NCBI RefSeq assembly: GCF_964204645.1
Contig: NC_134030.1
Coordinates: 16,182,110-16,246,109 of the forward strand
Source of the DNA: Tubulanus polymorphus
Taxonomy: Eukaryota; Animalia; Nemertea
DNA length: 64,000 bases
Direction: 5' to 3'
Position numbers and translations under genes: made by a program. Within the stretch, counting starts at the first letter, position 1; each line of letters starts with the position of its first letter. The notes beneath the pieces were generated by a model. That model had not been told where the DNA came from and did not search any database. It saw nothing but the letters and a program-made list of their open reading frames with translations. Below, in pieces: positions 1 through 64,000 of the stretch.

Positions 1-6
1 TTTTAA

Positions 7-435
7 GAGTTAATATTAAAACCAGATTCTAAAATATCATTAAAAGATGGAATAAAATTATTATTTAAATTAGAAGGTATAACAATTCTTTCAATTCTAA
101 CAGCTGTAACTATGTTATTTACAACAATTGGTTTAGCTATATCAAATTCACTGAAATCTACGCCTACTCCCAATAAACCGGATAAACCCCCAAATGATAA
201 TAATTCTATACAAGATAAAGTTAAGGATGGTTTGAAAAAATTAGCAAAATATTTATGGGAACTATCTAAAAAATCTGCTGCAGCTTTACCCGGAGTTATT
301 GCGTCAATTGTTCGTTTTATATTGAAATCTGCAGGGAATATTCTTAACTTTGCTGCTGAACATATTATTTTATTTTTAATTACAGTTGTAAGTGCAATTA
401 TTTTTGGATTAATGAATATGATAAAAAATAAATAA
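7..435 (+). pseudogene. C-terminal part of conserved Polinton coiled-coil/membrane protein (homologue of 12950-14395)
   Basis: Near-identical to the C-terminus of the 481-aa ORF of element A; in-frame stop at 4-6. Confidence 0.8.
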
Positions 436-455
436 TTAATTTTTTTGTTAAATAA

Positions 456-1704
456 ATGAGTGGGAGTTATATAAGTCCTTCTAAGAATCATAGAATATCT
501 AATGCTATTAAAGCAGAAAGATCACATCATATAATTACTCATAACCCTTCTAATATTAATCCTGATGAAACTTTATATGTTAGAATTCCTCGATTAACGC
601 AAAATACTTTTTATGTTCCAAATAGTATTTATTTATCAGCTGATATAAAAGTAACCGGTAATAATAATAATTATGTTGTCGATAATGTTGGAAGATATTT
701 GATTAAAAAATTAACTATAAAGATTGGTCCAGAAACAGTTTTCTCATTAGATGATTATAATTTATTTATGCATTATAAAGATTTATGGTTAACTAAAGAA
801 AATAGAAATAATATGATATTTCAAGGAATCCAATCAGAAAACCAAAATAAATTAAGATCAGAAGCACATAATGCAATATTAACTAATGCTATAGGTAAAT
901 TGATAAAAAGGATATATGGAAGCAAATATAAAATTCCATTAGACTTTGAATTGATAAATAATAATGCACCTTTATATAAATACGCAATTCAAGAAGATGT
1001 TATATTCGAAATAACATTTGCTCCTGTTAATGAAATTGTAATATTTAGCGTTAATAAAGATATCGGTTATAAATTATCGAATATATGTTTAGAATATGAT
1101 ACAGTAACTGATGTAAATATTGCTAGAACAATTCAAACTCAATACAATCAAGGATTTTCATTATTATATGATTATATTGATAAATTTAAAACTGTAACTA
1201 TTAATGCAAGTGATGAAATTATTAATGAGAATATAAACTTCCCAAGAAGATCTATTAAAGGTATATTAATATTTTTTACCATTGCAACATATACTAATGG
1301 CGCAATACAGGTTGATAAGTATTATAATCCTGAAATAACAAAAGTAGAAATAACCATCGAAGGAATAGCAAATAAAATATTTTGTCAAGGAATGAGAATG
1401 ATTGATCAATGGCCAGAAATTAGAAAACATTTTATGAATGAAAAAGTAAAATCATCTGAAAATTGTAATATTAATCAAATTGATTATTATACCGGTAATA
1501 AATATGCATTATGGTTAGATTTTAGAACAACAGAGGATAATTCATTACATGGTTCTGGGAAAAAAACTACAAAATACAAAATATGGAATACAATTATTCA
1601 TGACAAAGAAAAGAGGAGACTAAAATTTCAAAATGCACATTTATATTATATCTGACGCGCAATTAAATATTGTAAATTCTCAATTAAATAGTGTTATGTA
1701 TTAA
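456..1704 (+). pseudogene. Major capsid protein (double jelly-roll), frameshifted near 1560
   Basis: Closely similar to the intact 415-aa ORF 11659-12906; frame slips in an A-run after LHGSGKK; SDAQLNI tail in another frame ends at TAA 1702-1704. Confidence 0.8.
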
Positions 1705-1753
1705 GTGTTATGAAATATTAAAATTTTAACTTTAATAAAAAATCTTATATTAA

Positions 1754-2959
1754 ATGGAAGGTGGAATATATGAAATACGAACTCCAAGTGAAATGATATC
1801 AGATATATATTATATATTACCTCATGATGAATACAGTAAGTATTTTTGAGAATACTTTAATCAATTCAAATATAGAATAAGTAAAATAAAAGATAATATT
1901 GAAACTAAAATAGAAAATAATATTGAACCTAAAATAGAAGATAAGAATGATATTGAATCTAAAATAGAAGATAATATTGAAACTAAAATAGAAGATAGTA
2001 ATAATATTGAAACTAAAATAGAAGATGTAACAGCATCTACATCTTATAATATACCCCCTACATATGATATTGAATCAAAAAAAGATTATTATAATCCAAA
2101 ATATTGTGATGTATGTAAGAAATATATATCATATAAAAATTGGGCATCACATAAGAAATCAAAGAAACATATAGAAAAAGAAAAGAATAATAATGCTAAT
2201 AATATATCAGTTAGTAATATAAAAGATAATTTAATAAATAATGTTAATACAATTGAAACTAATGATACCATAGATAATATAACAGATAATGTAATAAATA
2301 ATGTTAACCCAATTGAAACTAATGATAATGATATAACAGATAATGAAATAATTGATGATCCTAAAAAACATTGTAACATTTGTGATTTAGATATTACTAA
2401 AAGTAATTTTTCTAAACATAAAAAATCTAAGGGGCACATAGAAAATGAAAGGGAGTTAGAAGAATATAAAAAGAAATTAGAAAGAAATAAAACATGTCAA
2501 TATTGTAATAAGAAAATTGAACCTGTTGATGAAAATACTCATTATAAATCAAAATTACATCTAATCAATGTTTATAAAAAGGTGGGTATGTTACCATTGT
2601 TAGATAAACCAAAGAAATATATCAAATATTTGAATCCTGAAACTAAACAATATTATAGATTCTTTAAGTTGCTATTTGATAAATTGTTAGCTTATGCAGA
2701 AGATTATCCTAAACAAATATATAAATTAGCGTATAATAGAGACCTACTTTCAATTTATTTAATAGAAGATTTTGAATTTGATTTTGATGGTGATAATTAT
2801 TATGATTACTTTGAAAAATTAAGAATAAAAGCTGGATTAAGTGATGATGAACGTAGAATGAAGGGTGAAATAGAATTAATAAATATGCCAAAGACTGATG
2901 ATGAATTTGATATAAACAAAGATGATTTTATAAATGTATTAGAAACAAAATTAGAATGA
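1754..2959 (+). pseudogene. Multi-Zn-finger (C2H2/matrin-like) protein with IETKIEDN repeats
   Basis: TAAATG start at 1754; CDVC..H...H, CNIC..H...H and CQYC motifs; ~24-bp repeats at 1885-2030; N-terminus homologous to 59770-60043; internal stop. Confidence 0.65.
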
Positions 2960-3025
2960 TTATTATAAAACTATTTATTATATATTACTGTTTCAATAAT
3001 GATAAAATAAAAATTTATTATTTAG

Positions 3026-3110
3026 GGACTAGACGTACGTAAGAATCCAAGAATTCTAACCTTCTTACTTTCTTGACAAGAATACTTGGATAATTACGTA
3101 CGTCCAATCC
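3026..3110. terminator. Long imperfect palindrome between convergent Zn-finger and ATPase genes
   Basis: GACGTACGTAA..ATCCAAG arm pairs with CTTGGAT..TTACGTACGTC. Terminator role is inferred from position only. Confidence 0.45.
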
Positions 3111-3147
3111 ATAGAAATATAAATTAGTTTCTATAATATTTCAAATT

Positions 3148-3757
3148 TTATTTCATAAACTTATATTCATATGGAAATTGTAGTCTCAGTAATAATTTTG
3201 AACGTTTATTATTCTTTAATTTATTCATATATTCATCATGTAATTCAGTAGGTATAATTTGATTTTCTTCCAATGATTGTTGCATAGATTTTCTATCTTT
3301 ATTGTAGAATAAAACTAGAAATCTTATATTCTCCCTAAAGTCTTTAACAATTGAATTATATTTTTGATTTAAAACCAATGTTGTTATCCCGAAATGTCTC
3401 CCAGAGAAAGCTAGATAACATAACTCTTTCTCTAACTTTTGAATCATGTAAATTTGCACAATCATCTATAATGAATAATGTATTTGATCCTTTATAAGTA
3501 TCAATTGCTATTTTAATACAATTATCTACATTTTCTTTTACTGTTTTAGGATCTAATATAATAAACTTTTTCATCTTAACTATATCTCTATTATATGTTT
3601 TATTCATTTCATAAGTAAGACAGAATAATATTATATTATCAAAATGATTCTTATAAATAGTTTCTAACAAATCTAATATGAAATGTGTTTTACCACATTT
3701 TGTTACCCCAGTTATTAACATATTATGTGGTTCAAATATAAATAAATCTTTATTCAT
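3148..3757 (-). pseudogene. A32/FtsK-like packaging ATPase, frameshifted
   Basis: Walker A GVTKCGKT, Walker B FIIDD, GRHFGIT motif; split over two frames. Confidence 0.85.
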
Positions 3758-4839
3758 TTATTCTTTTAATTTTACTAGATAAAATCCATTCATTAAATTT
3801 ATCATCGTATCCTTTATATTTCACCAAAGAATACTTTTTTCCTTTATGAGTTTTTGTTTTCAATACTTTTTCTATTTTGTATTCTATTTCATCTGGGTTT
3901 GGTACAAGTGATAATTCTTGTTCATAGAAATAACTTATATTTCTTCATCTTTTATAACTTCTAATTTATAAACAAATGGTTTAGTTAATATTATCTTTTT
4001 AATTTTAAATATTTCTTCAGTAAAATTTGGAGTATAACCTTTATAAAATGTTTTCTATATTTAGATATTCTAACGTGTTGTCCAATTTTAAATCTAGGTT
4101 CACCGAAATCATGTGTAACAAACGCACCATATAAATTATTCCAAACTATTTCTGAATTATCTTCTTTTCTAGCTTGTATAGGTTTCATATTTATAGAACT
4201 ATGTTTAGAATTATAATAACCTTTCACTAAATCATCTAATACATCGATATATTCATATGTTTCATTAGCAGTAAAATATTTCCACATTCTAGTTTTCAAT
4301 GTTTTATTAAATCTTTCTATAATAGATGCTTTTTTATCTGAACGTGTTGAAAAATAATCTACATCGTTATCAGATAATAGTTTTTTAAAATGTTTATTAT
4401 AAAATTCCTTATCTTCATCAAATTGTATCTTATCTGGAATAGCTTCTTTAAATATTGATTTAAAAGCATTTGTCACTTCTATACCAGTTTTATTTTTGAT
4501 TGGAATTGACCATGCGTATCTACTGAATATGTCTATAACATTCAGTATCCAGAAATATCCTTTGTTGTATTCCTCTAAATTCTTTATGTCAATTAAATCT
4601 GCTTGCCATTGTTGATCGATATATGAAACCATAACTTTTCTTGTTAAATAAGTTTTATCCATTTTCTTGTGGATTTGATAGGTTGGTTGATTTTGTAACC
4701 ATGATTTTAATTCACTATATTTTATATTACCATTTTCTTTATCAGATTTAATTTTATTCCATAATTCTGAAACGCTAGAATATGATACTTCACTTTCTGG
4801 GTTGTAATATAAATCTCTTAAATACTGTTCTTTTTTCAT
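3758..4839 (-). pseudogene. Retroviral-type DDE integrase with C-terminal chromodomain, frameshifted
   Basis: WQADLID, IQFDE.KEF, IERFNKTLK motifs; chromodomain codons in 3758-3900. Confidence 0.85.
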
Positions 4840-4853
4840 CTTCTTTTAATCCA

Positions 4854-5216
4854 TTAATAATAATTTAGAATAGTTTCAATGAATTTATGATTTGACTTAT
4901 TTTCTGGTATAATAGGTTTATTATCATTGGAATCATTATTGTTATAATCAGATATATACTTAACTTTATATATTACACCAGAGAATATAATAACTGTTAC
5001 TAATCCAATTGTAATATATAATTTATTATTTCTTCCACTATTAGATGAATTAGATGGATTATCATTTGAATCAACATCAGGTAAAGTTTGTGACTCATTT
5101 ATATCAGTTAATTTCTTTTTCTTAGCTTTTTTCAATTCTGCAGATCTTTTACCTAATTCTCTTGCCCATTTAATTTGTTTCTCGGATCTAGGCTTCTTCT
5201 TGACATCATCACTCAT
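4854..5216 (-). CDS. Small basic protein with one TM helix (homologue of 8658-9026)
   Basis: KKPRSEKQIKW motif shared by four copies; hydrophobic stretch. Confidence 0.7.
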   Translation of the reverse strand: MSDDVKKKPRSEKQIKWARELGKRSAELKKAKKKKLTDINESQTLPDVDSNDNPSNSSNSGRNNKLYITIGLVTVIIFSGVIYKVKYISDYNNNDSNDNKPIIPENKSNHKFIETILNYY

Positions 5217-5820
5217 TAATTTTAGTTAATTTTTGTTCTGGTTCATTTTCTGTTTCACCGTTTGGTTGTCGTGCGGCGCCATCTGTTTCGTTCTTACCTG
5301 ATTTATATTCCATAGGGTTGATATTCGAAAATGTTATGACACCAGTAGAAATTAATGTCATAACCGATCCTAATTGGAATGAAGTATACCCAACCCATTT
5401 TTGTAATTCAGTCATAACTAAATAATCATTTTTCAAATCAGTATATAATTTATTTTCATCATCAATTGATATTAATCGGTTACATAACAGGTAACATTTG
5501 ACAATACCATCTGAAATAAAATCATTAATTCTAGCTAATCTAGCTTCTCCATAAATCTTAAAATATTTTATTACTTTATCTGGTTTCATAGAGTCTAGTT
5601 CTTGAAAAGTAATGGTCTTAGTTAAAAATTGTTTACATTTACCACTAGCAATAAGTAACTCAAGATGGTGTTTACAATATAAATAGTATTCATAATCTAT
5701 ATTGTTATTAACTTCAATATTATTTTCAATTTTGGTTGGAATATCCTTATTATCACTAATACCTAAATCATCTAATGTTTTTTCAATATCGGCAATATTC
5801 TTACTCGATTTCTTTGACAT
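5209..5820 (-). CDS. Conserved Polinton hypothetical protein (~200 aa, C-terminal hydrophobic helix)
   Basis: Homologous to 8959-9564, 32084-32689 and 56287-56872; ATAAATG start. Confidence 0.7.
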   Translation of the reverse strand: MSKKSSKNIADIEKTLDDLGISDNKDIPTKIENNIEVNNNIDYEYYLYCKHHLELLIASGKCKQFLTKTITFQELDSMKPDKVIKYFKIYGEARLARINDFISDGIVKCYLLCNRLISIDDENKLYTDLKNDYLVMTELQKWVGYTSFQLGSVMTLISTGVITFSNINPMEYKSGKNETDGAARQPNGETENEPEQKLTKINE

Positions 5821-6050
5821 TTATATTAGAGGCAAAAGCTAAAAAAATATTACTAGTATGATACTAGTATCTCTTTGGGCTAATACTAACTTGATTAGGT
5901 TACTAAAAGTTAAAGAATTTTTTATTTGAATCTATTAAAAATATAAACTATTCTCTTTTTGAAAAGAATTGCAAAAGAAAATATTAAAAATATAATAGAA
6001 TTAACTAGCTAGTTGAAGTTATTGTTTTTTAATATTTTTTATTTAAATTA

Positions 6051-6140
6051 GGATTTAATATCTCACTACTATTGTCTATCTATAGGAGCGGTAACTATTA
6101 CTGTCCAGATAAGTCATTTCGGATCCTCGATAATAAATCC
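6051..6140 (-). ncRNA. Candidate conserved structured element (copy in element 0)
   Basis: Reverse complement contains ATCCGAAATGACTTATCTGGACA..GCTCC..ATAGATAGACAATAGTAGTGAGATAT closed by GGATTTA/TAAATCC. Confidence 0.45.
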
Positions 6141-6953
6141 TCAAACTGAAAATAAATTCAAAGAAACGACTGGTGGAATTACTATTTCATAAACACATAT
6201 ATTTTATTCTACAATCATTATCGATTTCCACATTCCAAGCCGCTCAGGAGCCGAGCGGTAAGGTATGCGTGGAATGCAGGAATCAATAAAGTATAATACA
6301 ACATCTGTCACTGCGACATTAACAACAGCTGAATGACGCAATTGAAATTCCGGCAAACGTAATGCATTGAAAGCCTATACAGTAAGGCTAAACTGCTACA
6401 GTTTCATGAGTTGAAATATCCATAATTTCTGATTCCACATCCTCCTATCTTCACTTTCTTGGTTTAAATAGCAATGGTCTTCTTGTTACGCGTAGCATTT
6501 TGTTATCTAAAAGATAAATATCTAGCGTAGAATAAAACTAACTTGAAGTTGTAGTTTTCAAATAAGATTAATACACTTAAACATGTTTAACGTTTCCCGA
6601 CGCTTTAATAACAACAAAAACAGTACTTACATTTATAACTATAAACTCCTAATTGTGTTTCTAGAGAAAAATCTTATACGTTCTATATATTCCGTCTGTT
6701 CAGTTCGGGTGTTGTAATGCGACTGCGCTCAATATACCCAGGCCCTGTCTGTCTAAGCAACAGATGTTCCTTTGTGATGTAATTGATTAATCCTTTTCAA
6801 CTGAAATAGCACATTCGATCAAATGAGGTACACCCCATTCAACTGAATATAAAATGTGGCACAGATGTTTTTCGTAAACAACCTACAGCTAACCTAATAC
6901 AATTGCATATAGGCGGTTTGACATAGATCGAGAGTAACCGGTTTTCTAAGCGC

Positions 6954-7168
6954 TTAAGCTTCAACGTATTTTTCATAATGTGTTGAATTCCATAATTCAA
7001 CAAATGTCTTTGCTTTATCCAGTCGATCTAAATATAACTGTAAATCTAGTTTATTAGATTTAATTATGTTTTCCTTCTTTTCTAAAGGTCTTAAATTTCT
7101 CCAGCTCCATATTAGCTTCTTATTATAATCATCACTCATATCAAATTTAGAAATCGGCAACACATGAT
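6954..7168 (-). pseudogene. HNH endonuclease, C-terminal fragment (gene split by a solo LTR and by element A)
   Basis: HVLPISKF..WRNLRPLEKKEN matches intact HNH 31011-31685; middle piece NYVEYFHIDH at 8032-8066; N-terminal piece at 24561-24880. Confidence 0.85.
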
Positions 7169-8031
7169 TGTCACGACCTTGCATTCATAACTTCATATAT
7201 TCATGCATTCTGCATGCATTCATAACTTCATATATTCATGCAGTCTGCATGCATGCATAGCTTATAGCTAGCTGTGTGTTTGTTGGGATCGGCGCACCTT
7301 TCTCAATGTGACCATTCAACCCTAGCGGTCAATTCTATATAAGATTTGGTTTAAGCGTCATTTCACTAGACACGACAAACCCGTCCAGCTGTTAGGACAC
7401 CGTATTGGGTGTAGTATAGTAACACATGTATGCTGTTCACGGGGTAAGTTAAACTATTCTAATATTCATTCTTAATAATCATTCCAAGCAAATTGCTTAA
7501 TAGATAAACCATTGTATTGTTCTATCTTCGGATAAATCTTTGTATTATAATCAAATAACATTACAATTGAGACGCACGTTTGGTTTGCAGGGTTTATGAC
7601 CCTTATAAATGTCGTAACAATAATTGTTGTTGTCTTTTAGTTTGTGAATTATATCCACTCAGATACGTCAAGTGAGTGCGTGTCTCGAAACCTCCCGTAC
7701 TCAAGCTACGTCAGTTAGTGCGGTTAACGTCTGAGCGCCTGATATTTCAGTTACTAACGGACGGTCGTCAACATTCGCAATATCCTGGGAGACTCGTCAT
7801 ACGTTGATCAGTGTGCACCCATCAAGGTCACGTCTCACTCGGATACCACCACGGCTCACTACTGGAGAAGTGTGATCAAACTCTAACTCTAACTCCATTC
7901 TAATTAACTATAGAAGTTACGTTGGAATAAATTTGTAATTCGTTTTGTTTTAATTTAAGAATTCTTGTCGTCCGTTGTTGATTCTCTGCTATCGGATATC
8001 CTATTGGGGTTTTCCACGGACCCTCGTGACA
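7169..8031. mobile_element. Solo LTR of an LTR retrotransposon
   Basis: TGTCACGA...TCGTGACA termini; 5-bp TSD ATGAT at 7164-7168 and 8032-8036; interrupts the HNH reading frame exactly. Confidence 0.85.
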
Positions 8032-8066
8032 ATGATCAATATGAAAGTATTCAACATAATTATTTA

Positions 8067-8185
8067 AGTAATTAGAAGATGGCGTTTTCAGATCAGAGGA
8101 CGAGAGGACGAGACACCACTCATCACCACAAGTAATTTTTTTTCCTACTCATCACCACAAGTAATTTTTTTTCCTAATAAATGGG
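8067..8185 (+). repeat. Left TIR of element A
   Basis: Reverse complement of 24440-24560; contains a ~28-bp internal duplication and the TAAATG start of ORF108. Confidence 0.93.
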
Positions 8186-8507
8186 AGATAGAAAAGCATT
8201 CTTAGCAACAATAAATAACAGAATAAAACCAGCAAAAAAACAATTTGAAATAAAAAAGTTAGTTGATGTTACAAAAGAAATTGAACATAAAATATTGAAA
8301 TTAGAAAAGATAAAAACTAAATATGGAGAGAAAGTATCAGCTAATTTAAGTTACTGTAATGTTAGTACATCGCGAGAATTTAAAGTGTTTTTACCCGATA
8401 AATGGGTTTCATTGAGTATGGAGGAATTGAAAGATTTAGTAGGATTTAAAATAATATATCATGGGAAAAATGAAGACGGTCATCATGATTTAGAAATTGT
8501 TGATTAA
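8181..8507 (+). CDS. Conserved 108-aa hypothetical protein (ORF108; TKYG/FLP motifs; possibly an OB-fold ssDNA-binding protein, unverified)
   Basis: Identical protein at 29603-29929; diverged relic at ~50250-50523. Confidence 0.75.
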   Translation: MGDRKAFLATINNRIKPAKKQFEIKKLVDVTKEIEHKILKLEKIKTKYGEKVSANLSYCNVSTSREFKVFLPDKWVSLSMEELKDLVGFKIIYHGKNEDGHHDLEIVD

Positions 8508-8525
8508 ATAAGAAATAAAAATAAT

Positions 8526-8602
8526 GAATATCTAGAATCCGAAATGACTTATCTGGACAATTTAATTGCTCCTCATAGATAGACAAAAGTAGTGAGATAT
8601 TC
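8526..8602 (+). ncRNA. Candidate conserved structured element (copy in element A)
   Basis: Closed by GAATATCT/AGATATTC; conserved core ATCCGAAATGACTTATCTGGAC; internal hairpin CAATT-T-AATTG. Confidence 0.45.
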
Positions 8603-8657
8603 AATTAATATTCAATTAATTAAAAAAATTATTTTTTTTTGCTTTTTTTCTTAAATA

Positions 8658-9026
8658 TTAATCCATTTTTTTTATTATTAATTTTGGAATTTCAGAAGTA
8701 CTTTCATTTTTGATAGCAGTTGGTTCAGAATTACTAATATCATGAATTTTATTTGATTTCTTATACCAATTACACCCAATCAAAATAAATACAATTACAA
8801 ATCCAACTGTAAAATATAAATATTTATCAAATATTCTACTATCAGAAGGAGTAGAAATAACAATATTTTCACCATTTTTATTAACATTTTTATTACTTAT
8901 TTTTTCTTTTACAGCTTTTTTATATTCTTGTGATTTAATTCCTAATTGTCGAGACCATTCAATTTGTTTCTGAGTTCTCGGTTTTTTCTTCACAGTTAAT
9001 TCCTTCACTTCTTTCACCTCGCTCAT
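8658..9026 (-). CDS. Small basic protein with one TM helix
   Basis: Intact ORF conserved in B, 0 and D. Confidence 0.75.
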   Translation of the reverse strand: MSEVKEVKELTVKKKPRTQKQIEWSRQLGIKSQEYKKAVKEKISNKNVNKNGENIVISTPSDSRIFDKYLYFTVGFVIVFILIGCNWYKKSNKIHDISNSEPTAIKNESTSEIPKLIIKKMD

Positions 9027-9564
9027 TTATTATAGAAATATTTTTACTTTCAATATTTGAAAATGTTATAACTCCAGTTGATAATAATGTCATAAATCCA
9101 CCTAATTGAAATGATAAATATCCAATCCATTTATTTAATTCAGTCATAACTAAATAATCATTTTTTAAATCGGAATATAATCTATTTTCATTTTCAATTG
9201 GTAGTATATAATTACATAATTTACTATAACCCTTTACTACATTTTCTGATATCGCGTCATTAATTCTAGCTGTTCTCGCGGCTTCATAAATTTTAAATAA
9301 TCTAATAATTTCATCTGATTTCATTGTATCTAGTTCATTATAAGTTAAATTTTTACTAACAAAATTTTTACATTTTCCAGATGCTATTAATATTTCTAAT
9401 TGATGTTTACAATAAAGATAATATTCATAATTATTATTTGTTGTAACATTATTTAAAGCACCATCATCTGGAATTAATTTGTTTTCTGTTATTCCTAAAT
9501 CATCTAAAGTTTTTTCAATTGGAACATCACCATTTTTAGATTTTATTTTCTTTTCACCCCCCAT
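8959..9564 (-). CDS. Conserved Polinton hypothetical protein (201 aa)
   Basis: Intact; ATAAATG start; homologues in the other elements. Confidence 0.75.
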   Translation of the reverse strand: MGGEKKIKSKNGDVPIEKTLDDLGITENKLIPDDGALNNVTTNNNYEYYLYCKHQLEILIASGKCKNFVSKNLTYNELDTMKSDEIIRLFKIYEAARTARINDAISENVVKGYSKLCNYILPIENENRLYSDLKNDYLVMTELNKWIGYLSFQLGGFMTLLSTGVITFSNIESKNISIINERGERSEGINCEEKTENSETN

Positions 9565-9594
9565 TTATATAACAAATAAATTAGTTGTGTTGTT

Positions 9595-9868
9595 GCAACT
9601 AGAATTCAACTAGAATGTAACTAGAATTCAACTAGATTAACAAGCTAGTTGAAATATTGTTGTTTTTGTTTATTTCTTGTTAAATCTAGTTGATTTTTGT
9701 TCCAACTACTAACAACTAGAATTCAACTAGAATGTAACTAAAAATATACTAGATTAACAAGCTTGTTAAAATATTGTTAAATCTATTTGATTTTTGTTCC
9801 AACTACTAATAACTAGAATTCAACAAGAATGTAACTAGAATTCAACTAGATTAACAAGCCAGTTGAAT
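9595..9868. repeat. Intergenic array of ~11-bp AACTAGAAT(TC/GT) repeats with inverted CTAGTTGA copies
   Basis: Directly visible; orthologous array at 32722-32970. Confidence 0.8.
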
Positions 9869-10477
9869 TTAAATAAATTCATATTTAAATGGGTGTTGTA
9901 ATCTAAATAGTAATTTTGATCTTTTAATATTTTTCAACTTATCCATATATTCATTATGTAAATCATGTGGAATAATATCATTTTCCTCAAGTGCATTTTT
10001 CATCGATTTTCTATCTTTATTGTAGAATAAAACTAGAAATCTAATGTTTTCTCTAAAATCTTTAACAATTGAATTATATTTTTGATTTAAAACCCAAGTT
10101 GTTATCCCAAAATGTCTTCCAGAGAAAGCCAAATAACATAACTCACTTTCTCTAACTTTTGAATCATGTAGATTAACACAATCATCTATGATAAATAATG
10201 TATTTGATCCTTTATAAATATCAATTGCTATTTTTATACAATTATCTAAATTTTCTTTTACTGTTTTAGGATCTAATATAATAAATTTATTATTCCTAGT
10301 AATATTTTTATCATAAGTTTGATTAAATTCATATGTTGGACAAAATAATACTATATTATCAAAATAGTTTTCATAAACAGTTTCTAATAAATTTAATATA
10401 AAATAAGTTTTTCCACAATTTGTTACACCAGAAATTAACATATTATGAGGCTCAAATATGAATAATTCCTTATTCAT
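9869..10477 (-). CDS. A32-like genome packaging ATPase
   Basis: GVTNCGKT Walker A, FIIDD Walker B, GRHFGITTWVLNQ. Confidence 0.92.
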   Translation of the reverse strand: MNKELFIFEPHNMLISGVTNCGKTYFILNLLETVYENYFDNIVLFCPTYEFNQTYDKNITRNNKFIILDPKTVKENLDNCIKIAIDIYKGSNTLFIIDDCVNLHDSKVRESELCYLAFSGRHFGITTWVLNQKYNSIVKDFRENIRFLVLFYNKDRKSMKNALEENDIIPHDLHNEYMDKLKNIKRSKLLFRLQHPFKYEFI

Positions 10478-11628
10478 TTATATATTTTTAATTTTACTTG
10501 ATAATATCCATTCATTAAATTTATCTGGCCATCCAACCCATTTTACTAAAGAATATTTTTTTCTTTTAACAGTTTTTGTTTTTAGTACTTTTTCAATTTT
10601 ATATTCTTGTTCTAGATTTTCAGTAGTTAAACTTAATTCTTCTTCATAAAAATATCCATCAACTTCTTCACCATCTAAATCTTCTAATTTATAGACATAT
10701 GGTTTTGTTGTTATTACCTTTTTTATTTTATATATTTCTCTAGTAAAATTTCGATCGTATCCTTTATCAAATATCTTTTTATACTTAGAAATTCTAACAT
10801 TTTGACCAACTTTAAATTTAGGTTCACCAAAATCATCTACAAGAAATGCTCCATATAAATTATTCCAAACAATTACAGCATTTTCAGATTTGCTAGCATC
10901 AATAGGTTTCATTCCAATAGAAGAATGATAAGAATTATTATATCCTTCTATCAATTTTGGTAAAACATCAATCCATTTAAAAGTATTATTTGCTGTAAAA
11001 TATTTCCACATTCTTGTTCTTAATGTTCTATTAAATCGTTCAACAACTGCTGCTTTTTTATCTGATTTTGTTGAAAAATATTTAATATTATGATTATCTA
11101 AGAGTTCATGAACAAGTGAATTATCAAATTCTTTTCCATCATCAAATTGAATTTTTTCTGGTTTTAGTTTACCACCTGAAAGAAATTTTCTTAAAACATG
11201 TGATGTTTGTGCAGCATCTTTTCTATAAAGTGGGAAACTCCATACATAACGACTAAAAATATCAATTATATTCAATAACCACCAATAATCATCATTATCT
11301 TTCTTAACATTTTTCATATCAATTAAATCTCCTTGCCACTGTTGATCTACATAACTTACCATAGTTTTACGAGTTTTATATTTTCTAACAATTTTTTTAT
11401 GTGTTGTATGTTGGTTGTTCTAACATAAATTCATTTATATCTTTATATTTAACTAAATTTTGTGGGATTATCTTATCTAATTTATCTTGTTTTACTTTAC
11501 GCCATATATTTTTAGTAGAAGAATAAGCAACCGAACTCTCAGGGTTGTAATATAAATTTCTTAAATATTGTTCTTTAGTATTAGGAGTATACTCTAGTTT
11601 AGTATTTAGGAGTTTTTTTACAACCCAT
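10478..11628 (-). pseudogene. DDE integrase with chromodomain; core ORF 10478-11362 intact, N-terminus frameshifted
   Basis: WQGDLID, QFDDGKEF, VERFNRTL; chromodomain YKIEKVL..LVKWVGWPDKFNEWI; upstream KEQYLRNLYYNPES and TAAATG at 11628 are not in one continuous frame. Confidence 0.88.
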
Positions 11629-11658
11629 TTATATATCCTTAATTTTAACTTTATATTT

Positions 11659-12906
11659 CTAATATTGAATACTATCTAATTGTGAATTTATAATATTTAA
11701 TTGCGCATCAGATAATATATAAATATGCATTTCAAAATTTTTGATTCCCTTTTTCTTTTTCATAAATAATTGGATCCCATCTTTTGTATTTTGTAATTTT
11801 TTCCCAGAACCATGTAATAAGTTATCTTCAGTTGTTCTAAAATCTACCCATAATGCAAATTTATTACCGGTATAATAATCAATTTGATTAATGTTACAAT
11901 TTTCAAATGATTTTACTTTTTCATTCATAAAATGTTTTTTAATTTCTACCCATTGATCTATCATTCTCATTCCTTGACAAAATATTTTATTTGCTATTCC
12001 TTCGATAGTTATTTCTACTTTTGTTATTTCAGGATTATAATAATTGTCAAAATTTATTGCGCCATTAGTATACGTTCCAATAGTAAAAAATATTAATATA
12101 CCTTTAATAGATCTTCTTGGGAAGTTAATATTCTCATTAATAATTTCATCATTTGCATTAATAGTTACAGTTTTAAATTTATCAATATAATCATATAATA
12201 ATGAAAATCCTTGATTGTATTGAGTTTGAATTATACTTGAAATATTTTCATCAGTTACTGTATCATATTCTAAACATATATTCGATAATTTATAACTCAT
12301 ATCTTTAACAACGCTAGATAATACAATTTCATTTACAGGAGCAAATGTTATCTCAAATATAATATCTTCTTGAATTGCGTATTTATATAAAGGTGCATTA
12401 TTATTTATCAATTCAAAGTCTAATGGAATTTTATATTTGCTTCCATATATACTTTTTATCAATTTATCTACATCATTTGTTAATATTGCGCTATTAGCTT
12501 CTGATCTTAATTTATTTTGGTTTTCTGATTGGATGCCTTGAAATATCATATTATTTCTATTTTCTTTATTTAACCATAAATCTTTATAATGCATAAATAA
12601 ATTATAATCATCTAATGAGAAAACTGTTTCTGGACCAATCTTTATTGTTAATTTTTTAATCAAATATCTTCCAACATTATCAACGACATAATTATTATTA
12701 TTACCGATTACTTTTATATCAGCTGATAAATAAATACTGTTTGGAACATAAAAAGTATTTTGTGTTAATCGAGGGATTCTAACATATAAAGTTTCATCGG
12801 GATTAATATTTGAAGGGTAATGAGTAATTATATGATGTGATCTTTCTGCTTTAATAGCATTAGATATTCTATGATTCTTAGAAGGATTGATATAACTCCC
12901 ACTCAT
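11659..12906 (-). CDS. Major capsid protein (double jelly-roll)
   Basis: 415 aa, beta-rich, LSNICLEYD and WVDFRT motifs resembling Polinton MCPs; most conserved gene across both families. Confidence 0.82.
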   Translation of the reverse strand: MSGSYINPSKNHRISNAIKAERSHHIITHYPSNINPDETLYVRIPRLTQNTFYVPNSIYLSADIKVIGNNNNYVVDNVGRYLIKKLTIKIGPETVFSLDDYNLFMHYKDLWLNKENRNNMIFQGIQSENQNKLRSEANSAILTNDVDKLIKSIYGSKYKIPLDFELINNNAPLYKYAIQEDIIFEITFAPVNEIVLSSVVKDMSYKLSNICLEYDTVTDENISSIIQTQYNQGFSLLYDYIDKFKTVTINANDEIINENINFPRRSIKGILIFFTIGTYTNGAINFDNYYNPEITKVEITIEGIANKIFCQGMRMIDQWVEIKKHFMNEKVKSFENCNINQIDYYTGNKFALWVDFRTTEDNLLHGSGKKLQNTKDGIQLFMKKKKGIKNFEMHIYILSDAQLNIINSQLDSIQY

Positions 12907-12949
12907 TTATTTAACAAAAAAATTAATTATTTATTTTTGATATCATGGT

Positions 12950-14395
12950 TTACTTGATATTTTTTGATATCATATTCACTAAACCAAAAATAATAGCACT
13001 TACAACTGTAATTAAAAATAAAATAATATGTTCAGCAGCAAAGTTAAGAATATTACCTGCAGATTTCAATATAAAACCAACAATTGAAGCAATAACTCCT
13101 GGTAATGCTGCAGCAGATTTTTTAGATAGTTCCCATAAATATTTTGCTAATTTCTTTAAACCATCCTTAACTTTATCTTGTATAGAATTATTGCCTGGAG
13201 GTTTATCTGGTTTATTGGGAGTGGGAGTAGGAGTAGATTTTAAAGCATTTGATATAGCTAAACCTATTGTTGTAAATACCATAGTTACAGATGTTAGAAT
13301 TGAAAGAATTGTTATTCCTTCTAACTTAAATAATAATTTTATTCTGTCTTTTAATGATATTTTAGAATTTGGTTTTATCAACAAATCTTTAAAAATAACT
13401 TTTAATCTATTAATATTATAATCATATGATTTTAATAATGTATCTCTTTCTTCTTTTTGTAATTCTTTGTTATATTTTAAATCATCTATTTCTTTTTCTA
13501 AACGTAATTCTTTTTGTTTATATTCTATTTCATCAATTACTTGATGATCTAAATCAGACTTTAATTGTTCTATTTCTTTATTTTTATCAGTTAATTCTTT
13601 TTCTAAAGTTCTAATTTTAAAATCTCTTATACTTTTATTATGTGCAATTTTATCAGCTTCATTTCTTATACTAATAATTTCTCTAATTGCTTCATCAGAA
13701 AATATATTTAAATCTTCTAATTGTTGATTTGTTGCATCAAGTAATCCATTTGGTAAAAGTTTATCAGTTTGAACTTCGCTTGAATTAGGTCTACTAGTTT
13801 TGGAAGTTTTATCTTCTTTAGGAATTGTTTCTGGTTCTAAATTTTCATTAATTATCTTCAAAAAATCATTATTTCTTCGATTAAATTCTTTTATATTATC
13901 ATCTCTTTCTTCTTGTGTAACATCAGTTATAACATCATCAATGATTTTCTTAATTCTAGATTGTTCTAATTTAATAAAAGTTGATTTTGTTATTATTTTA
14001 TCAAGACTTTTATTAGAAGAAATCTTAAAATAATAGTCATTTTTCAAATGCCAATAATAATCACCATTTAAATATTTCAAATCTTTTACTAAATAATTCA
14101 CACCTTTATTTGTTATATTGAATCCAGATTTTTCTAATATTGGTTTGAATTTATCAGTTAATTCGTCATATTCTAGTTCTTTTTTCATTAAATCTGGATT
14201 TTCATTTTCAATGTCCAATCTTGAACGTGCTTTATTAACATATTCATTAGTATCAGGTCTTGTTAAATTAGAATTATATGCTGTTTCATTACCATCATTA
14301 AAACTTGTTTCATCAAAATCAGGTGGTTGTTCATCAGTTATACCAGGTTCATCAAAAGGATCCATTCCAATATCTTCACCACCTTCTACTTCCAT
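12950..14395 (-). CDS. Acidic N-terminus/coiled-coil protein with C-terminal amphipathic and TM helices (putative membrane-active virion protein)
   Basis: 481-aa intact ORF; AAALPGVIASIVGFILK..AEH C-terminal block conserved in elements 0, A and B. Confidence 0.75.
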   Translation of the reverse strand: MEVEGGEDIGMDPFDEPGITDEQPPDFDETSFNDGNETAYNSNLTRPDTNEYVNKARSRLDIENENPDLMKKELEYDELTDKFKPILEKSGFNITNKGVNYLVKDLKYLNGDYYWHLKNDYYFKISSNKSLDKIITKSTFIKLEQSRIKKIIDDVITDVTQEERDDNIKEFNRRNNDFLKIINENLEPETIPKEDKTSKTSRPNSSEVQTDKLLPNGLLDATNQQLEDLNIFSDEAIREIISIRNEADKIAHNKSIRDFKIRTLEKELTDKNKEIEQLKSDLDHQVIDEIEYKQKELRLEKEIDDLKYNKELQKEERDTLLKSYDYNINRLKVIFKDLLIKPNSKISLKDRIKLLFKLEGITILSILTSVTMVFTTIGLAISNALKSTPTPTPNKPDKPPGNNSIQDKVKDGLKKLAKYLWELSKKSAAALPGVIASIVGFILKSAGNILNFAAEHIILFLITVVSAIIFGLVNMISKNIK

Positions 14396-14411
14396 TTATA
14401 TAATAAAAAAA

Positions 14412-15557
14412 TTAAAATTTAAAATATAATATTCCTCCGATTACAGTTCCTATACAAGTTATAGCTAATTTAGTATTTTCATGGGATTTATTATCATCAT
14501 TTAGTTTAATTATATCATGTTGAATATTATCAGTTTTTATATCTTCTGATGTATTGTAATCTTTTATTTTAGAATCATTATTTAATTTAATATTCTTAGT
14601 TTTAGTTTCTGTTGATTGAATGTGTTTTTTATTTTTTTCACCTTCCATTAATTTTGGAGCAGTAATAATCTTTTTATTTATATTATTTAACCCAAATGAA
14701 TTATTTATTGTTGCAGTTTTAATTAGATTATTATAACCAATTATATTTCCCATCTTCAATACTAAATCATTAGAAATAATTAATAGATTAGGGCCTATAC
14801 AATAATTAAGTCTTACATGAGATTTATCTAAATAATTTTGATATCTTATAATGTTTTCTGGAATCGATCTATTTTTATCATTATGTATGGAATCTTCAAA
14901 TAAAACTTTAAACTGTTTCTGCGCATCGAATGAAGTGTTATCATTTCCAATTATTGGGGATCTTGTTTCAACTTGAGCGCCTAAAATACATATCAAATAA
15001 ATTCTAATAGATTGATTTATTCTTTGTATACCTGATTTTGTAAAACCTTCACCATTTTCTAAAATGAAATTAACCCAACCATTATTATTATCAATTTTAT
15101 AATTATGATAAGCTGAAATTCTATGCATATAATCAATTCTTTTTTTTTCATACTCTTCACCAACACCTTGCAATTTACCATGCGCTCTAAAATCGGAATT
15201 AATATTTATATTAAATTCATTACATATTTTATAAAACTTGGATATATTAATATTATTATCCAATTCTTTAAAATATTTAGACCCGGGTAAAGGACATTCT
15301 AATTCATTTAATATTATTCTGATTTGAAAATATGTGTGAAATCTAAATATTGTGTGAATTAATTTTAAATCAGAATACTTCAAATTTTTATCTAAGTTAT
15401 TTAAATGATCATTCCAACTAATTCCACATCCTGTTGTTGCACAATAAACAGCAAAATTTAATTGATTCTGCCAATATTTCATATTAGATTTTACTTTATA
15501 TATATGATATTCATCTTGAGTAAAAGTAACTTCATATGTATTAAATATATTTTCCAT
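14412..15557 (-). CDS. Conserved Polinton hypothetical protein (QLNFAVYCATTGCGIS motif), C-terminal TM
   Basis: 381-aa ORF; homologous fragments in B and D. Confidence 0.75.
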   Translation of the reverse strand: MENIFNTYEVTFTQDEYHIYKVKSNMKYWQNQLNFAVYCATTGCGISWNDHLNNLDKNLKYSDLKLIHTIFRFHTYFQIRIILNELECPLPGSKYFKELDNNINISKFYKICNEFNININSDFRAHGKLQGVGEEYEKKRIDYMHRISAYHNYKIDNNNGWVNFILENGEGFTKSGIQRINQSIRIYLICILGAQVETRSPIIGNDNTSFDAQKQFKVLFEDSIHNDKNRSIPENIIRYQNYLDKSHVRLNYCIGPNLLIISNDLVLKMGNIIGYNNLIKTATINNSFGLNNINKKIITAPKLMEGEKNKKHIQSTETKTKNIKLNNDSKIKDYNTSEDIKTDNIQHDIIKLNDDNKSHENTKLAITCIGTVIGGILYFKF

Positions 15558-15712
15558 TTTAGAAATAAAAACTGTGATTCATTAACATAAATTTCTAAAT
15601 TAGTTAATGAATTTAAAACTACATTTTTATATGTAATATTTTTCTTAAAATCTATTGCCGGAATATTATATTTAATTGATTTATTATATTGGAAAGCTTT
15701 TGGAAACCCCAT
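15491..15712 (-). CDS. 73-aa ORF; possibly the frameshifted N-terminus of 14412-15557
   Basis: Has the ATAAATG start that the overlapping 381-aa ORF lacks. Confidence 0.5.
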   Translation of the reverse strand: MGFPKAFQYNKSIKYNIPAIDFKKNITYKNVVLNSLTNLEIYVNESQFLFLKWKIYLIHMKLLLLKMNIIYIK

Positions 15713-15728
15713 TTATATAACTAAAAAA

Positions 15729-16163
15729 TTAATAATTTATTAATTCTTTTAATAATTTATCTTGTTCTTCAACTGTTATATGACCATTTAAACTTATTAT
15801 ATAATCTAGTGTGTTCTTTAATTTATTTATTTCTTTTATATTAGTTTTGATTTTTTCTTTATTACTTTTTATATTTAATTTTGAACTTATACCAGTTAAA
15901 ACACTTGAACTTAATCCTAATACACCAATTGATATAGCTAAAGGTGCTAATGGGCTGAATATTGCTAGAAATGTTATTACAGAACTAATTGTAACCGAAC
16001 CACTTATAATAAAATAATATATAATTTTACTTTTTAAATATTTTTTCTTTTTTATCTTTAAGTCACTTTCAAATTCTAATATTTGTTTTTCTAAATATGT
16101 TTTTAATTTAGTTTTATTTATATCATGAGGAATAATATCAATACTATCAACTTTATCTTCCAT
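15729..16163 (-). CDS. Two-TM coiled-coil protein (144 aa)
   Basis: Two hydrophobic helices; ATAAATG start. Confidence 0.7.
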   Translation of the reverse strand: MEDKVDSIDIIPHDINKTKLKTYLEKQILEFESDLKIKKKKYLKSKIIYYFIISGSVTISSVITFLAIFSPLAPLAISIGVLGLSSSVLTGISSKLNIKSNKEKIKTNIKEINKLKNTLDYIISLNGHITVEEQDKLLKELINY

Positions 16164-16182
16164 TTATTTAGAATAAAAATTA

Positions 16183-16605
16183 TTAATTAGTAAACTTATA
16201 AGCAACAAATATAACAATAACTGTTCCACCTAAAATCCATATTATTTCATATTTCTGTTGTTCTTTACTTGGGGTATAATAATCTGATAATTTAGGTTTG
16301 TATAGATGTAATTTTTCTTTATTGGTTACTGTGTTATATAAACTCATTGCATCATCAACTGATTGAAAATCTCTATGTGAAATCTTCTGATCATATAATT
16401 CTTTATTGATGTAATCCATATAGTTTTGTCTCTTTTCTCTATATTCTTCTGCAGCTTTATTGTATTTCTCTAACGCTAAATTATGTCTTCTTTGTTCTCC
16501 TAATGAACTATTTTTATCAATATGTTTAAATAAATAACCACCACCAGTAAATGCTAAAGCGTTAACAATTGCTGATCCTATAATAGTTATAATTGCAGAA
16601 GCCAT
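16183..16605 (-). CDS. Conserved 140-aa protein with hydrophobic termini
   Basis: NALAFTGGGYLF..RHNLALE; one residue different in B. Confidence 0.75.
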   Translation of the reverse strand: MASAIITIIGSAIVNALAFTGGGYLFKHIDKNSSLGEQRRHNLALEKYNKAAEEYREKRQNYMDYINKELYDQKISHRDFQSVDDAMSLYNTVTNKEKLHLYKPKLSDYYTPSKEQQKYEIIWILGGTVIVIFVAYKFTN

Positions 16606-16630
16606 TTATTTAGCAAAAAAAATTATGTAT

Positions 16631-16852
16631 TTATATGGGAGGAATATATTTTTGTTTTTCCAAATAATCAATAGTTAAATTAGATAAAGTAACCGCTAAT
16701 GTTAACTTTAAAATATCATTTATATCAAATCTATCAACATTAACACTTCCCATTTTGAATACTTTTTTTAATACCATTGAATAACCAACAGTTCCAACTG
16801 ATAGTAATGCGCCATTATATAATCCAGTTATTATCCACTTATTATCACTCAT
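16631..16852 (-). CDS. 73-aa small membrane protein
   Basis: Identical in B; TAAATG start. Confidence 0.7.
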   Translation of the reverse strand: MSDNKWIITGLYNGALLSVGTVGYSMVLKKVFKMGSVNVDRFDINDILKLTLAVTLSNLTIDYLEKQKYIPPI

Positions 16853-17212
16853 TTATTTATCAAAAAAATTACTATCTTCAAAATATTTAGTTAACTTAGT
16901 GATGATTATTTCAACATTTATTTCATTACTAGTTTTATGATTATCATATATTTCAATTATTATTTTTTTAATATCATCGATGATAAAATCTTCATCTAAT
17001 TTATAAAATCTTAAAGATTCTCTAATTAAATTAGTAATCTTTTCTACATTTAAAGTTTCTTTACCTATTGTTGTTTCATACTCAAATGTTGTTTCATTAG
17101 AAAATACAACATTTTTGATATGTGTAATTACATCATTCATGTTAAATTTCATTTCTTTCTCACGTTTAAAATCAAATCCAAAACATATACTCGGTCCAAC
17201 AGTTATATTCAT
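16853..17212 (-). CDS. Hypothetical protein (119 aa)
   Basis: Conserved in B; stop abuts next start as TAAATG. Confidence 0.7.
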   Translation of the reverse strand: MNITVGPSICFGFDFKREKEMKFNMNDVITHIKNVVFSNETTFEYETTIGKETLNVEKITNLIRESLRFYKLDEDFIIDDIKKIIIEIYDNHKTSNEINVEIIITKLTKYFEDSNFFDK

Positions 17213-17228
17213 TTATATAGGTGAAAAA

Positions 17229-18026
17229 TTACTCTTTACATCTTATAACTAATTCATAAATTACAGGAAAGTTATTCAAATCAATTAAATAACCATTATG
17301 ATTTCTTATTTCTAATTTAAAATTATTGAAATGTGGAATACAAGGTTTAAAATCACATTCAGCTAAATTATAATTTATTTGCGTTCCAAATTGTTTAACA
17401 TTTTTTAATGGTAAAATGTTTAGTAAACCAGAATTACAAATTGTATCTTTAGTTGCTTCAAAAGTTTTTGTAGGATCGATTAAATTACAATAAATATAAA
17501 AGTGTGTAAAAGGTATTATATTTGAGTTACCATGTTTGTTTCCACCAAATTGATTTGGAGTTATTCCTAATAGTTTAGCTATAGGTTTTTTTACTGTGTA
17601 AGTATGTCTTCTTGTCATCAATGGATTAGATTTATCAAGTTTAATAAGTTCATCATCAAGCTTTATTTTAATTTCATTAGAGCTCTCACTTTTTATGAAT
17701 TTAATATTAAATTTAGAATTACCATTACCTAATCTAATCCGAGCTTTTCTATTAATTTCTTGCTCTAATGTTTCTAAATCATATAATCCTGGTGTAAGCA
17801 TAAGTTGAATCCATTTTTTTTCAAGTTTATCAAAAATAAGAAGGCTTCTATGTTCATCAGTTTTATCTGATATATTATAAAAAGAATTACATAAACTTAT
17901 ATTTACTAATTTTAAATCTACACAATTCTTAAATTCTCTATCTAATTGTACTAATAAATTATGAGATTTATAATTTATAAGTTTTCTAGAATCAACAAAT
18001 ATTCTGTATTCTTTTAATTCTACCAT
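17229..18026 (-). CDS. Minor capsid protein (penton, single jelly-roll)
   Basis: VDSR N-terminus, PGLY, YIYCNLI, and EIRNHNGYLIDLNN C-terminal motif resembling Polinton/NCLDV pentons. Confidence 0.72.
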   Translation of the reverse strand: MVELKEYRIFVDSRKLINYKSHNLLVQLDREFKNCVDLKLVNISLCNSFYNISDKTDEHRSLLIFDKLEKKWIQLMLTPGLYDLETLEQEINRKARIRLGNGNSKFNIKFIKSESSNEIKIKLDDELIKLDKSNPLMTRRHTYTVKKPIAKLLGITPNQFGGNKHGNSNIIPFTHFYIYCNLIDPTKTFEATKDTICNSGLLNILPLKNVKQFGTQINYNLAECDFKPCIPHFNNFKLEIRNHNGYLIDLNNFPVIYELVIRCKE

Positions 18027-18094
18027 TATTTATAACATAAAAAAATTACCGCTCATCATTAAAAATTAATTTTAATAAAATTTTTCCTAAATAA

Positions 18095-19392
18095 ATGGAT
18101 GAGAAGATAGCATGTGAAATTTGTGGTGAACTTCTAAGAAAAAGTAATAAGGCTCGACATATGAAAAAACATGATGAAAATTATAAACCCCCTAAAATAA
18201 ACTGCCCAAAATGTAATAAATTATTCTCAAGAAATTATGTTAAAAAACATTCGGAGAAGTGTAGAATTAATGGCGCAACGGCTAATGTTGATAGTAATTC
18301 TGCTGAAGTTGAACCTGAAGTTATTTGGAAAAGACCTTTCTTATTCTATGATAAGGATAATATAAAAGATCATTTCTGTGAGCCTTGTCGAATGAAATAT
18401 AACCCTGAAAATATAGAAGATTGGGAGAATCATCAATTTCGTAAAGCACATATAGATAAAATTTCTAATAAATATGAAACTGAATTTAATGAAAGAAAAG
18501 ATAATTTATTAGAAAAAATAAAATATGAGAAAACGTTACCAGATAATGAAGAAACAGTTGAAAAGTTAGAAAAACAATATAATGAATTAACAAGAAAAAC
18601 ATATTATTGTAAATATTGTAAATTGATTATTACAACAAGTAATTCAAATCTACATAATAGAACAATAAAACATAAAGAAAACGTAAGAAAATACCAAGAG
18701 CTTAATGAAGATCTATTACCAATAAATTATAAACAAAAATGCCCACAATGTAGTTATGCGACCTTAAGGCAAGAAGGTACTGTGTTATTTTGTGTTGATT
18801 GTGGATGGCAAAAGAATTTATGGGGTGAAGAAAAAACTAGAGATTTTCTCATAGATCCAAAATTAAATTATCTTGATGAAATTTTTAAAATATTTTCTAT
18901 AGAAGATCATACACCAGAATATATGCAATGGCTTGAAAAAATGAAAATAATAGAAAATGAAAATGGTGAAATAACTAAAAAGATATTATAAAAACAATTA
19001 TTCCACCAACATTTAACACAAAACAAAAAATGTATTTATATTTATTATTTAACGATTATTATGAAAAACCTAAATTAACAGAAGAAGATATGAAAAATAT
19101 AAAAAAAATATTCAAACAAATATTAATGTATCATTTGGAAAATAGAATAACAGATTCAATAAATTATGAATTCTTTTTAAATAAGATTGTAAATTATTTA
19201 AACCTAGATATTATAATTCCATTTGATGAATTAACAAACAAAAAGAAACAAAGAGAGCGAGATGAAATGTGGAACAAGATAGAACTTTATTTAAATGAGA
19301 AAAATGGAATGGAAGAAGAACCTGAACAATTAAATGAAAATGAAGAAGCCAATAATGATTTCGAGTATGATGATATTGATTTTATGTTTTAA
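18095..19392 (+). pseudogene. Multi-Zn-finger protein (one gene frameshifted at ~18980)
   Basis: C2H2 and C4 motifs; element B has one extra A that joins the two ORFs in frame. Confidence 0.75.
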
Positions 19393-22300
19393 TGGCCATA
19401 AGGTAATGTTTTTATACCATCATCTAAAATATGCCTTTTATCATCAAATGGATTTAAACTATTTTTTTCAACTTCATTAATGTACATCTCATGATCTTCT
19501 GATCTTAAACAATTCATTTTGTGTTTCATTACAATTGATTTATATAAACACTTTATATAATCTTGAAATTCTATATGTTTATCAACCACATGTTTTGTTA
19601 TTCCTTTTAACTTTTTAGCTTCATGATCTTTTGTTCTGTAACTATACATTTTACTTCTTATCCCAACAAATTCAATCATTTCATCACCTCCTAATTCATC
19701 TTTAAATTTACCAGGAATCTTTTTATTATCATTGCTAAATAGTTCATGATCTTTGGGATAATTGCTAAAATCAAAATGATGTTTTAATGTTTTTAAGTCT
19801 TTTGTTATATCATTTGTCTTGATTTTTAGTATGTACGCATCAGTATTGACCGCTATTAATGGAAATCCACAGTTAAATGTACCATCTTCAGTTGATAAAT
19901 CATAAACATAATCTGTTGGGTTATATATTTCAAATAAATCTTTAACTTCTTCAGTTAACTCATTTTCTACATGGCTTGAATTAAAGCAATTTGGTTTAGA
20001 TTTAATCAATCCAATATTCATATTAAAACCTAATGAATTGCATAATATATTTAATCCTGATATAGCAACTTTTCCCTTTTGAGCTAAAGATATTGTTTTG
20101 CGGTTTTTGAAACTTTTTGAACCATCTGCAGCATAGAACCCAATGAAGAACCATTTTCTTAAATTATTTTTTGCATTTAATACATAATCTGGAACTATCT
20201 TTTCTTTTGTTGAAGTATTACTTTTCACTATTGCATGAATATAGAATTCATCATTATATTTTGTAGCAAAATCTTTAGGATTATTCACATGTATTCTATA
20301 ACATTGCGATGATTTCATAACATCTATGATTTTGAATGTTTTATTTGGATAAACTTCTTCACAGAATTTCTTAATTCTTTCTAATAATTTTAAGTCTTGA
20401 TTGCATAAATACCAACAATATTTATTACCCCAAACATATTTATACACACCTGCTGAACCATCACCCATGAAAAATCCTTTGATAAAATATTCTTTTTCTT
20501 CTAATGTTTCGGGTTCTATATTATAAATATTATTAATTATTTCATCAAATGACATATGATTCATTCTTGGGAAAAATCTTTTATGTAATAATTCATCTCC
20601 AATTTTTATATCAGTTGGTTTTATTTCATCACCATTTCGTTTAATTAAACTATGATCTTCTGTAACATCTACAAATCCTAATTTAGTTCTAACTCTATAG
20701 ATTTTCTTATTTGTTTTATGCCTAATAATATTCTTTAATTTTTTCCATCCATTTCTCGTCCAAACATCCATTAAACCATTTATTTGTATTAGTTCTTTTT
20801 CACCATACGAAATATAAGATTTATTTTGATTAGGAATTATTTCTGAAATTCTTCTAATTAATTCTAATAATATTGGGGTGTCAGATGTAACAGAATCGAA
20901 GTATAATATTTCAATATGCTTTTCCCCAAAAAGTGGTTGCAAAACATTATAATAAAAATCATACATTAATAATTTTGAAACTTCTAAAACAGTTGAACCT
21001 ATAAATATTGGTTTATTAAATTTCATGGACGTTCTTTTTAATTTTACCGCGGTTAAATAATCTTCAAACCTTTTATTTCCTAAATGTCTGGGACTTGATT
21101 GTAAATGTCTTAATCGTTCAGAATTATTTACTAATTCAATATCATTTCTATTTCTAATATTTTCACATGTTTTACCATAAAAACTATTATTCATTAATTT
21201 GAAGAAATCTTTTTCAAAATCTGTTTTTGATATTGTTCTCTGTTGAGTATTGAAATCTATATATTTTTCTAACCACTTCGATTGATTAAATTCAATATAT
21301 CTATGTACTTTCTTTAATTTCATTCCTTGTTTTAGATAAAATTTTAACATTCTATAATGAACAATATAATTGTATTTATTATTTTGAGTAAGTATTAATT
21401 TTTCTGTAAAAACATGATCTTTCGGTTTTATTTTCTTCTGGTATTCACTTAAATAACTATCATCTACAGTTAAATGTTCTGGGCAATAAGGTAAGTTTCT
21501 TGTTTTAAACTTTATATTTTCAGGATATTCTAAATCAACTACAAAGAAATAACCAATTGGTGCTTCATCTTTTAAACTAATAATTGCGCTTTCCCAATCA
21601 GTTTTATCACCATTTTCAACTTCTGTTAATATAAAATTTTTATATGGTTGAGGTTGCATCATTGCCCAACCATATAAATTATTGATATAATTAAATATAT
21701 AATAATTTATATTCACCATTTGCTTTAAAATACCTATCTCCCATAACACCACTAATTCCACCTCTAATTGATTTTTCAAATAATAAAACCATATCTGGTT
21801 CTTTTACTAAATCTAATTCTACATTTGTATATTTTAAACCACATTGCCAGGTTAAACCAGGACTAGAGTAGCAATAACAAGGATCAACATTAAAATGATT
21901 CAAATTAACTTCTCTAAATTTTTCAAATATGTCAGCCAATATCATAACATCTGATTTTAAATATAAATCAACTAATTCGCCATGATTTTTCATCTTAAAA
22001 TGGTTCCAAATATTTAATGTTCTATTAAACACTTCGTCTTTCACATACTCCTCTTTTAATTTATCATAAAATTGATCTTTTAATAATTCTATTACATTAA
22101 AATCATCATGTGTTTTATAAAATGAATAAGGAATTGCGCCTTTATATCTCAATAATTTAAAATCTTGTTCATTTGGATAATAATATCGAGTTATAATAAA
22201 ATCATTATCAACTAAACTTTTTGATAAATTATCTAATGAACTTGCTAGAAATCTATAAGAATCTAAAAATCTAATGCAACCAAATTGAAATGAAATATAA

Positions 22301-24444
22301 TTTTCAGATGTTTTAGCTAATAGTTTAAAATCATATTTTCTTACATTTGCTTCATTCATAGCATTATATTCTTCTATTTCTTGATTAATTGCACCCAATT
22401 TTCCTGATAATTGTTTTATAAATAGATGGGTATCATATCCTGATAAATTATGAAATAATATTGGTCCAAAATTTACTTTTTTAGCTTGTAAATTGCAATC
22501 TTCATGAGCAGCTCCACGATATTTTGAATTTAAATGATCATGATCTCTAACTCTTTTATCAAATGAATAAAAACGTTTTTCACAATAACAACAATGAGTT
22601 GCATAATTAAAATCAATTTCATCTTCTTTTGTCATAACTATTCTTTTATTTTTGTTTAATAATTTTACAAAATCACTTTCTAATTCAATAATTTTATCAC
22701 AAAAATCATTAACTACATTTTCACCTCTAAAAGAAATATATTGACTTTCATATAATTCGGGATAATTTGATTTTATATAAATTCCATAAGCAGCAGCTCT
22801 TTGATGAACTTTTTTAATTGTATTTATAATTGGTGGGTCTTGAATTATATCTTCATTTAATTCACTTCCTTTATCCATTGATTTTAATAATTGTTTTTTG
22901 TTATATATTTCTTTTCTATCTTGATCAGTTAATTCTTTATTCAACGATTCAAAATCCCCATAAATTACAAATGGAACAATATTTTTAAATTTATGATTAG
23001 TAAATTTCAATTTATAATCTTTTTCTGTTGGCATTATTAATCTACAAAAATCTTTATTATCACATAATTCTTTATGTTTTAGTAACGCATTCTCAGTTCT
23101 AAATTTAGATAAACATTTTCTACATAGATAAATTTTATGGTTGTTAAAATCACTTTCTGTTCTAAAGAATAAATCAATTTGTTTTAACCACATATAATGT
23201 TCATTTTCATCTTTTTTGTAATATAACAAATCTATAGTATTTTCATCATCATAATATTCTGTTAAATATAAAGCTTCCAATGTATAATCTTTAATATTTT
23301 CACCTTTTGTCTTTGGTAATTGCATTAATTCGAATACATTTATTTTTAAATTATTAACTTTTTCTATTTTAGGAATCATTTTTATAGTTACTGGATATTG
23401 ATCAATTTTATATAATGTTTCATATTTCCGATAATCTGTTATTCTACAAACATTTTCCTGTGATGGATGTAAGCAACTAATAATTGCCCACAGAAAACAT
23501 TTGTTGTCTTCATTTTTAACATTTATAATTGCTTTTGATAAAAATGGTAATTTAATATAACTTGATGCTTTCATATCTTTTTCTATTACAAAGTTTGAAT
23601 TATTTTTAAACATTTTATTACTTTTTGATGTTTTATTTCTTTTTGTATTATAAACATTTAAATCTAAATATATAATTTCATTCAATGTTAAACCAGAACC
23701 CTCAAAATATCTTTCTTCAATATGACGTTTAAATTCATTTAATATTTTTTCTAACTTCTCTTTTATTTGTGTTTTTGAAATTATTTTTTCAGAGAGTGTT
23801 TGAATATTATAATTCATTTTTTCTTCTGACTTTATAAAACTTACTTTCCCAGAGATACTAATTTTTGGATATTCAACATCTGTTATCAAATCTAGTATTT
23901 TTTCTATTATTTCATTAAATTTACTATAATCTTCTATTGTTGTACCTTTAAAAAATCTAAATATAATAGCTGCAGGACCAATTTTACTATGTAATGTTTC
24001 TAAGATTTCAATTGTATCTTTTATTTCTAATGAATCAATATAATTTCTAACATTTTCCATGTAAGGTTTATTTGAAATGGATTTTGTTTTTGAAGTTGAT
24101 TCTTTTACTTGTTGAGGTTTATTATCAAAATAATCTTTTCCTAAAACATTATTACTCAAATTTTGATGGTGTTTTTGTGATTCGAGATGTCTATTATAAT
24201 TCCTTTTTACTATAAATTCATTACAAACTTCACATTTTATTTCATCCACATTCATATTTTCTAATCGTTCTTTTCTTTCATTAGAATTTTCTGGAGTTTC
24301 AAAATCTATTACATTTTTTATATGATTTGCAGTTTTTTCATGTCGTGTTTTATTAGATGTATCGATGTATTTTTTACAATATTGACAATAATATTGATTT
24401 TTATTGACATTATTGTTTTCTAGTTGGTGTTCATTCTCCCCCAT
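19389..24444 (-). pseudogene. polB: Protein-primed family B DNA polymerase with intein; motif A disrupted by a frameshift at ~21690
   Basis: N-terminal Zn fingers, OTU-like KCFLWAI..HY, ExoI YGDFES, endonuclease-VII-like RDHDH..CN, HNLSGYD, KLMNNSFYGK, YFD/TD; IDANNLY replaced by filler sequence. Confidence 0.93.
19845..20894 (-). mobile_element. Full-length intein (350 aa) with LAGLIDADG homing endonuclease in pPolB motif C
   Basis: In-frame 1050-nt insertion between YFD and TD, absent from element B; Ser1 SVTSDTPILL, block B VTEDH, FIKGFFMGDGS and FFIGFYAADGS, block F VYDLST, terminal Asn followed by Thr+1. Confidence 0.95.
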
Positions 24445-24560
24445 TTATTAGGAAAAAAAATTACTTGTGGTGATGAGTAGGAAAAAAAAAATTACTTGTG
24501 GTGATGAGTGGTGTCTCGTCCTCTCGTCCTCTGATCTGAAAACGCCATCTTCTAATTACT
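24440..24560 (-). repeat. Right TIR of element A
   Basis: Inverted copy of 8067-8185; includes the pPolB start codon. Confidence 0.93.
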
Positions 24561-24880
24561 TATTTATATTCATTTTATCGTCGAATTGATATATTATCCA
24601 TGATATGAAAAATTCATCTGAACAACCCAATAAATTAGATAGTGTTTCTGAATGCGTTCCTTTGTTAAATAATTGTGTTAATCTAGACCTTAAACATTGT
24701 TTCACTTTAAAATTAAAATCTGTTTGATATCTTCCTCTCATATATTCTGTCATATAATCATTGTAAGCTTCTCTATTATCATCTCGATATTGTTTGGTAT
24801 ACAGTTTTATACAAGTTTTACAGCAATATTGAAAACCATCTTTGCTATTCTTACGCTTATTAAATTCTGTTATAGCTAAT
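24561..24880 (-). pseudogene. HNH endonuclease, N-terminal/middle fragment (element 0)
   Basis: KDGFQYCCKTC..QCLRSRLTQLFNK..FDDKMNI; resumes across the element A TSD. Confidence 0.85.
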
Positions 24881-25604
24881 TTATCTAATTAACATTTTAT
24901 AAAAACGGCCGACCGACCCACTGCCGATGTATGAGCTACGTATGTTTGAAGTGTGCATGGTGTGAAAACATGCCTTGACATGTGGCCTAGTTAAAGTTTC
25001 CAGGAAACTGGCAGTGTTCCAATAAGCTGCCATTCATTCTAATAGTGACTATATTAAAGCTGGTAACATAAAAGCGCGCATATATTCAAGTACTGTTCCA
25101 TTTTAACAGAGATTACGCTCTGGACGAGGTTATAATTTTAGAATAATTCTTGAAATCTACGCAACGCTATTAGACAAATTATCTGTGCACAACGTAGATT
25201 TGTGATATTGTTTCGATGTAACAAAGGTGATAAATTTGTTTTTTTTGCCCAAAGATTTTGCAAAAAAATTTCTACCTACCTACCTGAAAAGTTGAGTCGG
25301 TGTTACGGCAAATAGACAATTATTTTAGGATAGCCTAAAATATAAGGCTACTTTATTTTCATCCTTGAGTTCATTTATTTTTCAACAAGAAATACATACC
25401 GATATAGGTTTGGCCATATATAGATCAATTTTTTTGAAACCCGGGGATATTAAAGGCCTAACTATTGAAACCCCATTATGATGCCTGCTTAGAATGCCAC
25501 ACCCCTGTAATATTAATAACCCTGTTATGCACCGTTAATAATTTAAAAGTTAATAATTTTTACATTCCATTTTGACCAGGTGTGCCCTTCACTACTAGGC
25601 CTAC

Positions 25605-26232
25605 CATACACCGACTTTAACCCTTCACCACTAACCATGCACTGATATTAACCCTTCACCACTTACCATGCACTGATATTAACCCTTCACCACTTACCAT
25701 ACACCGATATTAACCCTTCACCACATACCATGCACCGATATTAACCCTTCCCCACTTACCATACGTCGATCTTAACCCTTCCCCACTTACCATGCACCGA
25801 TATTAACCCTTCACCACTTACCATGCACCGATATTAACCCTTCCCCACTTACCATACACCGATATTAACCCTTCACCGCTTACCATGCACTGATATTAAC
25901 CCTTCACCACTTACCATACACCGATATTAACTCTTCACCGCTTACCATGCACTGATATTAACCCTTCACCACTTACCATACGCCGATATTAACCCTTCCC
26001 CACTTACCATTCACCGATATTAACCTTTCACCACTTACAATTCACCGATATTAACCCCTTCGCCACTTATTATACACTGAGTTTAACCCTTCACCACTTA
26101 CCATACACTGATATTAACCCTTCACCACTTACCGTACACTGATATTAACCCTTCACCTCTGACCATACACTGATATTAACTCTTCCACACTTACCATACA
26201 CTGATATAACCCTTCATCACTTACCATACACG
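25605..26232 (+). repeat. Minisatellite, 31-bp unit, about 20 copies
   Basis: Unit TAACCCTTCACCACTTACCATRCACYGATAT. Confidence 0.92.
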
Positions 26233-27140
26233 AATTCCAGTGTTGCAACTGAAGTGGTAAACACATTTGGTCCTACCTTAATGCAGTTACTTGCATACCA
26301 TAAACCCAATAAAGTATGTGCTACTAATTGAAATTAATGGCTCCATTCAAGTTCTACGTAACTTAGTATATTGAGTTTAAACCTTTAAAGCAATAGCAAG
26401 GTATACCACCAATGATAACCAGAAAAGGTGTTACTATTTACATGAGTTAACTTTTTTTGCCATTATTTTTTTCAGATGATGAATATACAGAAACTACAGA
26501 CGAAAAAGAATCCTACGACTGTAGCACATTTACCTCTGAGGGTTGCAATAAAGAAGTTAATAAGAAAAATATACTACTGCTGTTGCTGCTGCTTGGTCCC
26601 CAGTTTCATGCGTTGTAACTGACAGCTTTGCAAAGGCCAAAATGATAGTATGAAACCAGAATCATAATTCGTGCAAACATTAGAAATTGAGTGTTTATTC
26701 ATACATCATAGCAGACACTGGTCCGAATAAGTTCCCTCAATCAATTTTTGGTTACTTGGTCCAGTGGAGGGTCAACCACTCTTCTTTTTATGAGAAACAT
26801 GTCATCATCCCATGACAATTTGTCAAGCACATGACTATTTACTTTCAAAGCTGAATCTCACTGTGCCCACGGGCACCTTGTTAAACTACCCCGGCACATG
26901 TATATCATAATCATGTATGAAAATAAGTGTAATACATCTCAGTTCCAGAGATTTAACATTTTGCATATGGTATTAGTAGTTGAAAAAAAACAAACTTAAC
27001 AAAAAATAGATTAAAGTTTTGCACCCAGCAATGTTTTGATAAAATTTAACTTTATAATTACTATCAAAGCATTGTAACCAGGATGATAAAATTTAACTTT
27101 TATTTCTACTATCAAGGTATTGCAAAAGTATTGCAACCAG

Positions 27141-27206
27141 GGTCCAGTTTCACGAAAAAGTTTAACTTAACTGATTTAAGCTTAAACCTTTTCGTGAAAC
27201 TGGACC
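27141..27206. mobile_element. Tiny PIF/Harbinger-type MITE
   Basis: TIR GGTCCAGTTTCACGAAAA/TTTTCGTGAAACTGGACC; CAG TSD; empty-site-like paralogous sequence at ~27071-27091. Confidence 0.7.
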
Positions 27207-27319
27207 CAGGATGATAAAAACATATGAAGAACTAATTATTTTTTAGATAAAATAGAGATCAGTGATTTAAAAACATCCGTCTTTTCTCTGTGCATGGTTT
27301 CCTGCAGTTCTCTATCTTT

Positions 27320-27935
27320 TCACCTTCTTTCCTCCTCCTTTTCTTCACAGCTGCCAAGGTAATCAATTACTTTTTCAGCGGAAGTCAATCTCATTTTCTT
27401 CTTGACTTGTTTGGCTGGATCATAAGTTTCATCACTGTCATCACTTTCTTGTAGTTTTCGGTTGTCATCCACAGACAGAATGTTTGATTGATCGGAGTCA
27501 TCTAAATCGTGGTTTTGCCTACTACTAAAAGTTATTGGGTTAATGTTCGCAGCAGTTTCCCTGAGGACCTCATCGAGTTCAGTTTCATATTTATAATCTT
27601 TCACCGCACCATTACCGGATTTCTTTTTTGAATCTTTCACAGCTTTGTTAGCACTGGTGATAGTCTTCCACCTTCTCTAATTTGTTCAGAAGTAAAGCTA
27701 GTATCATTCGTCTCGTTTAATTCGCACGCTATTTCCTGCCATAATATAACTTTTCTCATGACACCATTATTGACTCTTTCGATTTTCTTGCCATACAGGT
27801 CAATGAGATTCAATGTTGATGCGTTACACCAAGTATCACTCCTATTGGTACATGGAAGTTTTTTACTTTCGGTCTCCGCCTCAACTGGAGTCGAACAAGT
27901 ACTTAGACCAGCAGCTGCATTCATATTAGAAAAAC
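27320..27935 (-). pseudogene. Myb/SANT-like (trihelix) DNA-binding protein, probably Harbinger-derived, frameshifted
   Basis: W...STLNLIDLY..KVILWQEIACEL..FTSEQ..(R)WKT..SGNG..YETELDEVL pattern across two frames. Confidence 0.65.
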
Positions 27936-28419
27936 TAAATGCTGTGTCTTGTGTTTCACCTAGAGAGAGTAAATACACAAAATATCAACATTTTATCATT
28001 CCCGATCTTAATCCCATCTTACGTCAAACTTATCAACTGAATATAACTCACCAAAACAACCTTTTGATTGAAATTCATCGTAATTCTTAATAAGGGATGT
28101 TAACAATGCGGTATCTAAAAAACAGAAGTAAAATATGCGTAAGTAATTTGGTTTGTATCTTCATAATTCATGATTACTAATGAATTGTTGGTCTATTTTA
28201 AATAATTAATTATTTTCCATTAACCTACAGATATATTAGATACTTTCCTTTACCAAGAACAAGTACATATACATCCTTCCCATGTCAAAGATGGCAGAAT
28301 GATGATGACAATATTATCACAAGTTACTTAGATATCCACAATCCATGACAAATGACAAATACCTTTTGTAAATATTATAGCATGATATGTAGCCTCTGGC
28401 ACTACAAATTTTATAAAGA

Positions 28420-28665
28420 ATAATAAGAACAAAACATTATGATGATGAAAATATTATAGATCTACTATATTATAAAAAAATGAAAATAAACGTGGTTAAT
28501 AGATATGAGAAGAATATAATAAATTCCAATTCCAATTAAAAATGAAACAGGTTAAGAAGTAACAACTGCATTTAAAAAAATATTTAAAGAAGTTATTCCA
28601 GATAAAATACGATTTGATAAGATTAAATTTGATAATTTTAAAGGTAAAGAATTTTATAATAACTT
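28420..28665 (+). pseudogene. Relic Polinton fragments (pPolB YDDENIIDLLYYKK joined to integrase IPIKN..IPDKI..GKEFYN)
   Basis: Translated similarity to elements A and 0. Confidence 0.6.
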
Positions 28666-29178
28666 TGGGATTTGAAATGACATCGTTCCCGCGAATGCCT
28701 TGAGTCACAGCAAAACAAAATGACGTCACAGACATATTTTCCCGCGCCGATCAAACTTGTCGTTATGGAGTTGAAATGGTCATATCTTCGTTAGTATTCA
28801 TCCGATTCTTTTAATTCTTGCTTTATTCAAAGAAGATTTTGGGCTATCTGTGTATGTAATTTGTTTTCAGAAAGATCATCATTTGCGCTACACAAATCTA
28901 TCCCGAAAATCGGCGGGATTTTGCTATCAAAGTTTACGAGTTGATTTATGTTTCCAATGCTCCAACCTACACTATTCTAAAAGATCCTGGAAAAATATAT
29001 AGGTTGGAATGATTAATTCAGTACTTTAGCCTCGAAATGGGCTATTTTTGCACTGACAGAACCATAACTGAACAGATAATTGGTTTATGAATTCCCGGTT
29101 TTTTCCACATTAAGATGGAAATCTTGAAGAAATGGAAGAGTTGAAATCTTATTCGTATAAAATCCCGCTATACATGTA

Positions 29179-29438
29179 AGTAATTGGAAAAGTAGGCTTT
29201 CAGATCAGAGGGCGAGAGGGCGAGACACCACTCATCACCACAAGTAATTTTTTTCCCTAATAAATGGGGAAGAATGAACACCAACTAGAAAACAATAATG
29301 TCAATAAAAATCAATATTATTGTCCATATTGTAAAAAATACATCGATAAACCTTACATGGAAAATGTTAGAAATTATATTGATTCACTAGAAATAAAAGA
29401 TACAATTGAAATTTTAGAAATATTACGTAGTAAAATTG
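29179..29438 (+). repeat. Extended left TIR of B, including an internally deleted inverted copy of the pPolB 5' end
   Basis: Matches 44436-~44268 and then ~43980-43890 in reverse complement. Confidence 0.85.
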
Positions 29439-29602
29439 TGACACACATAAACAGTGAGTGCGCGTAACAACAGCTGCGTGTGTGTTAACTGTATCTGGAT
29501 AAATAGAGTGAGGCTTGGGTGAGAACAGTTAATAGCGTGTTTGTTATATACAAGGGGAAGTAATCCCCACTCATCACCACAAGTAATTTGTTTTCCTTAT
29601 AA

Positions 29603-29929
29603 ATGGGAGATAGAAAAGCATTCTTAGCAACAATAAATAACAGAATAAAACCAGCAAAAAAACAATTTGAAATAAAAAAGTTAGTTGATGTTACAAAAGA
29701 AATTGAACATAAAATATTGAAATTAGAAAAGATAAAAACTAAATATGGAGAGAAAGTATCAGCTAATTTAAGCTATTGTAATGTTAGTACATCGCGAGAA
29801 TTTAAAGTGTTTTTACCTGATAAATGGGTTTCATTGAGTATGGAGGAATTGAAAGATTTAGTAGGATTTAAAATAATATATCATGGGAAAAATGAAGACG
29901 GTCATCATGATTTAGAAATTGTTGATTAA
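29603..29929 (+). CDS. ORF108 conserved hypothetical protein
   Basis: Protein identical to 8181-8507. Confidence 0.75.
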   Translation: MGDRKAFLATINNRIKPAKKQFEIKKLVDVTKEIEHKILKLEKIKTKYGEKVSANLSYCNVSTSREFKVFLPDKWVSLSMEELKDLVGFKIIYHGKNEDGHHDLEIVD

Positions 29930-29970
29930 ATAAAAAATAAAAATAATGAATATCTAGAATCCAAAATGAC

Positions 29971-30608
29971 CTTAGTCGTTTTATAAACAACTATAATCAT
30001 ACAGTACATCTGTTACATATTATTATAAGAGAGTGCTTCATTTGAATATTGATCAATCAAACAGGTGTTGCACAACGTTGTTGTTATATAATAAGCACGC
30101 AGTACATACAACACACACAAGCCAGTTAGCTGGTATTGAATTACTACGTTTTCATTAGTTGCTGAAAACGAGGTTTATTTAAATTAGCTCAGCCGTGACG
30201 ACAGGAGGATAGTCATCATTCTCTCGTGATTAAAAGGAATATTTCAATGTTTTTACGGTAAGTTTTAGCAAAACCACCCGACTTGACTCGCAGAGTTTTT
30301 AGGGGATAAGCATCCCGTTATTGAGAGGCGCCACGAGATACCTATCCCCAAGCATTTCTACTTACACCCCTGTGACCCACACCTCACCAATTCTCCTTCA
30401 ATGGTTGACAGGAAACACATTATATTAAAGGCGCCTAATGCATTTCCTATCAACCCCTTACCCCCGAAAGGAGGATCGAAAGTCGAAACTGAAGGAGAAC
30501 CACGGAGGGTGGACAAAGGTGCATTTTCGAAATGCCCCTGCAAGCCAAGCCCGGCGGCACTCCAGTGGTTGAATGAATTGCCTTATATACTTAGCTAAAA
30601 CACCTAAG
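29971..30608. mobile_element. Unclassified non-viral insertion with short imperfect terminal inverted repeats
   Basis: Higher GC; absent from A; CTTAGTCGTTTTA...TAAAACACCTAAG; no TSD found. Confidence 0.4.
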
Positions 30609-30827
30609 TAAATGTTGTTGGTGCTAAAAAAAATATGTGAAATTTGAAATTATAAATTATTCCGAATGAAAAGAATGTAAGAATGAAAACTGATAAATGA
30701 ATTATGTATTTTTAACTTCATTATGATATAATTTTTAATCAAATTAGTAATCAATTACTATGTTAATTGATTAACAAATTCAAATTCAAATATTCAAATA
30801 AAAACAAAATAAATTAATAAAAATAAT

Positions 30828-30904
30828 GAATATCTAGAATCCGAAATGACTTATCTGGACAATTTAATTGCTCCACAGTGATAGACAAAAGTAGTGAGAT
30901 ATTC
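30828..30904 (+). ncRNA. Candidate conserved structured element (B, upstream of HNH)
   Basis: Near-identical to 8526-8602. Confidence 0.4.
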
Positions 30905-31010
30905 AATTATTTTTTGTTTTTTTTCTAAAATATTAATCCATTTGTTGGTCGAAGAAATGGAAGAGGATTATAAATTATTAACCAATTTAGTAAAAAAATA
31001 CGTATAATAA

Positions 31011-31685
31011 ATGGAACTAGAACAACCACAAACTATCAATATTACAAATAACACTGGTGTTATAAACATATACTACAAGAAGTGTTCTAAATGTGAATTA
31101 GATAAATCATTTACAGAATTTAGTAAGCGTAAGACTAGCAAAGATGGTTTTCAATATTGTTGTAAAACTTGTACTAAACTATATACCAAACAATATCGAG
31201 AAGATAATATAGAACATTATAATTATTATATGGCAGAATATATGAGAGAAAGATATCAAACAGATCTTAATTTTAGATTGAAACAATGCTTAAGGTCTAG
31301 ATTAACACAATTATTCAACAAAGAAACACATTCAGAAACACTATCTAATCTATTGGGTTGTTCAGATGAATTTCTCAAATCATGGATTATATTTCAATTC
31401 GATGATAAAATGAATATAGATAATTATGGGGATTATTACCACATTGATCATGTGTTACCAATATCTAAATTTAACATGAATGATGAATACAATAAAAAAC
31501 TTATTTGGAATTGGAAAAATTTAAGACCTTTAGAAAAGAAAGAAAATCAAATCAAATCTAATAAACTAGATTTACAGTTATATTCAGAACAGTTAACAAA
31601 GGCAAAGAAATTTATTGATCAATGGAACAATAATCCAAATAATGAACGATACGTTGAGGAATTTGTTATCAAGGATCCGAAATGA
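31011..31685 (+). CDS. HNH endonuclease with N-terminal C4 Zn ribbon
   Basis: CSKC..CKTC; HIDHVLPISKF..WKNLRPL..EN..KSN; intact; absent from element A. Confidence 0.85.
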   Translation: MELEQPQTINITNNTGVINIYYKKCSKCELDKSFTEFSKRKTSKDGFQYCCKTCTKLYTKQYREDNIEHYNYYMAEYMRERYQTDLNFRLKQCLRSRLTQLFNKETHSETLSNLLGCSDEFLKSWIIFQFDDKMNIDNYGDYYHIDHVLPISKFNMNDEYNKKLIWNWKNLRPLEKKENQIKSNKLDLQLYSEQLTKAKKFIDQWNNNPNNERYVEEFVIKDPK

Positions 31686-31751
31686 CTTATCTGGACAATT
31701 TAATTGCTCCGCATAGATGGTGCCATAAACGGCACCCACATGGTGATATTC
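31665..31751 (+). ncRNA. Candidate structured element overlapping the HNH stop codon (variant 3' half with GGTGCC/GGCACC hairpin)
   Basis: Same core; the HNH TGA lies inside CCGAAATGAC. Confidence 0.4.
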
Positions 31752-32151
31752 AATTATTTTTTTTTGCTTTTTTTCTAAAATATTTATCCATTTTTTTTAT
31801 TATCAATTTTGGAATTTCAGAAGTACTTTCATTTTTGATAGCAGTTGGTTCAGAATTACTAATATCATGAATTTTATTTGATTTCTTATACCAATTACAC
31901 CCAATCAAAATGAATACAATTACAAATCCAACTGTAAAATATAAATATTTATCAAATATTCTACTATCAGAAGGAGTAGAAATAACAATATTTTCACCAT
32001 TTTTATTAACATTTTTATTACTTATTTTTTCTTTTACAGCTTTTTTATATTCTTGTGATTTAATTCCTAATTGTCGAGACCATTCAATTTGTTTCTGAGT
32101 TCTCGGTTTTTTCTTCACAGTTAATTCCTTCACTTCTTTCACCTCGCTCAT
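31750..32151 (-). CDS. Small basic TM protein
   Basis: Orthologue of 8658-9026 with read-through extension. Confidence 0.7.
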   Translation of the reverse strand: MSEVKEVKELTVKKKPRTQKQIEWSRQLGIKSQEYKKAVKEKISNKNVNKNGENIVISTPSDSRIFDKYLYFTVGFVIVFILIGCNWYKKSNKIHDISNSEPTAIKNESTSEIPKLIIKKMDKYFRKKAKKNN

Positions 32152-32689
32152 TTATTATAGAAATATTTTTACTTTCAATATTTGAAAATGTTATAACTCC
32201 AGTTGATAATAATGTCATAAATCCACCTAATTGAAATGATAAATATCCAATCCATTTATTTAATTCAGTCATAACTAAATAGTCATTTTTTAAATCGGAA
32301 TATAATCTATTTTCATTTTCAATTGGTAGTATATAATTACATAATTTACTATAACCTTTTACTACATTTTCTGATATCGCGTCATTAATTCTAGCTGTTC
32401 TCGCGGCTTCATAAATCTTAAATAATCTAATAATTTTATCTGATTTCATTGTGTCTAATTCATTATAAGTTAAATTTTTACCGACAAAATTTTTACATTT
32501 TTCAGATGCTATTAATATTTCTAATTGATGTTTACAATAAAGATAATATTCATAATTATTATTTGTTGTAACATTATTTAAAGCACCATCATCTGGAGTT
32601 AATTTTGTTTCTGTTATTCCTAAATCATCTAAAGTTTTTTCAATTGGAACATCACCATTTTTAGATTTTATTTTCTTTTCACCTACCAT
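32084..32689 (-). CDS. Conserved Polinton hypothetical protein (201 aa)
   Basis: Orthologue of 8959-9564. Confidence 0.75.
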   Translation of the reverse strand: MVGEKKIKSKNGDVPIEKTLDDLGITETKLTPDDGALNNVTTNNNYEYYLYCKHQLEILIASEKCKNFVGKNLTYNELDTMKSDKIIRLFKIYEAARTARINDAISENVVKGYSKLCNYILPIENENRLYSDLKNDYLVMTELNKWIGYLSFQLGGFMTLLSTGVITFSNIESKNISIINERGERSEGINCEEKTENSETN

Positions 32690-32721
32690 TTATATAACAA
32701 AAAAATTAATTGTGTGATGTT

Positions 32722-32970
32722 GTAACTAGAATTTAACTAGAATGTAACTAGAATTCAACTAGATTAACAAGCTAGTTGAAATATTGTTGTTTTTGTTTAT
32801 TTCTTGTTAAATCTAGTTGATTTTTGTTTCAACTACTAACAACTAGAATTCAACTAGAATTTAACTAGAATTAGACTAGATTGACAAGCTAGTTAAAATA
32901 TTGTTAAATCTATTTGATTTTTGTTACAACTACCAATAACTAGAATTCAACTAGATTAACAAACTAATTG
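32722..32970. repeat. AACTAGAAT repeat array
   Basis: Orthologous to 9595-9868 with a different copy number. Confidence 0.75.
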
Positions 32971-32973
32971 AAT

Positions 32974-33582
32974 TTAAATAAATTCATATTTAAATGGGTG
33001 TTGTAATCTAAATAGTAATTTTGATCTTTTAATATTTTTCAACTTATCCATATATTCATTATGTAAATCATGTGGAATAATATCATTTTCCTCAAGTGCA
33101 TTTTTCATCGATTTTCTATCTTTATTGTAGAATAAAACTAGAAATCTAATGTTTTCTCTAAAGTCTTTAACAATTGAATTATATTTTTGATTTAAAACCC
33201 AAGTTGTTATCCCAAAATGTCTTCCAGAGAAAGCCAAATAACATAACTCACTTTCTCTAACTTTTGAATCATGTAGATTAGCACAATCATCTACAATGAA
33301 TAATGTATTTGATCCTTTATAAATATCAATTGCTATTTTTATACAATTATCTAAATTTTCTTTTACTGTTTTAGGATCTAATATAATAAATTTATTATTT
33401 CTAGTAATATTTCTATCATAAGTTTGATTAAATTCATATGTTGGACAAAATAATACTATATTATCAAAATAGTTTTTGTAAACAGTTTCTAATAAATTTA
33501 ATATAAAATAAGTTTTTCCACAATTTGTTACACCAGAAATTAACATATTATGAGGTTCAAATATAAATAATTCCTTATTCAT
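32974..33582 (-). CDS. A32-like packaging ATPase
   Basis: Walker A/B motifs; intact. Confidence 0.92.
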   Translation of the reverse strand: MNKELFIFEPHNMLISGVTNCGKTYFILNLLETVYKNYFDNIVLFCPTYEFNQTYDRNITRNNKFIILDPKTVKENLDNCIKIAIDIYKGSNTLFIVDDCANLHDSKVRESELCYLAFSGRHFGITTWVLNQKYNSIVKDFRENIRFLVLFYNKDRKSMKNALEENDIIPHDLHNEYMDKLKNIKRSKLLFRLQHPFKYEFI

Positions 33583-34363
33583 TTATATATTTTTAATTTT
33601 ACTTGATAATATCCATTCATTGAATTTATCTGGCCATCCAACCCATTTTACTAAAGAATATTTTTTTCTTTTAACAGTTTTTGTTTTTAGTACTTTTTCA
33701 ATTTTATATTCTTGTTCTAGATTTTCAGTAGTTAAACTTAATTCTTCTTCATAAAAATATCCATCAACTTCTTCACCATCTAAATCTTCTAATTTATAGA
33801 CATATGGTTTTGTTGTTAATTCCTTTTTTATTTTATATATTTCTCTAGTAAAATTTCGATCGTATCCTTTGTCAAATATCTTTTTATACTTAGAAATTCT
33901 AACATTTTGACCAACTTTAAATTTAGGTTCACCAAAATCATCTACAAGAAATGCTCCATATAAATTATTCCAAACAATTTCAGCATTTTCAGGTTTTCTA
34001 GCATCAATAGGTTTCATTCCAATAGAAGAATGATAAGAATTATTATATCCTTCTATAAATTTTGGTAAAACATCAATCCATTTATAAGTATTATTTGCTG
34101 TGAAATATTTTGACATTCTTGTTCTCAATGTTCTATTAAATCGTTCAACAACTGCTGCTTTTTTATCCGATTTTGTCGAAAAATATTTAATATTATGAAA
34201 ATCTAAAAGTCCATGAACTAATGAATTATCAAATTCTTTTCCATCATCAAATTGAATTTTTTCTGGTTTTAGTTTACCACCTGAAAGAAATTTTCTTAAA
34301 ACATGTGATGTTTGTGCAGCATCTTTTCTATAAAGTGGAAAGCTCCATACATAACGACTAAAA
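33583..34363 (-). pseudogene. Integrase-chromodomain, N-terminus deleted
   Basis: Colinear with A 10478-11258, then deleted. Confidence 0.85.
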
Positions 34364-34379
34364 TTCCATATATACCATA

Positions 34380-34856
34380 TATATATTTGCTTCCATATAT
34401 ACTTTTTATCAATTTATCTACATCATTTGTTAATATTGCGCTATTAGCTTCTGATCTTAATTTATTTTGGTTTTCTGATTGGATACCTTGAAATATCACA
34501 TTATTTCTATTTTCTTTAGTTAACCATAAATCTTTATAGTGCATAAATAAATTATAATCATCTAATGAGAAAACTGTTTCTGGACCAATCTTTATAGTTA
34601 ATTTTTTAATCAAATATCTTCCAACATTATCAACAACATAATTATTATTATTAGCAATTACTTTTATATCAGCTGATAAATAAATACTATTTGGAACATA
34701 AAAAGTATTTTGTGTTAATCGAGGGATTCTAACATATAAAGTTTCATCGGGATTAATATTTGAAGGGTTATGAGTAATTATATGATGTGATCTTTCTGCT
34801 TTAATAGCATTAGATATTCTAGAAATCTTAGAAGGACTTATATAACTTCCACTCAT
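34380..34856 (-). pseudogene. Major capsid protein, C-terminally deleted
   Basis: First ~158 codons match A; ~1.17-kb deletion joins it to the integrase. Confidence 0.85.
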
Positions 34857-34876
34857 TTATTTAACAAAAAAATTAA

Positions 34877-36302
34877 TTATTTATTTTTAATCATATTCAC
34901 TAACCCAAAAATAATAGCACTTACAACTGTGATTAAAAATAAAATAATATGTTCAGCAGCAAAGTTAAGAATATTACCTGCAGATTTCGATATAAAACCA
35001 ACAATTGAAGCAATAACTCCTGGCAATGCTGCAGCAGATTTCTTTGATAGTTCCCATAAATATTTTGCTAATTTCTTTAAACCATCCTTAACTTTATCTT
35101 GTATAGAATTATTATCATTCGGGGGTTTATCTGGTTTATTGGGAGTAGGAGTAGATTTCAAAGCATTTGATATTGCTAAACCAATTGTTGTAAATAACAT
35201 AGTTACAGCTGTTAGAATTGAAAGAATTGTTATTCCTTCTAACTTAAATAATAACTTTATTCTGTCTTTTAATGATATTTCAGAATTTGGTTTTATTAGA
35301 TATCTTTTAAAAACATCTTTTAATCTTTTAAAATTATTACCAAATTCTTTTAATAATATATCTCTTTCACCTTTTTGTACTTCTAAATTATCTTTTAAAT
35401 CATCTTTTTCTTTTTCTAAACGTAATTCTTTTTGTTTATATTCTATTTCATCAATTACTTGATGATCGAAATCAGACTTTAATTTTTCTATTTCTTTATT
35501 TTTATCAGTTAATTCTTTTTCTAAAGTTCTAATTTTAAAATCTCATACTTTTATTATGTGCAATTTTATCAGCTTCATTTCTTATACTAATAATTTCTCT
35601 AATTGCTTCATCAGAAAATATATTTAAATTTTCTAATTCTTGATCTGTTGCATCAAGTAATCCATTTGGTAAAAGTTTTTCAGTTTGAACTTCGCTTGAA
35701 TTAGGTTTACTAGTTTTGTAATTAATAACTTCTTTAGGAATTTTTTTTTGTCTTCAATTTTCATTAATTATCTAAAAAAAATTAGCATATCTTTGTTTAA
35801 ATTCTTTTAAATTATCAGATCTTTCTTTTTCTGTAACATCAGTTATAACATCATTATTGATTTTCTTAATTCTAGATTGTTCTAATAAATTAGCGGTTGA
35901 TTGTATTATTATTTTATCGCTACTTTTAAGATTTGAAATCTTAAAATAATAGTCGCCTTTCAATTTCCAATAATAATCACCATTTAAATATTTTAAATCT
36001 TTTACTAAATAATTCATACCTTTATTTGTTATATTGAAACCAGATCTTTTTAATATTGGTTTAAATTCATAAATATTTTCATTATATTTTAATTCTTTTT
36101 CTGTTAATTCTGGTACTTCATTTTCAATACTTATCTTTGAACGTGCTTTGTCAATAAATTCAGGTGTAGTTAAATAAGAATTATATGCTGTTTCATTACC
36201 ATCATTAAAACTTGTTTCATCAAAATCAGGTGGTTGTTCATCAGTTATACCAGGTTCATCAAAAGGATCCATTCCAATATCTTCTCCACCTTCTACTTCC
36301 AT
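34877..36302 (-). pseudogene. Coiled-coil/membrane protein, frameshifted
   Basis: Orthologue of 12950-14395 split over several frames. Confidence 0.75.
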
Positions 36303-36318
36303 TTATATAATAAAAAAA

Positions 36319-37169
36319 TTAAAATTTAAAATATAATATTCCTCCGATTACAATTCCTATACAAGTTATAGCTAATTTAGTATTTTCATAGGATTTATTA
36401 TCATCATTTATTTTAATTATATCATGTTGAATATTATCAGTTTTAATATTTTCTGATGTATTGTAATCTTTTATTTTAGAATCATTAACCAATTTAATAT
36501 TCTTAGTTTTAGTTTCTGTTGATTGAATATGTTTTTTATTTTTTTCACCTTCCATTAATTTTGGAGCAGTAATAATCTTTTTATTTATATCATTCAATCC
36601 AAATGAATTATTTATTGTTGCAGTTTTAATTAGATTATTATAACCAATTATGTTTCCCATCTTTAATACTAAATCATTAGAAATAATTAATAGATTAGGG
36701 CCTATACAATAATTAAGTCTTACATGAGATTTATCTAAATAATTTTGATATCTTATAATGTTTTCTGGAATCGATCTATTTTTATCATTATGAATTGAAT
36801 CTTCAAATAAAACTTTAAATTGTTTTTGTGTATCGAATGATGTATTCAAATTTCCAATTATCGGTGATCTTGTTTCAACTTGTGATCCTAGAATAATAAA
36901 GTTAAAACACTTGAACTTAATCCTAATACACCAATTGATATAGCTAATGGTGTTAATGGACTAAATATTGCTAGAAATGTTATTACAGAACTAATTGTAA
37001 CCGAACCACTTATAATCAAATAATATATAATTTTACTTTTTAAATATTTTTTCTTTTTTATCTTTAAGTCACTTTCAAATTCTAATATTTGTTTTTCTAA
37101 ATATGTTTTTAATTTAGTTTTATTTATATCATGAGGAATAATATCAATACTATCAACTTTATCTTCCAT
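36319..37169 (-). pseudogene. Remnants of the 381-aa and 144-aa genes joined by a ~0.9-kb deletion
   Basis: Junction at ~36890-36900 skips A ~14990-15893. Confidence 0.75.
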
Positions 37170-37188
37170 TTATTTAGAATAAAAATTA

Positions 37189-37611
37189 CTAATTAGTAAA
37201 CTTATAAGCAACAAATATAACAATAACAGTTCCACCTAAAATCCATATTATTTCATATTTCTGTTGTTCTTTACTTGGGGTATAATAATCTGATAATTTG
37301 GGTTTGTATAGATGTAATTTTTCTTTATTTGTTACTGCGTTATATAAACTCATTGCATCATCAACTGATTGAAAATCTCTATGTGAAATCTTCTGATCAT
37401 ATAATTCTTTATTGATGTAATCCATATAGTTTTGTCTCTTTTCTCTATATTCTTCTGCAGCTTTATTGTATTTCTCTAACGCTAAATTATGTCTTCTTTG
37501 TTCTCCTAATGAACTATTTTTATCAATATGTTTAAATAAATAACCACCACCAGTAAATGCTAAAGCGTTAACAATTGCCGATCCTATAATAGTTATAATT
37601 GCAGAAGCCAT
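37189..37611 (-). CDS. Conserved 140-aa protein
   Basis: Orthologue of 16183-16605. Confidence 0.75.
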   Translation of the reverse strand: MASAIITIIGSAIVNALAFTGGGYLFKHIDKNSSLGEQRRHNLALEKYNKAAEEYREKRQNYMDYINKELYDQKISHRDFQSVDDAMSLYNAVTNKEKLHLYKPKLSDYYTPSKEQQKYEIIWILGGTVIVIFVAYKFTN

Positions 37612-37635
37612 TTATTTAGCAAAAAAATTATGCAT

Positions 37636-37857
37636 TTATATGGGAGGAATATATTTTTGTTTTTCCAAATAATCAATAGTTAAATTAGATAAAGTAACTG
37701 CTAATGTTAACTTTAAAATATCATTGATATCAAATCTATCAACATTAACACTTCCCATTTTGAATACTTTTTTTAATACCATTGAATAACCAACAGTTCC
37801 AACTGATAGTAATGCACCATTATATAATCCAGTTATTATCCACTTATTATCACTCAT
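37636..37857 (-). CDS. 73-aa small membrane protein
   Basis: Identical to 16631-16852. Confidence 0.7.
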   Translation of the reverse strand: MSDNKWIITGLYNGALLSVGTVGYSMVLKKVFKMGSVNVDRFDINDILKLTLAVTLSNLTIDYLEKQKYIPPI

Positions 37858-38214
37858 TTATTTATCAAAAAAATTACTATCATCAAAATATTTAGTTAAC
37901 TTAGTGATGATTATTTCAACATTTATTTTATTACTAGTTTCATTTGTATATATTTCAATTATTATTTTTTTAATATCATCGATTATAAAATCTTCATCTA
38001 ATTCATAAAATCTTAAAGATTCTCTAATTAAATTAGTAATCTTTTCTACATTTAAAGTTTCTTTATCTATTGTTGTTTCATACTCAAATGTTGTTTCATT
38101 AGAAAATGTAATATTTTTGATATGTGTAATTACATCATTAATATTAAATTTCATTTCTTTCTCACGTTTAAAATCAAATCCAAAACATATACTCGGTCCA
38201 ACAGTTATATTCAT
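37858..38214 (-). CDS. Hypothetical protein (118 aa)
   Basis: Orthologue of 16853-17212. Confidence 0.7.
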   Translation of the reverse strand: MNITVGPSICFGFDFKREKEMKFNINDVITHIKNITFSNETTFEYETTIDKETLNVEKITNLIRESLRFYELDEDFIIDDIKKIIIEIYTNETSNKINVEIIITKLTKYFDDSNFFDK

Positions 38215-38230
38215 TTATATATCAAAAAAA

Positions 38231-38986
38231 TTACTCTCTACATCTTATAACTAATTCATATATCACAGGAAAGTTATTTAAATCAATTAAGTATCCATTA
38301 TGATTTCTTATTTCTAATTTAAAATTATTAAATTTAGGAATGCAAGGTTTAAAATCACATTCTGTTAAATTATAATTTATTTGAGTTCCAAATTGTTTAA
38401 CATTTTTTAGCGGTAAAATATTTAGTATACTAGAACTACAAATTGTTTCTTTAGTTGCTTCGAAAGTTTTTGTAGGCTCGATTAAATTGCAATAAATATA
38501 AAAGTGTGTAAAAGGTATTATATTTGAGCTGCCTTCTGCGTTTCCAGTAACTGTAAGCGGTTTAATTACTAACATTTTAGACAGTGGTTTGTTTACCATA
38601 AATTTATGTTGTTCATTAGATATCTTTATTCTAATTTTATTAGTACTATCAATTTTATTAAATCTAATTTCAAATACAGAACTGCCCCCGATTTTCAACC
38701 GAGCTCTTCTATTAATTTCCTGCGCTAATGATTCTAAATTATATAATCCTGGTTTTAAAAATATATGAAACCATTTATCTTTATTTCTCATATAAATCAT
38801 AAACCCTCTATGTTCAAAAGTTTTATCTGATATATTATAAAATGAGTTACATAAACTTATATTTACTAATTTTAAATCTACACAATTCTTAAATTCTCTA
38901 TCTAATTGTACTAGTAAATTATGTGATTTATAATTTGTAAGTTTTCTAGAATCAACAAATATTCTGTATTCTTTTAATTCTAACAT
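38231..38986 (-). CDS. Minor capsid protein (penton)
   Basis: Orthologue of 17229-18026 with a divergent central segment. Confidence 0.72.
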   Translation of the reverse strand: MLELKEYRIFVDSRKLTNYKSHNLLVQLDREFKNCVDLKLVNISLCNSFYNISDKTFEHRGFMIYMRNKDKWFHIFLKPGLYNLESLAQEINRRARLKIGGSSVFEIRFNKIDSTNKIRIKISNEQHKFMVNKPLSKMLVIKPLTVTGNAEGSSNIIPFTHFYIYCNLIEPTKTFEATKETICSSSILNILPLKNVKQFGTQINYNLTECDFKPCIPKFNNFKLEIRNHNGYLIDLNNFPVIYELVIRCRE

Positions 38987-39054
38987 TATTTATAACATAA
39001 AAAAATTACCGCTCATCACTAAAAATTATTTTAAATAAAATTTTTCCTAAATAA

Positions 39055-40356
39055 ATGGATGAGAAGATAGCATGTGAAATTTGTGGTGAACTTCTAAGAA
39101 AAAGTAATAAGGCTCGACATATGAAAAAACATAATGAAAATTATAAACCCCCTAAAATCAACTGCCCAAAATGTAATAAATTATTCTCAAGAAATTATGT
39201 TAAAAAACATTCAGAGAAGTGTAGAATTAATGGCGCAACGGCTAATGTTGATAGTAATTCTGCTGAAGTTGAACCTGAAGTTATTTGGAAAAAACCTTTC
39301 TTATTCTATGATAAGGATAATATAAAAGATCATTTCTGTGAGCCTTGTCGAATGAAATATAACCCTGAAAATATAGAAGATTGGGAGAATCATCAATTTC
39401 GTAAAGCACATATAGATAAAATTTCTAATAAATTTGAAACTGAATTCAATGAAAGAAAAAATAATTTATTAGAAAAAATAAAATATGAGAAAACGTTACC
39501 AGATAATGAAGAAACAGTTGAAAAGTTAGAAAAACAATATAATGAATTAACAAGAAAAACATATTATTGTAAATATTGAAAATTGATTATTACAACAAGT
39601 AATTCAAATCTACATAATAGAACAATAAAACATAAAGAAAACGTAAGAAAATACCAAGAGCTTAATGAAGATCTATTACTAATAAATTATAAACGAAAAT
39701 GTCCACAATGTAGTTATGCGACCTTAAGACAAGAAGGTACTGTGTTATTTTGTAATGAATGTGGATGGCAAAAGAATTTATGGGGTGAAGAAAAAACTAG
39801 AGATTTTCTCATAGATCCAAAATTAAATTATCTTGATGAAATTTTTAAAATATTTTCTATAGAAGATCATACACCAGAATATATACAATGACTTGAAAAA
39901 ATGAAAATAATAGAAAATGAAAATGGTGAAATAACTAAAAAAGATATTATAAAAACAATTATTCCACCAACATTTAACACAAAACAAAAGAAAATGTATT
40001 TATATTTATTATTTAACGATTATTATGAAAAACCTTAATTAACAGAAGAAGATATGAAAAATATAAAAAAAATATCCAAACAAATATTAATGTATCATTT
40101 GGAAAATAGAATAACAGATTCAATAAATTATGAATTCTTTTTAAATAAGATTATAAATTATTTAAACCTAGATATTATAATTCCATTTGATGAATTAACA
40201 AACAAAAAGAAACAAAGAGAGCGAGATGAAATGTGGAACAAGATAGAACTTTATTTAAATGAGAAAAATGGAATGGAAGAAGAACCTGAACAATTAAATG
40301 AAAATGAAGAAGACAATAGTGATTTCGAGTTTGATGATATTGATTTTATGTTTTAA
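39055..40356 (+). pseudogene. Multi-Zn-finger protein with nonsense mutations
   Basis: Orthologue of 18095-19392; in-frame stops. Confidence 0.75.
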
Positions 40357-43300
40357 TAACCATAAGGTAATGTTTTTATACCATCATCTAAAATATGCCT
40401 TTTATCATCAAATGGATTTAAACTAGTTTTTTCAACTTCATTAATGTACATCTCATGATCTTCTGATCTTAAACAATTCATTTTGTGTTTCATTACAATT
40501 GATTTATATAATCACTTTATATAATCTTGAAATTCTATATGTTTATCAACCACATGTTTTGTTATTCCTTTTAACTTTTTAGCTTCATGATCTTTTGTTC
40601 TGTAACTATACATTTTACTTCTTATCCCAACAAATTCAATCATTTCATCACCTCCTAATTCATCTTTAAACTTACCAGGAATCTTTTTATTATCATTGCT
40701 AAATAGTTCATGATCTTTGGGGTAATTGCTAAAATCAAAATAATGTTTTAATGTTTTTAAGTCTTTTGTTATATCATTTGTCTTGATTTTTAGTATGTAA
40801 CTGTCAGTATCAAAATATAATATTTCAATGTGTTTTTCCCCAAAATGGGGTTGTAATACATTATAATAGAATTCATACATTAGTAATTTTGATACTTCTA
40901 AAACAGTCGAACCAATAAATATAGGTTTATCAAATTTCATGGATGTTCTTTTTAATTTTACCGCGGTTAAATAATCCTCAAACCTTTTATTTCCTAAATG
41001 TCTAGGACTTGATTGTAGGTGTCTTAATCTTTCATAATTATTCACTAATTCAATATCATTTCTATTTCTAATATTTTCACATGTTTTTTCATAAAAACTA
41101 TTGTTCATCAATTTGAAAAAATCTTTTTCGAAATCAGTTTTTGATATGGTTCTCTGTTGAGTATTGAAATCTATATATTTTTCTAACCACTTCGATTGAT
41201 TAAATTCAATATATCTATGTACTTTCTTTAATTTCATTCCTTGTTTTAGATAAAATTTTAACATTCTATAATGAACAATATAATTGTATTTATTATTTTG
41301 AGTAAGTATTAATTTTTCTGTAAAAACATGATCTTTCGGTTTTATTTTCTTCTGGTATTCACTTAAATAACTATCATCTACAGTTAAATGTTCTGGGCAA
41401 TAAGGTAAGTTTCTTGTTTTAAACTTTATATTTTCAGGATATTCTAAATCAACTACAAAGAAATAACCAATTGGTGCTTCATCTTTTAAACTAATAATTG
41501 CGCTTTCCCAATCAGTTTTATCACCATTTTCAACTTCTGTTAATATAAAATTTTTATATGGTTGAGGTTGCATCATTGCCCAACCATATAAATTATTGGC
41601 GTCAATATATAATAATTTATATTCATCATTTGCTTTAAAATACCTATCTCCCATAACACCACTAATTCCACCTCTAATTGATTTTTCAAATAATAAAACC
41701 ATATCTGGTTCTTTTAATAAATCTAATTCTACATTTGTATATTTTAAACCACATTGCCAGGTTAAACCAGGACTAGAGTAGCAATAACAAGGATCAACAT
41801 TAAAATGATTCAAATTAACTTCTCTAAATTTTTCAAATATGTCAGCCAATATCATAACATCTGATTTCAAATATAAATCAACTAATTCACCATGATTTTT
41901 CATCTTAAAATGGTTCCAAATATTTAATGTTCTATCAAAAACTTCGTCTTTCACATACTCCTCTTTTAATTTATCATAAAATTGATCTTTCAATAATTTC
42001 GTTTCTTTGAAATCATTGTGTGTTTTATAAAATGAATAAGGAATTGCGCCTTTATATCTCAATAATTTAAAATCTTGTTCATTTGGATAATAATATCGAG
42101 TTATAATAAAATCATTATCAACTAAACTTTTTGATAAATTATCTAATGAACTTGCTAGAAATCTATAAGAATCTAAAAATCTAATGCAACCAAATTGAAA
42201 TGAAATATAATTTTCAGATGTTTTAGCTAATAGTTTAAAATCATATTTTCTTACATTTGCTTCATTCATAGCATTATATTCTTCTATTTCTTGATTAATT
42301 GCGCCCAATTTTCCCGATAATTGTTTTATAAATAGATGGGTATCATATCCTGATAAATTATGAAATAATATTGGTACGAAATTTACTTTCTTAGCTTGTA
42401 AATTGCAATCTTCATGAGCAGCTCCACGATATTTTGAATTTAAATGATCATGATCTCTAACTCTTTTATCAAATGAATAAAAACGTTTTTCACAATAACA
42501 ACAATGAGTTGCATAATTAAAATCAATTTCATCTTCTTTTGTCATAACTATTCTTTTATTTTTGTTTAATAATTTTGCAAAATCACTTTCTAATTCAATA
42601 ATTTTATCACAAAAATCATTAACTACATTTTCACCTCTAAAAGAAATATATTGACTTTCATATAATTCGGGATAATTTGATTTTATATAAATTCCATAAG
42701 CAGCAGCTCTTTGATGAACTTTTTTAATTGTATTTATAATTGGTGGGTCTTGAATTATATCTTCATTTAATTCACTTCCTTTATCCATTGATTTTAATAA
42801 TTGCTTTTTGTTATATATTTCTTTTCTATCTTGATCAGTTAATTCTTTATTCAACGATTCAAAATCCCCATAAATTACAAATGGAACAATATTTTTAAAT
42901 TTATGATTAGTAAATTTCAATTTATAATCTTTTTCTGTTGGCATTATTAATTTACAAAAATCTTTATTATCACATAATTCTTTATGTTTTAATAATGTAT
43001 TCTCAGTCATAAATTGAGATAAACATTTTCTACATAGATAAATTTTATTATGATGATCACTTTCTGTTCTAAAGAATAAATCAATTTGTTTTAACCACAT
43101 ATAATGTTCATTTTCATCTTTTTTGTAATATAACAAATCTATAGCATTTTCATCATCATAATATTCTGTTAAATATAAAGCTTCCAATGTATAATCTTTA
43201 ATATTTTCACCTTTTGTCTTTGGTAATTGCATTAATTCGAATACATTTATTTTTAAATTATTAACTTTTTCTATTTTAGGAATCATTTTTATAGTTACTG

Positions 43301-44351
43301 GATATTGATCAATTTTATATAATGTTTCATATTTCCGATAATCTGTTATTCTACAAACATTTTCCTGTGATGGATGTAAGCAACTAATAATTGCCCACAG
43401 AAAACATTTGTTGTCTTCATTTTTAACATTTATAATTGCTTTTGATAAAAATGGTAATTTAATATAACTTGATGCTTTCATATCTTTTTCTATTATAAAG
43501 TTTGAATTATTTTTAAACATTTTATTACTTTTTGATGTTTTATTTCTTTTTGTATTATAAACATTTAAATCTAAATATATAATTTCATTCAATGTTAAGC
43601 CAGAACCCTCAAAATATCTTTCTTCAATATGACGTTTAAATTCATTTAATATTTTTTCTAACTTCTCTTTTATTTGTGTTTTTGAAATTATTTCTTCAGA
43701 GAGTGTTTGAATATTATAATCCATTTTTTCTTCTGACTTTATAAAACTTACTTTCCCAGAGATACTAATTTTTGGATATTCAACATCTGTTATCAAATCT
43801 AGTATTTTTTCTATTATTTCATTAAATTTACTATAATCTTCTATTGTTGTACCTTTAAAAAATCTAAATATAATAGCTGCAGGACCAATTTTACTATGTA
43901 ATGTTTCTAAGATTTCAATTGTATCTTTTATTTCTAGTGAATCAATATAATTTCTAACATTTTCCATGTAAGGTTTATTTGAAATGGATTTTGTTTTTGA
44001 AGTTGATTCTTTTACTTGTTGAGGTTTATTATCAAAATAATCTTTTCCTAAAACATTATTACTCAAATTTTGGCGGTGTTTTTGTGATTCGAGATGTCTA
44101 TTATAATTCCTTTTTACTATAAATTCATTACAAACTTCACATTTTATTTCATCCACATTCATATTTTCTAATCGTTCTTTTCTTTCATTAGAATTTTCTG
44201 GAGTTTCAAAATCTATTACATTTTTTATATGATTTGCAGTTTTTTCATGTCGTGTTTTATGAGATGTATCGATGTATTTTTTACAATATGGACAATAATA
44301 TTGATTTTTATTGACATTATTGTTTTCTAGTTGGTGTTCATTCTCCCCCAT
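40353..44351 (-). pseudogene. polB: Protein-primed PolB, intein-free allele; ORF open to a premature stop at 40512
   Basis: IDANNLYG, KLMNNSFYEK (G>E in motif B), YFDTDS; last ~50 codons lost to TGT>TGA. Confidence 0.93.
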
Positions 44352-44436
44352 TTATTAGGGAAAAAAATTACTTGTGGTGATGAGTGGTGTCTCGCCCTCT
44401 CGCCCTCTGATCTGAAAGCCTACTTTTCCAATTACT
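44268..44436 (-). repeat. Right TIR of element B
   Basis: Inverted copy of 29179-29348. Confidence 0.9.
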
Positions 44437-47095
44437 CATGTATTAGTAATTTTGGTGATTTCATCGCTTTTTCGACTCGGCTATATCCGTATCAATGACG
44501 TGAAATTTCCTGGTTGCAGGGAAAGAAAGGTCACCGAGAGCTGGCCTACATACGGTAGCTCGTGCGAACTGCCTGGAAATATACTCTACTAGTACCGGGG
44601 ACACAAGCGGTGCAACAAACTTCACACAGTTACCTAGAGTCATAACCAAAAACCAAACAGGTGCCGCTCGCTAGTGCATACTTTGGGGGTCAGAAAACTT
44701 TTTACCTAAAAATTGTATGAAACTGAATATTTCAATATCATCTAGACGTATCGGCCCCACTCCGCGCGGTGGCGCGACCGTGCGGGATTTACGCGAAGCA
44801 GCAAACACAAACATGGCCACTCTCTCAATTTTCAATGATAGAAATCGTGCGTGCATTTCAATTATTTCGGCTGTTAGGGTTTTAAGGCACAATATAAGTT
44901 GATGATGTGATATGGCGATGTTAATTAATGATAATTCCGCAAGCTAGTCACGAACGGTGCCGATTGAGTGTACAGCTGCCAAAAACACTGAAATGTGCGT
45001 AGTTGCGTAACTATTTGCAGTGAATTGCAGACGAAACATGAAGCCTTAACGGCCGTTTAAAAACAATTATACCAATCGCAATTGTAAAATAAAAATGAGA
45101 TAGAACCTAAGTTAAAATTCTGGCCATTTCTAAAATTTTATTACTAATTTTTAGTCAGTGCCGAACGTTTAGTTTTCCAACAATAATGAGGGATGGTTGG
45201 TAGTCATGCAATTCAAGTCATCATTTATTACACGTTACTTCCGTGTTGTTGAAAATCTCGCGAGTCCTGGACCAAACCCCAATGAACAATGTGATCTGTG
45301 TGCTGGCCACAAATGCACACAGATCACACTACACTACCCATTACACACTCCAGTACCCACAGCTTTCATATATCCATCCAAATATTTAGAGTGTCTTTCT
45401 TCCTGGGTTCCTTATCAGCAATGTTGTGTCAAAATTTCATCGAAATTGAACAAAAATTGAATATATTGTAAATACAGATTTTATGTTCAAATCCGTTATT
45501 ACTGGAGGAATTTTTATGAAAAAACATCCATGGAATCAGTGAAATATAACTTAGAAAAAGAATATGATCAAAATGATTTCAAAGATATATGAAAAAAGTT
45601 TTTTTGAATCGTCATGGTACTGTGTGAAACTGGTGAGAGCCAGATGTGTTCCTGTAAACATTATACACAAACTATCGCGCTGGTAGGATGTGGCCTGCAC
45701 TATTTCCAAGTGGGTGTTTGAACTTTCGCTGAATTACCAAATCGCGGCAGTTGAATATACTGATGAATAAAATTTAATGACGGGACATTTTTACCGCTAT
45801 AGTGAAATTTTTTATCGTTTTAAAGCACGTTGAATTCGTCGTTCGCGGATTAGGATGTTATTCCGTTACCTGTTTGTCTAATATTTTATCGAACTGGCAG
45901 AATCATCACTTACTTTGGCGTAAATTCCAGCGGCTCAACAAAACTACGAGTTAAACCGTCAATAATTACGTCGTTGTTAGTTTCATTAGTCTGATCGTTC
46001 TACCATTTCAATTGCAAATTTATATTTTACATTTATTTCGGCGATTCGAACACCACCTTAAGTTGCAAGGGGTCCTAATCCTCGTGGCCGGAGTTGATAC
46101 GATAGCTAGAAACATTTCTGAAGAAGCTTCGTCGATTCTGCAAATTTCACAAGTCACTTGTTTTTTTCAAGACACGATCACACGAAAAAGTGACTCCAAA
46201 AGTCTTGATTATCATATTAATAAACTGAATCGGGTTAGTATTTTATTCATATAACTTGAAATTGTTTAACAAAAATTAAGTTCTCGCTATGGTTGATATC
46301 GGTTGTAAATAGAATAAAATCGTTTATCATTAATTATTATATGTCGATTCAATGTCTTATTTATTGTGACGATGAAAATGAAAGGTATCTTGATTTTGTC
46401 GCTAGTATTGCGTTGATGTGTTTCGATGTGTTCTGTTCTCAGGATTCTACCAGGGACGTGTAATCTCATTCCTTCCCTGATTCTACTCAGTCAAACAGTA
46501 GTAAAATATGTTTGTGTATTAGCACCTCATTAACTGTGAAAGATAACGACCTGTGGGAAGTGAGGTGCCATGACCCAGATGACTTTCCTCGTCAGTCTAT
46601 TTTTATCTGTATCAGTTCAGCGATTATATTTCGAGCCGTATGGTGCGCTGTTCACCATCTGCAACTCGCTCGAGTTTGACCCAGGCCGTACTATCACTGA
46701 GTTTGGCGACTAGGTGTAAAACCCCTAAAACATACGGACATTGTATATTACATACGTTATCTTTGTGAGAAAGGTATGAGATACTTCCCCGCTTAAATTA
46801 CGATAAATAGAAATAATCCAAAAAGGTCCAATAACTCCGTTAAACTCATGGAAATTCGTTTTCATTCGTACTTCTAGATGTTCAGAAAATGGACAAGACT
46901 GCCTTTACTCGACCGACTGCCTTTAATCGACCGACATTAAGACGTAAACGCAGAAGTTTTCGCATAATGTGCACGAGAAGATTTATTTTCAGATTATCTA
47001 GGGAATATGTATATACACATAATATCGATATCTTAAAATACGTAATAATGCCAGTATATGATTGCTTTGTTATCTATCACAAGATATTTAGTGTT

Positions 47096-47342
47096 TCATA
47101 TTGGCAAATTATAGAGTATAACAATACAAGCTACAAAATACGAATTTTTCAAGAATGAGGCCGAGGAAGGACACGCATCAGTCCACACAGTTCGGTATTT
47201 CAGTCTAATTTGTTCACTCCTTAACCACTCATTGATTGGTTGGAAATATTCAATCAATGGTTGAGCATCCATCTTTTCGGAACCTGTCAGTTTCTTCATA
47301 GCTTGTTGCCAGGGTACGGATGAACCGAGTTTTAACATATCC
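47096..47342 (-). CDS. ACE: Angiotensin-converting enzyme (peptidase M2) homologue, last coding exon
   Basis: DMLKLGSSVPWQQAMKKLTG..MDAQPLIEYFQPINEWL; acceptor ttctttgtag; hydrophobic C-terminal tail; phase matches the upstream exon. Confidence 0.9.
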
Positions 47343-47704
47343 CTACAAAGAAATGAGCAAAACAATCGTACTATAAAGATATAAGTGTAATTTTCCCAAC
47401 AATGGGTAAATAGTGAGCGTACTTGTTGGATATCAACTAAGGTATAGGGGACTGTAGTTTCTCATTTCTGGAATGCAATGAACGATTCGGATACTCTGAT
47501 CGATGATTCGACAGTTCAACGGTTCAACAGTTCAGCGATTCGCCAGACACATCGCCCACGATCCCAGCACCTTTTTATAGGGGGAGATACCAGGCACTTT
47601 CTATTTAAAGGCATTTTTTTGATCCATACATCGCTCACGACCCCGGCAGCTACATATAGGGGGATATTTTAGTCTGGGGGATGGATGAAAATTAATCAAA
47701 CTGT

Positions 47705-48480
47705 TTCTCGGTAATCGAAAAACGCCTAATGGAAAACATGGAAGAATAAAAAAATGGATAACGCCTCATTCCTAGAAAATGACCTAATTTCATTACTGTA
47801 CTATCTACTCACAATCCAACTCGGTTATCATCAACGGAACAGTTTGAATATACATGTTTTTTACGCGTCACGAAACGAGACTACTCCTCTATAAACTGCA
47901 TTATAGGATGATGATAGAATGTCCGCCGTGCAAGCAGTTAAATACATAACGCGAAAACAAACGCCGCGCTTAAACCGGCTTTCGTGAATTTTGAAACCGG
48001 AATGCATAAATATGGTACAACCTACGCTCGTAGGTACAACCCACACAAAGACTGATAAAGAAGCCTTTCTCAAATTATCCTCCAAAACGGTTCACAACCA
48101 CCCTTATGTGAACCTGATAGATAAGGCCTACCAATGAGAGACTAAATAATGTCAAGCCCCTGAACTTCCTTGAACAAAAAATAATAAACTATATGTTCCA
48201 TATAAAAGATAAATGTCTTTTATTATCACTCCTTGTCTTAATATGAAATAATAACATAGATAAGCCTGTGTGTTGGTAGTGTAACCAAACGATCGTCGAA
48301 ACGACAATAGAAACGCAGATGGAACAAGCGGGGCTCCACGCACTCCTACGTGAACTATGTAACGTTGCGTACATAGTTCACGTAGGGATTTATGTCAATT
48401 TCTTGGATGTTACTATGAATTAGGCGTTATGCGTTTTCCGATTCGGTGTTTTTCATTAGGTGTTTTTCGAATACCGGGGA
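47705..48480. mobile_element. Non-autonomous TIR element (MITE-like)
   Basis: CGGTAATCGAAAAACGCCTAATGGAAAAC vs GTTTTTCATTAGGTGTTTTTCGAATACCG inverted ends. Confidence 0.55.
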
Positions 48481-49873
48481 ATGCTAGGGGGTGCATTCCT
48501 GATCTCAAAACTATGGTTCCTAAGTTATACAGGTAGTGCATAAAACAGGGGGGACAAGGCTAAAAGTCCCTCAAAAACAGCTTCTGTCTAGACTGTTCAG
48601 TCCATGCATAATTTGAATTGAAAAAGATTTTAATGCTGTTATGAAATAATCACTAAAGAAATGTTAATTTGGAATAAGGCTAATTATGAAGCTGATCAAT
48701 TATGCTAGTTAATAAGCATAATTAGACTTTAGAGCCCATGCTCAAATTTGGTCTTCTTATTTAGCTTGAAACAACCTCGAATGGAATATGTTGCTTAAGA
48801 ACATACTTCGCGGTTCCTTCTTAATTTAAGGAGATGCCAAATTTCATGACGTAATAACATCGTTTTCACCAAATTTGTGTTTTCAGCAATAAATCTTTTA
48901 AAAGAAACAAATCCACCATTTATTTTGCTTTTAGATATCGAGAAACTCATTACTTTGAGACTTAAAGACTTAAATAGATAAAATTGAAAAAACAATTCAG
49001 ATGGTAATTAAGAAGGACATCATCTTTTATTGATCACCAGTTGTAATTCGATTTTTTAGTCCATCTCTCAAACTGCAGTTAACCTAAGCTTTGGGTAAAC
49101 TAAAAAACTATATATTAGTTTTAAGAACAGATCCTGTGGTTCAATCTAAGGTTAGGAGGAGTCACAGGTTACAAATAAGATATTGTCAACCAAAACAAAG
49201 ATATCTGAAGAACTGCTTTCGGACGAAAGTAGAAAACACAATATAACGTCAAATTCATATGAAATCATATCATATAAGACGCAGATTTAAAACCATACAG
49301 AACTTGCCAATACTAACTACATCTACCACCTAAATTAAATGTTCTAACTAAAATGAACATAGAACATAACTATAGACGATTAGTACTCGTCACTATCTCC
49401 TTCATCTGAATATGAGCCACTGCCTGTACATTCATTTTCATAATCTACGTTATTTTCATCATCCTAATCATTTTCAGTTACCATGTAACTCGGGACCCAT
49501 GAACTTGGTTTTTTCGTACAACCCATCATCTTATTCCCATCCATGCTCTATTGACTCCGGCTTCTGATCAATAAACTGATTGTGTGCATTTGCCCACATC
49601 CTTACAACGAAAGCCACCCCTTTTGCATCTGGCACACGTTCATTTCGGCAACGTGGAATACTACATCCGTCAATTCCCTTCAATTTTTCGAAGGGATTAT
49701 TTGCATTTGGCTTAAGTTCGAATGCTCTCTCATTGGCCTCATACCTCAACTTGTTTACTGAATATTTTTTGCACCATACAAGCTACATGTGAATAATTCT
49801 AAAGCGTCCAATATCTTGTCATCCAGTTGCTCGTTAGTTGCCATACTTGCAAAAGTCAATTTGGACTTAAGGA

Positions 49874-49980
49874 TATTTGTCTAGTCAAGAGAGCGTTCTC
49901 AATTTACCTTTCCGTACAAAGGCAGAATATTTGTCTAGTCAAGAGAGCGTTCTCAATTTACCTTTCCGTACAAAGGCAGA
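49874..49980 (+). repeat. Perfect tandem duplication of ~54 bp
   Basis: ATATTTGTCTAGTCAAG...CAAAGGCAGA twice. Confidence 0.85.
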
Positions 49981-50034
49981 GGTGTAATCACACCCTGTAA
50001 ATGCGTGAAATGCAGGGAGTGAGTGAGTGAATAT

Positions 50035-50637
50035 TTATGTTTTCAGATCAAAGGTCGAAAGGTCGATTTCAAAAATAAAAAAAAAAACTTTATTATTTTT
50101 TTCACTAAGCCTTTCTCCATTCAATCAGAAAACAAAATTGTACACTTACTCTAATATTCATATAATATTATTCTCATGTTTTAACATATGTATCACAATG
50201 ATTTTGAAATATGAAAAATAGATAATAAATATGAAAAATAAATACTAAAAGATGAAAAATAAATATTAAAATATATATCGAAATAAATATTAAACGATCA
50301 AAAAATAAATTTTTAAATATTAAGATTTGAAATTAATAAAATAAGAAATACATATTAAATAGTAACAGAATCTAATATAATACTCCTGAATTTAGAACAA
50401 ATTTACCAGATAGATTTAATAGTTTATCAATTGAAAGTATTGATGATTAAAAAATCAGGAATATTTAATTTAATTTATAAAGGTAAAGATGAAAAAGGAC
50501 ATCATGATATAAATATTGAATGATTTTTAACAAAATATTTGTATAATAAATGGCTACTAACAACAAGAAATATTATTGCCCATTTTGTAAAATAAATATA
50601 GATAAATCACAACACTAGATCTAGACATAATAAATCT
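50035..50637 (+). pseudogene. Relic Polinton end (element C): TIR-like motif, ORF108 homologue and start of a Zn-finger (pPolB-like) gene
   Basis: TTTCAGATCAAAGGTCGAAAGGTCG resembles the TIR; LPDRFNSLS..IYKGKDEKGHHDINIE; TAAATG MATNNKKYYCPFCK; further Zn-finger relic at ~53060-53240. Confidence 0.6.
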
Positions 50638-51746
50638 AACTAGGGGTCCAGGGACACCATGCCCACTTGGGAAGTGGTTTCCAATGCTCAACAATCTACC
50701 AAATTCAATATTCAACGCCCCCTGTTAACCATTTACAAAAACCAATGACCTTGAACCTCACCACAATCATAGAACATGTCAGCAGCTACGATTTTGTAAT
50801 TGATTGTGATAACAAAATAAATTTCTCGTTACCAATTTAATATGGAAATACTAAATATTCTACTATTCAACGCCCCCTGGTGACCATTTTCAAAACCCAA
50901 TGACCTTAAAACTCACCACAATCATAGAAATTGTCATAACCTACAACTTTGCAATTGATCATGGTAACAAAATATGCCTAGGTACCAATCTAATAAAGGA
51001 ATACTAAGTTATTCTACAATTCAACGCTCCCTGGTGACCATATAGAATAACTAATGTCCTTAAAACTCACCACAATCATACATGATGTCATGAGCTACAG
51101 CTTTGCAATTAATTGTGGTAAAAAAATATGCTTGTTACATAATATCAATATAATGTGGAAAACTTTTTCCCACCTACCAATGAGTACTGATGATACCAAG
51201 ATGGCCGCCAATTGCGTCACAATTGGCCGATCAAAATACCTGGCTCAGGTATAAAACAACCTTTTCCAAAGAATACCCATCACAAATTGCAATGAGAAAT
51301 GGCAAACCAACAGAAAGCTACAGGACTCAGAATTTGGGCCAAAATTGACATTTTTGGGCACTAAAAAGATCATAGGACGGCCATCTTGAGTCCGATCGAC
51401 CCAATTTTTCTTATGGTGATGGGCCCTTGAACGATTCAAATATATATGAAAGATCAAGGTAATTGATTTAAGCGTCTTCAAAATGTCCCTCAAAAAGTTA
51501 AAAAAGTGTAAAAAGTTCTGATTTTGACGAACAACAATGGCTGCCAGTCGGCCATCTTGATTCTGACAGGGCCAGTTTTGGGCCGAGGATGTGTCTAGGG
51601 TAGATTCATGTATAGACCAAATATCAAGACATTACCTTGAAGCGTCTTCAAAACTTCCCAAAATAACTGGATTCCGTCTACGGACGGACGGACGAAAAGT
51701 GAACGCAATAGCCCCGCTGGGACTAAAGTCCCCAGTGGGCTAAAAA
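50638..51746 (+). mobile_element. Helentron-associated non-autonomous element (HINE/DINE-like)
   Basis: AACTAG start, three ~153-bp internal repeats, (GGAC)n microsatellite, terminal palindrome then A-run; splits the relic RHNKS|KNHLEN frame. Confidence 0.7.
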
Positions 51747-54700
51747 CCATTTAGAAAATTAATTGAAATTAGACGGCCATACTAAACACTGTCAGGAGCC
51801 GTCAGAAAGCGTCATGAATCCACGTGTTATCCTAAACACCGCCAGGAAATTAAAATATAGTTTGAATGGATAATGTAATGAATCTGAATTGTAGGGCCGG
51901 AATTGTAAAGTTGAATATTTTATATGCGCATGCCGCACGTCTAGGAGCGTGGCCCCGCCAGAAAACGAACCGTGCAGGAAGAGGGGGAGTCCTTGAATTT
52001 GGAAGGCAGGAAAGGAAAACAAATTTGAAACGACTCTTGAAAATACTAAAATGTTGTTTATTCACAATCTGACAATTTTACAAATTAACTCAATATCACT
52101 AGTAGGAAACGCAATTTCACTAGTAGACAATCTTTTAAAAAAGCCTTCTTTTACACTGTTCTAAGTTAGTTCGAGGCAAAGTTATATTATTTTAGGATAT
52201 GATATACACATTGATACAAATATCAAATCTCATACAAAATAAAGGCAAAAATAATATAATGAAAAGTTAACTTTGAAAAATGTATGTAAGTTGATACAAA
52301 TATCCCATGAAAATCGCCCATGAAAATTGATATATCACTGAGACACTGAGAACTACAGAATGTATAGGCAGCTGGTGTCAAGTTATGTTCTTTTTATTGT
52401 AACTGATCTCGCCGCTCTTGAACGCTTTGTTTGCCCTGGTTTCCTTTCTACTTTTGCGGTTTTCGGAATATTCAATTTTCCGTCAGTGGACGCGATAGGC
52501 CTAACTTTTTCGATCGGTTTTGATTTTGCTCTAAACAATTTATTCATGATCGTATCCTATTCTTCCTTTGATTTCTTATACCATACTACGTGCGAAACGA
52601 CGTGTTTGCTCAAACGAGGCGAAACTTGGTAGTTACCTTGGCCGTGTAACGCTCGGCGAATATCTGCATACTGCAGATCAACTAAACTATTCAGGCGCTC
52701 TATGAGATCAGGAATTTTCAAAATATTCTAATTCGTCGATAGTTTTATGAGATTGTTCATACATTCGCAATTATTATTAGTGCAGTTTAAAGGAACACGT
52801 TTCTCTATCTGCGTAGGAACGTATTGTTTAAGACGTATGACGAGCTTCATTAGCTATAAGGCATGAACAGTGGCACAGTTGTTTCAAATTTCGATTCCAT
52901 CTCGAGGACACATTGATCGTATTCGTATTCGTCACATTTCTGTAATAACCCGGAGTTTCCGAATATGCAAGATACAATTTCTGATATTTTATAATTAGCA
53001 CCGACTTTATGGCGTTAATGTCGTTTTACATTTTGTTGTAGATGTCGTAAGTTAGACTATAATAATGAAAAATAAAAACTGAATTAAAAAATTAAAAAGA
53101 AATATATAAATGTGATATATGTAATCAATCATTTAGTGAAAAAGATATTATGATCAACATTTAAAATCTAAAATTCATTTTAGAAATTTTGATAAAAATA
53201 TTTCAGGTGAAGAATATTTGATAAAGATAATGATAAACAAAAGGCCCACGTTCATGACGCAGAGAAGAAGAATGATCCAGTATTCAAAGTTTTACAGAAA
53301 GATTTACAATGTAACGATTGTTCATTTTCTGTTAATATATCCTTACATGAAAAGACAAGCCCATTTTAGCTGCACCAAAGATCACACAACATGAAAAAAT
53401 GCATTAAGAATTGGTGTAGACATCGTGGGTTAGCAAATAGTGCAGCAAATCGATCGACCATTTTTTCAGAGGGACAGTTTTTTTCATATTATAGCGGACC
53501 TTTTCTTTCGTGGTGGGGAGGGGGAGGGAGGGTTTGTGCGTTCCAATCCCAACCCTGGCTACGGGCCTGACAGCCTATAGGGATAATTGGAGATAATAAG
53601 ATTTAGTATATATGGAAGTCGATTTCTGAGATATGTATATGATTTTCTATAAATAAGATTGGTCTAAAGAATAAAGGCGTTATCTAGGCCTACATAATTC
53701 AAATTCACACCTTTGAAAGGTTCGTTTAACCTTCGTTTAACAAATTAATCACGGAACTGTATCTAAGTGAAAGTCCGATATTTACAAAGTTTTCAATAAA
53801 TTATCGATATTTTGTAAGGTTTTAAAAAAAGGTCTTAAGAATTATTTGATGTTAGTGCTACCCCCGTATTCAGCGGGAGAAGTGGGAGAAGTCTCAACTC
53901 AGAATCAATGAAACGACAATTATTTCCATCAGGAACGGATCCGGGGGTGCACTTTGAGCATGTGCATCACCTCACAATCTCTTGATTTTTGATTTCCTTA
54001 GCTGGGTAAAAGTGTGAAATCGCTATTCAATTTACGGGTTGAAAAGGTATTGCACTCAAACCGTGACCAAGATGCGTCTCAGGCGCATCTTATTCACAAG
54101 AACTTTGGGAGAACTCACTAGACCCAACACTTCGCTTTGTGCACCCCTACGTATCTGAAATCCTGAATCCGTGAAGTACTCAGGTAATTGGTAGCTATAG
54201 CGCATATCTAAACCCGTCATGTGGACGGGTATTTTGCTAGTACTATAAACACTAAGTATACAGTAAATGGTGACTATTGTGATGACTATTGAGTATAACT
54301 ATTGTTCATGATACCTAGTGCTATACCACTTGAAGTTGTAATAGTAACTCATTTAGGCATAAAACTATTTGTTCATCGTTTGTCCTTGGGAGGAATATTC
54401 CTCATGTAATCAATATTCACATTATCGGTCTTCTCAGTTGGTAATAATTATACAACGCTCAGCTAACCCAAGATTATATTGAGGCGAGTGTTGATAAAAG
54501 ATTTCTGGGACCCATCATTTTTAAACAGTATAGGAAACTTCAAGGTACAGAATATCGAGGGTGCCATCGTTATATATTTGCAATGGCAACATACTTCATT
54601 ATCGCAGTAAAACTTATCTGTAAATGCAAAGATCTGATCTTTTGTGGGGTTTGTTCCAGTGCCACAATCTCACATTCTGAGCACGTCACAAAACATAAGA

Positions 54701-54847
54701 CACTGCGTTAACCTCTTTTTCAAACAGAAATTATAGTTTACGACGTACAGATATATTGCGAGGTGATTAGATTTTGATTCTGTCGCTTCAGTTGATCAAA
54801 CGAAGTTTAGGATACATTTTGTCTGCATTATAGTTATGGTGGCTTAC

Positions 54848-54970
54848 CCTAGAGCTTTACCAGCTTCTTTAGAATTATAAATATCACAAGTGTGAAGTGG
54901 ACCAGTGTGACCTGCCTTTTCACAGAGAGCTTTATGGAACTGGAACTGAATGATGTAACTCACAAAATAT
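54848..54970 (-). CDS. ACE: ACE homologue, penultimate coding exon (123 bp)
   Basis: [41 protein letters not shown]; tttcag acceptor and gtaag donor; phase 2/2; not in the ORF track. Confidence 0.93.
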
Positions 54971-55080
54971 CTGAAAGAAATAAATCACTTCGATACAAAA
55001 CTTCATTAGGCTTGGTTGGTTACGTATTTCCAAAAATCTAGAGTGAGACACCCGAAACTTGAATGTGGCTATGCCACGTA

Positions 55081-55202
55081 AGTAATATGGATAATAGGGG
55101 TTCATACCAAAGGTCGAAGGGTCGAAAAATAAATTCTCGCACACTCGAATTTATTTTTCAACCCCTCAACCTTTGTTATGAATCCCTATTATCCCTATTA
55201 CT
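55081..55202. repeat. 122-bp palindrome with AGTAAT...ATTACT ends
   Basis: ~55-bp arms pair with a few mismatches. Confidence 0.75.
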
Positions 55203-55267
55203 CTTAAAATATTCATATATATGAATATGAATAACTTCTAAAATCAATTTTAATAAAAAATGTTAAA

Positions 55268-55968
55268 ATGGATGCAAATAAGAAGTACTACTGTCCGTCA
55301 GAACAACTACAATCTATCAATATTACAAATAGTGTTATAAATATAACCTATAAGAAATGTTCTAAGTGTGAATTTGATAAACAATCTTCAGAATATTATA
55401 AAGATAAATATTCTAAAGATGGTAAGCAAAGTTACTGTAAAACTTGTAGCAAACTATATAGTAAACAATATCAAGTGAATAATCCAGAAAAATGTAATGA
55501 AAAAAATAGACGTTGGCGAGCTAATAATCGTGAACATTTTAATAATTATCATAAAGAAAGGCGCCGAACAGATTTTTTGAATTGAAAAAATATCTAAGTT
55601 CTAGATTATCAAATTCATTTAGTAAAGACAAACACTCAGAAACACTATCTAGTTTATTGGGTTGTACAGATGAATTCTTAAAATCATGGATTATATATCA
55701 GTTTGACGATAAAATGAATATAGATAATTATGGCGAATATTTTCATATAGATCATGTGCTGCCTATATCTAAGTTTGATATGAATGATGAACACAATCAG
55801 AAGTTAATCTGGAACTGGAAGAATTTAAGACCACTCGAAAAGAAAGAAAATTTGATTAAACATAGCAAACTAAATTTACAGTTACATTTGGATCAATTAG
55901 ATAAACAAAGAAATTTATTGAATAATGGAATAGTTCTCCAAATAATGAACAATACGTTGAGTCTTTAA
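55268..55968 (+). pseudogene. HNH endonuclease, frameshifted
   Basis: CSKC..CKTC; HIDHVLPISKF..WKNLRPL. Confidence 0.82.
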
Positions 55969-55991
55969 TCAGCAGTTAAAGAATATTTTGT

Positions 55992-56082
55992 GGAATTTAA
56001 TATCGAGAATCCGAAATGACTTATCTGGACAGTTATTGTAACTGCTCCTATAGATTGACAAAAGTAGTGGGGTATTGAATCC
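55992..56082 (+). ncRNA. Candidate conserved structured element (element D)
   Basis: Same core; closing stem TTTAATATC/GGTATTGAA uses G-U pairs; hairpin CAGTTA-TTG-TAACTG. Confidence 0.45.
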
Positions 56083-56286
56083 TAATTCAAATAAAAAGTA
56101 TTAAAAATTATATATCTTCAACTAGCCATTATTTCTATTTTAATTTTTTCAAAATCTAATATTTCTTTTCAAAAAGGGAATACTTTATATTTTGATAAGA
56201 TTTGAATAAAAATTCAAAAACTTCAAATAGCTAGTATCATTTGAAGAATACTTATAATATTTTTTTTTCTTTTTTCTCTAATATTA

Positions 56287-57122
56287 ATGTCAAAGAAATC
56301 GAGTAAAAATAGTATTGATATTGAAAAGACAATTGAAGATTTAGGCATTACTGATAATAAAGATACAGTTGTTTCTAATTGTGCTCAAAATAAATATTGA
56401 TTTTGAATACTATTTAACATGTAAGCATTATCTTGAGTTACTAATTGCTAGTGGCAAATGTAAGGAATTTATCGGAAAAATTATAACTTTTCAAGAATTA
56501 GATAATATGAAACCAGATAAAGTAATAAAAGATTTCAAAATATACGAAGAAGCTAGATTAGCTCGAATAAACGATTCTATAAGTGATGGAATAGTTAAAT
56601 GTTACTCTAAGTTATGTAACCGGATTATACCAATTGATGATGAAAATAAATTATATAGTGATTTAAAAAATGATTATTTAGTTATGACAGAATTACAAAA
56701 ATGGGTTGGATACGCTTCATTCCGGTTAGGCGGAATAATGATATTAATTTCTACTGGTGTAATAACATTTTCTAATTTCAAACCTACAGTAAATAAACCA
56801 GATAATATCGAATCAGATAATAAATCAGAAGATATTAAATCAGAACAAAAATTAAGTAAAATAAATGACTGATGATATTCAGAAAAAGCCTAGATCTGAG
56901 AAACAAATTAAATGGGCTAGGGAATTGGGTAAAAGATCTGCAGAATTAAAAGGGGCTAAGAAAAAGAAATTAACTGATATAAATGAATCACAGAAATTAT
57001 CTGATATTGATTCGAATGATAATCCATCTAATTCCTCTAATACTGGAAGAAATAATTACTTATATATTACAATTGGGTTAATCACAGTAATTATATTCTC
57101 TGGTGTAATATATAAATCTTAA
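56287..57122 (+). pseudogene. Two conserved hypothetical genes (~200-aa and small TM homologues), disrupted
   Basis: Similar to 5209-5820 and 4854-5216. Confidence 0.7.
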
Positions 57123-57230
57123 TTTAATAACAATTATGATGACGATGATAAGCCTGTTATACCAGAAAATAAGTCAAATGATAAAGTCATTGAAAATAAA
57201 TCTAAATTATTATTAATGGATTAAAATAAG

Positions 57231-58049
57231 ATGAAAAAAGAACAATATCTAAGAGATTTATATTATAACCCAGAGAGTGAAGTATCATATTTTAGTGTTT
57301 CGGAATTATGGGATAAAATAAAATTTGATAATGAAAATATAAAATATAGTGAACTTAGATTATGGTTACAAAATCAACGAACATATCAAATCCATAAGAA
57401 AAAGGATAAAAATTATTTAACAAGAAAAGTTATGGTTTCATATATCGATCAACAATGGCAAGCAGATTTAATTGACATGAAGAACTTAGAGGAATACAAC
57501 AAAGGATATTTCCAGATACTGAATGTCACAGATATATTCAGTAGATACGCATGGTCAATTCCAATCAAAGATAAAACTGGTATAGAAGTAACAAATGTGT
57601 TCAAGTTAATATTTAAAGAAGCTATCCCAGGTAAGATACAATTTGATGAAGGTAAGGAATTCTATAATAAACATTTTTAAAAACTATTATCTGATAACGA
57701 TGTAGAACCTAAATTTATAATAGGACAACATGTAAGAATATCTTAATATAGAAAAACATTTTATAAAGGTTATACTCTTAATTTTACTGAAGAAATATTT
57801 AAGATTAAAAAAATTATATTAACTAAACCTTTTGTTTATAAATTAGAAGATTGAAAAGATGAAGAAATATAAGGTTATCTCTATGAACAAGAATTATCAC
57901 TTGTACCAAACCCAGATGAAATAGAATATAAAATAGAAAAAGTATTGAAAACAAAAACTCTTAAAGGAAAAACGTATTCTTTGGTAAAATATAAAGGGTA
58001 TGATGATAAATTTAATGAATGGATTTTATCTAGTAAAATTAAAGAATAA
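57231..58049 (+). pseudogene. Integrase-chromodomain with internal deletion and stops
   Basis: WQADLID, IQFDEGKEF; region holding the catalytic E is deleted. Confidence 0.82.
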
Positions 58050-58651
58050 ATGAATAAAGATTTATTTATATTTGAACCGCATAATATGTTAGTTACTGGC
58101 GTAACAAACTGTGGTAAAACACATTTCATATTAGATTTATTAGAAACTATTTATAAGAATCATTTTGATAATATAATATTATTCTGCCCTACTTATGAAA
58201 TGAATAAAACATATATAGTTAAGATAAAAAAGTTTATTATATTAGATCCTAAAACAGTAAAAGAAAATTTAGATAATTGTATTAAAATAGCAATCGATAT
58301 TTATAAAGGATCAAATACATTATTCATTGTGGATGATTGTGCAAATTTACATGATTCAAAAGTTAGAGGAAGTGAGTTATGCTATTTAGCTTTCTCTGAG
58401 GGACATTTTGGGATAACAACATAGGTTTTAAATCAAGAATATAATTCAATTGTTAAAGACTTTAGGAAGAATATAAGATTTTTAGTATTATTCTACAATA
58501 AGATAAAAAATCAATGCAACAATCATCGGAAGAAAATCAAATTATACCTACTGAATTACATGATGAATATATGAATAAATTATAAAGTAATAAAGGTTCA
58601 AAATTATAACTGAGACTACAATTTCCTTATGAATATAAATTTATAAAATAA
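58050..58651 (+). pseudogene. Packaging ATPase with nonsense mutations
   Basis: GVTNCGKT, IVDD; TAG at 58422-58424. Confidence 0.82.
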
Positions 58652-58963
58652 GGGATTTTAAGCATTTCTGTATTAGATACGTATTAGGTGCCTTAATACT
58701 TAAAATTTGTAATATTATATAATTTTGAATTGTGTATGAGTGGACGAGTGGACGAAATGGACGAATGGACGAGGGTAACATATGTAATTTATATATGTTT
58801 TTTATTTGAAAAACAGTAACATTTTGATTTGAAGTTATTTTATCAATTTTATACTATATTTAAATATTATTTTAATAAAATATAAAATATATTAGCTGAA
58901 AATATAAATTATATTAGTTAAAAATATGAATATGATAAATCCGTCAAGACATAGGGGTTTATT

Positions 58964-60043
58964 TCAAATAAGACCCCCCTGTCGTACATTCGTACACTCG
59001 TACATCAATACGTATAGGAAATTAATCTTTTTCATTTTCATATTTTTCTTTTCTAACAATATATTCCTTTTCATTGATATTGGTATAATTCCTAATTGAT
59101 TCCCGAGTTGATATTTATTGAATGTTTCTCTTGAAAATATTTTCGGAATATAATTTTCGATTTCATTTTTAGATGGATGTTTATTTAGAAATTCTCTAAA
59201 ATCATCATATTTAAGTTCAAATAAGTTCATTGCATAAGTTACATTTGGTTTAAAGTTATCTACCTTTTTCAATATGGTAACTACATCATTACTCGAGTAA
59301 TAATCTATAAATGTTTTTCTGTACCACCGATAATCTGATATATTCATTTTATTGAATTTTGGATTTATAATTAATGGATTTTCTATTACATTATCTGTAC
59401 CTATATGTTTAATTGAGTATTAATGATTCAATTGTTTATAATATATTACATATTCTTTACATTTTTCACCCCAAGATTGAAATACGTGTATTGCATGGAC
59501 TGAATCATTTCCACCTTTTGTTTTTAATTTATAATGTTTTGACCAATTAGTCTTTGTTATACATTCATTACAGAAGGCACAATAATTTTGATCTTCTTTG
59601 CATTTATCTTTATATATATTAGCATATGTTTTTACTAATTGTAGAATATGTTCATATTTTTTGAAGTGCAATAAATAATCATTATAATTATCAAAATCTT
59701 CTTCACAATACATACATCTGATGTTTTCTTTTGGTTTAACATTTGATTTTTCTATTTTATAGTTAGAGGTAGATGCTGTTATATCTTCTTTTTTTGTTTC
59801 AATATTATCTTCTTTTTTTGTTTCAATATTATCTTCTTTTTTTGTTTCAATATTATCTTCTTTTTTAGGTTCAATATTATCTTCTATTTTAGGTTCAACA
59901 TTACTATCTATTTTACTTATTCTATAATTGAATATATTAAAGTATTCTCCAAAATACTAACTATATTCACCATAAGGTATTACATAATATATATCTGATA
60001 TCATTTCACTTGAACTTTGTATTTCATATATTCCTCCTTCCAT
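58964..60043 (-). pseudogene. Zn-finger protein with IETK repeats, disrupted
   Basis: MEGGIYEI start homologous to 1754; CMYC and CAFC fingers. Confidence 0.6.
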
Positions 60044-60089
60044 TTATTATAAAATTTTTTATTAAAATTAAAATTCTAATTCATAACAC

Positions 60090-61311
60090 TATTAAATTGA
60101 GAATTTACAATAATTAATTGCGCGTCAGAATACAAATGTGCATTTTGAAATTTTTGATTCCTTTTTTCTTTTTCATGAGTAATCGTATTCCATCTTTAGT
60201 ATTCTGTAATTTTTTACCAGAAACATGTAATAAGTTATCTTCATTGGTTCTAAAATCTAACCATAATGCATAATTATTACCAGTATAGCAATCAATTTGA
60301 TTAATATTAGAATTTTCAGATGATTTTACTTTTTCATTCATAAAATGTTTTCTAATTTTTGGCCACTGATCTATCATTCTCATTCATTCTCATTCATTGA
60401 CAGAATATGTTATTAGCTATACCTTCGATGGTTATTTCTACTTTTGATAATTCAGGATTATAATAATTATCAACCTGTATTGCACCATTTGAATATGTTG
60501 CAATGGTAAAAAATATTAATATACCTTTAATAGATCTTCTTGGGAAGTTAATATTCTCATTAATTATATCTTCATTTGCATTAATAGTTACAGTTTTAAA
60601 TTTATCAATGTAATCATATAATAATGAAAATCCTTGATTGTATTGAGTTTGAATTATGCTTGAAATATTTTCATCAGTTACTATATCATATTCTAAACAT
60701 ATATTCGATAGTTTATAACCCATATCTTCTTTAACTACGCTAGCTAGCACAATGTGCAAATTTTATTTCGAATATAATATCTTCTTGAATTGCATATTTA
60801 TATAAAGGTGCATTGTTATTAATCAATTCAAAATCTGATGGAATTTTATATTTGCTTCCATAAATCTTTTTTATTAAATTATCTACGTCATTGGCTTCTA
60901 CTGCATTATTAGCTTCTGATCTTAATTTATTTTGGTTTTCTGATTGGATGCCTTGAAATATCATATTATTTCTATTTTCTTTTGTTAACCATAAATGTTT
61001 ATAATGCATAAAAAATTATAATCATCTAATGAATAAACTGTTTCTGGCCCAATCTTTATAGTTAATTTTTTAATCAAATATCTTCCAACATTATCAACAA
61101 CATAACTGTTATCATGGCCAGTTACTTTTATATCAGCCGATAAATGAATACTATTTGGAACATAAAAAGTATTTTGTGTTAATCGAGGAATTCTAACATA
61201 TAAAGTTTCATCAGGATTAATATTAGAAGGATTATGAGTAATTATATGATGAGATCTTTCTGCTTTAATAGCATTAGATATTCTAGAAGGATTTATGTAA
61301 CTCCCACTCAT
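60090..61311 (-). pseudogene. Major capsid protein, multiply frameshifted
   Basis: Four consecutive ORF pieces align to 11659-12906. Confidence 0.85.
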
Positions 61312-61396
61312 TTATTTAAGAGAAAAACATATCATTTATTTTTTATCATATTCACTATTCCAAAAATAATTACAATTACAACTGTAATCAAAAATC

Positions 61397-61795
61397 AGAT
61401 GTCATCAGTCAGTGATGTCATCCTTCATCTCGGCACGAATGATGCCACTCAAAACAAGAATGACCCCGATACCGTAAAAATGAACTTGTCTATTAGCCAA
61501 GACAGCTGAGTATTATCCAAAATCTCAGATACATCTATCCAGCATCATTCCGAGAAAAGGCGGCAGCAACAATGTAAAAGACTTCAACAACACAGTATTA
61601 GAAATTAATTCTTACATGGGAAAGTTGTGTTTGAAGAATAACATGTCATTTATCGACAATGACACATTTTTGAAGTCGACCTATGGCAAAGTACTCGATC
61701 GCTATTATTCAGTGACCGATAGAAGTGGCATCCATCTTAGTGAAACCGGGAAGTTAGCTCTGATAAAGAAATTCTGCGAAGCAGTTGAATGAATC
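61397..61795 (+). mobile_element. SGNH-esterase fragment resembling CR1/L2 non-LTR retrotransposon ORF1, inserted in the membrane-protein gene
   Basis: VILHLGTND, SSIIPR, FIDND, D.SGIHLS motifs. Confidence 0.65.
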
Positions 61796-62225
61796 GGCGA
61801 AAGCGATGTCTGTGCGACACCAAAGACGGGTAACACCGGAAAGAAACGTAAAGACAGATCCCTTACTGAGACGCCTCCCTCTGCCGAAAAGACCACCAAA
61901 AAGCCAAATGTCCAAGAATAAACATGAGCCTATCTATTATATACTTAATTTTCTATATACTTATATTTCTTACTATATGCGACAAGTACAGAGTGATGAT
62001 CTCTGTCTATCATTATTGGATCTAATCCTTTTTTATATAAAATATCAATGTATCTCGGTAATATAATTGTAACAGACCGTATCAAGGTCATTCAGAATAA
62101 TTCTGATTACTTACTAGATCACGAATTAATCGACTCTAATCCTTTGAATAATGATTGTCCTTATATAGATATGTATGACATAACGTGCTTGTTCAGGAAA
62201 TATTTTTAATTGTTCTTCATTTAAA

Positions 62226-63180
62226 TCAAGTAATCCTTTTTAAACAAATATTGCATTCGTTCCATTGATTTGTTCCAGTTTCAGTACCAGGTGTATCTAA
62301 TATACTATTCATCTCTTCTTCAAATGAATGAACTGTATCTAACATGCTATCAAAATGTTTTACTACTTGTAATTGACTTGAACCATTATCAATTTGTTGA
62401 ATATCTCTTCTCGATGTTTCTGGTGTTGAAGTTCTTAATTCATCTAATCTATCTCCATACTCTTCCATTTCTGGATCAACATATGTAGGATTTAAATTTG
62501 GATTTTTGAATGGTGAATATTTGTTAATATCAATACCAACATTTGGTTCTTCTTCATTTATTCTATCGAGTGCATCCCATATAATTCTGAGAAATTCTGT
62601 ACCACCTTTTGAACGTTCAATTGCAGATCTCGCTAACATTTCAGGATGGTACAGATCGTCTTGTCTTAGATAATTGAATTGATACAGTTTTGTTATTTAA
62701 TTCAACATTATAATACAATGAATCATTTTTAAATTCTAAATTATTCATGAAATGTGGATCATCTTCTCTAATTTGTTCTGAAATATCTTCTGGTTCAATG
62801 TTATCTGTTACATTTTTTGGTAATAATTCTTCAATAACGGTATTTGTTACACTATGTTTTATGTGTAATAATTCTTTTTTCAATTTAGGGTTTTCTGTTC
62901 TTTCTAATCTATTAATTTAATCTTTTCTTTCTGGTCTAGTTTTTATTATTATCTCATCGTGGGTTCTTAAATAATCTGTTAATTTTTCACTTGTTTCAGT
63001 ATCATCTTTAGATTCATCATAATCATATAATATAGGCCCACTAGAATCATCTTCACCTAAATTAGTATTATATGCTGCTCCATCATCATTATCAATAGTA
63101 GTTTCATTAAAAGCAGGTTGTGGTTCATCACTTATACCAGGGGCGTCACCAAAAGTATCAATTGGAATATCTTCTTCCAT
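62226..63180 (-). pseudogene. N-terminal part of the coiled-coil/membrane protein (family 2 variant)
   Basis: MEEDIPIDTFGDAPGISDEPQPAFNET resembles the N-terminus of 12950-14395; C-terminal codons at 61336-61396. Confidence 0.6.
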
Positions 63181-63195
63181 TTATATAATGAAAAA

Positions 63196-64000
63196 TTAAA
63201 ATTTAAAATATAATATTCCTCCTATTACAATTCCTTTACAAGTTATAGCTAATTTAGCATTTTCATGTGATTTATTATCATTATTACTCTTAATTATTTC
63301 ATGTTGAATAATATCAGTTTTTATATTTTCTGATGTATTGTAATCTTTTATTTGAGAATCATTATTTAATTTTATATTCTTAGTTTTAGTTTCAGTTGAG
63401 TGAATATGTTTTTTAATTTTTTCACCTTCCATTAGTTTTGGAGCAATATTAATATTAATTTTTTTTATATCATTTAATCCAAATGAATTATTTATTGTTG
63501 CAGTGTTAATTAGATTATTATAACCAATTATATTTCCCATTTTTAGTATTAAATCATCAGAAATAATTAATAAATTGGGTCCTATACAATAATTTAATCT
63601 TACATGAGATTTATCTAAATAATTCTGGTAACTATATTTTCTGGAATTAATCTATTTTTATCATTATGAATAGAATCTTCAAATAAAACTTTAAATTGTT
63701 TCTGCGCATCAAATGTAGTATTATCATTTCCAACTATTGGGGATCTTGTTTCAACTTGCGCACCTAAAATACATATCAAATAAGTTCTAATAGATTGATT
63801 TATTCTCTGTATTCCAGCTTTAGTAAAACCTTCACTATTTTCCAAAATAAAATTAATCCATCCATTATTATTTTGTTGTTGTATATTATTATAATATTTT
63901 GTTAATTCATTCCAATTTAGTGTTCTTATATCTGTATTTGTTATTATTTTTCCTAATTCTTTAGTATATAATATTCCTAATCCACCCATTGTACCAATTT
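63196..64000 (-). pseudogene. Homologue of the 381-aa conserved protein, frameshifted and truncated by the window edge
   Basis: GFTKAGIQRINQSIR..FDAQKQFKVLFEDS. Confidence 0.75.

Follow-up and report, generated by a model that had tools for sequence, protein, structure and literature searches.

An insertion of 350 amino acids splits catalytic motif C of a Polinton DNA polymerase in the genome of the nemertean Tubulanus polymorphus. From its residues and predicted fold we read it as a full-length class 1 LAGLIDADG intein, carried by the protein-primed PolB (pPolB) of a multicopy integrated Polinton. The intein is predicted to splice and is likely to have spread by homing into empty alleles; we regard this combined reading as probable. 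The window, the whole stretch of 64,000 nt that was analysed, holds the intein-bearing element A and an intein-free sister, element B (Table 1).

Table 1. Features of the window, with position, strand and basis or remark.
Feature	Position	Strand	Basis or remark
Polinton element A	8067..24560	.	Inverted termini; 6-bp target-site duplication at 8061-8066 and 24561-24566
A32-type packaging ATPase, element A (PF04665)	9869..10477	-	Profile match
rve integrase with chromodomain, element A (PF00665)	10478..11362	-	Profile match
Double jelly-roll major capsid protein, candidate only	11659..12906	-	Feature score
VLTF3-like gene (Pox_VLTF3)	19030..19392	+	Element A, beside polymerase; E=5e-7, above cut-off
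Protein-primed PolB gene of element A, two ORFs	19389..24444	-	Frameshift near 21700 splits gene
First 9 nt after intein	19836..19844	-	4 A/B differences, +3 residue included
Class 1 intein (Hint + LAGLIDADG), 350 aa	19845..20894	-	Polymerase motif C of element A, pol-c site
C-terminal splicing region: block F Asp332, Val349 (penultimate), Asn350, then Thr+1	19845..19952	-	
LAGLIDADG homing endonuclease domain: Asp145, Lys232, Asp257	19965..20549	-	Borders approximate, from model
N-terminal splicing region: Ser1, block B Thr78/His81	20580..20894	-	Profile, alignment
Divergent tract upstream of intein, candidate co-conversion tract	20895..21234	-	32 A/B differences in 340 nt
Polinton element B, sister of A	29179..44436	.	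6-bp target-site duplication at 29173-29178 and 44437-44442
Intein-free pPolB of element B (PF03175)	40512..44351	-	Stops early
Empty intein insertion site, element B	40808..40809	-	A/B alignment
Host ACE (peptidase M2) exon	54848..54970	-	AG and GT borders; end approximate

Anatomy and fold of the intein

The insertion can be translated over 350 codons with no stop; it starts with Ser1, ends with Asn350 and joins ...EILYFD to TDAYIL of polymerase motif C in frame, as the initial annotation had reported. The same annotation listed the residues of an intein (Ser1, TxxH, two LAGLIDADG motifs, block F Asp, Asn and Thr+1), and each of them was located in the sequence. Block B reads Thr78-x-x-His81, and the LAGLIDADG-type acidic residues are Asp145 and Asp257. 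In an alignment of 59 relatives, no change occurs at Thr78, His81, Asp145, Asp332 or Asn350, and at least 90% of the sequences keep Ser1, Lys232 and Asp257. According to the residue scheme in the available text of PMC4031507, a class 1 intein has Ser or Cys at position 1, a terminal Asn, and Ser, Thr or Cys at +1. By this scheme the insert is a class 1 intein, since Ser1, Asn350 and Thr+1 fit it.

Profile scans agreed with the Hint and LAGLIDADG reading. LAGLIDADG_3 (PF14528, E=1.2e-6) and TIGR01445 matched above their cut-offs, and Pfam Intein_splicing matched with E=1e-6 and 29.1 bits, under its curated cut-off of 35.8. Among PDB sequences, the best match is the intein endonuclease PI-PkoII. 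An AlphaFold model built from the 59-sequence alignment had a pLDDT of 93.4. When this model was used to search PDB structures, TliVMA (E=3e-17), PhoVMA, PI-PkoII and PI-SceI came first, and I-DmoI came after these whole endonuclease-bearing inteins. The predicted model contains what characterizes a homing endonuclease, namely two LAGLIDADG helices with acidic residues, the conserved Lys and an I-DmoI-like fold.

Within the DTD of motif C, the insertion falls after the first Asp and before the Thr, at the site named pol-c. Archaeal and viral loci are interrupted at the same position. In our searches, this motif is split by 62 inteins in viral loci and by 46 in loci labelled as prokaryotic, the majority of which are archaeal, and these support the identity of the site.

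The two Polintons and their surroundings

Terminal inverted repeats and a 6-bp target-site duplication are hallmarks of Polintons, also called Mavericks. Both elements have inverted termini (in A the first mismatch comes after 77 nt), and the 6-bp duplications are exact in both. Together with a protein-primed PolB (PF03175, element B), an rve integrase and a packaging ATPase, these features place the intein in an integrated Polinton, as first proposed. The candidate capsid protein scored 0.98 by features against capsid clusters of Preplasmiviricota; its recognition stayed under the threshold of the tool, and it had no match in Pfam, PHROGs, PDB sequences or viral contigs. No protease family appeared in a profile scan of 16 ORFs; an adenain-type protease is common, not universal, in Polintons. 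The VLTF3-like late transcription factor gene is of a type held in common with large DNA viruses, and a VLTF3-like protein is known in adintoviruses (available text of PMC8502044).

Several genes of element B have decayed. Its polymerase ends at a premature stop at 40512, which is absent from about 98% of the reads of run X5. The raw reads of this run come from a different study that carries the same species label, and about 12% of them were read.

Several other features of the window were recorded. Element A is inserted in a decayed copy of an HNH-like ORF (6961-7168 and 24557-24897) that is intact in B (31011-31685), and an 868-nt insertion adjoins this decayed ORF. The unoccupied form of the target is frequent in reads, so that the target is itself a repeat. 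Two more partial Polinton relatives, one of them inverted, lie at 1-6145 and 55987-64000 and are about 75-92% identical to A and B. There are four related elements in 64 kb, and one is apparently upstream within or beside the ACE gene. A 28-nt unit within the termini (8086-8147, 24444-24510, 44359-44386) occurs as a tandem pair in A and once in B, and reads vary likewise in its copy number. Between A and B lies a tandem array of more than 20 copies of a 31-nt unit (25509-26284), and at 26300-28100 there are Myb/SANT-type transposon protein fragments, presumably Harbinger-like by resemblance.

Condition of the copy in element A

The frameshift in the polymerase of element A falls in the motif A region, upstream of the intein, and because of it this copy is probably not expressed as a whole precursor. 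In two parts of its splicing domain the intein itself is unlike its relatives. Its penultimate residue is Val, found in only one of the 86 inteins compared, and its N-terminal region lacks about 5 residues that relatives and another copy of the species possess. It also lacks both assisting histidines, at the block F and penultimate positions. An assisting His at one or the other is common in inteins, not universal. About 53 of the 85 other inteins lack both as well, by an approximate block F pattern. By the same pattern, inteins without both carry Lys (47), Ser (5), Ile (1) or Phe (1), a sum of 54; the majority of viral relatives lack both, with Lys instead. The intein had been called complete, and this stands for its full length and its intact core residues; as a copy it lies behind a frameshift and has the two splicing-domain departures.

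These observations leave a real, if minor, chance that the intein is genuine and the copies of its family are dead, with activities lost after integration and copy number raised by Polinton amplification alone. The frameshift in A, the truncation of the polymerase in B and the two unusual places in the splicing domain would all be expected of dead copies. Against this, the 350-codon frame is open with its core residues intact, and the lack of both histidines is shared with the majority of other inteins just counted. In addition, full-length intein-bearing polymerase ORFs occur in the related families P0005, P0007 and P0014.

A weak endonuclease VII (His-Me) match lies inside the polymerase at about 22486-22620 of the window (polymerase residues 609-653). 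It is also seen in P0007, P0014, P0137 and P0145, as a second nuclease-like insert in this polymerase class.

The empty site and the divergent tract

As the initial annotation claimed, element B is empty at this site. Its polymerase is continuous at motif C, reading ...EILYFDTDSYIL without interruption, and the empty site falls between 40809 and 40808. A and B are 94-98% identical on either side of the insert, and their alignment breaks exactly at it.

Upstream of the intein, the 32 differences of the divergent tract, a window picked after inspection of the data, are followed by none at all over the next 450 nt (341 to 790 nt upstream of the site). The codon changes in the tract are 26 synonymous and 5 non-synonymous, compared with 14 synonymous and 22 non-synonymous in the 913 codons of the N-terminal polymerase blocks. 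This synonymous excess rules out decay as the source of the tract, which therefore comes from a diverged, selected lineage. The sharp change from 32 differences to 0 fits the prediction of homing co-conversion, for which the tract is a candidate. A and B are mosaic elsewhere too, with up to 10 differences in other 80-nt windows. At the listed tract sites the read majorities of run X5 match the letter of A at four and that of B at four, so the tract cannot be polarised from the reads.

Among polymerase relatives, the four closest (73-87% identity) have no intein, and at -13 and +3 their residues are those of B. The +3 residue of A is the same as in the intein-bearing relative P0160. On these grounds a gain of the intein in the lineage of A is favoured.

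Occurrence among other polymerases

Relatives were surveyed by word-index searches. Searching with the intein gave 348 longer matches. Among the 120 listed, nine of the top 11 are Polinton-type polymerases with the same intein at the same site (41-62% identity), and most of the remaining listed matches are PF00136 polymerases. The flanks match the polymerase of element B in 16 of 41 near-length intein matches. Conversely, among the 120 listed relatives of this polymerase one is filled, 114 are empty and five are unclear. On the extein tree intein occupancy needs 5 changes; the tree has 29 of 38 picked rows (9 were without the pattern), and intein-bearing rows were added deliberately, so the 5 changes are not a frequency.

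In the P0007 cluster (15 of 136 members listed), the intein-bearing reference was compared over 80 residues around the site: six empty members depart from it at 13-20 of them and six filled members at 1-3, and two more of the listed members lack sequence there. Three versions of the site occur among the empty members. This second, unrelated cluster repeats the divergence between empty and filled polymerases near the site. The P0010 cluster has one empty member with flanks identical to those of filled members. Three empty polymerases (P0131, P0133 and P0302) have Cys for the Thr of motif C, a candidate homing-resistant version of the site.

Related inteins also occur in the non-polymerase hosts P0011, P0042 and P0106. 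Type II topoisomerase domains are among these hosts, as is PF03747, which we take to be the ADP-ribosylglycohydrolase family. Their insertion sites end in Asp before Thr-Asp, and this sequence context suggests spread to look-alike sites. Among the other Polinton intein hosts, only P0013 has a label, a lucinid-clam symbiont bin; its 2.5-kb contig is probably mis-binned host DNA.

A single-protein scan of viral contigs gave 21 stretches and no confirmed relatives, and one of metagenomes gave two distant loci. In an alignment scan of part of the viral contig collection, the best identity was 40% among the best 80 of 537 matches, and the 62 inteins from these 80 have giant-virus-type flanks.

Phylogeny and origin of the intein

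The 12 Polinton inteins form one clade among 86 inteins in a quick tree (SH-aLRT 100). The initial annotation had linked the intein to inteins of NCLDV polymerases. In a tree rooted on archaeal pol-c inteins (40 rows, LG+G4), the Polinton clade is nested inside giant-virus-type PolB inteins, with supports of 93/99 and 85/92. This tree omits 18 of 58 rows, the long-branch L091 among them, and a 58-row quick tree agrees with it on the placement. Identity to giant-virus inteins is 35-44%, compared with about 25% to archaeal ones. The Polinton inteins sit near a viral group that shares their C-terminal GFPL-type motif. According to the supplement of PMC8575486, the five viral loci of this group that were found among six looked up are Imitervirales (four IM_01 and one IM_07).

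In an AU test, a position of the Polinton inteins as sister to all viral inteins was not rejected (p=0.079). Kinship with giant-virus PolB inteins is supported by these trees. A virus-to-Polinton direction is likely but unproven, since the sister position was not rejected. Of the NCLDV origin, then, the grouping was recovered and the direction of transfer is favoured. The giant-virus-type, intein-bearing PolB genes L083-L088 and L091 sit in bins labelled as bacteria or archaea, and are likely to be mis-binned viral contigs.

The polymerase of P0009 has no significant BLASTP match to that of B, and its intein groups with that of the window (95/92, on a long branch). Judged from these sequences, the intein has probably jumped between two polymerase classes. 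Leaving P0009 aside, the branching of intein-bearing Polintons is the same whether inteins or exteins are compared, which fits either homing among kin or old residence with losses.

It is accordingly conceivable, and to us improbable, that the intein is an old vertical resident. Element B would then have taken an intein-free tract from a relative, by loss or escape, and homing would be minor today. Besides the agreeing trees, this account draws on the third-position GC of the intein (0.149, and 0.126 in the polymerase), a similarity expected of long residence in AT-rich elements. Most run X5 copies match A at four tract sites, and the three site versions among empty members of the P0007 family are what repeated replacement of the site would give. 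The distribution of the intein argues the other way: the four nearest outgroup polymerases are empty and carry the residues of B beside the site, and only one of the 120 listed relatives is filled. Endonuclease residues are also conserved across the intein clade, and in the homing-cycle model such conservation is expected to need repeated homing. We keep to a gain by homing as the better reading.

Copy number and probable location in the animal chromosome

Both elements are on the same contig as spliced ACE exons and are found in the same runs. The best matches of the ACE exon are to human ACE (E=6e-17, single-domain entries). A second ACE-like exon, assigned by resemblance, presumably lies at 47100..47342 on the minus strand (lower end approximate), with an intron of about 7.5 kb between the two. 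The DNA beyond element B is host DNA of about 35% GC. As the exon with its AG and GT borders is on the same contig beyond element B, the host is an animal, in agreement with the original claim. Directly outside element B, at 44745-45400, is a very high-copy host repeat with a depth of about 3500-3900 in run X5.

The depth in run X5 was 194-207 over the intein and 295-324 over the upstream polymerase (90% cut), and 4.8-8.2 around the ACE exon (88% cut). These figures suggest about 25-40 intein copies per ACE copy, with about two-thirds of polymerase copies filled; they are rough, as the ACE baseline is thin and reads on conserved genes may be dropped. From the terminus of B, 619 reads of run X5 exit into unlike flanks (agreement 0.35), as expected from many integration sites. 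The region is present in four runs of one study, one of which may be the source of the sequence. The N-terminal intein junction is crossed by a contig that reaches 34 letters into the intein, and run X1 contains both the intein and the ACE region with 0 differences over 827 nt. No read or contig record of the searched runs reaches from the intein to the ACE exons.

At 25-40 times the ACE depth in reads of another study, the intein is a multicopy resident of the species and no product of a chimera. The annotation had spoken of an intein entering an animal chromosome beside an empty allele; a single one-off invasion is contradicted by this multicopy presence and by the diversified clade of Polinton-specific inteins. 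We give very little weight to an assembly chimera, or to contamination from a symbiont or free virus, in which case the intein would be outside the animal chromosome. Such an origin could draw on the missing long record between element A and the ACE exons, on a contig over the end of B with 28 letters inside the element, below the 31-letter rule, and on the high depth that a free virus could in principle give. The exact duplications at both elements, the junction contig, the match of run X1 and, in a second study, the divergent multicopy reads and the many unlike flanks at the terminus oppose it.

The chance is slighter still that the insert is a non-splicing Hint module (Hedgehog-like or BIL-like) or a stable nuclease domain; nuclease insertions of the HNH and VSR kind are known in Polinton pPolB (available text of PMC10748475), while this insert splits the catalytic motif, has both splice junctions and an internal LAGLIDADG domain, and its predicted fold matches whole inteins.

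Proposed mechanism and meaning

We infer splicing, cleavage and the route of spread from these observations. The intein would be translated within the polymerase and splice out by the Ser1, Thr+1 and Asn350 route, which would restore the catalytic motif. Its endonuclease would cut the empty motif-C DNA of another Polinton genome that shares the cell. With the intein-bearing copy as the template for repair, the intein and some flanking DNA would then pass into the cut copy. Homing may take place in replicating genomes or between integrated copies. The Polinton intein clade may go back to a single transfer, during co-infection, from the PolB inteins of Nucleocytoviricota. Later the intein would have passed from one Polinton lineage to another, and in at least one case the polymerases involved would belong to two deeply different classes.

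Several observations count against this explanation. In the intein these are the missing assisting histidines, the rare Val, the short N-terminal region and the sub-cut-off Pfam score. In the comparisons they are the mosaicism of A and B elsewhere, the choice of the tract window after inspection, the evenly split read majorities, the agreement of intein and extein trees, the AU value and the gap between intein and ACE exons in the read and contig records.

More tentatively, the endonuclease may be homing now between integrated Polintons in the animal nucleus, a natural drive by which about two-thirds of the family would have been filled. Empty copies would persist through an altered, cut-resistant motif C, and the giant-virus ancestry would record co-infection of animal cells by Polintons and a large DNA virus. 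We think this extended version possible but rather unlikely.

Passages of PMC5784728 state that inteins are absent from metazoan genomes, and the available text of PMC8529194 describes these genomes as intein-free. In contrast to these reviews, the present intein is found in animal DNA at tens of copies; its carrier is an endogenous viral gene and not a host gene. Protein-primed polymerases of Polintons are thereby a new class of intein host. As homing requires that donor and recipient DNA meet in one cell, the ancestry of the intein marks contact between Polintons and giant viruses and among Polintons. This record of contact is relevant to the question of a virophage-like nature of animal Polintons. 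Because alleles with and without the intein coexist in one genome, splicing, cleavage and resistance are open to testing.

Comparison with known systems

Full-text searches of open-access papers turned up no intein described from a Polinton polymerase and none from an animal chromosome. The available texts of PMC12220804, PMC5718144, PMC13768754, PMC3671162 and PMC11296320 contain nothing on either. The words intein, LAGLIDADG, Hint and homing do not occur in the main text of PMC10748475. Its HNH and VSR insertions are like the Polinton intein in placing an endonuclease domain within a Polinton polymerase. One speculative sentence in the text seen of PMC11071308 attributes the nuclease insertions in pPolB to intein invasions. 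For those insertions that text reports no Hint domain or LAGLIDADG, unlike the intein of element A, which supplies direct anatomy for the link hinted at there in passing.

Element A resembles the Polintons/Mavericks (adintoviruses) in the available text of PMC8502044 in its pPolB, rve integrase, A32 ATPase and VLTF3-like gene, and also in its inverted termini and 6-bp duplication, with the candidate capsid gene as a further possible likeness. The main text of that paper is without the terms intein, homing endonuclease and LAGLIDADG.

Inteins in viral-like DNA polymerases on nuclear scaffolds are described for Klebsormidium nitens, Tetrabaena socialis and the labyrinthulomycete H. fermentalgiana (available text of PMC10710043). 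As with the Polinton intein, entry to a eukaryotic nuclear genome was within an endogenous viral polymerase. Those hosts are non-animal, whereas the carrier here is a multicopy integrating element with adjacent filled and empty alleles. The words polinton, metazoa and animal are absent from the main text of that paper.

Archaeal PolB pol-c inteins (Thermococcus, Methanocaldococcus, Nanoarchaeota and others) split the same motif with the same Hint and LAGLIDADG architecture. They differ in their lower identity, in a length of 380-400 aa and in forming a long separate branch. Nucleocytoviricota pol-c inteins are closer. They resemble the Polinton intein in site, in their Ser1...Asn|Thr ends and in sequence identity, and one subgroup shares its GFPL-type motif. 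The nearest giant-virus pol-c inteins are those of Imitervirales MAGs (IM_01, IM_07) and the matches in phycodnavirus, Pandoravirus, Marseillevirus and Megavirus polymerases. The hosts are nevertheless of different kinds: an RNA-primed PolB (PF00136) in Nucleocytoviricota, and here a protein-primed PolB of the PF03175 type in a 16-kb integrating Polinton, whose inteins form a clade of their own apart from those of giant viruses.
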